This document shows, piece after piece, positions 1-60,000 of a stretch of 60,000 nucleotides of DNA. A program made the position numbers and the translations under genes. The notes beneath the pieces are model-generated. The model did no database searches. It was not told where the DNA came from and was given only the letters and a program-made list of their open reading frames with translations. The first letter of the stretch is position 1. Each line of letters opens with the position of its first letter. The stretch lies in assembly GCA_019038625.1 (NCBI GenBank), contig JAHOYU010000084.1, forward strand, positions 1 through 60,000, written 5' to 3'. The stretch is from Candidatus Latescibacterota bacterium. GTDB lineage: Bacteria; Krumholzibacteriota; Krumholzibacteriia; Krumholzibacteriales; Krumholzibacteriaceae.

Positions 1-811
1 CGGAGTGTTCACGATAAGTGAGATATGCGTTCACGAGACCTTTAAGGATATAGCCGGTGTTGAAACTCGGCTTGTCATACACGACCAGATTCTTTCCGAT
101 GTGGCGGTGCACCAGTATCATGTCTTCGTACGCCTGCTCGCCTATCGCGTCATAACCGACGATCATTTGCCCCGCAAATAACCTGGCTCCCAGTGCCAGC
201 GAGGAAAGAGCGAGGCCATATTCGCATGGATTGTCCTCGAGGATGAGATCGTCGATGGAACCATCTGGATTCAAGTAAGCATGAACGTATTCCAGCTCGC
301 CCGCGCAGTGAATATTCATAGATTGGACGCCGGAAATCATCGCAGCCATGAGTGCGCCCTCTTCGAGCTCAAGAGAATACTTCCAGTCGTGCGGGACCAT
401 TCCACACCAACCCGATGTCTCCGACCAGAGAAGCTTGCGGACCCAGTTTCCATGCTCATCGTCCCAGAATCCGCATTCACTGTAGGGTCTGATGATCTGA
501 TCTACCTGCTCGAGAAAGTAGTCGTGCGCGGTTCCCGTACAGAAAGAACTGTGGTCGCGTATTACATACCCACCGCGTAGCCTGTCCACCCGGTAATAAT
601 CCGAGTAACTATCCTGGCCCGCATCGGTGTCCCACTCCCCGCTCCACTCAAGAAGACCCTGATGAAAATCATAGACGATATCGGAGGAATTATTCAACGC
701 ACCACAATGCCCCGGTGTTATACCGGCAACCAGTGACAGGAAAACACCTGCAAACACACCGACCGATCGGAGCGTTGATATCTGGCTCACATCGGAAAAT
801 AATCCGCGCAT
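1..811 (-). CDS. hypothetical secreted protein; C-terminus runs off the window start
   Basis: Absent from the ORF track because no stop lies inside the window. The reverse complement from ATG (811..809) is open to base 1 and begins MRGLFSDVSQISTLRSVGVFAGVFLSLVAGITPGHCGALNN... The N-terminus is hydrophobic and signal-peptide-like, and an AGGTGA-like RBS sits just upstream. No family recognised by eye. Confidence 0.6.
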   Translation of the reverse strand, partial: MRGLFSDVSQISTLRSVGVFAGVFLSLVAGITPGHCGALNNSSDIVYDFHQGLLEWSGEWDTDAGQDSYSDYYRVDRLRGGYVIRDHSSFCTGTAHDYFLEQVDQIIRPYSECGFWDDEHGNWVRKLLWSETSGWCGMVPHDWKYSLELEEGALMAAMISGVQSMNIHCAGELEYVHAYLNPDGSIDDLILEDNPCEYGLALSSLALGARLFAGQMIVGYDAIGEQAYEDMILVHRHIGKNLVVYDKPSFNTGYILKGLVNAYLTYREHS

Positions 812-921
812 CTCACATCACCTGGCTGCGTGTCACATTGGGAACACACCCACAGTTGATTGAAAAACTTTTTTAAGTCCCAATGATTGTCTTGATAAGA
901 GTTAATGTCCCCAAAACATTC

Positions 922-950
922 TTGAAATTATCAAGATGTTGGTCTATTAT
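922..950 (+). promoter_or_regulatory. sigma70-like promoter upstream of the C25 peptidase gene
   Basis: TTGAAA (922-927), a 17-nt spacer, then TATTAT (945-950) in the AT-rich divergent intergenic region. A 9-nt inverted repeat, TCTTGATAA (890-898) / TTATCAAGA (928-936), overlaps the spacer and could be an operator. Confidence 0.4.
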
Positions 951-1063
951 AACATGGGATCATGGTAAATGTAAATTCCTGAATAAGCTGAATGGAATAA
1001 TTCTTTCCGTTTCTGTAGTGTGGTGGGGGGGGTCCTGAATGATCCATCGTCCAGAGTCGTTAC

Positions 1064-4000
1064 TTGAATGGATCCACGATGAAAATGCGAGACCTACCTG
1101 TCATAACCTCTTATCTTTTGGCCACGTTATTTATATGCCTGCTCATGGTACCGCTTGAGAGGAATGGTGCGCGGGCCCAACTGCCGATGTTGACCGCGTC
1201 CGAGCGACTGCTCGCTCCCACAAGTGACGTACTTATGGAGATACCCTCGGATGACGACCGGGCGGAGATCGTGTTCCGTATCGCTGTGCCGGATTATTCG
1301 ATTCGCGAATCATACAGGAACAGGCGTTTGTTTCACGCTTTGCACATTCCCGGATACGTCAATGCTGGTCGCCCGGGAGAACCACTATTGCCTGTCAAAG
1401 GATACTACCTCGCTGTTCCAGAGGGTGCTTCGGTACGGATCTCAGTACTTGAAAGTGAGATCGAAACCCTGTCGGGGGTCTCTGTTGCCCCAGCGCCTCA
1501 CCCTGTCTTAAAGGGGGATGAACCTTACATCGCACAGGAGTTCCGCCTCAACGAGTCGTTTTACTCTTCAGATCGATTCTATCCTGAGAGCCCCATAGAG
1601 ATCGGTTCGTACGGGTACCTTCGTGATGTCAGGGTGGTGCAGCTGAGGATCAGGCCTGTCCAGTTCAATCCGCGCAGGGGCGAGATACACATCTACCGCA
1701 AGATGCGGGTGAAGGTCGAACTGATCGGCGGCTCTTTTCCCGGTTGGGGAGAATACAACAGAGATCACACAGCAGAAGATACACCCTTCGAAGCCATCTA
1801 TCGGAATGTGATCCTCAATTATTGCCCTGGTGTCACAATATCGAGTAGTCCGGGGAAATTCGGGATGGGCGGCGAGGGCGATCTCGAGTACCTCGAGAAT
1901 GATCCCTGCAAAATATCGATCGACCAGGATGGCATCTACGAGATCACCTGCCAGGATCTCATCGATGCCGGGGCGGACCCGAACAGCATCGATCCAACGA
2001 CGATCAAGATGTTCACTGGTGGAATCGAGCTGGCCATATTCGTTGCCGGCGAGCAAGATGGACGATTCGACCCGGAGGATGCGATCCGTTTTTTCGGGCA
2101 GGGCAACACGAGCATCTTCTCGCGGATCAACACCTACTGGCTCTCGTGGGACTCTCGTCCTGGCCTGCGGATGGAGAGCGTCTCCTGCAGCCCGGGTGAC
2201 TCGTTTCCGGTACCCGGAGCATTTACCGACACCTTGCACTTCGAAGAGAACAAAGACTACCGGGCGGCGCTGCCAGACGGAGAGGAAAAGGATCACTGGT
2301 TCTGGGAAAGACTGGTCGCGCCGGGCACAAGCGAGTATCCACTCAACATCCCGGATATAGCCCCGGGTACGCACGATGCCGAGATAACAGTGTGTATGCA
2401 TGGGTTTACGGACGTGTCCCACCTGGTTAATATCTCGTTCAACCGCTACCTCGGAGCTGTTTGCACCTGGAACGGCATCGTGGAATATGTGACGAGTTTT
2501 CCAGTTCCCTCGCGGTATATCAGCCACGAGGACAACCAGCTCGTTGTCGACTGTCCCTCTCAGAATCCGTTCGACCAGACCCTGTTCAACTGGGTGGATG
2601 TTGTATATCGCCGCTCCCATATGGCCCGCGATGGCGAATTGCGCTTTAACGATTCCGGTGCCGGCGCCAACCAGTTCGAGGTGACCGGTTTTCCAGACAA
2701 CGATATAGCACTCTATCGCATCACGAATCCAAGGCATGTGGCGAGGATGGTGGATCATGTTGCCCGCGATGAGAGCGGCGTCTGGACCCTGGCATTCGAG
2801 GATACGCTCGACGACGGCGAGTATCTTGCGGTGGCCTCAATCGGCCTGAAGAAGCCTGTCAGCATCGTCAAAGACAAACCATCGAACCTCCGATCCAACG
2901 CGAACCAGGCTGACTATATCGTAATCACCCACCCGCTTTTCATCGACTCCGTCCAGGAACTCGTGACATACCGCCGTAGCGAAGGACTGAATGTGTGCCT
3001 GGCAACGATCGATGATGTGTATGATGAATTCAACTTCGGAAACTTCGATCCCGGTGCAATAAAAGATTTTGTGTCTCACGCCTATCATTCCTGGCAACAA
3101 CCCGCCCCCGTCTATCTCCTTCTCGTAGGGGACGCGAGTTGCGACTACCGGGGATTTGTTTCAAGTGGAAATAATAACTATGTCCCGACCCACCTGTTTA
3201 TCGCTCAGACCGATGAGCATGTGACGTCGAGCGATGACTGGTTCGGCTGCGTTGCTGGAGATGATCTATTTCCGGATATGCTGGTCGGGCGAATCACCGC
3301 GCGCAGCGAAAGTGATGTCGCAGGTTACATCGATAAAGTTATTGCATACGAGACTGAGACGGACAACGAGCCATGGAGAAAGACCGCCGTTCTGGTGGCC
3401 GACGACCCCGACGACGCAGGCGACTTCCCGTATATATGCGACTACATAGCCAAAAGCTGTTTTGCTCCCGCTGGATTTGATACCGTCAAAATATATTACA
3501 CCCGGTACGCCAGCGCGTGCCGCCAGATGATCATAGATGCCGTCGACGAGGGATGCAGTTTCCTGACCTATGTCGGACATGGATCGAACAATCGCTGGTC
3601 GTACGAAAGGATGTTCGTAACGCAGAATATCGCTTCGATGAACAACGCGACACGATACCCCCTGGTCGTGACAAATACCTGCAAGAACGGCTGGTTCGAT
3701 TATCCAATGGCGACTATTCCATATTCTATGGCAGAGGAATTCAGTCGTGCCCCTCTGCGCGGGGCCATCGCGTGCTGGTCGTATAGCGGCCTGTCGTTCG
3801 CGCCGCATGCCCTGATGCTTGCTGAGTATCTCTATAACAGCCTTCTGGTTGATGAAAACTATATTCTCGGCTCGGCTGCCTGCCAGGCGAAGATGCAATA
3901 CCTTGCGATACCGGGCGTGTACTGGGATCAAGCGGCTATGCTCATACTGCTTGGCGATCCAGCGTTGGAGATGGGATTCGACCCCAGGCCGGATCTACTG

Positions 4001-4978
4001 GTCGGAGAGATCGACTTTTCCCCCCGTTTCCCCGGAGCAGGTAATCCGGATACACTGAGCGTCACCATATTCAATGCTGGCCGCGTTGACGCCGAAGGCG
4101 CCCTGGTCCGCTTTACCCGGGGCCATCCGGACAGCCTGGGCTCGACGATCCTTGGAGAGACATCACTCACAGCGCTGCCTGCGGGTGAGCACGCAATGGC
4201 TAGCGCAGTGTGGGATTCTGTGCCGGATATCGGCTCTTACCCTGTCTACGTTCGCATCGATCCCGCGAACCTGATTACTGAATCATGCGAGTGGAACAAT
4301 ACCGATTTCAATACGCTCACGGTACGTCCGCCCTGCACACCGGGAGATACCATCCCCCCGACCGTGTTGCTGTATGTCGATGGGAAACAGGTCGGAACCG
4401 GATTCAGTAATTACGACTTTACTTCGCAGAACCCAGTGATCGAGGCCGAAATCAGGGATTTAGAGAGCGGTGTAGACATCGGAGAGCTTCAGGTCACAGT
4501 GAACGACGTGGAGGTCGATTACGAGATCGAGCACAGCGGTTTGGGATCTCCCCTCGTCACCCTGCGGTACTATCCGGCTTCCCCCCTGGCTGATGACACC
4601 TATACCTTCCATGTCCGTGTAGCCGACTGTGGCTGCACGTTGAATACCGGAGAGAACTCTGTCACTTTCATCGTAGAATCGAAGCTGAGCCTTCGGGATG
4701 TCATGAATTATCCCAACCCATGCCGTGAAGGCGCTCGATTCAGATATTCCCTCTCACAGCCAGCGCGGGAAGTAACCCTCAGGATCTATGCGGTGACCGG
4801 AGCGCTGGTGCAAACAATCTGGTGCTCGCCGGGCGGCATGAACGAAAACGAATTCGACTGGGACGGGAATGGTCGACAAGGGAATCCACTCTCGAGCGGC
4901 GTCTATTTTTATCGATTGACTGCCGAGGGGGAACGTGGGCGCGATGAGGCAAAGGGGAAGATCGTGATCGTACGGTGA
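1064..4978 (+). CDS. peptidase C25 (gingipain-like cysteine protease) with T9SS C-terminal sorting domain
   Basis: 1304-aa ORF. The C25 core region reads ADYIVITHP...YLLLVGDAS...SDDWFG...LVGRITARS. Catalytic-type motifs are FLTYVGHGSNNRW (His) and VVTNTCKNGWFD (Cys). Beta-sandwich (CARDB/Ig-like) regions follow. The C-terminus NYPNPCREGARFRYSL...GVYFYRLTAEG...GKIVIVR matches the T9SS/FlgD-Ig-like CTD pattern. A signal peptide follows the internal ATG at 1079 (MKMRDLPVITSYLLATLFICLLMV), which is the more likely start than TTG 1064. Confidence 0.88.
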   Translation: MNGSTMKMRDLPVITSYLLATLFICLLMVPLERNGARAQLPMLTASERLLAPTSDVLMEIPSDDDRAEIVFRIAVPDYSIRESYRNRRLFHALHIPGYVNAGRPGEPLLPVKGYYLAVPEGASVRISVLESEIETLSGVSVAPAPHPVLKGDEPYIAQEFRLNESFYSSDRFYPESPIEIGSYGYLRDVRVVQLRIRPVQFNPRRGEIHIYRKMRVKVELIGGSFPGWGEYNRDHTAEDTPFEAIYRNVILNYCPGVTISSSPGKFGMGGEGDLEYLENDPCKISIDQDGIYEITCQDLIDAGADPNSIDPTTIKMFTGGIELAIFVAGEQDGRFDPEDAIRFFGQGNTSIFSRINTYWLSWDSRPGLRMESVSCSPGDSFPVPGAFTDTLHFEENKDYRAALPDGEEKDHWFWERLVAPGTSEYPLNIPDIAPGTHDAEITVCMHGFTDVSHLVNISFNRYLGAVCTWNGIVEYVTSFPVPSRYISHEDNQLVVDCPSQNPFDQTLFNWVDVVYRRSHMARDGELRFNDSGAGANQFEVTGFPDNDIALYRITNPRHVARMVDHVARDESGVWTLAFEDTLDDGEYLAVASIGLKKPVSIVKDKPSNLRSNANQADYIVITHPLFIDSVQELVTYRRSEGLNVCLATIDDVYDEFNFGNFDPGAIKDFVSHAYHSWQQPAPVYLLLVGDASCDYRGFVSSGNNNYVPTHLFIAQTDEHVTSSDDWFGCVAGDDLFPDMLVGRITARSESDVAGYIDKVIAYETETDNEPWRKTAVLVADDPDDAGDFPYICDYIAKSCFAPAGFDTVKIYYTRYASACRQMIIDAVDEGCSFLTYVGHGSNNRWSYERMFVTQNIASMNNATRYPLVVTNTCKNGWFDYPMATIPYSMAEEFSRAPLRGAIACWSYSGLSFAPHALMLAEYLYNSLLVDENYILGSAACQAKMQYLAIPGVYWDQAAMLILLGDPALEMGFDPRPDLLVGEIDFSPRFPGAGNPDTLSVTIFNAGRVDAEGALVRFTRGHPDSLGSTILGETSLTALPAGEHAMASAVWDSVPDIGSYPVYVRIDPANLITESCEWNNTDFNTLTVRPPCTPGDTIPPTVLLYVDGKQVGTGFSNYDFTSQNPVIEAEIRDLESGVDIGELQVTVNDVEVDYEIEHSGLGSPLVTLRYYPASPLADDTYTFHVRVADCGCTLNTGENSVTFIVESKLSLRDVMNYPNPCREGARFRYSLSQPAREVTLRIYAVTGALVQTIWCSPGGMNENEFDWDGNGRQGNPLSSGVYFYRLTAEGERGRDEAKGKIVIVR

Positions 4979-4993
4979 GAGAATCAAATAAAA

Positions 4994-5032
4994 ACCCGGT
5001 TGCCAGGTTTTCAGATCGCCTGGCAACCGGGT
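4994..5032. terminator. strong hairpin between the convergent T9SS-cargo genes (bidirectional terminator candidate)
   Basis: Perfect 14-bp stem ACCCGGTTGCCAGG (4994-5007) / CCTGGCAACCGGGT (5019-5032) with an 11-nt loop. It is flanked on the left by AAATAAAA, which gives a U-tract for the minus-strand transcript. Confidence 0.7.
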
Positions 5033-5068
5033 CCTATAAACCCCGGGATTACTCAAAAAAGACAACTA

Positions 5069-6448
5069 CTACCGCATAAGGATCATCTTTTTATACTGGG
5101 TCTCGCCACCGACAGTCAACTTGTAGAAGTAGACGCCGCTGACAACATCCGAGCCGTTGAAGTCCTTACCATTCCAGGAAGCGACTCCTGGGCCCGCTTT
5201 CTCGCCCTGGTCCTTCAGAGTGACGATCCTCTGTCCGGCGATGTTGTAGATATCGAGTTTCACATGACAATCCCTTACAAGATTGTACTCGATCGTCGTG
5301 TTCGGATTGAACGGGTTCGGATAGTTCTGGGACAGAGTGAAAGCCACAGGGGACTCCTCTTTGCCGGACGCAAGGAACGGTCCGTGCATCGAATTTTCTC
5401 CGTCCACACTTATGCCTTCGATCCAGTAGAAGCAATCGAGTCTCTGCTCGAGGCCAGCATCGACGACTGAGTAATCCGCGCCATTGACATCAGATCCCCT
5501 GGCAGGGATAAGGGCGCTGTTTACCATCAGTCTTTCGCTGTCGACACTGATCGTGCGATAGACGTTGAAGCCGGCCATACTGCCTTCGGATTCTGTGGTC
5601 CAGTTTATGGTCCGGGAACCATTGCCGTTGTACAATACCTCGAAAGTTCCCATCTGAGTGGCCGTACTCGGCTCATGATCGTAGTGCATTATCCAGGCTT
5701 CGCCAAGAAGTGAATCCGCAGGCTCAATCCCGCTCCAGAACTCCCAATGACCGTACACGTGAGGAGGATATACCCATCTCTCGGTCGTAAGGAGTAATCC
5801 AAAATTACCGCTTGGTAATATGGCGAAATCGCCACCTGTGTAAAGGCCTGCGTCCCAGCCATCCCATGTGAACATATTATCTTCCAGGTCAAAATGAAGA
5901 AGGCCGAACTCGAGGCCCCTGACGTAAAGATCGTTGACAAGATCATTGTTGATGAGTTCGAACGGATAGACGTCCAACTCGCCGCCCGGCGTGAAGTAAC
6001 GTCGCAAGAATCTCCATTTGTGTGGCGGGAATTTAGCTGGTCCAACATAGCCACCATTATAAGTCCAATATGCCTCTTCAAGCTCCTGCTGATTGGTGCA
6101 TACTGTCCCCTTCAGCGTTATATTGATCCTGACTTTGACCATGGTACAATATGGCAGAGTCGTTGCCCAGTCCATGTCTACATCAAATCCCTGGCCGTCA
6201 CCGTGCATGGTATACCCAATGGCACTCGCGGGTGGGTCGGCTCCGACCCAGTTGACCGAGAGGAGTTCCGAGTCACTGTCGATCCTTATACTCAGGTGAA
6301 GATCATTCACCAGATCCGGAAGACCGTATGACTGGTGGAACTCGTAAGCACAGGTAACAGAGCCGGTTCCTGCGTGGGCCGCTACCGGTACCAGAGCAAC
6401 AAAAAGCAGCAGGGCGCACGCGGTAAACACAATGGATCTGTTTCTCAT
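5069..6448 (-). CDS. secreted hypothetical protein with T9SS C-terminal sorting domain
   Basis: 459 aa. The signal peptide is MRNRSIVFTACALLLFVALVPVAAHA. The C-terminus QNYPNPFNPNTTIEYNL...LDIYNIAGQRIVTL...GVYFYKLTVGGETQYKKMILMR is the classic T9SS type-A CTD. An AGGAGG RBS lies upstream. The N-terminal body is not recognised. Confidence 0.85.
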   Translation of the reverse strand: MRNRSIVFTACALLLFVALVPVAAHAGTGSVTCAYEFHQSYGLPDLVNDLHLSIRIDSDSELLSVNWVGADPPASAIGYTMHGDGQGFDVDMDWATTLPYCTMVKVRINITLKGTVCTNQQELEEAYWTYNGGYVGPAKFPPHKWRFLRRYFTPGGELDVYPFELINNDLVNDLYVRGLEFGLLHFDLEDNMFTWDGWDAGLYTGGDFAILPSGNFGLLLTTERWVYPPHVYGHWEFWSGIEPADSLLGEAWIMHYDHEPSTATQMGTFEVLYNGNGSRTINWTTESEGSMAGFNVYRTISVDSERLMVNSALIPARGSDVNGADYSVVDAGLEQRLDCFYWIEGISVDGENSMHGPFLASGKEESPVAFTLSQNYPNPFNPNTTIEYNLVRDCHVKLDIYNIAGQRIVTLKDQGEKAGPGVASWNGKDFNGSDVVSGVYFYKLTVGGETQYKKMILMR

Positions 6449-6622
6449 TAAAAGGCCTCCTTTGACACGTTCTTATACAGACCGCTCCCCCAATGAATTT
6501 AGCAACATAAAATTCTGCTGGCGCAAAGATGCAGCAAAGATGCAGCTGATGCAAAAGCCAGAGATGCGATCCTGGTGAGATTCTTTTGTAGGTGTCCAGA
6601 TCCCTTAGGGTTTTACGAAGTA

Positions 6623-6651
6623 GATGCTACCACAGTTCCGGCCTGTCGTCA
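6623..6651 (-). promoter_or_regulatory. candidate sigma70-like promoter for the 5069..6448 gene
   Basis: On the minus strand: TTGACG (6651-6646), a 17-nt spacer, then TAGCAT (6628-6623), preceded by TGG (extended -10-like). This would give a 5' UTR of about 170 nt containing a short GCAAAGATGCA tandem motif (about 6524-6555). Confidence 0.3.
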
Positions 6652-6864
6652 ACGGGAATATTGGATAATATTCATCTATATTCCTGAATAATTATTATTA
6701 TCTATATATCATATGGTATATTGTTGACTTGCTCAACTATTCCGGAACTGTCTTCTGGAAATTCCACAAACACTCACGAAACTAGTCGTCCACAATTTGT
6801 TTACATTGCAGGGAAAGGTCGGTGTCGCCAGAGATTACGATAAAGTGATTGCAGAAAATAAATC

Positions 6865-6940
6865 TGGTGGGAGCTACAGGATTTGAACCTGTGACTTCTA
6901 CCGTGTGAAGATAGCACTCTAACCACTGAGTTAAGCTCCC
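6865..6940 (-). tRNA. tRNA-Val (anticodon CAC)
   Basis: The reverse complement GGGAGCTTAACTCAGTGGTTAGAGTGCTATCTTCACACGGTAGAAGTCACAGGTTCAAATCCTGTAGCTCCCACCA folds as a cloverleaf. It has a 7-bp acceptor stem, anticodon stem CTATC/GGTAG, loop TTCACAC, a T-loop TTCAAAT and an encoded CCA. Confidence 0.9.
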
Positions 6941-7052
6941 ACCTGATACCCGGCTTCATGGCGGTACCTTCGGAGGCAACCCGAATCGCCAGGCTCATCT
7001 ACTATATAGATTATTATAGTTGCACGCAAGAGTTTCGAACGGTCACCTACGT

Positions 7053-7298
7053 TCATTCTTTTTCGAGATGCTCATTGATGATGACTCTGGCCAGAGTCAG
7101 ATCTTCCTCTCTCACCATCAGCCTCACTCTGCCCATTCCGTCTGCAGTAAAGGGAAGCACTCCTGATGCCATCGCCGATTTTACCAGGACCCTTATCCCC
7201 TCTGACTCGAGGATACCGTAGAGTATCTTCGCCTCCATCTCGCCCTGCACGGCCATCAATTCGACCAGTTCGTCCCTGTTCTTTCTTTCCTCAGTCAT
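7053..7298 (-). CDS. DUF2007-like small protein (putative signal-transducing, PII-like fold)
   Basis: 81 aa. The pattern LVELMAVQGEMEAKILYGILESEGIRVLV...GRVRLMVREEDLTLARVII matches DUF2007 proteins. Confidence 0.65.
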   Translation of the reverse strand: MTEERKNRDELVELMAVQGEMEAKILYGILESEGIRVLVKSAMASGVLPFTADGMGRVRLMVREEDLTLARVIINEHLEKE

Positions 7299-7380
7299 TA
7301 TTACCCTCGCAGATTTGAACTACGCGTGATATTAATCCTTATCCAGGCGGAATTACAAGCATAGAAAGGACTGTTCCGCG

Positions 7381-8226
7381 ATGAACCTCGGAGCCCACAT
7401 GTCGATAGCCGGCGGCATCCACCTGGCCCTTGAAAGAGGCAGGAACATCGGATGCAATGCGGTGCAACTCTTCGTGAAGAGTTCCAATCAGTGGAAAGCA
7501 AGGGACTTGCCGTCAGAAGAGATACACCTTTTCCATGAAAAGTCCCGCGAGTACAGACCCGGATTTATAATGGGACATTCATCCTACCTGATCAATATCG
7601 CCTCGCCCGATGTTGAATTGCTTGAAAAATCCCGAAAAGCCCTGGCCATAGAAATAGAACGTTGTGAGACCCTCTCGATCCCCTGGTTGGTCCTTCATCC
7701 GGGCAGCCATAGAGGAGCAGGGACAGAGGTGGGAATCAGAACGGTCGCGGAGAGCCTCGACCGCGTCTTCGAGATGACTGCCGAACACAAAACATCTATA
7801 CTTCTCGAAACGACCTCCGGCTCGGGAAACATCCTCGGCAGCAGATTCGAAGAGCTGGCAGCCATGATCGAACATTCACGTTTTCCGGACAGGATAGGGG
7901 TCTGCCTGGACACCTGCCACATATTCGCGGCGGGATACGACATGTCTACAAAACGGAATTATGAAACTGTATTCAAGTCATTCGATTCCATAATCGGACT
8001 GGGCCATCTGAAGGCATTCCACCTGAATGACTCCAGGACTCCCCTCGGTAGCAAAAAAGACAGGCATGCCAATATCGGCGAGGGAGAAATCGGCTCAAAG
8101 CCGTTCGGATTCCTCGTCAACGACTCACGGTTCATTGATATCCCGATGGTCCTCGAGACGCCGAAGGGGCCCGAGCTTATTGAAGATATAGAGACGCTGG
8201 CGCTGCTTCGATCACTCAGGAAATAG
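7381..8226 (+). CDS. nfo: deoxyribonuclease IV (endonuclease IV)
   Basis: 281 aa with hallmark Nfo motifs: GAHMSIAGG, HSSYLINIASPD, LVLHPGSH, ILLETTSGSG, CLDTCHIFAAGYD, HLNDS...GSKKDRHANIGEGEIG. Confidence 0.95.
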   Translation: MNLGAHMSIAGGIHLALERGRNIGCNAVQLFVKSSNQWKARDLPSEEIHLFHEKSREYRPGFIMGHSSYLINIASPDVELLEKSRKALAIEIERCETLSIPWLVLHPGSHRGAGTEVGIRTVAESLDRVFEMTAEHKTSILLETTSGSGNILGSRFEELAAMIEHSRFPDRIGVCLDTCHIFAAGYDMSTKRNYETVFKSFDSIIGLGHLKAFHLNDSRTPLGSKKDRHANIGEGEIGSKPFGFLVNDSRFIDIPMVLETPKGPELIEDIETLALLRSLRK

Positions 8227-8280
8227 AAAAGATCGTGACCAGCCGAGGGCTATCCAAAAAGGTGACGACCCGGAAGTATC

Positions 8281-8309
8281 TTGATATTGCACTTGACTCA
8301 CATTATAAT
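8281..8309 (+). promoter_or_regulatory. near-consensus sigma70 promoter for the trxB operon
   Basis: TTGATA (8281-8286), a 17-nt spacer, then TATAAT (8304-8309). A leader of about 90 nt ends in AGGAGG 5 nt before the trxB ATG. Confidence 0.55.
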
Positions 8310-8401
8310 GTCTTTTCTGAAATAATAGTTCCCTTTCGGAAGGTTCCGTCCTGCGGTACCGGCCCGAAAGCAAACAATACGCATAACAATCAGGAGGAAG
8401 A

Positions 8402-9319
8402 ATGTACGACGTAGCCATAATCGGTTCGGGCCCCGCGGGGCTTACCGCCGCCATATACGCGACCAGATCCGACATGAAAACGGTTGTCATCGAGGGACTT
8501 ACTCCCGGAGGGCAGCTCATGATCACATCGGAAGTGGAGAATTTCCCTGGATTTCCCGAAGGTATCGAAGGGCCGGAGCTGATGGGCAGGATGCGCGAGC
8601 AGGCAACAAAGTTCGGCGCAGAGTATCTCCCGGGAGACCTTTCAGATATCGATGCATCGGGTCCTCCCTTCAAACTCACCGCCGGCAAGAATACAGTCGA
8701 GGCGAAGAGTGTAATCATTGCCACTGGTTCTTCCGCCAGATGGCTTGGAATGGAATCGGAGACGAAGCTCCGCGGCAAAGGTGTATCGGCATGTGCCACC
8801 TGTGACGGCTTCTTCTTTACCGGCAGGGAGATCGCCGTTGTCGGAGGAGGGGATTCAGCCCTGGAGGAAGCGACCTTCCTTACAAAGTTCGCCAGCAAGG
8901 TCAGCCTGATCCATAGACGCGACGCGTTGAGAGGAACTGCCGCGATGCAGAAAAAGGCGAAAGAGAACAAAAAGGTAACAATAGTATGGGATTCTGTGAT
9001 CGATGAGATACTGGGTGTCGAGGAAGACAGGGTCACCGGGTTGCGCCTGAAGAATGTAAAGACAGGTGAACTCTCCGAACTTCCGGTTGAGGGACTCTTC
9101 ATAGCGATAGGCCATACACCAGCGACAAAGGTATTCGATGGAAAGATCGATCTCGACAAAAAAGGTTATATCGTGGTTACAAACAATACGAGGACTTCAG
9201 TACCCGGCATATTCATGGCCGGCGATGTCGGTGATCCACGGTACAAGCAGGCGATCTCTGCCGCAGGCCTGGGCTGCATGGCAGCGATCGACGCGCTGCG
9301 CTTCATAGATGAAGAATAA
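8402..9319 (+). CDS. trxB: thioredoxin-disulfide reductase
   Basis: 305 aa. It has the FAD motif IIGSGPAGLTAAIY, the redox-active CATCDG, the NADPH motif VVGGGDSALEEA, and C-terminal GIFMAGDV...YKQAISAAGLGCMAA. Confidence 0.95.
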   Translation: MYDVAIIGSGPAGLTAAIYATRSDMKTVVIEGLTPGGQLMITSEVENFPGFPEGIEGPELMGRMREQATKFGAEYLPGDLSDIDASGPPFKLTAGKNTVEAKSVIIATGSSARWLGMESETKLRGKGVSACATCDGFFFTGREIAVVGGGDSALEEATFLTKFASKVSLIHRRDALRGTAAMQKKAKENKKVTIVWDSVIDEILGVEEDRVTGLRLKNVKTGELSELPVEGLFIAIGHTPATKVFDGKIDLDKKGYIVVTNNTRTSVPGIFMAGDVGDPRYKQAISAAGLGCMAAIDALRFIDEE

Positions 9320-9331
9320 GGGAGACTGACA

Positions 9332-10087
9332 ATGGACATGAATGGTTTCGAAGGCAAAAAGGCATTGATCACTGGCGGATCGAGAGGAATCGGAAGAGCT
9401 ATCTCACTCATGGCAGCGGCCAGAGGAGCCGATATAGCTATCAATTTTGTGAAAAACGAGGAGGCTGCGGCTGAGACCGCGGCCGAGATAGAGAAACTCG
9501 GGCGCAAATGCCTGGTCATCAAAGCCGACGTTTCGGAACCGAAGGAGATAAAGACCCTTTTCGCGTCTGTGAAGGAAGGCTTTGGCAGCCTGGACATGCT
9601 CGTCTCAAACGCCGTGTCGGGTGTCATCGGACCGGCCGATAGAATCGGAAGGTTCGGCTGGGACAGGGCGATCAACACCAACAGCCGTTCGTTCATGCTT
9701 CTGGTCCAGCAGGCCGTAAAGATATTCCCCGAAACTGGGGGAAAGATCGTGGCTATATCATCGATCGGCAGCAGCCACTGTCTCCCGGGGTACGCGGCCG
9801 TGGGCGCCAGTAAAGCGGCACTGGAGACCCTTGTGAGATATTTCGCGAAGGAGCTGGCACCCAGGAGCATCAACGTCAACGCGGTCTCTGGCGGGCCGGT
9901 CGAAACATCGGCGCTTGACTATTTCCCGGACAAGGACCAGATTATTGAGGAATGGCAGAAAAAGACTCCGCAGAAGAGGATTGCCAGGCCTGAAGAGATA
10001 GCCACGGTAGTCGGATTCCTGCTTTCGGAGGATGCCTCCTGGATTCAGGGGCAGACAATAATTGCCGACGGAGGGTTGACTCTGTAG
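9332..10087 (+). CDS. SDR-family oxidoreductase, enoyl-ACP reductase FabL-like
   Basis: 251 aa. The Rossmann motif is ITGGSRGIGRA. The stretch NFVKNEEAAAETAAEIEKLGRKCLVIKADVSEPKEIKTLF...LDMLVSNAVSGV closely resembles B. subtilis FabL as remembered, and a Tyr/Lys catalytic pair (YAAVGASKAALE) is present. It is co-transcribed with trxB, with a 12-nt gap. Confidence 0.8.
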   Translation: MDMNGFEGKKALITGGSRGIGRAISLMAAARGADIAINFVKNEEAAAETAAEIEKLGRKCLVIKADVSEPKEIKTLFASVKEGFGSLDMLVSNAVSGVIGPADRIGRFGWDRAINTNSRSFMLLVQQAVKIFPETGGKIVAISSIGSSHCLPGYAAVGASKAALETLVRYFAKELAPRSINVNAVSGGPVETSALDYFPDKDQIIEEWQKKTPQKRIARPEEIATVVGFLLSEDASWIQGQTIIADGGLTL

Positions 10088-10131
10088 ATAATTGAAACTG
10101 GTCCAATAGATTTTGGCTGAAAGGAATTGAA

Positions 10132-10638
10132 ATGGAAGAAAAAAGAGACCTCACCACTCTCGAAGTACTGAGCATCGGAATAAAATCCGAGATCGACGCT
10201 GTAAAGCTCTACTCAAAGATGAAAAAGATGGTCGGCACCGACGATCTCAGGGAAAAGATGGATTTCCTCATCTCGCAGGAGGAGAAACACGAGAGTATCC
10301 TGAAAGAAGTATACAACAAGAAATTTCCCGAAGTGGAGCTGGCCCTTCCCCCGAATTCGATCGTGCCGATGATCGATGAAGTGCTGGGCAGGGAATCCTC
10401 GCTGAAGGAACTCTTCCAGGTAGCGATGAAAGCAGAACAGCTCGCCATGAAATTCTATACAGATCTGGCCGACAAGACATCCAACTCGAACGCAAAATCG
10501 ATCCTCATGTATATGGCCAGCATGGAGCAGAGCCATTATGCCATTCTTCAGGCGGAATTTGGACAGATGGAGATGCTCGACACGGAGGATGCCTCCAGGT
10601 TCCTCGACAGCGAGGGTCTCATGTTCATGGGCCCCTGA
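10132..10638 (+). CDS. ferritin-like / rubrerythrin-family di-iron four-helix-bundle protein
   Basis: 168 aa with two E...ExxH-type ligand sets: SEIDAVKLY...QEEKHESIL and KAEQLAMKFY...SMEQSHYAIL. Confidence 0.75.
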   Translation: MEEKRDLTTLEVLSIGIKSEIDAVKLYSKMKKMVGTDDLREKMDFLISQEEKHESILKEVYNKKFPEVELALPPNSIVPMIDEVLGRESSLKELFQVAMKAEQLAMKFYTDLADKTSNSNAKSILMYMASMEQSHYAILQAEFGQMEMLDTEDASRFLDSEGLMFMGP

Positions 10639-10673
10639 GCCTGCCAGGAATACATATCTGAATAATCGATTTC

Positions 10674-10704
10674 AAAGGCCCCTTATCGGGGCCTTTTTAT
10701 TTTG
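10674..10704 (+). terminator. rho-independent terminator after the trxB-fabL-like-ferritin-like operon
   Basis: The 9-bp stem AAAGGCCCC / GGGGCCTTT has a 5-nt loop and is followed by TTATTTTG. It lies between convergent genes. Confidence 0.65.
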
Positions 10705-10711
10705 CCTTCTG

Positions 10712-12076
10712 TTATCTCGAATAAAAATCGATCATCCGCTCGATTGAAGCGGTGCAGGCTGGACAGAATCCATCTAGATTCTTTGACTTCATGATGCAGT
10801 CATGCGCCGACCTGTACAGTCCCTCGGCCGAATAACCAGCGCCCTCGAAACAACCGACATGATCGAAGTAGGTCGAGTCGTCAGGCGTGGGAACCGGAGT
10901 ACCCGGCGCGATAAGGTGTCCCCATTTCAGGGATTCCGGATCGAGTAACGCCGTGATATTCGGTTCCCAGGGTTCTACTCCCCGGGGATACATGTCGTTG
11001 TACGCCACCTGCGATAAAAAATATTCATCAGCAAGACCGGCAAAGTGGTGTCCCAATTCATGCACAAAGATGTATCCGTCGAACTCGTTGTCCGAGATAC
11101 AGGTGGCATACAGGCGAAAGATACCTCCGCCTCCATATTTTTCCTCATTTGCCAGGATCATCATACAGTCATAAGGAACCTTGGCCGCTATATCCCTGAC
11201 CGCCTTGTTCGAAAGCGACAGCATGTAGCGGTCGAGTTCGAGACTGTTGAACGACAGCCCGGCAATATTGTTCCTGTAGACTCCCTCCCTGGGATTATCC
11301 ACCCCCGACTCGCCCGATATCGATTTTACCAGCCTTACGTTAAAATCATTCTTCCTGCTGGCGAAAGGTTCCACGCTGAAAAGAATCTTGACGAACCTGT
11401 CGACATCGTCTTCGAGTTTGTGCAGTTCACTCTTTTTATAACCGTCTCCGATGATCACCAGGTCGACCTTGCTGGACGGAGGCCCGTTCTCCATGATCTT
11501 CTTTACTTTGAACCCGGCGTGCCGGTTCTCGGTTGTGATATGATAATCATCGGGATCCACGATAAAATCATACACTGTCCTGAAAATATTAATCCTGTCC
11601 CTGCGCTCGACCCTTACCTGGACTGTCCTTTTCGGAAAAGGAAAGATCAGTGATTCGTGATATGTCGCGGCATCTCCAGCCAGCGCTTCGTCGGTCGTGA
11701 TCCACTCGCCGAACAGGGAACAATAGCCCATCGAATAGATAAGCCGGTTCGTCTCCAGGTCATAGACCCTTAAATAATGCCCGCCAAGGTTCATATCATC
11801 GATCAGTTTTCTGGGATTTCCGGCCCAGTATGGTTCTCTGATGATCTCGTCAACAGCGTATACCTCGGCATCAGCCACCCCGGTATGATAGAGATCGACT
11901 CGCATCGCACCCTTCGTAAACCAGAAATCAAAATCGGGTTGATCCTGTGCCTCAACCATCATCGGCAGAAAAGCAATAGTTCCCGCAAAGACCGTAAATA
12001 CGGTTAGGAATATTGCTGCCGACAAAAAGAAACGACGTAATAACATAGAAGATCCCTTCTCTAAATTGACTATCAT
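10712..12076 (-). CDS. peptidase M64 (IgA-protease-like zinc metallopeptidase), exported
   Basis: 454 aa. An N-terminal TM/signal segment is present. M64 signatures are DLVIIGDGYKKSE, YGGGGIF and the zinc motif VHELGHHFAGLADEY. Confidence 0.85.
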   Translation of the reverse strand: MIVNLEKGSSMLLRRFFLSAAIFLTVFTVFAGTIAFLPMMVEAQDQPDFDFWFTKGAMRVDLYHTGVADAEVYAVDEIIREPYWAGNPRKLIDDMNLGGHYLRVYDLETNRLIYSMGYCSLFGEWITTDEALAGDAATYHESLIFPFPKRTVQVRVERRDRINIFRTVYDFIVDPDDYHITTENRHAGFKVKKIMENGPPSSKVDLVIIGDGYKKSELHKLEDDVDRFVKILFSVEPFASRKNDFNVRLVKSISGESGVDNPREGVYRNNIAGLSFNSLELDRYMLSLSNKAVRDIAAKVPYDCMMILANEEKYGGGGIFRLYATCISDNEFDGYIFVHELGHHFAGLADEYFLSQVAYNDMYPRGVEPWEPNITALLDPESLKWGHLIAPGTPVPTPDDSTYFDHVGCFEGAGYSAEGLYRSAHDCIMKSKNLDGFCPACTASIERMIDFYSR

Positions 12077-12813
12077 CTTGAACGGGTCACGCCTGTCTTA
12101 CGGCAGAGACCCTCAATGGGACATTTGGAACAATGTGGAGACGTCGGAGTACAGATCGCCTTGCCGTACATCACCAGCAGGTCGTTGATCTCGATCCAGT
12201 GCTTCCGGGGCAACACTTTCCTTAACGCAAACTCTGTCTCGGTCGGATTTTTCGTTCTGATGACGCCCAGCCGGTTGGTCACTTTGTGTACATGTGTATC
12301 GACACAGATACCCGGTATCCCGAATCCAAGGGTAAGTACCAGGTTCGCTGTCTTTCTTCCCACACCGGGAAGACACACCAGCTCATCGATCGTATCGGGC
12401 ACTTCCCCACCGAATTCATCCTCCAGCATTTTGCAGAGACCCGTGATCGATCTGGCCTTTACCTTGTAGAATCCCGCGGGATAGATCGCCTTTTCTATTC
12501 GGGCAGGCCCCAGACTCGCCATCTCACCGGGAGTACCAGCCAGATCGAACAGTCTGGCGCTGGCCAGACCAGTCACCTCGTCCTTCGTCCTTGCGCTGAT
12601 CACCGTGGAGACCAGCACCCGGAATGGTGAGCGTGTATTTCGGGCGATTATTGTGACTGAAGGATCATCCTCCCCCTCCATAGCTTTTTTAACGGGGGGA
12701 ACGATCTTCTTAAGGACAGATGTAGCCTCTTTCTCTCCAAAAGGGAACCATTCTTCTTTGATCTTCAAGTCGCTCATGAGATTCTCTTTCTTCTCCATGT
12801 GTTGCAGAGACAC
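12073..12813 (-). CDS. nth: endonuclease III (DNA glycosylase/AP lyase)
   Basis: 246 aa. The HhH-GPD core is LPGVGRKTANLVL...CVDTHVHKVTNRLG, and the C-terminal 4Fe-4S loop is C-x6-C-x2-C-x5-C (ICTPTSPHCSKCPIEGLC). It overlaps the M64 gene start by 4 nt. Confidence 0.9.
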   Translation of the reverse strand: MSLQHMEKKENLMSDLKIKEEWFPFGEKEATSVLKKIVPPVKKAMEGEDDPSVTIIARNTRSPFRVLVSTVISARTKDEVTGLASARLFDLAGTPGEMASLGPARIEKAIYPAGFYKVKARSITGLCKMLEDEFGGEVPDTIDELVCLPGVGRKTANLVLTLGFGIPGICVDTHVHKVTNRLGVIRTKNPTETEFALRKVLPRKHWIEINDLLVMYGKAICTPTSPHCSKCPIEGLCRKTGVTRSR

Positions 12814-13031
12814 AAGCTATCACGTCTGACGCTTCATTTTCAACTCATTTTCCTTGACAATTATCACCAGCCTTTTTTATTCTTTCTCGTCACGTGCTGC
12901 ATGATCCAGACCGGCATATGACGGTCCGGGTGACATTTCAGGTATGAATATCCGGCACATGTTAATATAGTGACGTCAAGCGGACATCGATTATCAGCAG
13001 ATCGGGCAGGGGCCTGAGTAGGAGGAAAGAA

Positions 13032-14183
13032 ATGGAATGGACCTTCACCGAAGAACAGCAGATGCTCAAGGATATGGTTAAGAAATTCGTCGACAACGAA
13101 CTCAGGCCGATAGCCGCAAAAATAGACGAGGAAAAGAAGATCCCGAAAGAGTTCATAGCCAAAATGGCTGAACTGGGATTTCTAGGGATTGCCTTCCCCC
13201 CCGAATACGGCGGAGCCGGCATGGGAGAGACAGGCTACTGCATCATGCAGGTTGAGATAGGCCGTGCCTGCGCTTCTACCGCGACATTCATAGGAGCGCA
13301 CCAGAGTATCGGCTCATCCGGCATCTACATGTTTGGCACCGAAGAACAGAAGCAGAAATACCTCGTCCCTCTCGCCGAGGGAAAAAAGATCGGTGCCTAT
13401 GCGCTTACCGAGACCAGCGCTGGTTCTGACGCTTACAACCCCAAGACTACAGCCGAGGACAAGGGAGACCACTACCTCGTCAATGGGGGAAAGATCTTTA
13501 TCACTAACGGTAGTTTTGCGGACATTTTCACAACCTTCGTAAAGAATGTAGGTGGCCCGAACGATGGCAAGATGTCTGTCCTTATCGTCGAGAAGGACTT
13601 CGAAGGGTTCAAGGTCGGAAAGATAGAAGAAAAGATGGGCATACGCGGCTCGGAGACCTCCGAACTTATATTCGAGGACATGAAAGTCCCCAAGGAGAAC
13701 CTCCTTGGACGCGAGGGACGCGGACTGCTCGTAGGGATGAAGGTCCTCAATACGGGAAGACTGGGCCTGGGTGCCGCTGCTCTTGGAGCCGCGCAAGAGA
13801 GCCTCAAACTCAGCACGGCCTATGCGAAGGAAAGGGTCCAGTTCGGCAAAAAGCTCTCACAGCATCAGGGTATTCAGTGGATGCTCGCCAACATGTCCAT
13901 GGAGATATTCAACATGGAGTCGATCCTGTACAGGACTGCCTGGATGTACGATCAGGGCCAGAATGTGACAAGAGAATCGTCCATAGTAAAGCTCTATTGC
14001 TCCGAAGCCCTCGACCGGATCGTCGACGATGCCCTGCAGATATTCGGCGGCTACGGATTCACCTGCGAGTTCCCCATCGAAAGGATGTACAGGGATTCAA
14101 GGATCAATCGGATCTTTGAGGGTACGAGCGAGATACAAAAAATGATCATCGCCCGCGACGTCCTTCACGCAAGGGACCTGTAA
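13032..14183 (+). CDS. acyl-CoA dehydrogenase
   Basis: 383 aa with typical ACAD motifs (GAYALTETSAGSD, FITNG, QIFGGYGF, RIFEGTSEIQ). AGGAGG RBS. Confidence 0.95.
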   Translation: MEWTFTEEQQMLKDMVKKFVDNELRPIAAKIDEEKKIPKEFIAKMAELGFLGIAFPPEYGGAGMGETGYCIMQVEIGRACASTATFIGAHQSIGSSGIYMFGTEEQKQKYLVPLAEGKKIGAYALTETSAGSDAYNPKTTAEDKGDHYLVNGGKIFITNGSFADIFTTFVKNVGGPNDGKMSVLIVEKDFEGFKVGKIEEKMGIRGSETSELIFEDMKVPKENLLGREGRGLLVGMKVLNTGRLGLGAAALGAAQESLKLSTAYAKERVQFGKKLSQHQGIQWMLANMSMEIFNMESILYRTAWMYDQGQNVTRESSIVKLYCSEALDRIVDDALQIFGGYGFTCEFPIERMYRDSRINRIFEGTSEIQKMIIARDVLHARDL

Positions 14184-14225
14184 ATCGGATAGACTGACGT
14201 TTTCGTATTGTCAGCTTCGTGTTTC

Positions 14226-14263
14226 AATCCCGCTGACCACCGATGGCCAGCGGGATTTTTCTT
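14226..14263 (+). terminator. rho-independent terminator after the acyl-CoA dehydrogenase gene
   Basis: The 10-bp stem AATCCCGCTG / CAGCGGGATT has a 12-nt loop and is followed by TTTTTCTT. Confidence 0.6.
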
Positions 14264-14289
14264 GCTCCTGCCGGAGCGGAGACTGAGGT

Positions 14290-15822
14290 TCACTCACCCG
14301 CAATGAGCCTCGGCACTCTGTATTGGACCGCTTCCTTCACATGCTCTCGCGAGATCTCTTCAGTCTCCGCGAGATCAGCGATGGTCCTCGCCACAAGGAT
14401 GATATTTTTCCTTGTCCTTGCGCTGAGAGAAAGAGATTGCTGAGCCTGGTCCAGAAGGTCTGCCGCGTCTCCTTCGACAGGACACAGCTTCAAAGCCTGG
14501 GGGAGGGTCAGATCCGCGTTTCTTCTGACATAAGGCTCCCCCGCGTACCTCTGCTTTTGGATAGACAGGGCCCCGATCACACTTCTGCGGATCGTTCCTG
14601 AATCCTGCCCGTCGCCCCCATCTCCGGTCGCGAATACTGCCGCCCTCACACCCATCACCGGCAGAAAGATCGCGATCCTGTCCATCAGAGGCCCCGACAG
14701 GCGGGAGAGATATCTCTTCACCTGAAGCGGAGTACAGATGCAGTCCCTGTCCCGGCTGCCGTCGTACCCGCAGGGACATGGGTTCATGGCCGCGAGAAGC
14801 TGGAATCTCGCAGGATACTTCAGGCTGATATTCGCTCGGGATATAACTATCCTTCCCTCTTCGAGGGGTTGTCTCAGAGTCTCAAGGACATTTCTCCGAA
14901 ACTCTGTCAGCTCGTCGAGAAACAAAACACCATTATGCGCGAAAGTGATCTCACCTGGAGCTGCCCCTCTACCTCCACCTATCAGACCGGCGTCACTTGC
15001 TGAATGATGGGGCGAACGGAACGGCCGACTGAAAACGACTCCGTCCTCCTCCAGTCTGCCGGTGACACTCGAAATCTTTGCGCACTCGAGCGCCTCTTCT
15101 TCATCCAGCGGAGGGAGGATCGTCGGGAACCTTCTTGCGATCATCGTCTTTCCAGAACCTGGAGGCCCTGTCATAAGCACATGATGCCCTCCTGCCGCAG
15201 CTATCTGGAGCCCCCTCTTTGCCTGAAAATGACCCAGGACCTGGGCAAAATCAAGCCCGTCATCAGGAGACGGCCTTTCCTCTCTTTCGATCTCCGACAC
15301 ATCCCTCGCCCTGTCTCCTTCAAGCAGTTTGATCACGTCCCCCAGCCCCCGGCATGGCGCGATCTCGATCCTTCTTAAAAATGAAGCTTCCGGACCGTTC
15401 CCCTCTGGGACAACGAGGCAATCATGCCCGACATCCCTTGCATGGCAGGCTATCGGCAACACACCTCTAACCGGATTGAGTTGCCCGTCCAGGGTGAGTT
15501 CTCCGAGGAAAAGAATCTTTTTCGGTGTGACAGACTCTATCTGCCCGCTTGCGATCAGGATTCCCACGGCCACGGGCAAGTCGAATGCCGCACCTTCCTT
15601 GCGCATATCCGCTGGCGCCAGATTTACTGTGATCTTTTTCTGGGGAACCTTGAATCCGCAGTTCCTGAGAGCGGCCGACACCCTCTCCCGGCTCTCGCGG
15701 ACTGCCGCGTTCGGAAGTCCTACTATCGTGAACGAGGGTAGACCCCGTGCAAGGTCTATCTCCACATCCACACCATATCCATTGATACCGGCAACAGCAC
15801 CGGACTTTATCGTCGCGATCAT
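14290..15822 (-). CDS. comM: YifB/ComM-family Mg-chelatase-like AAA+ ATPase
   Basis: N-terminal Lon-like domain (GLPSFTIVGLP..AVRESRERV), Walker A GPPGSGKT, FLDELTEF, and a C-terminal ChlI-like region. The track ORF starts at 15858. The internal ATG at 15822 (MIATIKSGAV...) is preceded by GGGAGG and matches the usual family N-terminus. Confidence 0.9.
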   Translation of the reverse strand: MIATIKSGAVAGINGYGVDVEIDLARGLPSFTIVGLPNAAVRESRERVSAALRNCGFKVPQKKITVNLAPADMRKEGAAFDLPVAVGILIASGQIESVTPKKILFLGELTLDGQLNPVRGVLPIACHARDVGHDCLVVPEGNGPEASFLRRIEIAPCRGLGDVIKLLEGDRARDVSEIEREERPSPDDGLDFAQVLGHFQAKRGLQIAAAGGHHVLMTGPPGSGKTMIARRFPTILPPLDEEEALECAKISSVTGRLEEDGVVFSRPFRSPHHSASDAGLIGGGRGAAPGEITFAHNGVLFLDELTEFRRNVLETLRQPLEEGRIVISRANISLKYPARFQLLAAMNPCPCGYDGSRDRDCICTPLQVKRYLSRLSGPLMDRIAIFLPVMGVRAAVFATGDGGDGQDSGTIRRSVIGALSIQKQRYAGEPYVRRNADLTLPQALKLCPVEGDAADLLDQAQQSLSLSARTRKNIILVARTIADLAETEEISREHVKEAVQYRVPRLIAGE

Positions 15823-15871
15823 CACTACCTCCCATCTTCCCCCACACGATCGCTTCAAGCTCAGTTACGTA

Positions 15872-16882
15872 TCAATCCCCGAGAAAATCCACAAGTTCGT
15901 GAAGTTTCTTCCCGGGCCTCTTCTTCCCTTCTCTTCTTGTAAGGACAGCTGCCGAGACTATCGGAAGAGCTATAGTCGCGTCGGAAAGTACCGTCACCAT
16001 CTTCGCGTCCACCGCGATCTTTCCCCACGAAACCGCCTCCTCGAATGTACAACCGCTGAGACCTCCCCAGTTCGGAGCATCGACCACAAATTGAACGGCA
16101 TATTTATGTCCGTCCATCTCCCGGCCATACACGAGATTGGTGACCTCCGTCTGCTGGATGAAATTCTTCGGCGTGCCTCCTCCGACATATATGACCATCG
16201 ACGGTTTCACCGCTGCCAGGTCGGCGGTCTCCCGTACATCACCGATCATATCGAAGATCACGCCCGGTTCGTTCCTGACAAGTCCTATACCGATAGATGA
16301 ATCGCCGATAGCAGGACAATATACCGGCACCTTCAGCCTGGCCGCGGCCGACAGGATTCCGTCCTCACCTTTCGAATCCCTCGCGGCCTCTTCACCGAGG
16401 AGCCTGAGGAATTCTCTCGTAGTATACGGCCTGTCCTCCAGCACATTCTTCGCCCATTCTCCCATCTTGATATCCAGATCGAAGAACTTGTCCTCATCGG
16501 CGTACGTGTCGTATATCCTGTCTACTTTTGCTTCACGAAGCTCGATGTCATCGGCGTGAGCAGACCCTATGTGATGAAAATGTCCGGCGGTCTCAAAATA
16601 ATCATGGTAGAGATTAGCTCCTGTCGACACGACGATATCGATCAGCCCCGACTCCATCAGCTGCACTACAAGCTTTCTCATTCCGGCAGGCACCATCGCA
16701 CCGGCCAGTCCCAGCCATACACTGATATCCTCATCCAGGGCCTCAGCCCAAATCCTGGCGGCATTAGCCAACTGCCTCCCCTGGAAGCTGCACCCTTCGA
16801 GCCGCTCGAGCAGTTCACTGCACGTGATGCCGGGAGCAATCTCGATCGGCCTGGTAGGATTGGACAGGAATTTTTTCTTCAT
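15872..16882 (-). CDS. deoxyhypusine synthase-like protein (aminobutyl transferase family; homospermidine-synthase-like candidate)
   Basis: 336 aa. DHS-family patterns are STGANLYHD, VYCPAIGDSSIG and VGGGTPKNFIQQT. It lies 3 nt downstream of speB. Confidence 0.8.
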   Translation of the reverse strand: MKKKFLSNPTRPIEIAPGITCSELLERLEGCSFQGRQLANAARIWAEALDEDISVWLGLAGAMVPAGMRKLVVQLMESGLIDIVVSTGANLYHDYFETAGHFHHIGSAHADDIELREAKVDRIYDTYADEDKFFDLDIKMGEWAKNVLEDRPYTTREFLRLLGEEAARDSKGEDGILSAAARLKVPVYCPAIGDSSIGIGLVRNEPGVIFDMIGDVRETADLAAVKPSMVIYVGGGTPKNFIQQTEVTNLVYGREMDGHKYAVQFVVDAPNWGGLSGCTFEEAVSWGKIAVDAKMVTVLSDATIALPIVSAAVLTRREGKKRPGKKLHELVDFLGD

Positions 16883-16885
16883 ATA

Positions 16886-17722
16886 CTATTTTACCTCCAC
16901 AGCAAGAGCACGTGATATCGCTTCGTAGACAGCTCTGGCGGCGATAAAGTCCGACGCATCATCGTTTGGGACGGGGCATAGTTCAACAGCGTCCATTCCA
17001 ACGACAGTCTTCATGGAAAAAAGCCAGGAAAGGATATCAATCAGGTCGTCCCAGTTCAAACCACCAGGCTCAGGAGTCCCGACCGCCCTGATAACAGAAG
17101 GGTCGATTCCGTCAAAGTCGAGCGAAAGATACACCCTGGCTGGAAGCTTTTCCACAGCATGCTTCGCGTCGATGCCCCAGCGGTTGAACACCTCGACATC
17201 GTCGCTTTCATCTATAAATCTTTTTTCATCGATCGAATAACTTCTAACACCGATCTCAACGATGTTTCCGAACGAAAGTGAATTCCTTGCAGCACATGCG
17301 TGGCTCTCTGTGTCTCCGAGATACTCGCGTCGCAAGTCGGCATGAGCATCCAGCCACACTATGCCGATCTCTCCATAATCCATCGCTTCCAGGATCCAGG
17401 GCGTTATCGAATGTTCACCGCCCAGAAAACAGGTAAAAACCGATGCAAGAGTCTCCCTGTTCGAAGAAATAAAATCAATCAGTTCATTTTTCGTTTCGAG
17501 ACCACCATCAAGAGTAACGATACCAGCCCCCTTGAGGTCGATATCGACAGACGGATTATACGATTCGATCTGCCTGGATGCATTCAATAGCGCAGCAGGA
17601 GCTTTTCCGGTCCCCTTTATATAGGAAGTTGATAGTTCGATCGGAACGGGAACTACACAGGCCCGGGGCGGCCCACTACAGGCTACTTCATCCCCCAGAA
17701 ATTCATGACTTGTCCTGATCAT
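16886..17722 (-). CDS. speB: agmatinase (arginase/ureohydrolase family)
   Basis: 278 aa with Mn-ligand motifs GGEHSIT, WLDAHADL and SLDFDGIDPS. Confidence 0.9.
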   Translation of the reverse strand: MIRTSHEFLGDEVACSGPPRACVVPVPIELSTSYIKGTGKAPAALLNASRQIESYNPSVDIDLKGAGIVTLDGGLETKNELIDFISSNRETLASVFTCFLGGEHSITPWILEAMDYGEIGIVWLDAHADLRREYLGDTESHACAARNSLSFGNIVEIGVRSYSIDEKRFIDESDDVEVFNRWGIDAKHAVEKLPARVYLSLDFDGIDPSVIRAVGTPEPGGLNWDDLIDILSWLFSMKTVVGMDAVELCPVPNDDASDFIAARAVYEAISRALAVEVK

Positions 17723-17750
17723 AAGGGTGACACCTTCAACGTCCCGGACT

Positions 17751-18305
17751 TCATCTGTAATCGCAGAATACAGCCGCTGCTATCACCGTCGTCCATTTCC
17801 CGTCCTCACCTCTCGATGTCTGAGCGATATTGGTTGTCTTTACTATATCCCCACCTATCATGAACTCCTGCTTTCGCTCGTCCCATGCCTTGTCGAGGTC
17901 TATCTCGATACCCAGCGTTGTGGCCAGCATCGACGCGGCCAGATCCTCAGTGTAATCACCGAGTGGTTTCCTGGTTTTCCCAAAAGTATGATGTTCGGAG
18001 ATGTATCCATACTTGCTGTCGTCTCTGGGCAGTGACACTCCTACCGCGCTTCCGATGAGTCGGTTCGGTTCGTTCGAACTATTCTTGCTGAGCACACAGA
18101 AAACGACTTCACCCGGTTCCAGGAGTTGTATCCCGATTGCTCGCTTGACCAACTTGCACCTGGGGGGAAATATGCTCGATACCTGCACGAGATTGAGATG
18201 CGCTATGCCGGCATCTCTAAGGGCAAACTCAAAACTCGTAAGTTTCTCCCTGTGCTTACCAGTTCCCCTGGTAAGAAAGATTTTTGATGGAACATTTTTT
18301 TTCAA
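17751..18305 (-). CDS. pdaD: pyruvoyl-dependent arginine decarboxylase
   Basis: 184 aa. The self-cleavage/pyruvoyl site context NLVQVSSIFPP matches the PdaD NL(I/V)R(I/V)SSI(M/L)PP motif. TTG start. Confidence 0.88.
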   Translation of the reverse strand: MKKNVPSKIFLTRGTGKHREKLTSFEFALRDAGIAHLNLVQVSSIFPPRCKLVKRAIGIQLLEPGEVVFCVLSKNSSNEPNRLIGSAVGVSLPRDDSKYGYISEHHTFGKTRKPLGDYTEDLAASMLATTLGIEIDLDKAWDERKQEFMIGGDIVKTTNIAQTSRGEDGKWTTVIAAAVFCDYR

Positions 18306-18405
18306 TCAAGGCTCCTCACCGCTGATCGTCTCTTTCCCCATCCTGATCAAACATCAGACGACAATACCTTAAAACCGGATCCTGCCGTGATATCGACCGG
18401 GGAGT

Positions 18406-18434
18406 ATTATCATCACGGAAAGAAAGAATGTCAA
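18406..18434 (-). promoter_or_regulatory. sigma70-like promoter for the pdaD-speB-DHS-like operon
   Basis: On the minus strand: TTGACA (18434-18429), a 17-nt spacer, then GATAAT (18411-18406). It sits immediately after the upstream gene's terminator. Confidence 0.45.
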
Positions 18435-18466
18435 TAAAGAAAGCGGGGAGAACTGCTCCCCGCTTT
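18431..18466 (-). terminator. rho-independent terminator of the Lys/Ala-rich protein gene
   Basis: An 11-bp stem (18440-18450 / 18456-18466, AAAGCGGGGAG / CTCCCCGCTTT) has a 5-nt loop. On the minus strand it is followed by CTTTATT. Confidence 0.6.
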
Positions 18467-18503
18467 TACTTCAATTACTGAATATTACTATTACCTGATA
18501 TTA

Positions 18504-18872
18504 CTACTTCTTTTTGGCCCTGGCCTTCTTCTTTGGTTTGGCCTTGACCTTCTTCTTGGCTTTAGCCTTGACCTTTTTCTTGGCCTTGGCTTTTACCTTC
18601 TTCTTGGCTTTAGCCTTGACCTTTTTCTTGGCCTTGGCTTTTACCTTCTTCTTGGCTTTAGCCTTGACCTTTTTCTTGGCCTTGGCTTTTACCTTCTTCT
18701 TGGCTTTAGCCTTGACCTTTTTCTTGGCCTTGGCTTTTACCTTCTTCTTGACTTTGGCTTTGACCTTCTTGGCTTTGACTTTTGTCTTAGCCTTTACCTT
18801 CTTCTTGGCCTTCGCCTTAGTCTTGGCTTTCTTTTTGGTTTTGGCCTTAGCCTTAGTAGCCATCTTGCCCAC
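18504..18872 (-). CDS. Lys/Ala-rich histone-H1-like (Hc1/AlgP-type) basic repeat protein
   Basis: 122 aa made almost entirely of K, A, V and T: MGKMATKAKAKTKKK...(AKAKKKVK)n...KKKARAKKK. It has its own terminator and an AT-rich upstream region. No globular domain is present. Confidence 0.75.
   Translation of the reverse strand: MGKMATKAKAKTKKKAKTKAKAKKKVKAKTKVKAKKVKAKVKKKVKAKAKKKVKAKAKKKVKAKAKKKVKAKAKKKVKAKAKKKVKAKAKKKVKAKAKKKVKAKAKKKVKAKPKKKARAKKK
18558..18749. repeat. four perfect 48-bp tandem repeats inside the Lys/Ala-rich gene
   Basis: The unit GGCTTTAGCCTTGACCTTTTTCTTGGCCTTGGCTTTTACCTTCTTCTT recurs at 18558, 18606, 18654 and 18702. Degenerate copies flank both sides. Each unit encodes 2 x AKAKKKVK. 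Confidence 0.9.
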
Positions 18873-19072
18873 CCCTTTGAAAAAGTTGAAAGCCTGCCAT
18901 CGAACATCCTGCTTTCACTCTCTGTATGTCGACGCAATGGTGAAAATGTGAAAGCGTTTATTTATAGATGACACATGTTATTCATGAGAGAAAAAAAGTG
19001 TCAAGACTTTATTGAAAAAATACAAAGAAAAATTAAAAATATTTTTTAAAGTTTGCGTTCGATTCACTCACA

Positions 19073-19101
19073 TTGACATGAAATTTCTCTGCTGATATAG
19101 T
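19073..19101 (+). promoter_or_regulatory. near-consensus sigma70 promoter for the DUF362/nhaC/MATE gene string
   Basis: TTGACA (19073-19078), a 17-nt spacer, then TATAGT (19096-19101), about 35 nt upstream of the ATG at 19137. Confidence 0.55.
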
Positions 19102-19136
19102 GACTGAAGTTTACAAACTCAACAGATGGGTAGCAC

Positions 19137-20141
19137 ATGAATAATCCAACAGCTGTCTTTTTGAAAAATGAAAATGATCTCTGCCAGTTTCTGAAGACCG
19201 AATTCAGTAAAATATATCCGCAAGGTTCGAGAGTGCTGATCAAACTACACATGGGTGAACCAGGCAACAAGCATTACATCAAAGCAAAACTCGCGGGGAA
19301 GATAATCGACCTGCTCAAAGATAATGAATGCGAACCTTTCTTCTTCGATACACCTGTGGTGTACAACAGCCCACGCAACAATCCGGAAGATTACCTCAAG
19401 GTAGCGGCCGACCACGGATACAGCAGGGAGAGCCTCGGCGTTCCCGTCGTCATCAACGACAAAAGCACAAAGGTTAGCGGCAACCAAATGGAATATGGTC
19501 TCGCGAGTTCCCCGCTGGAAGTCGATGGCGTTCTCCTCCTGACACACTTCAAGGGTCATATGTGTTCGGGAATAGGAGGTTCGATCAAGAACGTAGGCAT
19601 GGGATGTATGTCAAAAGAAACGAAGGGTGCTATCCACGCCGGGGGAGAACCTGTATACACTGACGGATGCACTGAATGCGGCGCATGCGTTGATAATTGC
19701 CCCACCGATAATATTCGGCTTGATGAAGGGCGTCCGTGGTTCGATGTGAACTGGTGTCCCGGATGCAGTAATTGTATTCTCTCATGTCCTGTTGATGCCA
19801 TCAGACCAAAGACTGGCATCTTCGACAGACTTCTTTCTGAGGCAGCCGTTCTCGCTCACAATAGATTCAATAATGTCTACGCGATCAATGTCATGAAAGG
19901 CATGACAAAACTTTGCGACTGCGTGGCCGATTCAGGACCCGTACTGGTTGAAGACGCGGGGTTCGTCTGCGCGCCAGACATGCTGACGGCCGATATCGCT
20001 TCGCTGGAACTGCTCAAACAGAAAACAGGCAAAGAAGATATTTTTCAGGAACACAACAAGGTCTCGTCATGGGGTCACGTTCGCGAGACAGCATCACTTT
20101 TGAACAGAGACATGAAAGTTGAGATAAAAGAAATTCCCTGA
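19137..20141 (+). CDS. DUF362 domain protein with 2x[4Fe-4S] ferredoxin insert
   Basis: 334 aa. The DUF362-like regions are VLIKLHMGEPGN and THFKGHMCSGIGGSIKNVGMGC. Two CxxCxxCxxxCP motifs are present: CTECGACVDNCP and CPGCSNCILSCP. Confidence 0.8.
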   Translation: MNNPTAVFLKNENDLCQFLKTEFSKIYPQGSRVLIKLHMGEPGNKHYIKAKLAGKIIDLLKDNECEPFFFDTPVVYNSPRNNPEDYLKVAADHGYSRESLGVPVVINDKSTKVSGNQMEYGLASSPLEVDGVLLLTHFKGHMCSGIGGSIKNVGMGCMSKETKGAIHAGGEPVYTDGCTECGACVDNCPTDNIRLDEGRPWFDVNWCPGCSNCILSCPVDAIRPKTGIFDRLLSEAAVLAHNRFNNVYAINVMKGMTKLCDCVADSGPVLVEDAGFVCAPDMLTADIASLELLKQKTGKEDIFQEHNKVSSWGHVRETASLLNRDMKVEIKEIP

Positions 20142-20157
20142 GAGGCAAACCCGGACA

Positions 20158-22080
20158 ATGAGATCCTCGACGATTAAAATCGGTATCCTGATAACACTGG
20201 CCCTGCTCGTATTAGTATCGTCTTCCGTTATCACTTCGGCCGGCCAGCTACCGCGACTCCAGCTGAAAGGTGTCCCCTTCCATTTTCATCTCGACTCAGA
20301 AGCTGCCGGAAATCCAGAGAATGCAGGAGACACCGTTATAGTATCAATTAAAGGTGATGTGGTATTCGAAGGGCCCTTTTCCACTCTTGTTTCCGATGGG
20401 ATCGAACTGGTATTCAACGACACCGGCATCCAAAACGTCGAGATATCAGGAATGAAGACTCCGCCCATCTTCCGGTTCAGGGTGATACACGGCTGGCTGG
20501 CTCTTCTTCCTCCGATTGTGGCCATCGTCTTCGCTCTCGCTTTCAAACAGGTAGTGATCGCTCTGCTCGCGGGCGTATGGCTGGGGTCACTTGTCGTGAC
20601 AGGATTTCACCCTGTCATCTCCATTACGCGCATTGTGGATCACTACGTGATCAATACTCTGTCAGGACCGGAAGAAGGGGCCGATCACATGTCGATACTC
20701 ATCTTCACTCTTCTGCTTGGAGGAATGGTAGGTATCACTTCGAGGATGGGAGGCATGCAAGGCATCGTAGCGCGTGTCTCGAAGCTCGCAACAAGCGCGC
20801 GACGGGGACAGTTTACCGTCTGGCTTATGGGCATGATCATATTTTTCGATGACTATACAAACACACTCATCGTCGGCAACTCGACAAGACCACTCACCGA
20901 CAGGCTCAGGATCTCGCGGGAAAAATTATCATACATCGTAGATTCCACTGCGGCTCCGATAACCGCGCTGGCCGTCATTACGAGCTGGATAGGTTTTCAG
21001 ATCTCCCTTATCAACCAGTCGTTCGTCTCGATGGGCGTTGAACGAAACCCGCTCACCACTTTTGTTTCATCTCTTCCCTTCAGTCTGTATCCGATCCTCG
21101 CCGTATTTTTCGTCCTGCTGATCGTAGTATCCGGAAGAGACTACTCCCTTATGCTCAAGGCTGAAAGAAGAGCAAGGTCAACGGGAAAGGTAAACAGCGA
21201 CGATGCTGTCCCCCTTTCCACTCTTGACTCCGACGCGATCTCACTCGCGGAAGGAGTCACGCCAAGGCTTGTCAACGGCATCCTGCCGATCGGCACGGTC
21301 ATTGTCGTCACACTGGTCGGGTTGCTGGTGACTGGACACTCATCTCTCATCGACTCGGGAGTCGAGTCGTTCGGCATCTTCGATATGCTGAAGGAGTCGA
21401 ACTCATTCACCGCTCTTCTCTGGAGTTCATTCGCCGGTTGTCTGGTTGCCGCCCTCCTCGCGCTTTCCCAGAGACTGCTTGATGTCCGGGAGACTGTGAA
21501 TGCATGGGTGAACGGCATCAAATCGATGGTCACTGCCTTCGTCATCCTTGTATTGGCGTGGTGCATCGGCATGGTGTGCGTCGAACTGCATACGGCAGGT
21601 TTTCTCGTTCATCACCTGGCGGGCATACTCTCTCCCCGGTTCCTTCCCCTGTTCGTTTTCCTGCTTGCGATCGGGATCTCGTTTTCTACCGGCACTTCCT
21701 GGGGCACCATGTCGATCCTGACTCCGATAGTGATCCCCCTCGTCTACGGCACGGCCTCTGCAGCAGGACTCACTGCGATGGAAATGGAACCGGTACTCCT
21801 GGCTTCGATAGCGGCCATCCTGTCCGGCGCGGTATTCGGCGACCATTGCTCTCCGATCTCGGACACGACTATAATGTCGTCGATGGCATCCGGCGCGGAT
21901 CATATAGACCATGTCAGGACTCAGCTGCCCTATGCTCTGACAGTCGGCATCGTCTCACTCATATGCGGATATCTTTTGACCGCTTTTGGCCTGCCCGCTC
22001 CACTTTCCCTTCTTGTCTCGATAGTCACCCTTATCCTGATCGTATACCTGTTCGGCAAAAGATCTGAAGGACCTGCATGA
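20158..22080 (+). CDS. NhaC-family Na+/H+ antiporter with N-terminal extracytoplasmic extension
   Basis: 640 aa and polytopic. The family motif is IFFDDYTNTLIVGNSTRPLTDRLRISREKLSYIVDSTAAPI. The first ~110 aa form a signal/anchor plus a soluble domain not seen in standard NhaC. Confidence 0.82.
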   Translation: MRSSTIKIGILITLALLVLVSSSVITSAGQLPRLQLKGVPFHFHLDSEAAGNPENAGDTVIVSIKGDVVFEGPFSTLVSDGIELVFNDTGIQNVEISGMKTPPIFRFRVIHGWLALLPPIVAIVFALAFKQVVIALLAGVWLGSLVVTGFHPVISITRIVDHYVINTLSGPEEGADHMSILIFTLLLGGMVGITSRMGGMQGIVARVSKLATSARRGQFTVWLMGMIIFFDDYTNTLIVGNSTRPLTDRLRISREKLSYIVDSTAAPITALAVITSWIGFQISLINQSFVSMGVERNPLTTFVSSLPFSLYPILAVFFVLLIVVSGRDYSLMLKAERRARSTGKVNSDDAVPLSTLDSDAISLAEGVTPRLVNGILPIGTVIVVTLVGLLVTGHSSLIDSGVESFGIFDMLKESNSFTALLWSSFAGCLVAALLALSQRLLDVRETVNAWVNGIKSMVTAFVILVLAWCIGMVCVELHTAGFLVHHLAGILSPRFLPLFVFLLAIGISFSTGTSWGTMSILTPIVIPLVYGTASAAGLTAMEMEPVLLASIAAILSGAVFGDHCSPISDTTIMSSMASGADHIDHVRTQLPYALTVGIVSLICGYLLTAFGLPAPLSLLVSIVTLILIVYLFGKRSEGPA

Positions 22081-23426
22081 GCCCGATCGATAAGAGAATC
22101 GACCGCGGAATGAGTCTGGAGATCCTCAAGATGTCCGGCCCGATAGCTATAGGAGCGTTATCCAGCACGATGCTCAACATAGTCGATACCGCGATGGTCG
22201 GTCGCCTTGGCGATGTCGCTCTGGGCGCGGTCGGCCTGGGATCCTTTTTCACCCTGGTCATGATACTTGTCTTCGGCTCGCTCAACATCGGCACACAGGC
22301 CATCACTTCCCGGCGCCTGGGTGAAGGCAGGCAGGAGGAGTTTCCTCGAATCGCCGTGAACTCCGCCATACTGGCTCTCGCCATCGGATCGATCATATCG
22401 GTGGTCGGCTACTTCCTCTCACCATGGATATTCTCGCTTCTATCGGGCAATGCCGAGATCGTCCGGGTGGGCACTCCATATCTTATGATACGGTTCACCG
22501 GTCAGTTCGCCATGGTACCCATGATCACTCTAAGCGGTTTCGTGTTCGGGATGGGAAGAGTCCGGATCCACATGGTCGTATCAATTCTGGTCAACATCCT
22601 GAATATCATCCTGAACTGGTTTCTGATCTTCGGGCACTGGATCTTCCCACGGATGGAAGTACGGGGCGCGGCCATAGCATCCGTACTGTCGATGATCGCT
22701 GGCCTGATAGTATTTATTATAGTCATCTACATCCGGATCATCCGGCCGATCGGACTCAGGCGAGGGAGACCACTCGTATCAGGCAACCTTATGGGCCGGA
22801 TCATAAAGATATCCCTTCCCAGGGCGATGCAGTCCCTTTCGATGACGGGCTTTATCATCTTTCTCAGCCTCACGGGCAGGATCGGCGTCGCGGAACTGGC
22901 CATCAGCAATATCATCTTCAAGGCCTTCAACTTCGCCTTCATGATGGGAATGTCGATTGGAACTGCCTCCGCTACCCTGGCAGGCAGGAGCCTTGGAGAA
23001 GGAAAAGAGACGATGGCTGTACGATACGGATGGCACTCGGCCGGAATCGGCGCGATCATCATGGGGCTGATCGGCACTGCTTTCATGTTCTTTCCGAGAG
23101 AGATCATGAGCATTTTCACCGATTCACCCCTGACGGTAGAAAAGGGCGTCCTGCCATTCCGCATTCTGGGGATATTCCAGTTCATTGACGGAGTCGGCAT
23201 CGTCCTTTCAAGGACCCTGCAGGGAACAGGGACTACGATGTACGTGATGATCTCGGAAATGATCTGTATCTGGCTTGTAATGGTCCCCCTCACCTGGGTA
23301 TCCGTGGAATTGCTCGGTGGCAGCCTCTTCCTGGCATGGACAGGCCTTTACGCATACATGACCTGTTTTGCCATTCTGATGGCCTGGAAATTCAAAGAAG
23401 GCAGCTGGATAAAGGTCCGCGTCTGA
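22077..23426 (+). CDS. MATE-family efflux transporter
   Basis: 449 aa with about 12 TM segments. The N-terminus ILKMSGPIAIGALSSTMLNIVDTAMVGRLG is typical of NorM/MATE. There is a 4-nt ATGA overlap with the preceding gene. Confidence 0.9.
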   Translation: MSPIDKRIDRGMSLEILKMSGPIAIGALSSTMLNIVDTAMVGRLGDVALGAVGLGSFFTLVMILVFGSLNIGTQAITSRRLGEGRQEEFPRIAVNSAILALAIGSIISVVGYFLSPWIFSLLSGNAEIVRVGTPYLMIRFTGQFAMVPMITLSGFVFGMGRVRIHMVVSILVNILNIILNWFLIFGHWIFPRMEVRGAAIASVLSMIAGLIVFIIVIYIRIIRPIGLRRGRPLVSGNLMGRIIKISLPRAMQSLSMTGFIIFLSLTGRIGVAELAISNIIFKAFNFAFMMGMSIGTASATLAGRSLGEGKETMAVRYGWHSAGIGAIIMGLIGTAFMFFPREIMSIFTDSPLTVEKGVLPFRILGIFQFIDGVGIVLSRTLQGTGTTMYVMISEMICIWLVMVPLTWVSVELLGGSLFLAWTGLYAYMTCFAILMAWKFKEGSWIKVRV

Positions 23427-23452
23427 TATCACATCCAGGGCGTTCAGCATTC

Positions 23453-23481
23453 TTGACATTATATATCCATATACGTATATA
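23453..23481 (+). promoter_or_regulatory. sigma70-like promoter preceding the small ORFs / fmdB-type gene
   Basis: TTGACA (23453-23458), a 17-nt spacer, then TATATA (23476-23481). Confidence 0.5.
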
Positions 23482-23574
23482 TGATTAGCATATCGGGAGC
23501 AGGATGCCGGGGGAGATCTGATAGATATACGAAGAGCGGCCGCTAGAAGGTCGCTTGGCGAAATGGAGTGGACG

Positions 23575-23664
23575 ATGAATGACGCGCTGGGAATCATCAT
23601 ATTTCTCGTCGTCTGGATAGTCGTAATGAAATTCATCCTGCCGAAGGCTGGAGTCCCCACCTGA
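23575..23664 (+). CDS. possible 29-aa single-TM micro-protein (alternative start 23563)
   Basis: MNDALGIIIFLVVWIVVMKFILPKAGVPT*. GGAG lies 6 nt upstream of ATG 23575. It is downstream of the 23453 promoter and ends in a TGA that is directly followed in-frame by a second small ORF (see findings). It is too short to be confident. Confidence 0.35.
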   Translation: MNDALGIIIFLVVWIVVMKFILPKAGVPT

Positions 23665-23802
23665 ATGGGCGGGACATGCGACGTCGGGGACCGACGTGAA
23701 GACGAAAACAAGGAAAAGAGTGACGACGAGACTGTCGATTGAGAGTGGCTGACTTCTTGTTGCATCAAAACTCAATAGTCAACAGCATCAGCGGAGGGAT
23801 CG

Positions 23803-23991
23803 ATGCCGATATTCGAGTTCATATGTTCTAAATGCGAAGAACAATTCGAGGAACTGGTGTCCTCTTCTGACAGCAAGGTCAAATGCCCTTTCTGCGGCAG
23901 TGCCAGAACGGAGAAACAGTTCTCTTCCTTTTCCAGCAGTTCCTCTTCGGGAGTTCATGGAGGAGGGTGTGCCCCTTCGGGCGGCGGGTGA
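23803..23991 (+). CDS. FmdB-family zinc-ribbon protein (CxxC_CxxC_SSSS)
   Basis: 62 aa. MPIFEFICSKCEEQFEELV...VKCPFCGS matches the FmdB/TIGR02605 pattern, followed by a Ser/Gly-rich tail. Confidence 0.85.
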   Translation: MPIFEFICSKCEEQFEELVSSSDSKVKCPFCGSARTEKQFSSFSSSSSSGVHGGGCAPSGGG

Positions 23992-24004
23992 AGCCCCTTC
24001 TGAC

Positions 24005-24030
24005 AAAACGGCGGTCTGCCGTTTTTGAAA
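24005..24030 (+). terminator. rho-independent terminator after the fmdB-type gene
   Basis: The stem AAAACGGC / GCCGTTTT has loop GGTCT and runs into TTTTTG. Confidence 0.6.
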
Positions 24031-24048
24031 ATAATGCCTGAAAATACG

Positions 24049-24071
24049 CCCGGAAGGGAACACCTTCCGGG
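24049..24071 (-). terminator. hairpin terminating the gltX-tRNAGln-tRNAGlu transcript
   Basis: A 9-bp GC-rich stem CCCGGAAGG / CCTTCCGGG lies 11 nt past the tRNA-Glu 3' end. On the minus strand it is followed by CGTATTTTC. Confidence 0.5.
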
Positions 24072-24082
24072 CTTTCTTTATC

Positions 24083-24157
24083 TGGTAGCCCCTAGGGGAG
24101 TTGAACCCCTGATTCATGGCTGAGAACCATGCGTCCTTACCGCTAGACTAAGGGGCC
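24083..24157 (-). tRNA. tRNA-Glu (anticodon CTC)
   Basis: The reverse complement GGCCCCTTAGTCTAGCGGTAAGGACGCATGGTTCTCAGCCATGAATCAGGGGTTCAACTCCCCTAGGGGCTACCA has anticodon stem CATGG/CCATG, loop TTCTCAG and an encoded CCA. Confidence 0.9.
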
Positions 24158-24166
24158 AGAGTTATC

Positions 24167-24240
24167 TGGCTGGAGAGGGAGGACTCGAACCCCCATCGGC
24201 TGATCCAGAGTCAGCTGTCCTACCGTTGGACGACTCTCCA
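24167..24240 (-). tRNA. tRNA-Gln (anticodon CTG)
   Basis: The reverse complement TGGAGAGTCGTCCAACGGTAGGACAGCTGACTCTGGATCAGCCGATGGGGGTTCGAGTCCTCCCTCTCCAGCCA has anticodon stem GCTGA/TCAGC, loop CTCTGGA, T-loop TTCGAGT and an encoded CCA. Confidence 0.9.
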
Positions 24241-24298
24241 AAGTTATGCAACAACCTACAAAATTTAATCTTGAAATGCAATAGCCTTTTTTAAATGG

Positions 24299-25861
24299 TC
24301 AGGGCATTTCGACCACGGCTCTGAGTCTTTCAATCGATTTTGTTTTTCCCAGAAGAAAGATCACGTGGAAAATGTCGGGAGATACTTTCTGCCCGCATAA
24401 CGCCACACGGCAGGGGTGTATCAACTCACCAGCATCCAGCTCCAATCTGTCCGCTAAAGCCCGGAGAGTCTCCTCGATCGTACTCGAATCGAAATACTGC
24501 AGTTTTTCGAACTCATCGGCCAGCAAGGACATGTTTTTCCTGCTATCAGGCTCGCTCAAAAAAGCGTGGAACGCATTTTCGTCAATCTCAAACTCATCTG
24601 TATAGAAATATCTGAGCATTCCCGGAATGTCCTTCAGCAGCTTCAGTCTGTTCCCGAAGATATTTATTATCCAGGCCAGCCTTGTGAACTCCTTCTGATC
24701 GAATCTGCCCTTTCGCCATCCGTTACCACCACTCTCAACCGTTTCCGTACCGGAAACCAATTTCAGATCGACCGGCATTTCAGTATCCACTCTGAACTCA
24801 GGCGGAATAAGGCCATTCTCCTCCATTGCCCTGTATATCACAACGGTCTTCGCCGGAAGAGGCATCTTCTTGAAGTGTTCGGCATTCATATGCTCCATCC
24901 TGGCCAGGTCGAACACAGCGGGATTCTTTGATACTTTTTTCAGGGAGAATTTCTCGATGAGGGACTTTCTTTCGAAATATTCACGCTTCCCGTCCAGCGA
25001 CCATCCCAGAAGAGCGAGATAGTTGATCATGGCGACAGGAAGATAATGGCTTTCCTTATAGAAATCTATCGACGTCGCACCGTGCCTCTTGCTCAATCTG
25101 GTCCTGTCCTCGCCCAGGATCATCGGGAGATGAACAAACTTCGGCAGCCTGAAACCGAGCGCCAGATAAAGGTGTGCCTGCCGGGGAGTATTCGATATAT
25201 GATCGTCCCCCCTGATAACATGGCTTATCTTCATCCGCGCGTCGTCGACGACCACGGCGAAATTATACGTGGGGTGTCCATCGGATTTTATGATCACGAA
25301 ATCGTCGAGATCTGAATTCGCAAAGCTGAAATCGCCCCTCACGATATCACGAAATCGGATCTCACCCTCATCGGGCATCCGGAACCGGACGACATGTGGC
25401 TGCCCGGCAGCGAGCCTCTCCTCCACCTCCATGGAGCTGAGGCCACGGCAGGTACCGTCGTATTTAGGGTCGAGCTTGTCCTTCCGGGCTTTTTCTCTTT
25501 TCACTGCCAGCTCGTCCGGGTCGCAGAAGCAATAATATGCCTTACCCTCGCCGATTATTCTGCTGGCGTCCGTATGATAAAGGACTCCTCTGGCCGATTG
25601 TATGTAGGGGCCGTATTCTCCCCCCACATCCGGGCCCTCGTCCCAGTCAAGGCCGAGCCATCTCATTCCCCTGAGAATACCCTCGTACGATTCGCTGGTA
25701 GACCTGCTGGCATCCGTATCTTCGATCCTGAGGATGAAAGTGCCGCCTGTCTTCCTTGCATACAGCCAGTTAAACAGCGCCGTCCTCGCTCCTCCCACGT
25801 GAAGGTGGCCTGTGGGACTCGGTGCGAATCTGACCCTTATCTCACTGTTCTCCGCTGACAT
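24299..25861 (-). CDS. gltX: glutamate--tRNA ligase
   Basis: 520 aa with class-I signatures: RFAPSPTGHLHVGGARTALFNWLYAR (HIGH), ILRIEDTD and LSKRHG (KMSKS). Confidence 0.95.
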   Translation of the reverse strand: MSAENSEIRVRFAPSPTGHLHVGGARTALFNWLYARKTGGTFILRIEDTDASRSTSESYEGILRGMRWLGLDWDEGPDVGGEYGPYIQSARGVLYHTDASRIIGEGKAYYCFCDPDELAVKREKARKDKLDPKYDGTCRGLSSMEVEERLAAGQPHVVRFRMPDEGEIRFRDIVRGDFSFANSDLDDFVIIKSDGHPTYNFAVVVDDARMKISHVIRGDDHISNTPRQAHLYLALGFRLPKFVHLPMILGEDRTRLSKRHGATSIDFYKESHYLPVAMINYLALLGWSLDGKREYFERKSLIEKFSLKKVSKNPAVFDLARMEHMNAEHFKKMPLPAKTVVIYRAMEENGLIPPEFRVDTEMPVDLKLVSGTETVESGGNGWRKGRFDQKEFTRLAWIINIFGNRLKLLKDIPGMLRYFYTDEFEIDENAFHAFLSEPDSRKNMSLLADEFEKLQYFDSSTIEETLRALADRLELDAGELIHPCRVALCGQKVSPDIFHVIFLLGKTKSIERLRAVVEMP

Positions 25862-25866
25862 TTTCT

Positions 25867-26805
25867 CTATCTGTCCTCTCCGGGTCTTCCCCTCGGAACT
25901 TCCTTGAGATAGACCGAAAAATCATCCTTAAGCCTTATCTTTTCTATTAATGATCCGTAATCCATCCCAAAGACCTCTCCCGAAGCCTGATCGAAACTCT
26001 TTCCTTCTCCCAGTTTTCCGACAAAAGACACGATCTCTCTTAGAGTGAATGACTCCATCAGCCTCTCCACCATCAAATATGATATATAAAAAGAGACCCT
26101 TACAAACGCCCTGTCCTCAGCCAGATCGAGATAATTGTCCAGTTCCTCCACCGAAGGATTGAAGCCGAGCATCTCAGTCTCAAACTCTATCGCCTGCATC
26201 TGAAGGATCGATTTCTCATTTGCGACAAAAGAAGAGATTCCTTCCCTTAACCAGGTCGGTATCTTTCCGCCAGATTTCCTGTTGAGGGCCATCTGCGCCA
26301 GCTTCTGGGTCAACCCTATCTGTGACAATGAACGACGCGTAAAAATATCATACCTTTTCATCATGACATTGAAGGGCATGAAATACAGGGTGTCTCCATG
26401 ATTGATTCCGTAGTACCACCATTCTTTTCTTGTCAGGTATTTATACTCATCAAGGTCCTTCGCGCCGATAATGACTACCTGCCCATCAGCCGGCCTTCCA
26501 ATATGTTTGACTACATCCTGGTTAGCTTCATAAGCGTATCCGAAATTGTTGGTAGAAATATATTTCGCGATGCCGGAAGGGGGATAGTGAAGCGCTATAT
26601 CCTTGTTAGCTATGACTCCACCCCGCACAGGGTGGTAATCATCTACTGTGATCCCGTACCCCTCGATCGGCGCAAGAAGAGAATCGGGCACGCGAAAATC
26701 TACTTCCGAACCTTCCTTCTTCGAATCACCACCGCATCCGTTGACAAGACCAGCGGCAAGAAGAAATATCATCATGATTGTCAACTTATCCTTCAGCAGG
26801 CTCAT
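25867..26805 (-). CDS. hypothetical lipoprotein
   Basis: The signal peptide has a lipobox-like LVNGC. The ATG at 26805 (MSLLKDKLTIMMIFLLAAGLVNGC) is preceded by AAGGAG with a 6-nt spacer, whereas the track start is 26823. The body is not recognised and no HExxH is seen. Confidence 0.7.
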   Translation of the reverse strand: MSLLKDKLTIMMIFLLAAGLVNGCGGDSKKEGSEVDFRVPDSLLAPIEGYGITVDDYHPVRGGVIANKDIALHYPPSGIAKYISTNNFGYAYEANQDVVKHIGRPADGQVVIIGAKDLDEYKYLTRKEWWYYGINHGDTLYFMPFNVMMKRYDIFTRRSLSQIGLTQKLAQMALNRKSGGKIPTWLREGISSFVANEKSILQMQAIEFETEMLGFNPSVEELDNYLDLAEDRAFVRVSFYISYLMVERLMESFTLREIVSFVGKLGEGKSFDQASGEVFGMDYGSLIEKIRLKDDFSVYLKEVPRGRPGEDR

Positions 26806-27790
26806 TATCCTCTCCTTTTTCATACAGGCTTCTGACCATGCGGCCTGTTTCCTCTATCTTCGACCCACTTTCCGATCTCAGGAAAGTTTCCAGTTCTTCC
26901 CTGTCGGAGGAGGATGTCTTGAGCCAGTCCCTGGCAAAATCCCCCTTGTTTATTCCTTCGAAAAGTCTTTCCATCGCCTCTTCGGTCTCCGGCGTGATGA
27001 TGCTCTCGCCGTATTTCAGTCCTCCATATGCTGCCGTACCACTTATCATTTCACGCATCCCGGAAAATCCATTCCTGGTGATCAGGTCTACTATTATCTT
27101 TAATTCCTGAACGCATTCGAAATAGGCCACCTCGGGGCTGAACCCCTTCCTGACAAGAAGTTCCCAGGCCTTCTTTACAAGTGCCGGGACTCCTCCACAG
27201 AGCACGGCCTGCTCTCCAAATATATCGCTGACAGCCTCTTCCCTGAAGCTGGTCCTGAACCCACCGATTCTGAGACATCCAAGCCCCTCAGCTATGGCCA
27301 GCGCGATATCCCAGGCATGGCCGGACACATCGTTCTCCACACCTATCAATCCAGGAAGGCCCGAACCTTCAAGGTATGAACTCCTCACACTTTCACCCTG
27401 CCCCTTGGGTGCCACCAGGATGACATCCTGATCCGTCGTTTTGATCTCTCCAAAGGCCACAGCGAATCCATGAGCAAAACAGATGGCCGTGCCGGACCGG
27501 AGCCTTTCCGATACGACCTCATCGAAGATCCGACCCTGAACCTCGTCGGGAAGAAGAAACATAAGAACGTCAGCGGTCCTGGCACCATCTTCTATGGACA
27601 GGGGAACAAAACCATCCTCTATCGCCTTGTCCCACCCTTTCCCCCCGGACCTGGCTGCCACACTGACATCTATCCCGCTGTCACGCAGGTTCAATGCCTG
27701 GGGCCGTCCCTGGTTACCATATCCCATGACAACTACCCGGGTACCATCGAGCACCCCGGTGTCCGCGTCTCTGCTCTTGAGTATCTTCAT
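26786..27790 (-). CDS. ilvC: ketol-acid reductoisomerase (class I)
   Basis: 334 aa with VMGYGNQGRPQALNLRDSG, CFAHGF, VAPKGQG and DIFGEQAVLCGG. Confidence 0.95.
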   Translation of the reverse strand: MKILKSRDADTGVLDGTRVVVMGYGNQGRPQALNLRDSGIDVSVAARSGGKGWDKAIEDGFVPLSIEDGARTADVLMFLLPDEVQGRIFDEVVSERLRSGTAICFAHGFAVAFGEIKTTDQDVILVAPKGQGESVRSSYLEGSGLPGLIGVENDVSGHAWDIALAIAEGLGCLRIGGFRTSFREEAVSDIFGEQAVLCGGVPALVKKAWELLVRKGFSPEVAYFECVQELKIIVDLITRNGFSGMREMISGTAAYGGLKYGESIITPETEEAMERLFEGINKGDFARDWLKTSSSDREELETFLRSESGSKIEETGRMVRSLYEKGEDNEPAEG

Positions 27791-27865
27791 CCTTTTACCT
27801 TCATTTCGGCTCCAAGTATCTATAACAGACTACACTTATAGTAGCAAGTGCATAGTAGAAACCAC

Positions 27866-27893
27866 TTGACAAAGGGCCGTTTTTTTATAGTAT
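27866..27893 (+). promoter_or_regulatory. sigma70-like promoter for the tRNA(CAU)-tilS-hpt-ftsH-folP-cdaA string
   Basis: TTGACA (27866-27871), a 16-nt spacer, then TAGTAT (27888-27893), 11 nt before the tRNA 5' end. Confidence 0.45.
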
Positions 27894-27904
27894 TCCCTGA
27901 GTGT

Positions 27905-27981
27905 GGCGGTGTAGCTCAGTTGGTTAGAGCAGCGGAATCATAATCCGCGTGTCCGGGGTTCAAATCCCTGCACCGCCACCA
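27905..27981 (+). tRNA. tRNA with CAT anticodon (elongator type; Met or lysidine-modified Ile2)
   Basis: GGCGGTGTAGCTCAGTTGGTTAGAGCAGCGGAATCATAATCCGCGTGTCCGGGGTTCAAATCCCTGCACCGCCACCA. The 1:72 pair is G:C and the anticodon stem lacks three consecutive G:C pairs, so it is not an initiator. Its position directly upstream of tilS suggests Ile2. Confidence 0.9.
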
Positions 27982-28019
27982 GATGACTTGACCAGATTCA
28001 CCCCTTCCGAAGAAATCCG

Positions 28020-29528
28020 ATGGAATGCGTTGATAAAGTACTGGATTGGGTGTCACAAAACAGCCTTCTGTCCAGGGGCGACAGGATCATTATCGCTGTC
28101 TCAGGAGGTCCGGACTCCATTGCCCTGCTCACTATCCTTCACACTCTCGCTGCAGAACTGGATCTTACACTTGCCGTGGCCCATTACGACCACCTTATCA
28201 GGAAAGGGACCGAGCGGGAAAAGAAACTGGTCGAAAGCCGCTGCGCATCTCTCAGTATCCCCTTGATCACTGGATCCGGTGACGTCCCTGCTGCTTCAAA
28301 ACGAACAGGAAGAGGGATCGAGGAGACGGCCCGCACCATGCGGTACCGCTTTCTGGAAGAGACCGCCACCCGCTGGCATGCCGATTCGGTCGCGCTCGGC
28401 CATAACAGAGACGACCAGGTAGAGACGATCCTGCATCATGTCATCCGGGGAACGGGGATGAAAGGCCTCACCGGAATGCCCACAAAAAGGGGAATATTCA
28501 TCAGGCCTGTCCTCTGCTGTTCGCGCGACGAACTGAGGTCGATGCTTCGTTCCAGAGGTATCCTGTACGCGATCGACCCCAGCAACCGGGATAACACCAT
28601 CCTGAGAAATCGAATCAGAAACAGACTCCTGCCCCTGCTGAAACGAGAGTTCAACCCATCCATAGATGATTCCCTGTTGAGGATGAGGGAAAATATCTCC
28701 GAAGGCTGGAAGACACTTTCGGCTCCGATAGCCGGCCTGCTGAACGGGCTGTCCGAACCGGTCGATCCACGAGGGGAAAAAAGTCACGATATCAAGCACT
28801 CGATCAACATCGGTGATGAGAGAGATCTGCCAACTGTCTTATCCATTCCCCTGACCGGACTTTCGGGATTGACCGATTATCAGCTCTACCTGCTTGTCGA
28901 CAGTGTGCTTCGCGAACATTTTGGAGTGGTCCAGGATATGGAGAAATCTCATTTCGACGCGGCAAAGAAACTTGTCAGGAATGGGCGGTCAGGAAGCAGA
29001 ACGAGGTTTCCTCACGGCATTTCTCTATACCGTGAACAGGAAAATATCAGATTTGCTCTTACATCCATTGAAAAGACACCACCGATCGACAAAGAGATCC
29101 TGATTCCGGGAGAAGGGACATACCCGCTACTTCCATGGTTTGAAGAGGCCGTTTTCGAAAGGATCTCAAATCCTGATGCAGGGAAGTCAGGAGGCAGTTC
29201 CAGCGACCATGAGATCACAATCACCCTGAGACCATCGGGGTTTCCACTCAGATTCAGAAAAAGGAGGCCAGGAGACAGGCTGATCCCTCTGGGAATGAAG
29301 GGACGCAAAAAACTCAGCGACATCTTCATCGACAGCAAAATACCTCTTCACAGAAGAGACCTTATACCTGTGATGGAAGATCCCGATGGAATCGTGTGGG
29401 TGCCGGGTGTCGTGACAGCCGAGAGGGCCAGGATCGGGAAAAAGGGCAAATACGCTCTTCGCGTGAGCTTGATCAAAGACTCCAGTGACAATAGAGCCGG
29501 CCTCGATCGTAAAAAATTCAAAAAATGA
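28020..29528 (+). CDS. tilS: tRNA(Ile)-lysidine synthase
   Basis: 502 aa. The PP-loop is IIIAVSGGPDSIALL. The pattern LAVAHYDHLIR..SE...V, HNRDDQVETILHHVIRG and a C-terminal TilS substrate-binding-type domain (RFRKRRPGDRL..LGM.GRKKLSD.FID.KIP) are present. Confidence 0.9.
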   Translation: MECVDKVLDWVSQNSLLSRGDRIIIAVSGGPDSIALLTILHTLAAELDLTLAVAHYDHLIRKGTEREKKLVESRCASLSIPLITGSGDVPAASKRTGRGIEETARTMRYRFLEETATRWHADSVALGHNRDDQVETILHHVIRGTGMKGLTGMPTKRGIFIRPVLCCSRDELRSMLRSRGILYAIDPSNRDNTILRNRIRNRLLPLLKREFNPSIDDSLLRMRENISEGWKTLSAPIAGLLNGLSEPVDPRGEKSHDIKHSINIGDERDLPTVLSIPLTGLSGLTDYQLYLLVDSVLREHFGVVQDMEKSHFDAAKKLVRNGRSGSRTRFPHGISLYREQENIRFALTSIEKTPPIDKEILIPGEGTYPLLPWFEEAVFERISNPDAGKSGGSSSDHEITITLRPSGFPLRFRKRRPGDRLIPLGMKGRKKLSDIFIDSKIPLHRRDLIPVMEDPDGIVWVPGVVTAERARIGKKGKYALRVSLIKDSSDNRAGLDRKKFKK

Positions 29529-29597
29529 ATGTGCCCGTCTGAAGTTTGTGCTAGAATTCCCCGAAAGCAATCGATGACCTCTTTTTAAAGACCGGGT

Positions 29598-30170
29598 ATG
29601 ATTGAATACAGGGAAATAATCTCGTCAGAAAAGATAAGCGGCAGGGTCAGGGAACTCGCGAGTGAGATATCGAAAGACTACAGTGACTCCGTCCCCCTCT
29701 TCATAACCCTCCTCAAGGGGGCCTTTATTTTCACAGCAGACCTCGTTCGCAACCTCTCGATTCCTCACGAGATCGATTTTATAACGCTTTACAGCTACGA
29801 TAACGGCAGGCGCAGGAGCGACGATGTCAGAATGGTGAACCACCTCAGGACCGACCTCGCCGGAAGAGATATCATCCTGATAGACGAAATAGTCGACACA
29901 GGACACACCCTCACCAGACTTATCGAAACGATTGAAAAACAACCAGTAAACAGCGTCAGGATCTGCACACTGCTCGACAAACCATCGGCCCGAAAAGCTG
30001 AAGTCCCTGTTCATTACAGTGGATTCAAGATTCCTGACATATTCGTCGTCGGCTATGGCCTGGACTACAGGGAGAGGTACAGAAATCTTCCCTTCATAGC
30101 GGAAGTGACGATTACTGATAAGGAAAAATCAATATCTGCCGATAAGAACGGTCAGATACTGAAAGGATGA
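29598..30170 (+). CDS. hpt: hypoxanthine phosphoribosyltransferase
   Basis: 190 aa with the PRPP motif IILIDEIVDTGHTL and VVGYGLDYRERYRNLPFI. Confidence 0.95.
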   Translation: MIEYREIISSEKISGRVRELASEISKDYSDSVPLFITLLKGAFIFTADLVRNLSIPHEIDFITLYSYDNGRRRSDDVRMVNHLRTDLAGRDIILIDEIVDTGHTLTRLIETIEKQPVNSVRICTLLDKPSARKAEVPVHYSGFKIPDIFVVGYGLDYRERYRNLPFIAEVTITDKEKSISADKNGQILKG

Positions 30171-30337
30171 GCATCCATGATTACCGGGCAATACCGGCCC
30201 CGGTAAACCTCCATGAACGAGCCATGATCCAGCATGGGACATGAACGGGATTTAGAGTTATGCCCGTTCAATATTCTTGGACAACTGCGGGATTTTTGTT
30301 TATCTTGCTTGATAGTAACTTTAATTAAAACTAGAGG

Positions 30338-32473
30338 ATGTTGATGTATAACATGGACAAGAAAAGAAAAGACAAAGATCCGCAGAAAAAATGGATTCCT
30401 CCAGTAGGGGGACCGGGTGGACAGAAGCCATCCAGATCCATGGCGCTATGGATCATGGTAGTGATCCTTTTCTTCCTGGCCTATCTGATGTTCAACTCAG
30501 CCAGGGAAAAAGAATGGCCTATAAATTACACTCAGTTCATCACCGAAGTCGGCAACGGCAACATCGAAAGTGTCAAGATAAAGGGGCTGGAGGTAAGGGG
30601 TAGATTACTCAGCCCTATAATCATTCCCACCGGTGGGGAAGGCACATCGATAACAAGCTTCAAGGTTGTACTGCCTGCAGAGGACAAGGACCTCCCCCAG
30701 AAGATCTGGGACAGCAATCCCGATGTTACGATCGAGGGAGAGTTCCCGGGCAGCTCCATCTGGGTCAAGGCACTCGCTACAGCCCTGCCCCTCATCGCTC
30801 TGCTGGTCTTGTGGGTCATACTCATGAGAAATATGCAGTCCGGAGGGAACAAGGCATTCTCGTTCGGGAAAAGCAAGGCCAAGATGGTGGGCTCGAACGT
30901 CCCAAAGGTGACTTTCAGCGATGTGGCCGGCGCTGACGAGGCAAAGGAAGAGCTTCAGGAGATAATTGAGTTCCTTAAGGATCCGAAGAAATTTCAAAAA
31001 CTGGGAGGAAGGATACCCAAGGGAGTTATCCTTCTGGGACCTCCGGGAACAGGCAAGACTCTACTGGCCAAGGCGGTAGCGGGCGAGGCCGACGCGCCGT
31101 TCTTCAGTATGAGCGGCTCGGATTTCGTCGAGATGTTCGTCGGAGTCGGCGCGAGCCGAGTGCGCGATCTTTTTGATAAGGGCAAGAAACACGCTCCCTG
31201 CATACTCTTTATCGACGAACTCGACGCTGTTGGAAGACAGAGAGGAGCTGGGCTCGGTGGCGGACATGACGAACGCGAGCAGACTCTCAATCAACTGCTG
31301 GTGGAGATGGATGGATTCGAGACAAACGAAGGAGTCATCCTCCTCGCGGCGACCAACAGGCCCGACGTACTCGACCCGGCCCTTCTCAGGCCCGGCAGAT
31401 TCGACAGAAGAGTAGTTGTCGACATGCCCGATATGCGGGGCAGGCTCGGAATCCTCAAAGTACACGTCCGGAATGTCCCCCTTGCCGATGATGTCGATCT
31501 CGAAATACTCGCGCGAGGTACTCCCGGGATGTCCGGCGCCGATATTGCCAACCTGGTGAACGAGGCAGCCCTGAGGGCGGCGAGGCTAAGCAAGGATAAT
31601 GTCTACATGGACGATTTTGAGGAGGCCAAAGACAAGGTATTCCTCGGACCGGAACGCAGAAGCAGAGTCGTCAAGGAGGACACGCGAAGAATGACCGCCT
31701 ATCACGAGGCAGGCCATACTATCGTCGGATCTTTCCTTGAAAATGCCGATCAGCTGCATAAGGTCACTATCATCCAGAGAACGATGGCTGGAGGCGTCAC
31801 TTTTTTCCTTCCGGACGACGATCGGCTCCTCTACATGTCACGTGATTACCTGATGGATTCGATAGCGATGTCGCTCGGAGGCAGGGTCGCCGAAGAGCTC
31901 GTGCTCAAACGCATCGGGACAGGCGCACAGGCAGACATCAAACAGGCTACGGCGATAGCTCGCAAGATGGTGACGCGCTGGGGTATGAGCGAAAAACTCG
32001 GCCCGATCGCTTTCGGCGGCAGTGAGGAACATGTATTCCTCGGTCGTGATCTTGCCACCCGCAAGGATTATTCAGAAGAGACGGCACGAGAGATCGACGA
32101 GGAAGTCAAAAACATAATCGATATCAGCTACAGAAAAGCCCACGAAATCCTTGCCGAGCATATGGACAGTCTGCATCGTGTCGCCGAAGCGCTGCTGGAT
32201 CGGGAGTCCCTCGACGCCGAGGAGATAAAGATCCTCATCAGTAATGGGACACTCCCGCCTATGAAGAAGCATGACACCAATAAAGAGGCTCCGCCCGGGA
32301 TTGACACCGAAGCAGACAAGAGCGAACCTGAAACAGGCACTGAAGAAAAAACAAAACCCGTCGAAGAAGAACCCGGACCAGACAATGTTCCGACGGAAAA
32401 CACGGAACCTCTGGATTCGGAACCGACCGACGGGGAAATGGAAGACACGCCCGAAGACAGGGGCGGTCCCTGA
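30338..32473 (+). CDS. ftsH: ATP-dependent zinc metalloprotease FtsH
   Basis: 711 aa. It has two TM segments, Walker A GPPGTGKT, Walker B ILFIDELD, the SRH region, and the zinc motif HEAGHTIV. The ATG at 30344 has better SD spacing than 30338. Confidence 0.97.
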
Positions 32474-32506
32474 TTAAACTGACATCGTGAGAGTGATCCG
32501 CGACGG

Positions 32507-33760
32507 ATGGACCGGTCGGATCATTCTCACTGTCGATCCATTATGACTCGATACCCACTCAGAATGATCTTTTCCCGCAGACCGGAGATTCTGAAAAGAC
32601 ACTTCGAACACGCAGGAGTGACTCCTGCTGGCATCAGGATAATGGCGTCGAAGGCAAAAAGTGTCGTCATTCGCGCTGACGCCCTTCCAGCTGCCGCGGC
32701 TAATATAATCAAACAACAGCTTCTCTCCCTGGGGGGCGATGCCGCGGTACACAGGGACGTCATCCGGGGTGGTCCTGAAAACTCGACTGTATTCCTGATA
32801 GGAGACGAAAGAAGACTCCGATCCCTCGCTGAACGCCTCAGAGGCCAACCGTTCGGACTCGAAGAACTGGGGCAGGAAGTCATCAGCCAGATCGACCTCC
32901 ACTTGTCTCCCCCGCTTTCGGTCGGGCTTGCTGGCGCTTCGATAGACCTGTCGAACGGACCTGTCATCATGGGTATACTGAACGTCACGCCTGATAGTTT
33001 CAGTGATGGAGGCAGATTTATCGACCCATCCCAGGGACTCGATCGGGCTCTCGAAATGGTCGAAGAGGGAGCTGGGATCATCGACATCGGAGGCGAATCA
33101 AGCAGGCCAGGCGCATCTGAATTGAAAGTGGAAGAAGAACTTGCGAGGGTAATGCCCTTGCTGAAAAGGCTCCAGGGCACTCTCCCGGTGCCTGTCTCTA
33201 TAGATACCAGAAAAGCGGCGGTGGCAGACGCGGCTGTCGAAGCCGGAGCTTCGATCATAAATGATATAAGCGGCCTGACTCATGACGAGGCGATGACAGG
33301 CACAGTCGTTCGTCACGGCACAGCTGTTGTGGTCATGCATATGCTTGGTACACCGGAGACGATGCAGGATACCCCCTCATATTCGGACCCCGTGAGCGAA
33401 ATCATCTCATGGCTCGAAGGAAGAACTACAGATCTGATCGACGCGGGAATCGAGCGCGAAAAAATAATCATTGACCCGGGGTTGGGTTTCGGGAAAAGAT
33501 TGCAGGACAACCTTGAGATCCTGGAACAGGCTGGTGATTTTCATTCGCTTGGGTTTCCCGTATTGACAGGGCATTCCAGGAAAAGTTTTATCGGGACCAT
33601 CACGGGAAAGGAACCGGCCGACAGACTGGCTGGAGGCCTTGCAGCAGTAGGGGCCTGTCTCGAAGCCGGCATCCAGATCCTGAGAGTGCATGATATAGGA
33701 GCGACTGTGGATTTCGTAAAGACGTGGAAAGCAATCAATCGAAAGGATAACGATTCTTGA
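32507..33760 (+). CDS. folP: dihydropteroate synthase with ~150-aa N-terminal extension
   Basis: The DHPS core starts near aa 152 (IMGILNVTPDSFSDGG, IIDIGGESSRPG, INDISG, IIIDPGLGFGK, VLTGHSRKSFIG). The N-terminal region is not recognised. The start codon is uncertain. Confidence 0.9.
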   Translation: MDRSDHSHCRSIMTRYPLRMIFSRRPEILKRHFEHAGVTPAGIRIMASKAKSVVIRADALPAAAANIIKQQLLSLGGDAAVHRDVIRGGPENSTVFLIGDERRLRSLAERLRGQPFGLEELGQEVISQIDLHLSPPLSVGLAGASIDLSNGPVIMGILNVTPDSFSDGGRFIDPSQGLDRALEMVEEGAGIIDIGGESSRPGASELKVEEELARVMPLLKRLQGTLPVPVSIDTRKAAVADAAVEAGASIINDISGLTHDEAMTGTVVRHGTAVVVMHMLGTPETMQDTPSYSDPVSEIISWLEGRTTDLIDAGIEREKIIIDPGLGFGKRLQDNLEILEQAGDFHSLGFPVLTGHSRKSFIGTITGKEPADRLAGGLAAVGACLEAGIQILRVHDIGATVDFVKTWKAINRKDNDS

Positions 33761-34533
33761 ATCCCTTTCAGTTCAATCTTACGATCGACATTCTTGATAT
33801 TATCATCGTAGCCTTTCTTTTCTACAGGCTTTTCCTCCTGTTCAGGGGCTCTCGCGCGACACAGATGTTCATAGGCCTCTTTCTCCTTATCATTCTATCC
33901 TTCCTGGCACAGTGGCTCAACCTGAACGCTCTGAACTGGATTCTCAGCAGTCTCAAGACCGTCTGGGTGATCGCCTTCGTGATCCTTTTCCAGCCGGAAC
34001 TCCGCAAGGCCCTGACCCAGCTGGGACAGAACAGGGTCATCGGCATGTTTCTCAAGGTCGAGGAATCGGGAACCATCAGCGAGATAGTCAGGGCCTGTCA
34101 TCAGCTCACCCAGAAAGGCCTCGGGGCAATCATTGTAATAGAACAGGACGTGGGACTGCGAAACTATATTGAAACAGGCACTTCTCTCGATGCGAAAATA
34201 ACCAGCGACCTGCTGGTGACAGTATTCACTCCTCCGAGCCCTCTGCACGACGGGGCTGTCATCATAGAGAAGAATCGCGTTCTTGCTGCCGGATGCATCC
34301 TGCCACTATCTCAGAACCCCAGGCTTGGAAGAGCCCTGGGAACGAGACACAGAGCAGGACTCGGTCTCTCTGAGGAGACTGACGCAATAACGATCATTGT
34401 GAGCGAAGAGACAAGCATGATATCGCTGGCAAGGGCGGGCAAGCTCAAACGCAAACTCGACATCAACAGTCTGCGAAACGAACTTGTCGAACTTATCGGT
34501 GTAAAATCGAAGGAGCAGGCGGCGACTACCTGA
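33757..34533 (+). CDS. cdaA: diadenylate cyclase CdaA (membrane-anchored DisA_N/DAC domain)
   Basis: 258 aa with three N-terminal TM segments. DAC motifs are GAIIVIE, PLHDGAVII and GTRHRAGLGLSEETDAITIIVSEETSMISLA. The TTG start overlaps the folP stop. Confidence 0.9.
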   Translation: MNPFQFNLTIDILDIIIVAFLFYRLFLLFRGSRATQMFIGLFLLIILSFLAQWLNLNALNWILSSLKTVWVIAFVILFQPELRKALTQLGQNRVIGMFLKVEESGTISEIVRACHQLTQKGLGAIIVIEQDVGLRNYIETGTSLDAKITSDLLVTVFTPPSPLHDGAVIIEKNRVLAAGCILPLSQNPRLGRALGTRHRAGLGLSEETDAITIIVSEETSMISLARAGKLKRKLDINSLRNELVELIGVKSKEQAATT

Positions 34534-34816
34534 TTTGAATCCTGCCCTCAGGCGTTCCACCCACTCCTGTACGGCCTCCAGGCCAGGAACCACGGTCCAC
34601 ACACTACACTTCCACACCCACACATCGGGACCGATACCCTCCGACCTTCCTGCTGCCGGCATCGTACATCGCAATTAAGGTGCCGGATCAGCGGACAATC
34701 GACCGAACCATGTAACCGATTGATTGTCAATATGATAGATAGGCTGGTATTCTGCGGCAGAAGAAATGAACTACCGACCGAACGTTAACACAGTAGACAG
34801 TCCTTACATGAAATCC

Positions 34817-34847
34817 AAACAAAAAGACGAAAGGAGAATACCTTTCG
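34817..34847 (-). terminator. rho-independent terminator of the MCP-like/CheA-like/HD-GYP operon
   Basis: The 7-bp stem CGAAAGG / CCTTTCG (34828-34847) has a 6-nt loop. On the minus strand it is followed by TCTTTTTGTTT. It lies 36 nt past the stop at 34883. Confidence 0.55.
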
Positions 34848-34882
34848 CCGCATGTATAAAGAGATGACAATGTAAACAGAAT

Positions 34883-36421
34883 TTACTGCTTTATCACGCC
34901 TTTTTCGACCAGCTTGACCAGGTTCTTGACGATTTTGAGATCGAATTTCTCTCCCTGCCCCAGAAGGGCACTTAGGGCTTCCCTGTACTCAAGAGCTTTC
35001 CGGTACGGCCTGTTGCTGGTCATGGCGTCAAAACTGTCGGCAACAGCGACTATCCTGGCGCCGGTCGATATCTCGTCACCCTTCAACCCATCAGGATACC
35101 CATTCCCGTCCAGACGTTCATGGTGGTGCCTGACCAGGTCGCATGCCGTTTCGAGAAACTTCATGTTCTTGATGATATTTGCCCCCACCTCGGGATGGCT
35201 CCTGACGACCTCCCACTCATTGTCAGTCAATTCTCCGGGCTTGTTCAAAATCGTCTCGTATACTCCCAGCTTTCCTATGTCGTGCAAGGCAGCTCCGAAA
35301 CTGACGGTATCGCGCTGTTCCCTGTCCATCCCCATCTCCTCGGCGATCAGGCGAGCATACCTTGCCACTCTTTCTGTGTGACCTTTCGTGTAGCTGTCTT
35401 TTGCTTCGATAGTCGATACCAGGACCTTGATCGTGGAGAGATAGGTGTCCTGTAGTTCGGAATACAACCTCGAGTTCTCGAGTCCTGTCGCAGCAGACGA
35501 ACAGATCGACCTGAGCATGGCGAGGTCTTCCAGGTTGTAGGGGAGCTTGTTGATCTTCTCCCCGAGAAAGATGATTCCTGTAAGACAGGAATTCACTATC
35601 AGAGGATAACAGCAGGCAAATCCAAGATCCCGTAGAAAAATCGACTCCCTGGCCGCATCCTCCGGCAATTCGCCATCCTTAAGGTTCACGACATCCTGCT
35701 TGCTGAGCAGATGCTTGGAGAGTCCGTCTTTTCTCGTCAGCCGGATGGTCTGCAGGACGTTGTTCCTGAGGCCCTTCCCACCCACATAGGAGAGGTAGGG
35801 ATCCGTGTTTTTCTCGGCGTAAAAAAGAGCCACAGAATCTATGGCAAGCTGGCCGATCACTGTCAGGAAAAAGACATGAGTCAACTCCTCCGGATCACGA
35901 AGCCTGTTGAGGTCTTTGCTCAAGCTGAACAGGGTCTCAAAATCCAGGACCTTCTTCTTCAATTCCCTGTTGATCCGCTTATAATCCTTCTGTCCTTTTT
36001 CCAGCTCGTCCTCAAGGATCTCGTTTTGCTCTCTGAGGTTTTTTCGCCCATTGGCCTGCATGAGAAAGTTGTCTATCTTAGCCAGGACTTCCTTGACTGA
36101 AAATGGCTTCTTTATATAATCCTGCGCTCCGGAGTTGAATCCATGAAGCATTGTGTCGGGTATGGAATTACCTGAGATCAGAATGACTGGCACATCGTTG
36201 TTCACGTCTTTTGAGCGTATCTCGTTACAGACCTCGAACCCGTCTTTGCGAGGCAGTCCCACATCCAGGACTACAAGATCAGGCTGGTATTTCTCGTACA
36301 CTTCCAGCGCCGTGACCCCATCATAGGCTGATTCAGTGTTGTATCCGTTGTTACGGAGAGACTCTGTAATGATCTCTACAACGTTAGGATCGTCATCGAC
36401 TACGAGTACGTTTTTAATCAC
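34883..36421 (-). CDS. response regulator: REC - GAF-like - HD-GYP (c-di-GMP phosphodiesterase type)
   Basis: 512 aa. The receiver is canonical (VVDDDP, VVLDVGLP, ILISG, IKKPF). A central GAF-like region follows. The HD-GYP motifs are intact: HTERVARY, LHDIGKLGV, HHERLDGNGYPDGL, VADSFDAMTSNRPYR. Confidence 0.9.
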   Translation of the reverse strand: MIKNVLVVDDDPNVVEIITESLRNNGYNTESAYDGVTALEVYEKYQPDLVVLDVGLPRKDGFEVCNEIRSKDVNNDVPVILISGNSIPDTMLHGFNSGAQDYIKKPFSVKEVLAKIDNFLMQANGRKNLREQNEILEDELEKGQKDYKRINRELKKKVLDFETLFSLSKDLNRLRDPEELTHVFFLTVIGQLAIDSVALFYAEKNTDPYLSYVGGKGLRNNVLQTIRLTRKDGLSKHLLSKQDVVNLKDGELPEDAARESIFLRDLGFACCYPLIVNSCLTGIIFLGEKINKLPYNLEDLAMLRSICSSAATGLENSRLYSELQDTYLSTIKVLVSTIEAKDSYTKGHTERVARYARLIAEEMGMDREQRDTVSFGAALHDIGKLGVYETILNKPGELTDNEWEVVRSHPEVGANIIKNMKFLETACDLVRHHHERLDGNGYPDGLKGDEISTGARIVAVADSFDAMTSNRPYRKALEYREALSALLGQGEKFDLKIVKNLVKLVEKGVIKQ

Positions 36422-36434
36422 ATCACACCAGCCT

Positions 36435-38333
36435 TCAGGAAACCGTTACTCCGGGCCTTACGGATCTGGCCATCTCTTTTTCTATAATCCTGGCAAACTG
36501 TCTCACGACTTCCCGATCATACCTGAGTCCATAGTTTTCCCTGAGCGTGTCCAGGGCTTCCTTCGAAGACAACGCGGGCCGGTTCGGCCTTTCGTTGATC
36601 ATTGCTGAATAGCTTTCCACGACAGAAATGATTCTCGAACCTAAAGGTATCTCCTTGCCTCTGAGTCCGCGTGGATATCCTTCTCCGTTAAACCTTTCGT
36701 GGTGGCTCAGAACGATATTTACTACGTGATCCTCGAATTTCATGCGCCTCAGCATCTCCGCACCGTCTTCAGGATGTTTGTTGATGATATTCCATTCTTC
36801 TCTCGTGAGTTCTCTCGGGCTTCTCACGATCAGATCACTGACCTTGATCATCCCCATATCTCTTAGCACGGTACCATACACAAGATCCTTAAAGTGTTCT
36901 TCTGGATAATCCATATTCTTCGCTACCATGCCTACATACCTCGAAACAAACTCCGATGTCCCTGTAAGCATCGTGTTTTCCTCGATCAGCGAGATAAGAG
37001 TCTTCACGATTCCAAGGGTCCGTTCGTGTTCGCGTTCGAGCATCAATGCGTTCTGGTATGCGCCTGTCGCGACGTTTATAAGGATCTTCATGAACTCGAA
37101 GTCCTCTTTTTTCATCCCTCTGCCCGAGATCCTTCTTCCCAGGAAGATCAGTCCGGCTATTCCCTCGTTGATCCTGAAGGGACAGAAGTATTCTATACTC
37201 GCATCTTTTAACATATCGATCGTTACTTCGTCGAATGACCCGGTATCCAGACCAATCACATCATGGATGCCTGCGATCTTTCTCTCCATGTCTGGAGGCA
37301 TTGAAAATGGTTGTAGCTGGTTTTCGTTGACACCCTTCATCAACATGGGGACATAGGAACTTTCGACCTTCTCAAAGAATACAGCCGACTCCACTCCCCC
37401 CTGGGCGATCGAAGTAAGCAGAAAAATGTCGAGAAGATTCTTCTTGTCACGGATCGCGTTGAAATCGGCGCTGATCGAGAGGAGTGTCTTGAGCTCCAAC
37501 AGGCGCCGCTTCAACTTGATATTGATATCAACGTTATCGTTTTTCTTATCAACTTCCGATGATTCGTCTTTTTTCGCCCCGGTCTCCCCGGGTGTCTCAT
37601 CGACCTTATCCTTCTGTTTACCACTGAATATCTCCGAAATTATACCGTTGTTCCCGGCTCGGACCTTCTGTTCTGCTGTTTCCTCAACCGATACGACCTC
37701 TTCAGCGGAAATACTTTTCTCTTCGTGGACCGCAGCCTTCTCTTCCACTTTTTCCTCGACATCCTCACTATGGTCCACCTTTTTGTCATCATCCTCAAAC
37801 TGACCGTCATACGACATCAGAATCACACCGGGAGCAATCTCTGGATTGTCTTCGGCCCGGTCCTTTTCCTCGACAGAAAGGGTCTCGAGAACTTCCTCAG
37901 TCTTCTCCAGAAGATCATCCTCATCATTTTCGTCGACAATCGGTGCGACTGGAATATCGTCATCATCAGCATCTTCCGATGGAACGACATTCAACGGCGT
38001 CCCTACTGCCTCCTCATATGATTGATAGACTTCAACATCGGTATCATCATCCCTGAGGAAATCAAGTACGATATCGTTGGTTATAACGAATCTTACCGGT
38101 CTTCCCTGCTCATTCTGGGAAACGACGAAGGCCCGCAGGATCTTCGCCACTCCCCCACCCAGGGAAGACAATTCCGTAAAATCAAAGATTACCTGCCCGA
38201 ATTCTCTCCGGACACATTCCTTGACAAGATGCTCGATCTTTTCATTTTCATGAAACCCCAGTTTGCCGCTGATGCGGAATGCCGCGATGTCAGCGCTGCC
38301 GGTTTCAATTCTCTCGAATCTGGTCTTTGACAT
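36435..38333 (-). CDS. STAS - acidic linker - GAF-like - degenerate HD-GYP protein
   Basis: 632 aa. The N-terminal STAS/SpoIIAA-like fold reads FRISGKLGFHE...VIFDFTELSSLGGGVAKIL. An Asp/Glu-rich linker of about 170 aa follows. The GAF-like and HD-GYP regions are paralogous to the downstream gene, but the metal ligands are replaced (TSEFVSRY, LRDMGMIKV, HHERFNGEGYP, VVESYSAM). Confidence 0.85.
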   Translation of the reverse strand: MSKTRFERIETGSADIAAFRISGKLGFHENEKIEHLVKECVRREFGQVIFDFTELSSLGGGVAKILRAFVVSQNEQGRPVRFVITNDIVLDFLRDDDTDVEVYQSYEEAVGTPLNVVPSEDADDDDIPVAPIVDENDEDDLLEKTEEVLETLSVEEKDRAEDNPEIAPGVILMSYDGQFEDDDKKVDHSEDVEEKVEEKAAVHEEKSISAEEVVSVEETAEQKVRAGNNGIISEIFSGKQKDKVDETPGETGAKKDESSEVDKKNDNVDINIKLKRRLLELKTLLSISADFNAIRDKKNLLDIFLLTSIAQGGVESAVFFEKVESSYVPMLMKGVNENQLQPFSMPPDMERKIAGIHDVIGLDTGSFDEVTIDMLKDASIEYFCPFRINEGIAGLIFLGRRISGRGMKKEDFEFMKILINVATGAYQNALMLEREHERTLGIVKTLISLIEENTMLTGTSEFVSRYVGMVAKNMDYPEEHFKDLVYGTVLRDMGMIKVSDLIVRSPRELTREEWNIINKHPEDGAEMLRRMKFEDHVVNIVLSHHERFNGEGYPRGLRGKEIPLGSRIISVVESYSAMINERPNRPALSSKEALDTLRENYGLRYDREVVRQFARIIEKEMARSVRPGVTVS

Positions 38334-38358
38334 CTACCTGCTCCTGACGAGCCCGTTC

Positions 38359-38598
38359 TTATTCCGCGCCAGTGAATACTTCTTCCTGAGATAGCCATCT
38401 GTCGAGGACACTCCTCAGGAACCTCCATTCACTACCGACTTTTTTGGCCGGGATCTTCTTTTCTTTGGCTAGACGGCAGACCGTCTTTACATGCATTTTC
38501 AGATAATCCGCGGCTTCTACAGAAGTCATTACTTCGTTGGCGTCGTCATGCCCACCGATGATGATGTTACCGTAATCGCGCTGTTGCTGTTTCTCCAT
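38359..38598 (-). CDS. excisionase/MerR-type HTH_17 DNA-binding protein
   Basis: 79 aa. MTSVEAADYLKMHVKTVCRLAKEKKIPAKKVGSEWRF..SVLDRWL is the typical 'helix-turn-helix, excisionase family' pattern. Confidence 0.8.
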   Translation of the reverse strand: MEKQQQRDYGNIIIGGHDDANEVMTSVEAADYLKMHVKTVCRLAKEKKIPAKKVGSEWRFLRSVLDRWLSQEEVFTGAE

Positions 38599-38660
38599 GA
38601 CAACCTCTCTGTCCTTTGATCACTGCCCCAGGGAAACTCGACCCGGGACCTTTCGCTTAA

Positions 38661-40331
38661 TTACACACGCGAAATCCTGTCTCCGACAGTACCCTTTACC
38701 TCTTCCTCCTCTATCGAAAAACCCGACTCTTCCAAGGATCCGCCATATCCCATTACTGAAGAGTATTTATCAAGAACGAGTCCCGTCTCGAGCACGGGAT
38801 ACTCGGTTTCTCCGATATTCAGAATCGCCCTCGTTATCGAGGCCCATTCTCCTCCGGTAAGTTGATCGATGATTCCTTCGACCTTTTTCCCGGATGAATC
38901 GAAAAATATGCCAAGCCGCTTCTCTGCGAGCCCCATAATTGCTATATGCATGTCATTGTTTGAGATATCGACTTCTTCGGGAGCGATTTCTCCCAGCGCG
39001 CAGACCGGGATATTCTCGCCTTCGAACCGGATATGCCGCATACTGCCCGATTCCTTTATCTCTATACTACTTGCTTCCAGTATCGTTTCCACTGCCCTTG
39101 AAGGGATTGCGACACTGACTCCCGACGCAGTAAAGAGATGATAATCGGTCATCACCGAACTGCGAGGGAATGTGAACTTAAACCTTCCCTCGGAGCCACC
39201 ACCAGGCTCGACCCATAGCAGGCAACTCCACTTCTTGAGCAATCCTCGGGCCTTGAGAAGTCCCTTGTAAAACGCCACGGCATCGTCCCTGTCTATCTCC
39301 GAATCTGACAGAAACGCCTTCGCGTTATCCTTCAGAGTCGCTACAAGAAATGATCCTTTATTCTCGATCTCAAGATCTATATTCAGACTTTCTCCACCAT
39401 TTTCCTGCATTCTGCAGATATCGAACAACAGGTGTTCGAGAATGCCGGCCAGGTCGGAGGCTGCCTCCCTTTCCAATGGAAAACTGTCCGTCCTCATCGA
39501 CGTACGCACATCCCATCCATGCATACGGCTGTTCATGGCTATGAAATCCTCGACGCCATCCAGAACGGTCCTGCTCGAGACCTTTGCTTTAAACATTCTT
39601 CCCAGATCCCCTATCCGGGCAAGGATATTACCAACAAGCCCGAGGTAGAACTCGCACTCACCGAAAGAAAGCTCCAGGTCTCTCAGAAGAGCTGAATTCT
39701 CTTCGGGATCCGCGAGATAATCGAGATACCTCTCCCTTACCCTGAAAAGAGAATTCTGAAGCCTGTCAATAGTACCAAAACTGCCTGTCGAATCGCTGTC
39801 TTCTTCGTTGCTTGCTGTGGGTACCCTTTCAATCATGGAGGGTTTATCATCCGGGACGACAGGCTCCAGTGATACGGAGCCTATCTCTTCGAACTCAGCC
39901 TCCTGCTGAGAGGATTCGGGATATGACTCTTCCAGCAACACCTTCATCTCCTGCCGGAGACCGGAAAGATTCTGTCTTATAGCTTCATCATCGAGCTCTC
40001 CGGAAATGACATCCATGGCGATCTGTTCTTCACTCTCAAGTATCTCCGAGACGATCTGTGATATATTCTCATCCCAGCATCCCGTCGAACCCTCGACCCT
40101 TACGAGCAATTCACCAAACATGCCCAGCGTTTCACTCCAGTCCTCCAGCCCGAGCATCCTCGTACTTCCCTCAAGGAGCCTGTTCGCGAAACATGTTTTT
40201 CTATAAGCTGCTTCCTGGAACGTCTCGCCCGCTGAATGGCTCATGAGCTCATTAAGCTTCGATACATGATCGTTGATCTGTTCACCGAAAAGCGCTGTAT
40301 TTTCTTCACCAAGTCTAATCAAAACCTTCAC
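38661..40331 (-). CDS. CheA-like pseudokinase scaffold (HPt-like, degenerate HATPase-like, CheW-like domains)
   Basis: 556 aa. ANRLLEGSTRMLGLEDW aligns by eye with the CheA P1 motif A(A)HTLKGSAGMFGL, with His replaced by Arg. SDLAGILEHLLFDICRM aligns with the N-box region DPLTHLIRNSVDHG, and the Asn and His are lost. No DxGxG / GxGxG ATP-lid boxes are seen. The C-terminal region VSVAIPSRAVETILE...RFEGENIPVCALGEI...IAIMG resembles a CheW/P5 domain. Confidence 0.65.
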   Translation of the reverse strand: MKVLIRLGEENTALFGEQINDHVSKLNELMSHSAGETFQEAAYRKTCFANRLLEGSTRMLGLEDWSETLGMFGELLVRVEGSTGCWDENISQIVSEILESEEQIAMDVISGELDDEAIRQNLSGLRQEMKVLLEESYPESSQQEAEFEEIGSVSLEPVVPDDKPSMIERVPTASNEEDSDSTGSFGTIDRLQNSLFRVRERYLDYLADPEENSALLRDLELSFGECEFYLGLVGNILARIGDLGRMFKAKVSSRTVLDGVEDFIAMNSRMHGWDVRTSMRTDSFPLEREAASDLAGILEHLLFDICRMQENGGESLNIDLEIENKGSFLVATLKDNAKAFLSDSEIDRDDAVAFYKGLLKARGLLKKWSCLLWVEPGGGSEGRFKFTFPRSSVMTDYHLFTASGVSVAIPSRAVETILEASSIEIKESGSMRHIRFEGENIPVCALGEIAPEEVDISNNDMHIAIMGLAEKRLGIFFDSSGKKVEGIIDQLTGGEWASITRAILNIGETEYPVLETGLVLDKYSSVMGYGGSLEESGFSIEEEEVKGTVGDRISRV

Positions 40332-40336
40332 CCCTG

Positions 40337-42280
40337 TTACTGAGACGGTGTCTGTTCAACGTATTCTATGGCTCCCAGCTCGAACAGATCGTAGACCGGT
40401 TCGTTATTATCGTTTTCTGATGCTGGCGTCTCTTCGTCTTTCTGAGTCGCCTGGTCGCGATTCATGTCTGCCGCGCCACGGATCGTCTCCGCCATACGCT
40501 CCATCATGTCTTCCGGTGAATCATCATTCGCAGATTGCCCGGCAACTTCAGTATCCGGCTGCTCTTCGGCAACGGTTTCCTGCGAGTCTTCCCGTGCGAG
40601 TTCAACTGCAGGAGGCACCTCATGTGAATCACTTTCTTCATCCATACCTATCTTGACCCAGCGATGTCCGGGCATTTCCATCATGTCATCGCCAGGCTGA
40701 GGACCATCGGCCTGTTCAGCGGATACCTCGTGTTCTTTCACTTCCGGCACCTTTTCAGGCTCTACATTTTCAGCGTCCTCAATAGTGATCTTCTTGCTGT
40801 CTGTATCTTCTTCGTGACTCTCTGTTCCTTCATTGACAGGTTCATCGAATATGGCCTGATGAACATCATCAGATCCGGCTGATGTAAAGCTTTCAGCTTC
40901 CCAGATGTTGCTCCTGTCGAGGACCAGTTCGTCACTTTCATCCTGATTTTCTGCACTTTCTTCGACTCCGTTATCGAATGACACGAACTCACCTGACGAT
41001 TTGGAGCTTTCATTCGTTTCCACCACAAAATCGTCTTCGAGGTCATCATCGATACGGTCATCCGCCAGGGTCTTATGGATCTCTTCATTAAAAGTATCTA
41101 TCTCGTTTCCGAGAGAGGTGACCTTCGCCTGCAGAGAATGACTTTTCTCTTCTATTAATTTCGATATCTCTGAAAGAGATTCCGTGATCCCTGATGTATC
41201 AGGGGAAGAGGCGGCAGAAGAAACTGCACCAGACGACAGAGTCTGGAGTCCCGAATCGATCTTGCGGGAAGTATCAGAGATCTGTACGCCCAACTTGTTG
41301 AAGCGCTCCGCTGTCGACCTGACTTTTTCGGCGAACCGGGCAAGATCCTGTTCGGAGATATCACCCCTGGCCGCCATCAACGCGATATTCAGTGCCAGCC
41401 CGTTGTTCTCTTCGGAAAACTCGTTCATCGCCCTGCTGCCGCTATCAAGGTTAGCGAGCGCATCTCTGATGTCCGCGACTGCCTGGGTCTTCCCTCCATC
41501 CGGCGCCTGTACTGCCTGCGTAGCCGGTTCGGCGCTTTCAAGCTCTTTTACCGTACTGTTCAGGCTTCCGACAGCTCTGGCGATCTCGATAATATCTTCA
41601 TTGGATCCACCGAGTGACTCCATCCACTTTCCGAATGACAGCGCTGCTCTCGCGATGACCTGACGTCCAGCATCAGACTTGCCATCCTTATTGCTTTTGG
41701 AACCCGCAACGTGGTCCGCAACTTTCCTGATAATTGATCCCCACCACTTTCCTTCTATAAGGGGTTCATTTATCCCGTTTCCGCTGAGTACCGAATCAAG
41801 CTCTATCTCGAGGTCCACCGATCGCGATTCCTCCACCCTGCTGCTGAGCTCTTCGGAGATCTCTTTGATCTGATCCCCATAGTTGCGAAGTATGCCCTGA
41901 AGTTCAGGATAGTCCGACAACTTGGCTATCTGGGCCGGATTCGTGAGGTCGTCTATGCTGTCGGCCAAGGATATCATCTTTCTGTAATCCTGCCCCGAGG
42001 ACAGGTAGAACTTGTAGCGCCTGACTGCCGAAGCTATTGTAAAATATGCGACCAGAGCTATGAGAATAACTCCAGCCACCATCGGATACATCTCTTTGAA
42101 GAATCCGAAAGAATCGATCACCCACTTTGAATCGGTCGTATTCAACCAGGTCAGATTGATGTCGTATACATTTACGAGGTAGTATCCGACCCCGAAGCTG
42201 GTCACAACCAACATCAGAGCTACAAACATCCCAATTTTCCAGGGTGATGTCAGAACTGGTCTCTTCTCTGATTTTCGCAA
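40337..42280 (-). CDS. MCP-like 2-TM protein with diverged signalling hairpin and long polyacidic tail
   Basis: The track ORF extends to TTG 42373. The TTG at 42280 is preceded by AAGGAG with a 7-nt spacer. There are two TM helices with a ~25-aa outside loop, then coiled-coil sequence with NNGLALNIALMAARGD...FAEKVRSTAERF (canonical MCP: NLLALNAAIEAARAGE.GRGFAVVADEVRKLAERS). The last ~230 aa are D/E-rich low complexity. Confidence 0.65.
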   Translation of the reverse strand: MRKSEKRPVLTSPWKIGMFVALMLVVTSFGVGYYLVNVYDINLTWLNTTDSKWVIDSFGFFKEMYPMVAGVILIALVAYFTIASAVRRYKFYLSSGQDYRKMISLADSIDDLTNPAQIAKLSDYPELQGILRNYGDQIKEISEELSSRVEESRSVDLEIELDSVLSGNGINEPLIEGKWWGSIIRKVADHVAGSKSNKDGKSDAGRQVIARAALSFGKWMESLGGSNEDIIEIARAVGSLNSTVKELESAEPATQAVQAPDGGKTQAVADIRDALANLDSGSRAMNEFSEENNGLALNIALMAARGDISEQDLARFAEKVRSTAERFNKLGVQISDTSRKIDSGLQTLSSGAVSSAASSPDTSGITESLSEISKLIEEKSHSLQAKVTSLGNEIDTFNEEIHKTLADDRIDDDLEDDFVVETNESSKSSGEFVSFDNGVEESAENQDESDELVLDRSNIWEAESFTSAGSDDVHQAIFDEPVNEGTESHEEDTDSKKITIEDAENVEPEKVPEVKEHEVSAEQADGPQPGDDMMEMPGHRWVKIGMDEESDSHEVPPAVELAREDSQETVAEEQPDTEVAGQSANDDSPEDMMERMAETIRGAADMNRDQATQKDEETPASENDNNEPVYDLFELGAIEYVEQTPSQ

Positions 42281-42608
42281 TTTGGTCTCCTTTACGGCAG
42301 AAATAGGCCTGCCGGCCAGGTTAAATATATATTTTATTACTCGACTGCTATGTGCCGTGGGGGGAGAGCGCAAAGATTATGCCAAGGAAGAATCTAATAC
42401 AACTGGCAGTATTGATAAGGTGTTATAGGGAATTTCAAAGCACAGGACGTAAACAGGAGGACTAATATGCCAGCATTAAATGCGTTTTGCAAACCAGGCG
42501 GAAGGGAACAAAAAATATCTTTTTTTTATGATTCACGCCATTCCTGCAGTCCGCCGACCTGAGTCGGACAAACCCCATCTGCTGACATGATCATCTCGGA
42601 CTATGCCT

Positions 42609-43415
42609 CTATTTCCGGCCTTTTCTGGCCACCGGAGCGTAGAGAGGGGGAAACCTGTCATTGATAAGATGATTAGCCGAAGTGATGTTCTTGTTTCGTG
42701 CCTCTTCCAGATCTATCTCGATGACCTTCAACGATTCGCTCCGATCGCCGGCCGAGACCAGGACTTCGCCGCGGGGATTTACTATCTGGCTCCCACCCGT
42801 GAAGGCAAGGTCCATCGTACCACGCTTCTCCACCCCTATCCGATTGGCCGTAACAGAGAATACACCGTTTTCGATGCTTCGGATCTTCATACCGCTCTGT
42901 CCCCAGGGCAATACAAGGTTGGCCGGGTGGGCCAGGATTTCCGCGCCCTTCAGGGTCAGTACCCTGCTGACTTCAGGAACGATCCAATCGAAACAGATCA
43001 TCATCCCGACGGTAGCCTCTCCCGCTTTGACCGTCTTGATAGCAGTCCCCGGCTTGAAGAACAGCTTTTCCCGGTCAAAAAGATGTACCTTCTGATATAC
43101 TTCTACCTTACCTTTTTCTGAGATAAAAATAGCCGAGTTATAGATCTTCGAACTCAATTTCTGGGCCATCCCGAAAATGAGGTTCAGACGCCTGTTTTTG
43201 GCGACTTTCTTCATCTCCGATACTGTATAGCCCGTCTTGACGCTCTCAGCCAACGAACGGAGCTCGCCCTTGTTCTTGAAGAGATACCCGGTATTAAAGA
43301 GTTCCGGAAGTACTATCGTCGCATCGGCGACCTTGCCGAGCAGGTTGGATGCCTTCTTGACGTTAGCCTTTACTTCTCCGAATTTGCATCGCATCTGGAG
43401 GAAGCCTAATTTCAT
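42609..43415 (-). CDS. carbon-nitrogen hydrolase (nitrilase superfamily)
   Basis: Start at ATG 43415 (MKLGFLQM...) is preceded by GGGGAGAGG. The catalytic triad context is VLPELFNTGY (Glu), a central conserved Lys region, and MMICFDWIVPE (Cys). The track start at 43481 adds 22 unlikely residues. Confidence 0.88.
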   Translation of the reverse strand: MKLGFLQMRCKFGEVKANVKKASNLLGKVADATIVLPELFNTGYLFKNKGELRSLAESVKTGYTVSEMKKVAKNRRLNLIFGMAQKLSSKIYNSAIFISEKGKVEVYQKVHLFDREKLFFKPGTAIKTVKAGEATVGMMICFDWIVPEVSRVLTLKGAEILAHPANLVLPWGQSGMKIRSIENGVFSVTANRIGVEKRGTMDLAFTGGSQIVNPRGEVLVSAGDRSESLKVIEIDLEEARNKNITSANHLINDRFPPLYAPVARKGRK

Positions 43416-43532
43416 CCTCTCCCCCTGGTTATCAGGTTGGATATTGAAAGATCTCGATAAGTCTAGAATATTATAGCACATGTGTCAAAACTAAATTTAC
43501 AATTTTTACACATTCCGCCTCCGACCGGTCCA

Positions 43533-43548
43533 TGGCACAAACTTTGCA
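43533..43548 (+). promoter_or_regulatory. sigma54 (RpoN) -24/-12 promoter
   Basis: TGGCAC (43533-43538), N5 (AAACT), then TTGCA (43544-43548), an exact match to the TGGCAC-N5-TTGCW consensus. It lies 55 nt upstream of the ATG at 43604. An imperfect inverted repeat TGTGTCAAAA...TTTTTACACA (43481-43512) sits just upstream and is a candidate enhancer-binding site. Confidence 0.6.
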
Positions 43549-43603
43549 ATCCGTGATTCAAACAACATTGAAGGCACCTTAGAGAAAGCATCGGAAGTAC
43601 GAA

Positions 43604-44398
43604 ATGTCCACAGAAACGACCTACAGGGTGATCGATACGAGCACCGGGAACCCACACCCGGCCACACCTGTAACAGACGATTCTACAGGCTTTTTCATGA
43701 TGAACAACCTGCTATACAGCAGGATCGACTGCAAGCATCCCACAAATGACGAATACTTCGACGAAGACGTCAATGTCTATCTGGCCAACCTTCTCGATTC
43801 GCTCATCAACCCATCGCAACATGACGCGATGCGCCGCCTGGTGGTGCCCTACGATATTTCTTTATTCGAGTCTGTCCGCAAACAGAAAGATCCGCGGATA
43901 AAATACATGACATACAGAATGAATGCCGATTTCCTCCTGATATACTCCGGAGTGTTCAGCAATCCCAGGAACAGACGCCCCGATTCGGCTTCACAGTTCG
44001 AATTGAGCGACAACACGTACCTGGGAAGGGGAAAAGCATATTACAGCATCGCTCAGTCCTACTGTTCCCAGACATTCCACAAAAATACGGCGATCGGGGA
44101 GATCATGGGAAAACTCTCCAGGGGATTTGAGAAGTATGTAGAGGTATTGTCGACGATGAGAAGTGAATATCTACACATCATCGATCCTATCTCACAGGGA
44201 GAAATGTATCACCTGGAACGCTCTGTAAACCATGAGGAACTAAAGGCTTCACTTGCCTGCTTGTACGACGATTTTCTTGATGCCTATACCAGACACGGGC
44301 AGGAAAAGACCGGATCCACGCGGGAAATCCTCGAAAAATGCGCGTCGAGGATCAAGGAAGTGGACCCTGGCTTCAGCTTTTCCATAAACGACGACTAG
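43604..44398 (+). CDS. hypothetical protein (no family recognised)
   Basis: 264-aa ORF with ordinary composition, downstream of the sigma54 promoter. Its stop overlaps the convergent hydrolase stop by 4 nt. Confidence 0.7.
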   Translation: MSTETTYRVIDTSTGNPHPATPVTDDSTGFFMMNNLLYSRIDCKHPTNDEYFDEDVNVYLANLLDSLINPSQHDAMRRLVVPYDISLFESVRKQKDPRIKYMTYRMNADFLLIYSGVFSNPRNRRPDSASQFELSDNTYLGRGKAYYSIAQSYCSQTFHKNTAIGEIMGKLSRGFEKYVEVLSTMRSEYLHIIDPISQGEMYHLERSVNHEELKASLACLYDDFLDAYTRHGQEKTGSTREILEKCASRIKEVDPGFSFSINDD

Positions 44399-45240
44399 AT
44401 ATCCCTGATAAATGAACTGCAGATATCGAATACCTTCGGAGAGCGGTCTCCCTTTATGATGACATGCCCGCCGTTCTCGAGCAGGACGAACCTCGAACCC
44501 GGATGAGTACTGACACGGCGGAGTATCTGGAATCCTCTCGCGCTGATGACAGGATCGTCTGCCGACTGGATGACCAGCATCGGCTCGGGAACTTCTTTCA
44601 GGCCAGTCCGGACATTGTCGATAAACTCGAGCATGGTGCTGCGAACGGGAGCCATGTTCTTCACGAGAGAGGGAAATATCTTTTTCCAGAACTTGAAGAG
44701 CATATACCGCCTGTTCGAAGCCGGTACAAGTGCCGGCGAAATCAGTACTGTCCCCTTAAGGGGATACCTCAATGCCAGCTCCAGCGCGAGCGTCGCCCCA
44801 AAACTAAAACCGATCAGGTACGCCGTCGGGGAATAACCGAGGACGGTCTCCAGAACTATCTGGGAATGAGAAAGACACTCGCTCCAACTGTTGGATGACC
44901 GGATTTTCTGAACCGTCTGCTTCCCCTTTTCACCAGGGAATCTCGATCTGATGTATTCGCCGAATCCAGTATCAGCTGTTTTAGGGTCGAGGGGAAGCCT
45001 GACACCATATACAGAGTATCCCTGGCTGAAAAGGTGTTCGGCGAAAGGCTGCATCTCGGCTGGTGTTCCTCCCGCGCCATGAAGAAGCACACAACTGATC
45101 GATTCGCGCTCCTGAAGCATCAAAAAGCTTCTGTCCTCTTCAGGGATCCCGCCCCTCTTCTCTATATGCTGTCTACTTTCGAAAAAGAACCTCAGAAGAT
45201 CCCTGCGAAGACTCCGACGCTCAGGTTCCGCCTCGATCAT
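44395..45240 (-). CDS. alpha/beta hydrolase (esterase/lipase-type)
   Basis: HGAGGTPAEM (oxyanion region), nucleophile elbow GFSFGA, and C-terminal ...D...GGH (LENGGHVII). The track ORF begins at 45384 and would overlap the upstream Fe-S gene by 110 nt, so ATG 45240 is chosen. The start is uncertain. Confidence 0.75.
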   Translation of the reverse strand: MIEAEPERRSLRRDLLRFFFESRQHIEKRGGIPEEDRSFLMLQERESISCVLLHGAGGTPAEMQPFAEHLFSQGYSVYGVRLPLDPKTADTGFGEYIRSRFPGEKGKQTVQKIRSSNSWSECLSHSQIVLETVLGYSPTAYLIGFSFGATLALELALRYPLKGTVLISPALVPASNRRYMLFKFWKKIFPSLVKNMAPVRSTMLEFIDNVRTGLKEVPEPMLVIQSADDPVISARGFQILRRVSTHPGSRFVLLENGGHVIIKGDRSPKVFDICSSFIRDI

Positions 45241-45274
45241 CTGTTTCAGTTCCCAGATGGCCTGGTTGATATTT

Positions 45275-46030
45275 TCAAGCTGGTTGCTCACCTTTGGTCT
45301 CCCTGTTTTGCAAAGCCCCACTGCCTTCGCATACTTTAACGCATAACCCGCAAATAAGAGTATTGAGTTGTTCATCTTTAGCAAATCTTCTTAATTGTGC
45401 CGTGCACCTGTCCAGTTCAAAATCGTCCGGGTCCACATGGATCGCCCCTACCGGACAGGCTGAGATGCATCTCTTGCACGATCCGCAATCCATCGGCTCG
45501 ACTCCCTCGCTACCGTCAGGAAGGGGAAGGTCTGTCAGCACAGTGACATACCTGACCTGTGATCCGTATTCAGGATTGACGATCAGGTTGTTACGTCCCT
45601 TCCATCCCATCCCGGCCCTGCACGCGATCTCTCTATGAGAGAGATGTGCTTTGAACCGATCCCAGTCCAGGATCTGGCTCGCTGGCACAGGAAACACTCT
45701 GCCCCCCATCCGCTGACAAATACCGGCGATATACAGAGCAGCCTGATCCAGCGCAAAATTGATAGTCTTGTAATGATAGTAATATGTCAATGTCGGAGCC
45801 GTTTTCACTGTTCTCAGTACAGGGCCGGAAAGTCGCATGCCCACGACAACAGCGTACTTCAGTGTGTCGATCTCATCTCTCACCGACTCGTGAAGGTCGA
45901 GGCCTTCGACATCATCCAGTACGGCGCTCGACAGAAGGGCCAGCCCGAGATGAGAGGTCTCGCTGGATATCTTTTGCATATTTTGAGAAGGATTGCCTGG
46001 GAACCCGTTGTCCTGTTGCGATTTACTCAT
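45275..46030 (-). CDS. QueG-like (COG1600-type) 4Fe-4S cluster protein
   Basis: 251 aa. GMGWKGRNNLIVNPEYGSQVRYVTVLTDLPL resembles the epoxyqueuosine reductase core. Ferredoxin motifs are CGSCKRCISACP and CGLCVKVC. It is shorter than canonical QueG. Confidence 0.6.
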   Translation of the reverse strand: MSKSQQDNGFPGNPSQNMQKISSETSHLGLALLSSAVLDDVEGLDLHESVRDEIDTLKYAVVVGMRLSGPVLRTVKTAPTLTYYYHYKTINFALDQAALYIAGICQRMGGRVFPVPASQILDWDRFKAHLSHREIACRAGMGWKGRNNLIVNPEYGSQVRYVTVLTDLPLPDGSEGVEPMDCGSCKRCISACPVGAIHVDPDDFELDRCTAQLRRFAKDEQLNTLICGLCVKVCEGSGALQNRETKGEQPA

Positions 46031-46037
46031 GGTCCTG

Positions 46038-47504
<1,467 letters not shown>

Positions 47505-47621
47505 TCACATCGAAAGAGCCTGATGCTCCTTCTCCCTCCTCTCGCGATCGGCAGATCGTCAGTTTCATTCGCCTCTTTGGTATTGCAACATACCCTCTTG
47601 CAGAAACATAGTCAAGGTCGT

Positions 47622-48452
47622 TCAAACCACCGCGGTCCGCCCATCGAAGTCGAAAAGTTCGACCACGGGGAATCTCAACATTTTCCTGCCACGGAACTTT
47701 GCCGTGGTCCTCACACCGGCTCTTCTGACCATTTCCAGGGCAAGGTCGAAATCCCTCGCCACATCGCCCGGACAGTGCGCGTCTGAACCCAGAGTCACGG
47801 GGATATCCCTTTCGGCACATGCACGCAAAAAAGTCTCCTCGGGATATATCGAGCCTGCGCCCCTTCTCAGTCCTGCCGTATTCACCTCGATCGCCATATC
47901 ATGTTTCTCCAGCATCGATGCTATATCCCTGTAATACCACTCCATCGATGACGAAGGTGTGAAGTCGACTTTTTTTATCGCGTCAGGGTGAGCGATTATA
48001 TCGAACAACCCCGTACCGATCATCTTTGAAAGAAGGCTGAAATATTCGGGGAACACATCCTCGGGATCCTCCACACTGTACCTGCTCCTGTGGGACTTGC
48101 TCGAAAAATGCCAGTCACCGAGGAAATGCAATGCGCCGATCACATAATCGAATGGCTGGCTGGAGATAAGACTGGCTGTATCGTCTTCATATCCAACAAA
48201 ATAGTCGGCCTCTATCCCCAGAAGTATGGTGATCCTGTCACTGTACTTTTGCTGGAGCCTGTTCACTTTTGCGACATATTCCGGAAGCCTGTCGATGAGC
48301 ATGGCGTGATACGGGTCAGGATCGACCACTTTCGGGAGGTGGTCACTGAAACCGATCTCAGCCAGGCCCAGTTCGATGGCCCTGAGCACGTACTCTTCGA
48401 GTGCCCCGGTCGAATGACCGCAGAATTCACCATGCATGTGATAGTCAATCAT
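47622..48452 (-). CDS. HisJ-family histidinol-phosphatase (PHP domain)
   Basis: MIDYHMHGEFCGHS..., GFSDH and the HPD/GSDAH metal motifs of PHP phosphoesterases are present. The internal ATG at 48452 fits the family N-terminus, whereas the track start is 48521. Confidence 0.8.
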   Translation of the reverse strand: MIDYHMHGEFCGHSTGALEEYVLRAIELGLAEIGFSDHLPKVVDPDPYHAMLIDRLPEYVAKVNRLQQKYSDRITILLGIEADYFVGYEDDTASLISSQPFDYVIGALHFLGDWHFSSKSHRSRYSVEDPEDVFPEYFSLLSKMIGTGLFDIIAHPDAIKKVDFTPSSSMEWYYRDIASMLEKHDMAIEVNTAGLRRGAGSIYPEETFLRACAERDIPVTLGSDAHCPGDVARDFDLALEMVRRAGVRTTAKFRGRKMLRFPVVELFDFDGRTAVV

Positions 48453-48589
48453 GTCGTTGAGAATACAATAATAACTCCCATCCGGGCAAGTGTTACCGGG
48501 AAATAGATCGCAAAAGCCCACTATTTTAATCTTTTCCTAAAGAGAAGGACCGATTCAGCCGAATCAACGGTAATTGCAGGGAGCTGAAT

Positions 48590-49285
48590 ATGCGTCGTGA
48601 AAAAATAATGATATATAGCCATAACCAGGCGATGATAGAGCTCATCCAGTCGAGACTCGCCTCTCCCGTGAATATAATCGCCACGGCTATGTCGACGACC
48701 GAGGCGAGGACATTGATGGAGGACGAACAGTTTCACATCATAATCCTTGCCGGACACAGGGACCTGGACAACGTTCTGGACCTTCTGAACTTTGCCAATC
48801 AGCTCGAACACCGGCCCTCATCCATAGTCGTCGAGATCAACGCGGACCGAAGGGCACTGCTTCAAACGCTGAATGCCGGCTGTTCATATTTCATTGACGG
48901 CACCGCGGAAGTGGAACGGATCGAAGGCATAGTCTCTTTTCTGATGAACGAGAAACGTGAGTTGATCAAGCGCAGCGAACAGATGCAGGCAAGGGAGTTC
49001 GTCAGAAAATCGGAGGGGCCGCCGTCCGACAAAGCTCTTTCGAGGAGAGAGAACGAGATCCTCTACACCATGCTCAGGGGAATGAGCAATCGGGAGATAT
49101 CGAAAGAACTTGAGATCAGCGAGAAGACCGTCAAAAATCATCTGTGGAAGATATACAGAAAATTCGATGTGGACAACAGGACACAGCTCTTCAATCACCT
49201 GATCCTGTCATGTCCCTGCATGAAGATCTCCACCAGCCCGGTAGAAGACAGGCCTCAGCATATCCTTGGCAGAATGTCTCCATAG
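48590..49285 (+). CDS. LuxR-family transcription regulator with pseudo-receiver N-terminal domain
   Basis: The C-terminal HTH is LSRRENEILYTMLRGMSNREISKELEISEKTVKNHLWKIYRKFDV. The N-terminal REC-like fold lacks the acidic pocket and phospho-Asp (IMIYSHNQ, HIIILAGH). Confidence 0.8.
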   Translation: MRREKIMIYSHNQAMIELIQSRLASPVNIIATAMSTTEARTLMEDEQFHIIILAGHRDLDNVLDLLNFANQLEHRPSSIVVEINADRRALLQTLNAGCSYFIDGTAEVERIEGIVSFLMNEKRELIKRSEQMQAREFVRKSEGPPSDKALSRRENEILYTMLRGMSNREISKELEISEKTVKNHLWKIYRKFDVDNRTQLFNHLILSCPCMKISTSPVEDRPQHILGRMSP

Positions 49286-50271
49286 GGCAGATCCACAACA
49301 CGTTCGCCGCCGAAAGATGTCTTGAGTATGACATTACCGGCCGGAGCATCTATAACCTCACCTATCACAGAAGCATCGAGTCCGAGCTCGTGAGATCTCA
49401 TGAATTCGAGGGCCCCTTCACCATGCTCCTTTGCTATGACCATGACGAATTTCCCCTCGTTAGCTATATGCATCGGTTCATACCCCATCAGGTCGCAACC
49501 CTTCCTCACTTCTTCCCTGATCGGGATCGAATCCTCGTCCACCCGGATACAGACACCCGAATCCACGGCGATCTCGTTGAGTACCGCTGCCAGACCGCCC
49601 CTCGTGGCATCCCTCATAGCTCTGATTCCATCGGTCACGCGCAGCATCGGGGTTATGATCTTCGACAGCGGGGCCGTGTCGCTCACCAGCTCGCTGCCGA
49701 AATCCAGGCCTTCCCTGAGACTCAATATGGCCAGGCCGTGATCGCCTATCGTCCCATTGATCAGGACCAGGTCTCCCGGCATGGCGGAAGAGGAAGACAG
49801 CGATAGATCTTCCTGAACAAGACCTATTCCCGAAGTATTGATGAACAGTCCGTCCGCCTTCCCTCTATCGACGACCTTTGTGTCGCCCGTCACGACCTGC
49901 ACTCCCGCCTCCACGCTGGTCCTGGCAATAGAGTCGAGTATCCTGTCCAGATCCTCGAACAGAAAACCTTCCTCAATGATGAACGAAAGAGAGATGGCTG
50001 TCGGTACGGCGCCAGATACGGCCAGGTCGTTCACTGTCCCGCAAACCGCCAGATGCCCTATATCTCCGCCGGGGAAAAAGATCGGCTGAACAACGAATGA
50101 ATCCGTCGTAAAAGCAATCTTTCCCTTTCCAGGTTCGATGACCGCGCTATCCTGAAGTGGCCTGCCGGCTTCACCTCCGAGTTTTTTTACTATTCTCTCG
50201 ACGAGCTCCTTCATCATGATCCCTCCGCCACCATGCGCAAGGAGGATCCTGTCTTCTTCCCTTCTATTCAT
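49255..50271 (-). CDS. hypE: [NiFe]-hydrogenase maturation protein HypE
   Basis: 338 aa. It has a PurM-like fold and AHGGGG near the N-terminus, and it ends with the diagnostic PRIC. Confidence 0.95.
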   Translation of the reverse strand: MNRREEDRILLAHGGGGIMMKELVERIVKKLGGEAGRPLQDSAVIEPGKGKIAFTTDSFVVQPIFFPGGDIGHLAVCGTVNDLAVSGAVPTAISLSFIIEEGFLFEDLDRILDSIARTSVEAGVQVVTGDTKVVDRGKADGLFINTSGIGLVQEDLSLSSSSAMPGDLVLINGTIGDHGLAILSLREGLDFGSELVSDTAPLSKIITPMLRVTDGIRAMRDATRGGLAAVLNEIAVDSGVCIRVDEDSIPIREEVRKGCDLMGYEPMHIANEGKFVMVIAKEHGEGALEFMRSHELGLDASVIGEVIDAPAGNVILKTSFGGERVVDLPYGDILPRIC

Positions 50272-50299
50272 CGCTGATCTCCTTCATTCCTGATCGGGG

Positions 50300-52642
50300 T
50301 TATGTTCCTGACCCCGTGATTCCCTTTATCATCTTCGCTATCCCCACCTGGGCCTGCCCGAGTGATATCCCACCGTCATTGGGAGGAACTACACGGTGAA
50401 AGTAAAATTTTACCTGTGAAGAGGCCGAGGACCTCATAATATTCTCACATAGAAGGCGGTTCTGGAAGACTCCGCCTGACAGGACGACTTCACGGCATCC
50501 GTTCTCAACGGCCAGCCTGGTCGCCATTTCTACTATCATATCGGCAACACAGAGATGAAAGGCTGCCGCAATATCTTTTCCTGCGATGCCGTCCATCAGG
50601 TCGTCGACAATCCCTTTTATAATCGGCGCGCCATCGATCAGGACCGGTTCCCCCTCCGATATATCGAAGGAATATCTCCTTTCGGGATCAGTGACTTCCC
50701 GAGCGAGGCTCTCCAGCGCGATCGCCGCCTGTGCTTCGTAGCTCACCTTCGTGCCCAATCCGAGTATCGCGGCTGCGGCATCGAACAGCCTGCCGGCGCT
50801 CGACGTCATATGTGTATTGATCATTTGTGATACCATCCCGAGTATCTGCCGCGCGGGAAGGCCTTCGAATGAAAACCCTGGAAGTTCGATATCAGCGGCT
50901 TTCTCTCCCAAAAACTCCCTGAGGTAGACTAGAGCCATTCTCCACGGTTCCCGCACAGCGGCAGCGCCTCCGGGAAGCGGTACATACTTCAGGTGGGCAA
51001 GCCTCCTGAAATCGTGATGGTAGGCGAGGAGAAATTCTCCTCCCCATAGATTTCCGTCACTTCCATAACCGGTCCCGTCGAATGAGACACCTATCGCTGG
51101 CCCCTCGATCCCGTACTCGACCATGACACTGACCGCATGAGCGTGATGGTGCTGGACCCGGATTCTCTCAGAACAATCGTACGCGTCGGCAAAACGTGTC
51201 GTAAAATAGTCGGGGTGAAGATCGCTGACAACCACCTCGGGACTGACATCCAGTATCGAGCAGAACGATTCGAGCTCCCTTTTAAAATTCTCCTGCCCCC
51301 TGAAATCGCCGAGGTCGCCAAGGTGGGAAGAGACAAAGGCCCGGTCCCCCCTGGTAAGTGTAAAAGTCCCCTTCTCCTGCCCCCCCGTGGCCAGCACGCA
51401 TCTGTCATGATGCTGCGGCAATATGACCGGTTCAGGAACGAACCCTCTCGCCCGCCTCAGGGGGATCACGGTCCGTCCAGGAACAAAGAAGATCGAGTCA
51501 TCACACTTGTGAGCTATCTCGCGGTCATTTATCAGGGCAGCGTCAGCGATGCGCCCAAGGATCCCGGAAAGCTCATCCTCCCTGGATATCAGAGGCTCAT
51601 CCGTAAAATTCGCTGATGTCATGACGAGAAGGTCGAATCCTTCTATCAATAGATGGTGGATCGGAGTGTAAGGAAGAAACGCTCCCGTGTAGGCGTTTCC
51701 CGGAGCTATCGCCGCCGGCAGTCCGCCCTGTCTGCTTTTAAGCAATACTATCGGCGCCTCGGGAGAAGTCAGAAGCCGTACTTCCTCTTCATCCGCGTGG
51801 CAGTACCGCATGACCGTCTCCATCGAAGAGAACATGATGGCGAACGGCTTCACGGGACGATTCTTTCGGTCCCTGAGAAGCTGAACGGCCTTTTCATCTC
51901 TGGCCAGACATGCCAGATGATATCCTCCGAGGCCCTTGACAGCCAGGATGCCTCCGCCGGCGAGGACCTTCCTCCCCCCATCGATCGGGTCTCCCTGTAT
52001 CACCTTTTCGTCTGAATCGATGAGCGACAGGGTCGGCCCACAGCCGGGACAGGATATCGGCTCGGCATGGAATCTCCTGTCACACGGATCGGCGTACTGG
52101 CTCCCGCAGAGGTGGTCCATCGTGAATGGTCTCATCGTCGTAAGATCCCTGTCATATGGCAACCCGTTGATTATCGTGAAGCGGGGGCCGCAGTTCGTAC
52201 AGTTTATAAAAGGGTATCGGAATCTGGGGTCCGATGGATCGGCAAGCTCGCGGAGGCAGTCTTCACAGACCGCCGTATCGACAGGAAAAAGAGCGTCGCG
52301 GGAAGTCCCCCCCTTGCTTTCAGCTATCACGAAACCGGAACAGCCCGTTACTGCTATCCTCTCCGGCTCTATTGAATCTATTCTGGCCAGGGGCGGAGCC
52401 TCCTCGATAAGAAGCCTGCCGAATTCCTCGATGGACCGCCCATCCCCTTCGATCTCTATGACTACACCAGACCCTGTATTCAGGACGGACCCGGAGACCC
52501 CTGCCTCGTTGGCAAATCGATAGACAGCAGGGCGGAAACCCACACCCTGCACTCTCCCCCTGACAACGAGCCTGAGTCTTGCTTCAGTGTCGGCGGACCC
52601 TGTATTATTGAATATCTCCTGCCAGTCCATATGCCTCTCCAT
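50300..52642 (-). CDS. hypF: [NiFe]-hydrogenase maturation carbamoyltransferase HypF
   Basis: It contains an acylphosphatase domain (VRGRVQGVGFRP), two zinc-finger pairs (CEDCLRELADPSDPRFRYPFINCTNCGPRFTI; CPGCGP), and YrdC-like and Kae1-like domains. The start is set at ATG 52642 (MERHMDWQ...) because the track start at 52816 adds about 58 non-homologous residues. Confidence 0.95.
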   Translation of the reverse strand: MERHMDWQEIFNNTGSADTEARLRLVVRGRVQGVGFRPAVYRFANEAGVSGSVLNTGSGVVIEIEGDGRSIEEFGRLLIEEAPPLARIDSIEPERIAVTGCSGFVIAESKGGTSRDALFPVDTAVCEDCLRELADPSDPRFRYPFINCTNCGPRFTIINGLPYDRDLTTMRPFTMDHLCGSQYADPCDRRFHAEPISCPGCGPTLSLIDSDEKVIQGDPIDGGRKVLAGGGILAVKGLGGYHLACLARDEKAVQLLRDRKNRPVKPFAIMFSSMETVMRYCHADEEEVRLLTSPEAPIVLLKSRQGGLPAAIAPGNAYTGAFLPYTPIHHLLIEGFDLLVMTSANFTDEPLISREDELSGILGRIADAALINDREIAHKCDDSIFFVPGRTVIPLRRARGFVPEPVILPQHHDRCVLATGGQEKGTFTLTRGDRAFVSSHLGDLGDFRGQENFKRELESFCSILDVSPEVVVSDLHPDYFTTRFADAYDCSERIRVQHHHAHAVSVMVEYGIEGPAIGVSFDGTGYGSDGNLWGGEFLLAYHHDFRRLAHLKYVPLPGGAAAVREPWRMALVYLREFLGEKAADIELPGFSFEGLPARQILGMVSQMINTHMTSSAGRLFDAAAAILGLGTKVSYEAQAAIALESLAREVTDPERRYSFDISEGEPVLIDGAPIIKGIVDDLMDGIAGKDIAAAFHLCVADMIVEMATRLAVENGCREVVLSGGVFQNRLLCENIMRSSASSQVKFYFHRVVPPNDGGISLGQAQVGIAKMIKGITGSGT

Positions 52643-52747
52643 AACCAACCTGAAAAAGGGCCGAAAAGCGAATAGACTATAACGTCCGGCAATTCCCTTT
52701 GCCAGAAAAAAGGCCGGCCGGCCGGTCGTGCAACAAAATGTTTTATC

Positions 52748-52777
52748 TTGAACAAAGTGCCTCAGACAAAATATTAT
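52748..52777 (+). promoter_or_regulatory. candidate sigma70-like promoter for mgtC
   Basis: TTGAAC (52748-52753), an 18-nt spacer, then TATTAT (52772-52777), 27 nt upstream of the ATG. Confidence 0.35.
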
Positions 52778-52803
52778 CCGATGACTGTAACAAGGAGAAT
52801 CAA

Positions 52804-53460
52804 ATGAGTGAGACACTGTCTATCTATCTTCCGAGGCTCCTCCTGGCAATGGCTGTCGGAGGGATCATCGGCCTTGAACGCGAATTTCACGGCAAACCCG
52901 CGGGGATAAGGACCAACATCCTCATGTGTGTAGGTTCGTGCCTGATAATGATCATTTCGATCGAAGTAGCAAAAATGTCCGGCGCGGTCGGTGATCCCGC
53001 GCGGATCGCCGCCCAGGTCGTGACCGGTGTCGGGTTTCTCTGTGCCGGGACTATCATAAGATCCAGTTTCACCGTTTCAGGACTGACAACAGCAGCCACT
53101 ATCTGGGTACTTTCCGCTCTCGGGCTGACGATCGGAGCCGGATTCATCGCTCTGGGCCTGATAGGGGCACTACTCATCACTGTAACACTCGTATTGATGA
53201 GGTATCTCGAAGCGTTCATAAACAGGTTCAACAAGACTCATATTATCCAGATCATGATGGAACCAGGTCAGGGCCTGGTCGGCAGGATAGTAGAGATCTT
53301 TTCAAAGGCCGGCATCCGGACCGTGCTTCACGAAGCGGATCTGAAGGGGGAAAAATGGACGATCACAATCGAATACAACAGCTCACTGAAAAATCACGGT
53401 AAGGCCATGAAAGAACTCTCGGGGATAGAATCGATCCTTTCGGTAAGTGAAGAACTATAG
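52804..53460 (+). CDS. mgtC: MgtC/SapB-family membrane protein
   Basis: The ATG at 52804 is preceded by AAGGAG. LLLAMAVGGIIGLEREFHGKPAGIRTNILMCVGS is the MgtC signature, and a C-terminal ACT-like soluble domain follows. Confidence 0.85.
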   Translation: MSETLSIYLPRLLLAMAVGGIIGLEREFHGKPAGIRTNILMCVGSCLIMIISIEVAKMSGAVGDPARIAAQVVTGVGFLCAGTIIRSSFTVSGLTTAATIWVLSALGLTIGAGFIALGLIGALLITVTLVLMRYLEAFINRFNKTHIIQIMMEPGQGLVGRIVEIFSKAGIRTVLHEADLKGEKWTITIEYNSSLKNHGKAMKELSGIESILSVSEEL

Positions 53461-53463
53461 CTC

Positions 53464-54900
53464 TTACCACTCACCGTTCTTCAGATATTCGTTGATCGCC
53501 ACAGCTGCTATCCTTCCCTGCCCCATGGCCAGGATGACTGTCGCAGCCCCGAGGACGATGTCGCCTCCGGCGAACACACCTTTTTTGCTGGTCTTCATCG
53601 TCTGGGCGTCCGCTATAATATTGCCCCACCTGTTCGTCTCCAGATCGGGAGTCGAATCGGGGATAAGCGGATTCGAAGAGTTCCCGATAGCGACTATACA
53701 TGTGTCGATATCCACCCGGAATTCACTGTCTTTTATCGGTACAGGGCGGCGCCTGCCTGAATCGTCAGGTTCGCCGAGCTCCATCTTTATACATTCCATC
53801 TGCTTCACCCATCCATCGTCGTCACCTATCAGCCTGACAGGGTTCTGCAGTAGAAGGAACTGTACGCCCTCTTCGTCCGCATGATGGACTTCCTCTACTC
53901 TGGCCGGCATCTCGGTACGTGAACGTCTGTATACGAGATAGACATTATCCGCTCCCAGCCTCAGGGCGGTCCTCGCCGAATCCATGGCGACATTCCCACC
54001 TCCGAACACAGCGACATTCTTCGATTTCGCGATCGGGGTATCTGTCTCTGGAAATGAATAGGCTTTCATGAGGTTCGCGCGTGTCAGATATTCGTTCGCC
54101 GAGTATACGCCGTTGAGATTCTCACCCTCTATCCTCATGAACATCGGCAGCCCCGCGCCGGTCGCTACGAATATGGCGTCGTAACCCTGCTCGAACAGTT
54201 CGTCCAGCGAATGGATGTTCCCGATGACCATATTGTATTTCATCTCGACACCCATCTTCTCGAGATTCTCCACTTCGGTCATCACTATCGCCTTGGGAAG
54301 CCTGAACTCGGGAATACCATAGATGAGTACTCCCCCAGGCTTGTGAAGCGCTTCGAAGACGGTCACCTCGTGACCTTCCCTTCGAACGTCGGCAGCCACT
54401 GTCAGGCCTGCCGGGCCCGAACCGACTATCGCAACCCTCTTGCTGGTAGCGGACTTGATCTCCGGAGTATCGGCAGCCCCCTGCTCCATCTCCCAGTCGG
54501 CGATAAACCGCTCGAGTTTTCCGATCTGCACGGCCTTGTCCACCGTCTTGAGCGACTTGCCTACGATGCAGCCCAGCTGACACTGCTCCTCCTGCGGACA
54601 CACTCTGCCGCAGATGGCAGGAAGGATGTTCGTGATCTTGATGGTCCTGGCCGCGCCTTTGAAATCACCTTCGCAGATCTGGTTGAGAAAAGTCGGAATA
54701 TCGATCTCAACGGGACAACCATCAACGCAGGGCGCCTTCTTGCATTGCAGGCACCTGGTCGCTTCGAGCTTCGCCTGCTCGGGAGTGTATCCGAAAGGCA
54801 CCTCTTTTAAGTTGTGAATCCTTTCCTTCGGATCCTGCTCGCCCATTTCCTGGGTCGGGATCTGCAATCTTTCCTTGGGTGTCAGTTTCTTCTCTTCCAT
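53464..54900 (-). CDS. nfnB: NfnB / GltD-like NADPH-dependent oxidoreductase large subunit (glutamate synthase small-chain family)
   Basis: 478 aa. The N-terminus has 2x[4Fe-4S] Cys clusters (CLQCKKAPC..CP; CGRVCPQEEQC). Two dinucleotide folds follow (VAIVGSGPAGL, VAVFGGGNVAMD). It is paired with an NfnA-type subunit gene. Confidence 0.88.
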   Translation of the reverse strand: MEEKKLTPKERLQIPTQEMGEQDPKERIHNLKEVPFGYTPEQAKLEATRCLQCKKAPCVDGCPVEIDIPTFLNQICEGDFKGAARTIKITNILPAICGRVCPQEEQCQLGCIVGKSLKTVDKAVQIGKLERFIADWEMEQGAADTPEIKSATSKRVAIVGSGPAGLTVAADVRREGHEVTVFEALHKPGGVLIYGIPEFRLPKAIVMTEVENLEKMGVEMKYNMVIGNIHSLDELFEQGYDAIFVATGAGLPMFMRIEGENLNGVYSANEYLTRANLMKAYSFPETDTPIAKSKNVAVFGGGNVAMDSARTALRLGADNVYLVYRRSRTEMPARVEEVHHADEEGVQFLLLQNPVRLIGDDDGWVKQMECIKMELGEPDDSGRRRPVPIKDSEFRVDIDTCIVAIGNSSNPLIPDSTPDLETNRWGNIIADAQTMKTSKKGVFAGGDIVLGAATVILAMGQGRIAAVAINEYLKNGEW

Positions 54901-54936
54901 AGTAGAAACAGCCGGCGACGGCCGGTACCTCCTTTA

Positions 54937-55758
54937 TTATGACTGGAAACGATCCATCGATTCTTTTTCCTGCACCTGGTACATCCTCTGCCTCTTCATC
55001 ATCTCGTCGAAGTCGACACAGTGGCCATCGAATTCCGGACCGTCGACACAGACGAACTTCGTCTTGTTATCGACAGTGACCCTGCACGCACCGCACATCC
55101 CTGTGCCGTCGACCATTATCGTGTTGAGACTGACGAGAGTGGGGATCTCATATTTTTTAGTGAGCAGACAGACGAACTTCATCATGATCGGAGGGCCCAC
55201 AGTCACTACCAGATCGATCTTCAGTCCTTCGTCTATAAGTTTCTGCATCGCGTCTGTGACAAGGCCCTTCTGTCCATACGAGCCGTCATCGGTCGTGATC
55301 ATCACCCTGTCGCTTGCCGCTTTCATCTGTTCTTCCATTATGACAAGACCCTTTGACCGACCCCCAAGGATCGAGATGACACTGTTCCCGGCTTCCTTCA
55401 TCGCCTGCGCTATCGGATGGGCCGGGGCTATCCCGACACCTCCACCGACGATAACGACAGTACCGACCTTTTCGATATGTGTGGGACGTCCCAGCGGCCC
55501 GGCGAGATCGAGGATCGAGCCTCCCTCTTCGAGCATCGACATTTCCTTCGTAGTCTTGCCGACGACCTGGACGACCAGCTCCAGCCAGCCCTCTTCAGCC
55601 GAAGCATCCGCTATAGTGAGGGGGATACGCTCTCCGTCCTCCGATGTGCGAAGGATTATAAACTGTCCCGCTTTTCGTTTTGCGGCAATTGCCGGAGCTT
55701 CGACCCGCATTCGAAATACCTGGTCCGAAATAAATTCTTTCTCAAGAATCCTGTTCAT
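54937..55758 (-). CDS. nfnA: NfnA-type ferredoxin-NADP+ reductase subunit (sulfide dehydrogenase beta / PyrK-like)
   Basis: Start at ATG 55758 (MNRILEKEFIS...). FAD-binding RIPLTIAD, NAD-binding VGGGVGIAP, and the C-terminal [2Fe-2S] motif GTGMCGACRV...CVDGP are present. Confidence 0.85.
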   Translation of the reverse strand: MNRILEKEFISDQVFRMRVEAPAIAAKRKAGQFIILRTSEDGERIPLTIADASAEEGWLELVVQVVGKTTKEMSMLEEGGSILDLAGPLGRPTHIEKVGTVVIVGGGVGIAPAHPIAQAMKEAGNSVISILGGRSKGLVIMEEQMKAASDRVMITTDDGSYGQKGLVTDAMQKLIDEGLKIDLVVTVGPPIMMKFVCLLTKKYEIPTLVSLNTIMVDGTGMCGACRVTVDNKTKFVCVDGPEFDGHCVDFDEMMKRQRMYQVQEKESMDRFQS

Positions 55759-55951
55759 AATGGACTCAAACCTTTTATATAAGTGGTTAACTAAACGGAG
55801 AAACGGACTCCGTCTGTATTCACGCTCGCCCGCGGCGCTGACAGGTCCGATCCCCACAAATTAAGACAATGGCACAACCAAAGTAGATATTTATCAGGAA
55901 TGACCCTGCCAAATCAAGATAAATCTGTCCTCGTCGATTATTGACAAAGCA

Positions 55952-55970
55952 GAAAACCGGACGATCCGGG
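55952..55970 (-). terminator. small hairpin + T-tract after dnaE2
   Basis: On the minus strand: CCGGA-TCG-TCCGG followed by TTTTCTGC, about 17 nt after the dnaE2 stop. Confidence 0.45.
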
Positions 55971-55986
55971 CGTTTCACGGCCCGAT

Positions 55987-58900
55987 TCAGCGGATCAATG
56001 CCGCGTCGGATACTATGACACTCGCCACTCCGAGTTCGCTTTCCACCTTCCCCCTGATATGGAACGGCCCCCTGCCCTTCACCAGTTCTTTTGCTGTCTT
56101 CCTGTAAGTCTCGGGAAAGAAGATACCTTCGAACCTTCCTTCCCGGTCGGAGAACGTGATAAATAACATCTCTTCGCCTTTGCCCGAGGTGCGGGTGGCC
56201 TTACCGGTCACCTTCCAGCCGACCGTGTCGATCTCGCGTCCGGTCATCGAGGGTATCTGCAGCGATGTCACCAGATCGCGGCGGGTGGCGAGGGCACGGA
56301 GAGGCTCGGTATACATATCCAGTGGATGGGCGCTGATACACATGTCGAGGATCTCTCTCTCCGCCGAAAGCGACTCCTGCAGGCCATAGTCCTCCAGGGG
56401 GGGGATCGCCGCCATGAGATTCCCGGGGGCCGGCGCGCGGCTGGTGAGTGCTGGCTCCCGCCCAGCGCTGATCGCTGCGCTGAGTATCTGAAGTTCCCAC
56501 ATCAGTTCGGGGCGTGTACGCCCGAAACAGGTCATGGCCCCGCACCGTATCAGCGACTCGACCTCACGGCTCGAGATCTCCATCCTGGACAGAAAATCAT
56601 CGAGGGAAGCGAACGGTCGATGCTCGATGATCGCGTCGGCCGCGGCAGTCGTCAGCCCCTTCACCTGACAGAACCCCACGCGCAGCTTGCGCCCGCTGCC
56701 CGAATGCCTGATCCCGCTCTCGTTCACGCATGGGGGAAGCACGGTCAGCCCGATCCGTTTTGCCTCTTCCAGGTATTCCTCGAAGGAGTAATATCCCCCG
56801 CCGTTGGAAAGGACGGCTGCCATGAACTCGGCAGGGTAATGTGCCTTCCACCACGCACTCTCGAACGACTCGACGGCGAAGGAGGCCGAATGAGCCTTGC
56901 AGAAGGCGTAGCCGGCGAAGGCCGCTATCCGGTCGAAGACATCAGTGGCGACGCTGTCCGGGATACCCTTCCGGGCAGCCCCACTCATGAACGCCTCCCG
57001 GTACCCTTCGAAAGTCTCTCCATCAGTGTTCTTGAATGACATGCATCGCCGCAGCCCATCCGCCTCGGCGTAGCTCATCCCCGCCACGGCGACTGCGAGC
57101 CTGATCACCTGCTCCTGGTAGATCAGGCAACCGAATGTATCGCAGAGTACCGCCTCAACGGCGGGATGATGTTTTTCGACCTCTTCGAGGCCGAGCGACC
57201 TTCGCAGGTACGACTGCTTCCCCCCGTGGCTCGACACGCCGGGCCTTATGATCGACGAAAGCGCTGTGAGCACCTCGAAATCTTCGCACTTCGCCTGGCG
57301 CATCAGCTGCATCATTATCGGTGACTCGATATAGAAACACCCTTCAGTCTTTCCTTCGCGAAGAAGCGCCTTCGTCGCCGGATCGTTGAAATAATCAATC
57401 CTCTCCGGATGCAGGACCTTCTCACCTTTACTCGAAGCCATTGCGGCTGCTTCCTGTATCACGGCAAGTCCCTTCTGACCGAGTATGTCTATCTTCACCA
57501 GCCCCGCGTCCTCGACCTCGTACATCGACCACTGTGTTATCTCGTATCCCTTGTCGCCGCGCTGGAGCGGCATCACGTCTGTGATCGGTTCCGGTGATAT
57601 GACGAGCCCGCAGGGGTGGGTGCCCATATGCCTGGGAAATCCCCCTATCCTGATCGCTATCGGCAGCAGTGTCTTCAGCGGCTCCTGTTCCAGCGGCAGA
57701 TCGGCCGCGCGCGGCGAGACCTTCCTCAGGTCCTCAAGCCGGTCTATCGAAGAGTAGAACGGGATCATCTTGATCAGTGGGGCCACTTCCCCCTCGGGGA
57801 TGCCGAGCGCCTTTGCCGTCTCGCGTATCGCCGACCTCGCCCGCAGGGTGCAGTAGGTCCCTATCATCGCGACATGGTCCTCCCCGTACCGGCGGAAGAT
57901 ATACTGCAGGACCTCCTCACGGTCGTCCGTGGCAAAATCTATGTCAAAATCTGGAAGCTGCTCGCGCTCGGGGTTGAGAAAGCGCTCGAAGAACATGTTG
58001 TGGCGAAGAGGATTCACATGAGTGATGCCCAGGGCGTAGGATACGAGGCTGTTCCCCGCCGACCCCCTGCCGAGCGACCTCATCCCGCGCAACGAGGCAA
58101 ACCTCACTATGTCCCAGCAGATGAGAAAGTAGTCGGCCAGTCCCTTCCCCTCTATCACGGAGAGTTCGTACTCCAGCATTCCGAGAGCTTCGGTCATCTC
58201 GCGCTCACTGACGCTCCCGAGCCGTTTTCGAAGCCCTCTCTGCGTCGTGCGGCGCAGCACCTCCGCCGCCGACTCGCCTGGGGGAAGCATAAATCGTGGA
58301 AGGCGCCTCTTTCCGATTCCCGGGTCGACATGACAATCGGAGGCGATGCGGGCGGTCTCAAGTACCGGCCCCGCATCCGGCCCGAAGACCTTCTCGATCT
58401 CCCTGCCAGTACGGAAGTACGCCCCTCGAGGCTCAGCTTCGTTCGGCAGTAAAGTCCCCACTGTCTTGCGCAGCCTGATGGCGGTGAGCACACGGTGGGC
58501 TAGATGATCCCGCGGCCTGGCGAATGCGACCGGGCCTGCGGCGACCGTCATGATTTTGCGTCTGGCGGCAAGGTCACTGAGCCTCCACCTAATCCTGTCA
58601 TACTCCCTTCCCTCTATCACCGGCAGTTTGGCGCGAAGGTGCTCGCGACCCGCAAGGCGTTCGAGCATGTGTGGATCTGAAGAGAGTACATAGACATCGT
58701 CCGAGACCGACTTGAGCGCCTCGCCGAACGAAAAATCCTCATCGAGCTTTCTCGACGTGACCATCCTGCATAGCTCGCTGTACCCCGAGCCGTTCCTCGC
58801 CAGAAGCACAGCACTCGCCTCGAAGCCTCCATCCTCCACGCTGACGCTGTCGGTCAGCTCCACTCCGAAGATCGGCCTGACTCCCGCTTCCGAACAGGCT

Positions 58901-59061
58901 GCAGCGAAAGGTACGATGGTACACATATTGTCGATATCGGTGAGGGCGATCGCGTCCATCCCCGCTGCCGCAGCCATTGCGGGAAGCTCCTCGACCCCGC
59001 ATACGCCCGAAAGCATCGAAAAACAGGAACGGGCGTTCAGATGTATGAATGCCCCGCTCAA
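55987..59061 (-). CDS. dnaE2: error-prone DNA polymerase III alpha-like subunit DnaE2 (ImuC)
   Basis: 1024 aa. It has an N-terminal PHP domain (HLNARSCFSMLSG...ALTDIDN), a PolIIIA core (GRGSAGNSLVSYALGIT, DFDIDF) and a C-terminal OB-fold. The length and the 4-nt overlap with an upstream Y-family polymerase-like gene match imuB-dnaE2 mutasome cassettes. Confidence 0.88.
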   Translation of the reverse strand: MSGAFIHLNARSCFSMLSGVCGVEELPAMAAAAGMDAIALTDIDNMCTIVPFAAACSEAGVRPIFGVELTDSVSVEDGGFEASAVLLARNGSGYSELCRMVTSRKLDEDFSFGEALKSVSDDVYVLSSDPHMLERLAGREHLRAKLPVIEGREYDRIRWRLSDLAARRKIMTVAAGPVAFARPRDHLAHRVLTAIRLRKTVGTLLPNEAEPRGAYFRTGREIEKVFGPDAGPVLETARIASDCHVDPGIGKRRLPRFMLPPGESAAEVLRRTTQRGLRKRLGSVSEREMTEALGMLEYELSVIEGKGLADYFLICWDIVRFASLRGMRSLGRGSAGNSLVSYALGITHVNPLRHNMFFERFLNPEREQLPDFDIDFATDDREEVLQYIFRRYGEDHVAMIGTYCTLRARSAIRETAKALGIPEGEVAPLIKMIPFYSSIDRLEDLRKVSPRAADLPLEQEPLKTLLPIAIRIGGFPRHMGTHPCGLVISPEPITDVMPLQRGDKGYEITQWSMYEVEDAGLVKIDILGQKGLAVIQEAAAMASSKGEKVLHPERIDYFNDPATKALLREGKTEGCFYIESPIMMQLMRQAKCEDFEVLTALSSIIRPGVSSHGGKQSYLRRSLGLEEVEKHHPAVEAVLCDTFGCLIYQEQVIRLAVAVAGMSYAEADGLRRCMSFKNTDGETFEGYREAFMSGAARKGIPDSVATDVFDRIAAFAGYAFCKAHSASFAVESFESAWWKAHYPAEFMAAVLSNGGGYYSFEEYLEEAKRIGLTVLPPCVNESGIRHSGSGRKLRVGFCQVKGLTTAAADAIIEHRPFASLDDFLSRMEISSREVESLIRCGAMTCFGRTRPELMWELQILSAAISAGREPALTSRAPAPGNLMAAIPPLEDYGLQESLSAEREILDMCISAHPLDMYTEPLRALATRRDLVTSLQIPSMTGREIDTVGWKVTGKATRTSGKGEEMLFITFSDREGRFEGIFFPETYRKTAKELVKGRGPFHIRGKVESELGVASVIVSDAALIR

Positions 59062-59900
59062 GGCTGCCCACTCCCCGACCTCACAGCCGCCACAGACCTC
59101 CCGAAGACGGGAGCGACGCCCCGGGGCAGCTCCGTTCTCAAACGATCCAGGGCGTCGTGGATCCTGCGCCTGCGCAGTTCCTTTTTTTTGCTCTCTGCCA
59201 AAAAGAGTTCGAGCTGGAGAGGCTCGGGCTCAAGCGAACTTCCCTGCATCGATATGCTCCGCACCCTCACCCTGCGTGTGAATACACGGTCAAATACTTC
59301 TCCCGCACAATCGAAGAGCTTCAGATCGTCGGAACTACCCTGCGGAAGCCTGCCTGTACCAGAACTGATGTTCCCATCGGCGTAGGTCAGTTCCACCCGC
59401 AACCTGCCCGCGATTCGCCGGTCAGCGCGGAGCGACTGCCCCAGCTCTTCGGACATATCGTAGAGAAAAGATTCGAGAAGTCCCCGGTCGTCGAGGTCAG
59501 GCTGGAGGAGCCGGGTCACCTTCGCCCTTTCGTCATCGCGGGCCGATGTCCTGACCGGACTGGAGTCCTCACCGAGCGCCCCGCGGTAGAGGCGCTTTCC
59601 CCACGGACCGAGGCAGTATGTAAAAAGCTCCTCGCGAAACAGAAGAATGTCCCCCACTCTCCTGATCCCCAGTCCGGCGAGCATCGGGGCGTACTTCTCT
59701 CCTGCGGGCGGGAAATGCCCTATCTCGACCGGAGCGAGGAACGAGCTTTCGCATCCGGGATAGACATCGACCATGTGGGCACGCTTGGCGCTTCGCGAGG
59801 CCACATGGCTGACCAGCCTGCTTGCGGCCACGCCGAGGGAGATGTCGAGTCCTGTATCACTGAACACCTCGCCCTTGATGCGCCTGCCCGTGTCGAGCAC
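59058..59900 (-). CDS. Y-family DNA polymerase-like protein (ImuB/DinB-like). The longest uninterrupted reading frame is shown; homology continues upstream across an in-frame TGA, so this is a probable pseudogene or an error.
   Basis: The track ORF starts at GTG 59900. The same frame upstream reads ...ILDILHGFSPVVVAE*LDEGYIDYTGCRRVFGH-VLDTGRRIK..., which matches the DinB motif ...EPLSLDEAYLDVT... with TGA (59954..59952) at the conserved Ser position. Little-finger and HhH-like regions follow (GLGIRRVGDIL). Confidence 0.65.
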   Translation of the reverse strand: MLDTGRRIKGEVFSDTGLDISLGVAASRLVSHVASRSAKRAHMVDVYPGCESSFLAPVEIGHFPPAGEKYAPMLAGLGIRRVGDILLFREELFTYCLGPWGKRLYRGALGEDSSPVRTSARDDERAKVTRLLQPDLDDRGLLESFLYDMSEELGQSLRADRRIAGRLRVELTYADGNISSGTGRLPQGSSDDLKLFDCAGEVFDRVFTRRVRVRSISMQGSSLEPEPLQLELFLAESKKKELRRRRIHDALDRLRTELPRGVAPVFGRSVAAVRSGSGQP

Positions 59901-60000
59901 ATGTCCGAAGACCCTTCTACAGCCGGTGTAGTCGATATACCCCTCGTCGAGTCATTCCGCTACGACCACAGGAGAGAAACCGTGCAGAATATCGAGGATA

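Follow-up and report, generated by a model that had tools for sequence, protein, structure and literature searches.

Organization and conservation of the five-gene operon

Five co-directional open reading frames, g1 to g5, are located on the minus strand of the window, the 60-kb stretch of Candidatus Krumholzibacteriota DNA analyzed here. The intergenic gaps from g1 to g5 are 5 (or 14), 62, 25, and 13 nt long. The operon is closed by a terminator-like hairpin with a T-tract (34817..34849, minus strand), which resembles an intrinsic terminator. The stem of the hairpin (34849-34826, minus strand) has 9 bp, including five GC pairs, is positioned 34 nt downstream of the g5 stop, and is followed by the tail TTTTTGTTTG. 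No terminator-like sites were found in the intergenic gaps between g1 and g5, and the one 3' of g5 is the sole non-coding site of this kind. We infer that the five genes are co-transcribed. An earlier sequence-only reading of the window had described five minus-strand genes with gaps of 5, 62, 25, and 13 nt and a terminal hairpin with a T-tract, encoding a two-transmembrane protein with a diverged MCP hairpin, a CheA-like protein, a small HTH_17 protein, a STAS-GAF-HD-GYP protein with degenerate metal ligands, and a REC-GAF-HD-GYP protein with intact motifs. The open reading frames and the terminator-like stem were located, and the domain assignments agree with the searches described below.

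The gene order is kept across all informative loci of three lineages, A, B, and C, comprising 43, about 38, and 9 species, respectively, in total about 90 species of Krumholzibacteriota, an uncultured phylum. This answers the question of synteny in relatives, which the sequence-only reading had raised. The intergenic gaps in the related loci are approximately 10-100 nt; the largest is the g2-g3 gap, which reaches about 250 nt and contains an extra ORF in lineage B. Protein identity among the relatives drops to ~20-30%, and the reading frames are intact, with dozens of invariant residues over the ~90 species. In three lineage C loci, g5 is absent beside the module, and is therefore not strictly required. 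The ~20-kb housekeeping neighborhood (IMPDH ... CN_hydrolase, CdaA-FolP-FtsH-TilS) is just as syntenic phylum-wide, which makes the gene order weaker evidence of coupling than usual. The GC content of the operon is about the same as that of its flanks. The operon is best explained as vertically inherited within Candidatus Krumholzibacteriota.

Homologues of cheA, cheW, cheY, cheR, cheB, MCP, and GGDEF genes were not found elsewhere in the 60-kb window, to which the absence of canonical che genes applies. The flanks of related loci likewise have no kinase, cheW, cheR, or cheB gene. The sequence-only reading had listed no cheR, cheB, cheY, lone cheW, or GGDEF gene in the window.

Structure of the MCP-like receptor and CheA-derived pseudokinase

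The longest ORF for the MCP-like receptor g1 spans 40337..42373 (minus strand). In the database, gene call P0113 has 647 residues, which places the probable start at 42280. The protein contains two transmembrane helices separated by a loop of ~27 residues, and lacks a periplasmic sensor domain. Its juxtamembrane segment is nearly invariant (SGQDYRKMISLA.SIDDLTNPAQIA.LS.YPELQ..LRNYGDQI.EIS). The coiled-coil hairpin has the tip EENNGLALNIALMAARG, and the acidic, disordered tail ends in the conserved C-terminal peptide VYDLFELGAIEYVE. Comparison of the g1 family profile A2 with the PDB identified the signalling domains of TM1143, Tsr, and Aer (E = 1.5e-7 to 6e-6), and the alignment to solved MCPs runs through the hairpin tip. 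Escherichia coli Tar aligns to the g1 family with E = 3.8e-5 (hhalign), and PF00015 matches 33 of 45 g1 relatives at E <= 0.1. The MCP identity is undetectable without the family profile, as the single sequence matches MCPsignal with E = 0.24. Judged by its family profile, g1 is a diverged two-transmembrane MCP homologue.

The CheA-derived pseudokinase g2 is encoded at 38661..40331 (minus strand). The gene call P0001 has 553 residues, which places the probable start at 40322; its numbering is used for the domain boundaries. The protein is composed of a P1-like five-helix bundle (residues 6-133) with an arginine replacing the phospho-histidine, a disordered acidic linker (138-180) with no P2 domain, a P3-like helical hairpin (183-237), a P4-like GHKL domain (~247-386) without G1 glycines, F box, and G2 box, and a P5/CheW-like domain (391-523). 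The kinship to CheA is undetectable from the single sequence, which scores 20.2 bits against CheW, below the cut-off of 23.5. The family profile matches the P4-P5 domains of Thermotoga maritima CheA (E = 3.3e-11), and among 55 g2 relatives 50 match PF01584 and eight match HATPase_c. The best Foldseek matches of the AF2 model of g2 (pLDDT 82) are CheA P3-P4-P5 structures (6s1k_A, 1.7e-14; 8c5v_A; 1b3q_A). The top eight fold matches of a P1-only model (pLDDT 88) are all CheA P1 domains (TM 0.56-0.74), and the fold matches the P1 domain of Rhodobacter sphaeroides CheA3 bound to CheY6 (3kyi). g2 is a CheA homologue that retains the P1, P3, P4, and P5 folds; the profile and fold searches recover MCP, CheA, and CheW kinship in the operon.

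The substitutions of the phospho-histidine and ATP-binding boxes noticed in the sequence-only reading are real and conserved across relatives. The column of the phospho-histidine H48 is occupied in lineage A by arginine (44), lysine (9), serine (1), or glycine (1), that is, by a non-histidine residue in 55 of 55 proteins. In lineage B, His48 is lost in 24 of 25 proteins, and the former histidine site, which is less conserved than in lineage A, is arginine or lysine in 17. The ATP lid is lost through a deletion of about 32 residues, which removes the F and G2 boxes, and the G1 glycines are missing as well. These alignments distinguish g2 from an ordinary CheA: with no phosphorylatable histidine at the P1 site and no F/G2 box, CheA-style autophosphorylation is, as far as the sequence can tell, impossible. 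Helices A and B of the P1-like bundle carry invariant residues and form a conserved surface (Q15, D18, H19, K22, L49, L50, G52, S53). H19, in helix A beside the former phospho-site, is invariant in lineage A (55/55); in lineage B it is present in 23 of 25 proteins and replaced by glutamine in two. In lineages B and C, the pseudo-CheA contains a fused REC domain, which is mostly degenerate; in 23 of 25 lineage B proteins, this domain has glutamate in place of the phospho-aspartate.

Structure of the HD-GYP proteins and the small HTH protein

The REC-GAF-HD-GYP protein g5 (34883..36421, minus strand) matches REC with E = 3.5e-28 and HD_5 with E = 1e-39. All 58 orthologues retain the equivalents of CheY residues D12, D13, D57, T87 (as serine), and K109, and the catalytic residues are equally invariant (58 of 58). 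The metal-ligand and GYP motifs of the HD-GYP domain are intact and conserved (HDIGK, HHHE..DG.GYP, ADSFDAM). We presume from these motifs that g5 is a catalytic cyclic-dinucleotide phosphodiesterase. It is equally close to a c-di-GMP phosphodiesterase and a 3'3'-cGAMP phosphodiesterase (PmGH, 1.2e-44, and V-cGAP3, 6e-44, in the PDB), and the substrate may be either c-di-GMP or cGAMP. The sequence-only reading had named the operon a candidate c-di-GMP signalling module; the HD-GYP homologues are present, but c-di-GMP specificity is inferred in that label, given the equal proximity to the cGAMP enzyme. The intact phospho-acceptor residues make phosphorylation by an unlinked donor likely. A kinase encoded elsewhere probably feeds the system, as g5 REC bears the signature of phosphorylated receivers.

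The g4 protein (36435..38333, minus strand) consists of a STAS domain (23.6 bits; cut-off 22.6 bits), a linker, a GAF domain, and a non-canonical HD-GYP domain (Pfam HD_5, E = 4e-34). The acidic, disordered linker after STAS contains two conserved islands, VILMSYD and IISEIF; short conserved peptides thus occur within otherwise disordered tails of both g1 and g4. A profile of the middle regions of g4 and g5 matches the GAF domain of PmGH (E = 2e-8), followed by classical GAF domains. Relative to g5, GHTERV is changed to GTSEFV, HDIGK to RDMGM, HHERLDGxGYP to HHERFNGEGYP, and ADSFDAM to VESYSAM. The substitutions RD[MI]GM, NGEGYP, and VESYxAM follow the same pattern in all orthologues with a located motif (35 in lineage A, 28 in B, and 9 in C). 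Such conserved degeneracy indicates a new function rather than decay. The STAS domain, present in lineage B as well, has a conserved serine (SLGGG) where STAS proteins are usually phosphorylated. The closest solved structure is V-cGAP3 (5z7c, 3.3e-24). By these comparisons, g4 is a paralogue of g5 with fixed, putatively non-catalytic substitutions and an added STAS domain.

The 79-residue g3 (38359..38598, minus strand) is an HTH_17, excisionase/MerR-like DNA-binding protein (PF12728, E = 1.8e-13; TIGR01764, 46.6 bits, cut-off 28.8). Its N-terminal extension is also conserved (DYG.IIIGGHDD). No other gene of the module is as well conserved: g3 is found in every informative locus, with 80-86% identity across lineage A, where that of g2 is 32-45%.

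Proposed signalling mechanism and alternatives

The five-gene set suggests chemoreceptor-type signalling independent of CheA kinase. Our preferred interpretation, to which we give about an even chance, is that the operon combines chemosensory parts without use of a CheA kinase, and that docking of the pseudo-CheA switches cyclic-dinucleotide hydrolysis by g5. The hairpin tip of g1 and the P5 domain of g2 would build a membrane-bound receptor/pseudo-CheA scaffold. A membrane or cytoplasmic cue may act on the invariant juxtamembrane module of g1, and the resulting conformational change of the receptor would be relayed via the P3 and degenerate P4 domains of g2 to its P1-like domain. The conserved helix A/B surface of the latter, of the kind that HPt domains use for docking receivers, would dock on g5 REC under regulation and switch g5 activity. 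Possible docking of the degenerate P4 domain or of tethered peptides on g4 could contribute to the same switch, with g4 in a non-catalytic role, as a nucleotide sensor or an adaptor. g3 may provide a transcriptional output, with a logic like that of "trigger" phosphodiesterases controlling MerR-like regulators. The REC fusions of lineages B and C tie receiver domains to the CheA-like scaffold, in the manner of a Rosetta-stone protein. A second input, phosphorylation of g5 REC by an unlinked donor, is likely because its pocket is intact. For the same reason, the signalling by protein contact implied in the sequence-only reading stands in its kinase-dead scaffold, but not as the established sole route.

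It is also possible, with a lower probability, that the operon serves as a side branch of an ordinary phosphorelay, in which an unlinked kinase, either a canonical CheA or an orphan histidine kinase, phosphorylates g5 REC, or H19 in trans, and the pseudo-CheA only localizes, gates, or dephosphorylates. In R. sphaeroides, CheA4 phosphorylates CheA3 in trans, and the P1-like fold of g2 matches CheA3 P1 from its complex with CheY6. The invariance of the g5 phospho-acceptors and the near-invariance of H19 fit this relay, as do the flagellar and chemotaxis genes reported for some Krumholzibacteriota MAGs (PMC10936416). However, no kinase gene is present in the window or any of the ~90 related loci, and the glutamate that replaces the phospho-aspartate in the lineage B fusions argues that the scaffold has abandoned internal phosphotransfer. 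Moreover, H19 is replaced by glutamine in two lineage B proteins, and we know of no HPt domain with a phospho-histidine on helix A.

We consider it unlikely that the operon comprises two independent units, adjacent through regional synteny: a separate cyclic-dinucleotide regulon, g3-g5, and a pair, g1-g2, that is either a relic or a scaffold of its own. The widest gap does fall between g2 and g3, and the entire neighborhood is syntenic across the phylum, but the genes share a strand, a 5-100 nt spacing, and gaps free of terminator-like sites, two lineages have a fusion of the CheA-like protein with a receiver-like domain, and the set stays together in ~90 species despite the low protein identity. 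A decaying chemotaxis-operon remnant or a mobile anti-phage defence island, to which the missing catalytic motifs of g2 and g4 and weak NCBIfam/PADLOC similarities (g1 to ZorA, g3 to MADS1) might point, is effectively ruled out by the intact frames and invariant residues, the conservation of the substitutions themselves, the fixed chromosomal site amid housekeeping genes, the unchanged GC content, and PADLOC matches to only generic HTH, HD, and REC domains.

Comparison with known signalling systems

Literature searches of incomplete coverage found no published precedent for this architecture, in accord with the sequence-only reading. The operon resembles the ACF-class Wsp system of Pseudomonas (WspA MCP, WspE CheA-REC, WspR REC-GGDEF) in that a membrane MCP and a CheA-family protein are upstream of a REC-containing enzyme of the c-di-GMP type, in the CheA-REC fusions of lineages B and C, and in the non-flagellar output. 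However, WspE is an active kinase with the histidine and N/G1/F/G2 boxes, both of which are lost here. Wsp also includes CheW (WspB/D), CheR (WspC), and CheB (WspF), which the operon lacks, and its output is GGDEF synthesis, whereas here it is a member of the HD-GYP hydrolase family with a degenerate paralogue and an HTH protein.

g5 shares the REC-HD-GYP logic of Xanthomonas RpfC/RpfG and other REC-HD-GYP response regulators, and its GAF-HD-GYP core, with all metal-ligand and GYP motifs, is like that of PmGH (4mcw). Unlike in RpfC/RpfG, the partner encoded beside g5 is no histidine kinase but a kinase-dead homologue of CheA, accompanied by an MCP. Similarly to the degenerate HD-GYPs of the V-cGAP3 N-terminal domain (5z7c) and Bd1817 (3tm8), g4 keeps the fold and GYP motif and loses key metal ligands, a pattern typical of HD-GYP domains with a regulatory, non-catalytic role; Pseudomonas aeruginosa PA2572 is a further example. 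g4 differs from them in its phylum-wide substitution set, its N-terminal STAS domain, and its position next to a catalytic paralogue and a pseudo-CheA.

DivL and RetS are histidine-kinase pseudokinases that signal by contact, and R. sphaeroides CheA3/CheA4 are split or atypical CheAs. As in these proteins, a kinase-family scaffold would be retained in g2 for protein-protein signalling, with catalysis lost or divided. To our knowledge, none of them is a full P1-P3-P4-P5 CheA missing both the histidine and the ATP lid, and the pseudo-CheA here is, unlike them, paired with MCP and HD-GYP proteins.

HptB-HsbR-HsbA-HsbD links STAS partner switching to a c-di-GMP enzyme. SiaABCD is cited in PMC9239204 for STAS partner switching tied to c-di-GMP enzymes, and some chemosensory gene clusters contain STAS genes (PMC9239204). 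The operon likewise associates STAS, with its conserved serine, with chemosensory genes and an enzyme of this type. However, STAS here is not a separate protein but a domain of the degenerate HD-GYP protein g4, and neither an ATP-binding GHKL serine kinase nor a PP2C phosphatase is encoded. Of the partner switching implied in the sequence-only reading, the STAS domain stands, but the defining kinase and phosphatase are missing.

E. coli PdeR/DgcM/MlrA exemplifies trigger-enzyme control of a MerR-like regulator. By analogy, the cyclic-dinucleotide enzyme pair g4-g5 could control the small MerR-type HTH protein by contact. The E. coli enzymes are of the EAL/GGDEF type, rather than HD-GYP, and operate without a chemosensory scaffold. 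If such contact control does take place, it would explain why the highly conserved g3 is embedded in the operon.

Organization of the operon

The five minus-strand genes g1–g5 re-use chemosensory parts without a kinase, couple them to a pair of catalytic and degenerate HD-GYP proteins and to an HTH protein, and are conserved across a candidate phylum. The first gene, g1 (40337-42373, −), encodes a receptor-like protein of 678 aa in the longest open reading frame and 647 aa in the database gene call, which starts at 42280. It is followed by g2 (38661-40331, −), encoding a CheA-like protein of 556 aa (553 aa in the gene call), g3 (38359-38598, −; HTH_17 protein, 79 aa), g4 (36435-38333, −; STAS-GAF-HD-GYP protein, 632 aa), and g5 (34883-36421, −; REC-GAF-HD-GYP protein, 512 aa). 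The intergenic spacings from g1 to g5 are 5-14, 62, 25, and 13 nt, and a search for terminator-like sites found none in any of these gaps. A 9-bp GC-rich hairpin (34849-34826) is positioned 34 nt beyond the 3′ side of g5 and is followed by TTTTTGTTTG. The GC content around the operon is approximately 0.48-0.55. Since the five open reading frames, their gaps, and the terminator are located where the sequence-only reading had placed them, its anatomy of closely spaced co-directional genes closed by a hairpin and T-tract is correct.

Receptor-like protein g1

The g1 protein is built of two transmembrane helices, a ~27-aa loop, and a near-invariant cytoplasmic juxtamembrane segment, and has 155 relatives in the protein database. 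As a single sequence it does not match the MCPsignal profile PF00015 significantly (E = 0.24), and phmmer comparison of the single g1 and g2 sequences with the PDB produced no matches. Single-sequence searches of Pfam, NCBIfam, and the PDB are uninformative for these two proteins, and family profiles and structure prediction were needed. The alignment of the g1 family profile A2 with the signaling domains of TM1143, Tsr, and Aer (E = 1.5e-7 to 6e-6) continues across the hairpin tip, and PF00015 is matched by 33 of the 45 g1 relatives. Comparison of the g1 profile with E. coli Tar by hhalign gave an E-value of 3.8e-5; the hhalign alignments of the g1 and g2 family profiles with single E. coli CheA and Tar sequences are limited to P5 together with the last part of P4, or to the tip. 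The N-terminal arm of the g1 tip retains the motif E.NN.LALN.A..AAR, and the C-terminal arm contains EQDLARFA in place of the MCP motif GRGFAVVA. At the family level, g1 possesses the coiled-coil hairpin signaling domain of MCPs. Genes for CheR/CheB methylation adaptation are absent from the 60-kb window (phmmer and Pfam searches) and from the flanks of related loci.

The C-terminus of g1 (40337-40400, −) has the sequence VYDLFELGAIEYVE and lies within an otherwise disordered acidic region. Its core, DL(F/Y)xLGA(V/I)(E/D), is conserved in lineages A and B, two of the three groups (A, B, and C) of module-bearing Krumholzibacteriota, and the WMEMPGHRWVK peptide is found in lineage A only, to which the module of the window belongs. 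In the linker of g4 (37700-37950, −), the conserved motifs VILMSYD and IISEIF are similarly embedded in a disordered acidic stretch. The C-terminal peptide of g1 and the linker motifs of g4 look like tethered docking motifs, for which the NWETF pentapeptide of canonical MCPs is the comparison case.

CheA-derived pseudokinase g2

In the protein database, g2 has 112 relatives, almost all of them full-length; the named ones belong to Candidatus Krumholzibacteriota. Alone, g2 scores 20.2 bits against the CheW profile PF01584, which is under the cut-off of 23.5. Among 55 g2 relatives, PF01584 is matched by 50 and HATPase_c weakly by eight, and a 55-sequence g2 profile aligns with P4-P5 of T. maritima CheA with an E-value of 3.3e-11. 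The AlphaFold2 model of g2 (pLDDT 82) matches CheA P3-P4-P5 from E. coli and Thermotoga core signaling units over ~400 columns in Foldseek (E = 1.7e-14 to 1e-12), and its C-terminal P5 domain resembles CheW structures with TM values of 0.67-0.78. The g2 protein contains the P3 dimerization hairpin and the receptor-coupling P5 domain of CheA.

The N-terminal 136 residues, modeled separately, form five helices (pLDDT 88). The eight best Foldseek matches of this P1-like domain are all CheA P1 domains (1i5n, TM 0.69-0.74, rmsd 3.1 Å), with modest E-values (0.013) that are usual for helical bundles. A P2 domain is absent, and residues 138-180 constitute a disordered acidic linker. In sequence comparison with the PDB, the P1-like profile scores best against the GAP domain of Pseudomonas ExoS (E = 0.003), with which it shares the pattern 'GRLLE.S...W'; this match, which covers g2 residues 27-105, given as window 39927-40322 (−), is probably due to chance. 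Identification of the P1-like domain as an ExoS GAP domain was rejected as a chance or helical-bundle similarity, as the fold search ranks CheA P1 first.

In a gap-free MAFFT alignment with CheA P1, H48 of E. coli CheA corresponds to an arginine in g2. This column contains 44 arginines, nine lysines, one serine, one glycine, and no histidine in the 55 lineage A proteins, and histidine in one of 25 lineage B proteins. In E. coli numbering, K51 is mostly replaced by glutamate and E70 mostly by arginine, G52 is invariant, and the position of G53 is occupied by an invariant serine. The phospho-histidine of CheA is thus missing from g2; the P1 fold is nevertheless present. H19 in helix A of the P1-like domain (window ~40266-40268, −), which shares its face of the helix with Q15, D18, and K22, is retained in 55/55 lineage A and 23/25 lineage B proteins, though the canonical phospho-histidine of helix B is lost.

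The G1 box of P4, DDGAG in CheA, aligns to KDNAK in g2 and has the family consensus x-D-N-x-x, which keeps an invariant aspartate and has lost the glycines. Both the F box and the G2 motif GRGVG fall within two deletions, of 13 and 19 residues, and a conserved acidic segment, DSEIDRDDAxAFYxGL, stands in their place. The register of the N box is ambiguous in the MAFFT alignment of P3-P5 with E. coli CheA, and we therefore name no residue as the replacement of its asparagine; neither plausible register has a conserved asparagine. The GHKL fold is present in g2, without the N, G1, F, and G2 boxes of a functional CheA P4. GHKL kinases require the G2 glycines and the ATP lid for binding the phosphates of ATP. 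Since both are absent from g2, its sequence makes CheA-type autophosphorylation very unlikely. It is possible that the degenerate P4 domain (P4*) binds some other ligand. A reading of the cluster as decaying pseudogenes was rejected, since the substituted residues are conserved in their own right. We hold the operon anatomy and the pseudokinase status of g2, taken together, with high confidence.

HTH_17 protein g3 and HD-GYP proteins g4 and g5

The g3 protein matches PF12728 (HTH_17) with an E-value of 1.8e-13 and 50.9 bits (cut-off 27), and TIGR01764 with 46.6 bits (cut-off 28.8), and contains a predicted DNA-binding domain of the HTH_17/excisionase type. The g4 protein matches HD_5 (E = 4e-34) and STAS with 23.6 bits, just over the cut-off of 22.6; the STAS domain is conserved in lineages A and B. 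In g5, the matches are REC (E = 3.5e-28) and HD_5 (E = 1e-39), and GAF_3 is weak in the single sequence (E = 0.014). A profile built from the middle regions of g4 and g5 orthologs finds the GAF domain of PmGH (E = 2e-8), followed by classical GAF domains, and on these profile matches we accept GAF domains in both proteins.

Orthologs of g5 keep the motifs GHTERV, HDIGK, HHHERLDGxGYP, and ADSFDAMTSxRPYR. With the metal ligands and GYP motif of the HD-GYP family (PF13487) preserved, g5 is presumed to be catalytic. Its receiver domain is complete, as the equivalents of CheY D12, D13, D57, T87 (as serine), and K109 are invariant in 58/58 orthologs. In contrast, the ligands of g4 are substituted in all orthologs: the first histidine by threonine or serine, HD by RD, GK by GM, DG by NG, and AD..D by VE..S/A. 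Therefore, g4 lacks the catalytic ligands of HD-GYP domains. The motifs G(T/S)SE(F/I/L)V, RD(M/I)GM, HHERFNGEGYP, and VESY(S/A)AM occur in every g4 ortholog, and this signature, essentially invariant over all lineages, indicates a fixed alternative state and not random decay.

The closest PDB matches of g5 are the c-di-GMP phosphodiesterase PmGH (1.2e-44) and the 3′3′-cGAMP phosphodiesterase V-cGAP3 of Vibrio (6e-44), and V-cGAP3 is also the best solved relative of g4. As g5 is about equally near to both enzymes, the sequence does not fix c-di-GMP over 3′3′-cGAMP. The sequence-only reading had described a kinase-dead chemosensory-like operon with c-di-GMP hydrolysis as its output; that reading is supported for the chemosensory parts and for the CheA scaffold that has lost H48, G1, and F/G2, with the qualification that c-di-GMP is one of two candidate substrates.

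Conservation and distribution of the module

The order of g1–g5 is the same on all seven contigs that carry g2 relatives at 32-45% identity, with gaps of 10-27, 56-99, 21-38, and -1 to 15 nt. In species-representative genomes, 43 lineage A loci were identified. Synteny in relatives, which the sequence-only reading had proposed as a check, holds in every lineage A locus long enough to display the full order in searches with the five-gene HMMs, and also in lineages B and C, apart from the exceptions described below. Within lineage A, sequence identity is highest for g3 (80-86%), followed by g5 (61-70%), g4 (52-60%), and g1 (36-45%).

An exhaustive profile search revealed a second tier of ~650-760-aa proteins, in which this pseudo-CheA is extended at the C-terminus by a receiver-like domain, and the loci encoding them carry the same module. 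For the locus scan, the sister-family proteins were divided between separate alignments, a joint one being too diverse. Lineage B comprises 40 loci from ~38 species, and the more distant lineage C nine species. The fused receiver of lineage B has glutamate in place of D57 in 23/25 and of D12 in 24/25 proteins, and therefore does not conform to a functional receiver (PF00072). Three lineage C genomes (L094, L099, and L101) lack g5 next to the module and keep the degenerate g4. In the lineage B record L061 (CP070631.1), g4 is broken by a masked N-run (12426-12525) followed by unrelated sequence; because of this run, the locus, in which neither g4 nor g5 was seen, was not counted as an exception. 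Two further differences in layout were observed. The g2-g3 gap is wider throughout lineage B in general, and in the lineage B locus L009 an extra 72-aa open reading frame without a Pfam match (12122-12340, +) is located between the pseudo-CheA-REC and HTH_17 genes. In L010, a lineage C locus without g5, the next gene, on the opposite strand (15051-16343, −), encodes a PucR-like regulator with RsbRD_N, GGDEF_2, and HTH_30 domains.

The named records of the relatives are labeled Krumholzibacteriia/-ota, UBP1, or 'Latescibacter-' (older labels), and three single bins, named 'Patescibacteria', 'Chitinivibrionia', and 'Deltaproteobacteria', probably bear wrong labels. Inheritance of the module is vertical, and its place in the chromosome is fixed. 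Approximately 20 kb of surrounding housekeeping genes are likewise syntenic across the phylum (window ~28000-50300; loci L001-L008), with PHP, IMPDH, Fer4, abhydrolase, a hypothetical gene, and CN_hydrolase upstream and the convergent CdaA-FolP-FtsH-Hpt-TilS genes downstream; the c-di-AMP cyclase gene cdaA always adjoins the module. Because the neighborhood is equally syntenic, gene order alone says less about coupling than it normally would; close spacing of the genes and the REC fusion provide independent extra support. The five genes are very probably functionally coupled. Flanked by the abhydrolase and CN_hydrolase genes is a 264-aa open reading frame without a Pfam match (43604-44398, +), whose position and opposite orientation are conserved in all related loci examined.

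Gene content of the window

Pfam searches of the other window open reading frames of at least 150 aa detected no further chemotaxis, kinase, or GGDEF genes. Similarly, phmmer searches with E. coli CheA, W, Y, Z, B, R, Tar, Tap, and MotB against all window open reading frames of at least 50 aa found no further chemotaxis gene, the CheY and CheB queries matching only the REC domain of g5. No cheW, cheR, or cheB gene is present in the window. The minimal set of a canonical or ACF chemosensory system is incomplete: it is represented by MCP-like, CheA-like, and REC-output proteins only, and the CheA is catalytically degenerate. An anti-phage defense system was rejected, as PADLOC gives only generic HTH, HD, and REC matches and the module is vertically inherited.

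Elsewhere in the window, 1064-4978 (+) encodes a gingipain-like Peptidase_C25 protein of 1304 aa that also contains propeptide, CARDB, and FlgD_ig domains, and the adjacent gene (5069-6448, −) encodes a protein carrying a Por_Secre_tail sorting domain. The domains of this pair suggest type IX secretion cargo in the organism. In the interval 55987-59900 (−), an IMS_C (ImuB-like) gene is followed directly by a DnaE2-like Pol III alpha gene (1024 aa), and the pair looks like an error-prone polymerase cassette. Only here in the window does the GC content reach ~0.60; elsewhere it is 0.46-0.56.

Proposed signaling mechanism

We hypothesize that the module signals by protein contact, and give this specific mechanism an even chance. 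The tip of g1 and P5 of g2 would build a receptor/pseudo-CheA scaffold, in which the conserved helix A/B face of the degenerate P1 domain (P1*) docks the REC domain of g5 and, in lineages B and C, the degenerate receiver fused in cis (REC*). HPt domains dock receivers with this surface, as in the CheA3-P1/CheY6 complex (3kyi), which is among the fold matches of the P1-like domain, making the face an obvious candidate for binding g5 REC. The g4 protein may be a nucleotide sensor or adaptor and g3 the transcriptional output, by analogy with trigger phosphodiesterases, which control MerR-like regulators. The conserved peptides in the disordered tails of g1 and g4 would serve as tethered docking motifs.

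The main tension in the sequences is between contact signaling and the strict conservation of the g5 phospho-acceptor pocket. The invariance of the phospho-acceptor residues in 58/58 orthologs would reflect either an additional phosphorylation input to g5 REC from an unlinked kinase or a small-molecule donor, a rival that we rate as less probable than contact signaling, or retention of the pocket to dock the basic residue that took the place of the phospho-histidine. The latter belongs to a still less probable joint reading, which combines a pseudo-phosphoryl role of P1* in g5 REC with readout by docking, sensing by g4, and recruitment by peptides. The arginine or lysine at the old phospho-histidine position of P1* would enter the acidic pocket that the g5 receiver keeps intact, so that the receptor state regulates P1*-REC docking and thereby switches cyclic-dinucleotide hydrolysis in the absence of CheA phosphoryl transfer. 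The conserved-degenerate g4 would sense a nucleotide and hold or release the HTH_17 regulator, and the tethered C-terminal receptor peptides would recruit partners. If true, this would be a new logic of MCP/CheA signaling, and the phylum as a whole would have it as its signature sensory system. Of the parts of the STAS partner switching raised in the sequence-only reading, the module has the STAS domain; the only nearby GHKL-fold domain, P4*, has no ATP lid, and Pfam scans found no PP2C/SpoIIE domain in the window.

Comparison with known systems

Bacterial chemosensory pathways are defined by the enzyme CheA, and to our knowledge all described chemosensory classes, including those controlling c-di-GMP (Wsp) and pili, depend on its autophosphorylation. 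The module contains a full-length CheA homolog without the substrate histidine and ATP lid, kept together with an MCP under strong purifying selection in ~90 species. This retention implies that a receptor-CheA scaffold can work as a pure conformational or scaffolding device. For the contact signaling that we favor, the pseudokinase histidine kinases DivL and RetS are precedents. The module offers a natural system for studying what the array transmits besides kinase control, and the function of the conserved-degenerate HD-GYP protein g4 is open to study. It is also a lineage marker and provides a first sensory-system hypothesis for an uncultured phylum. As the proteins are rich in soluble domains, they should be tractable by heterologous expression.

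A literature search of incomplete coverage found no description of a CheA lacking both the histidine and the ATP lid or of this operon, and nothing relevant on a kinase-dead CheA, a CheA/HD-GYP pairing, or a degenerate HD-GYP protein with a chemoreceptor. Flagellar and chemotaxis genes have been reported in a Krumholzibacteriota MAG (PMC10936416). Links of STAS domains to c-di-GMP enzymes (SiaABCD) and STAS genes in some chemosensory classes are known (PMC9239204); the Ser-kinase and PP2C that define STAS partner switching are absent from the module. Its working logic is most similar to that of an ACF/Wsp-type pathway feeding a REC-coupled c-di-GMP enzyme, from which it differs in lacking an active CheA, CheW, CheR, and CheB. 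The g5 protein is an ordinary member of the REC/GAF-HD-GYP family, and g4 falls among the degenerate regulatory HD-GYP domains already known, where it has a signature of its own and a STAS fusion.
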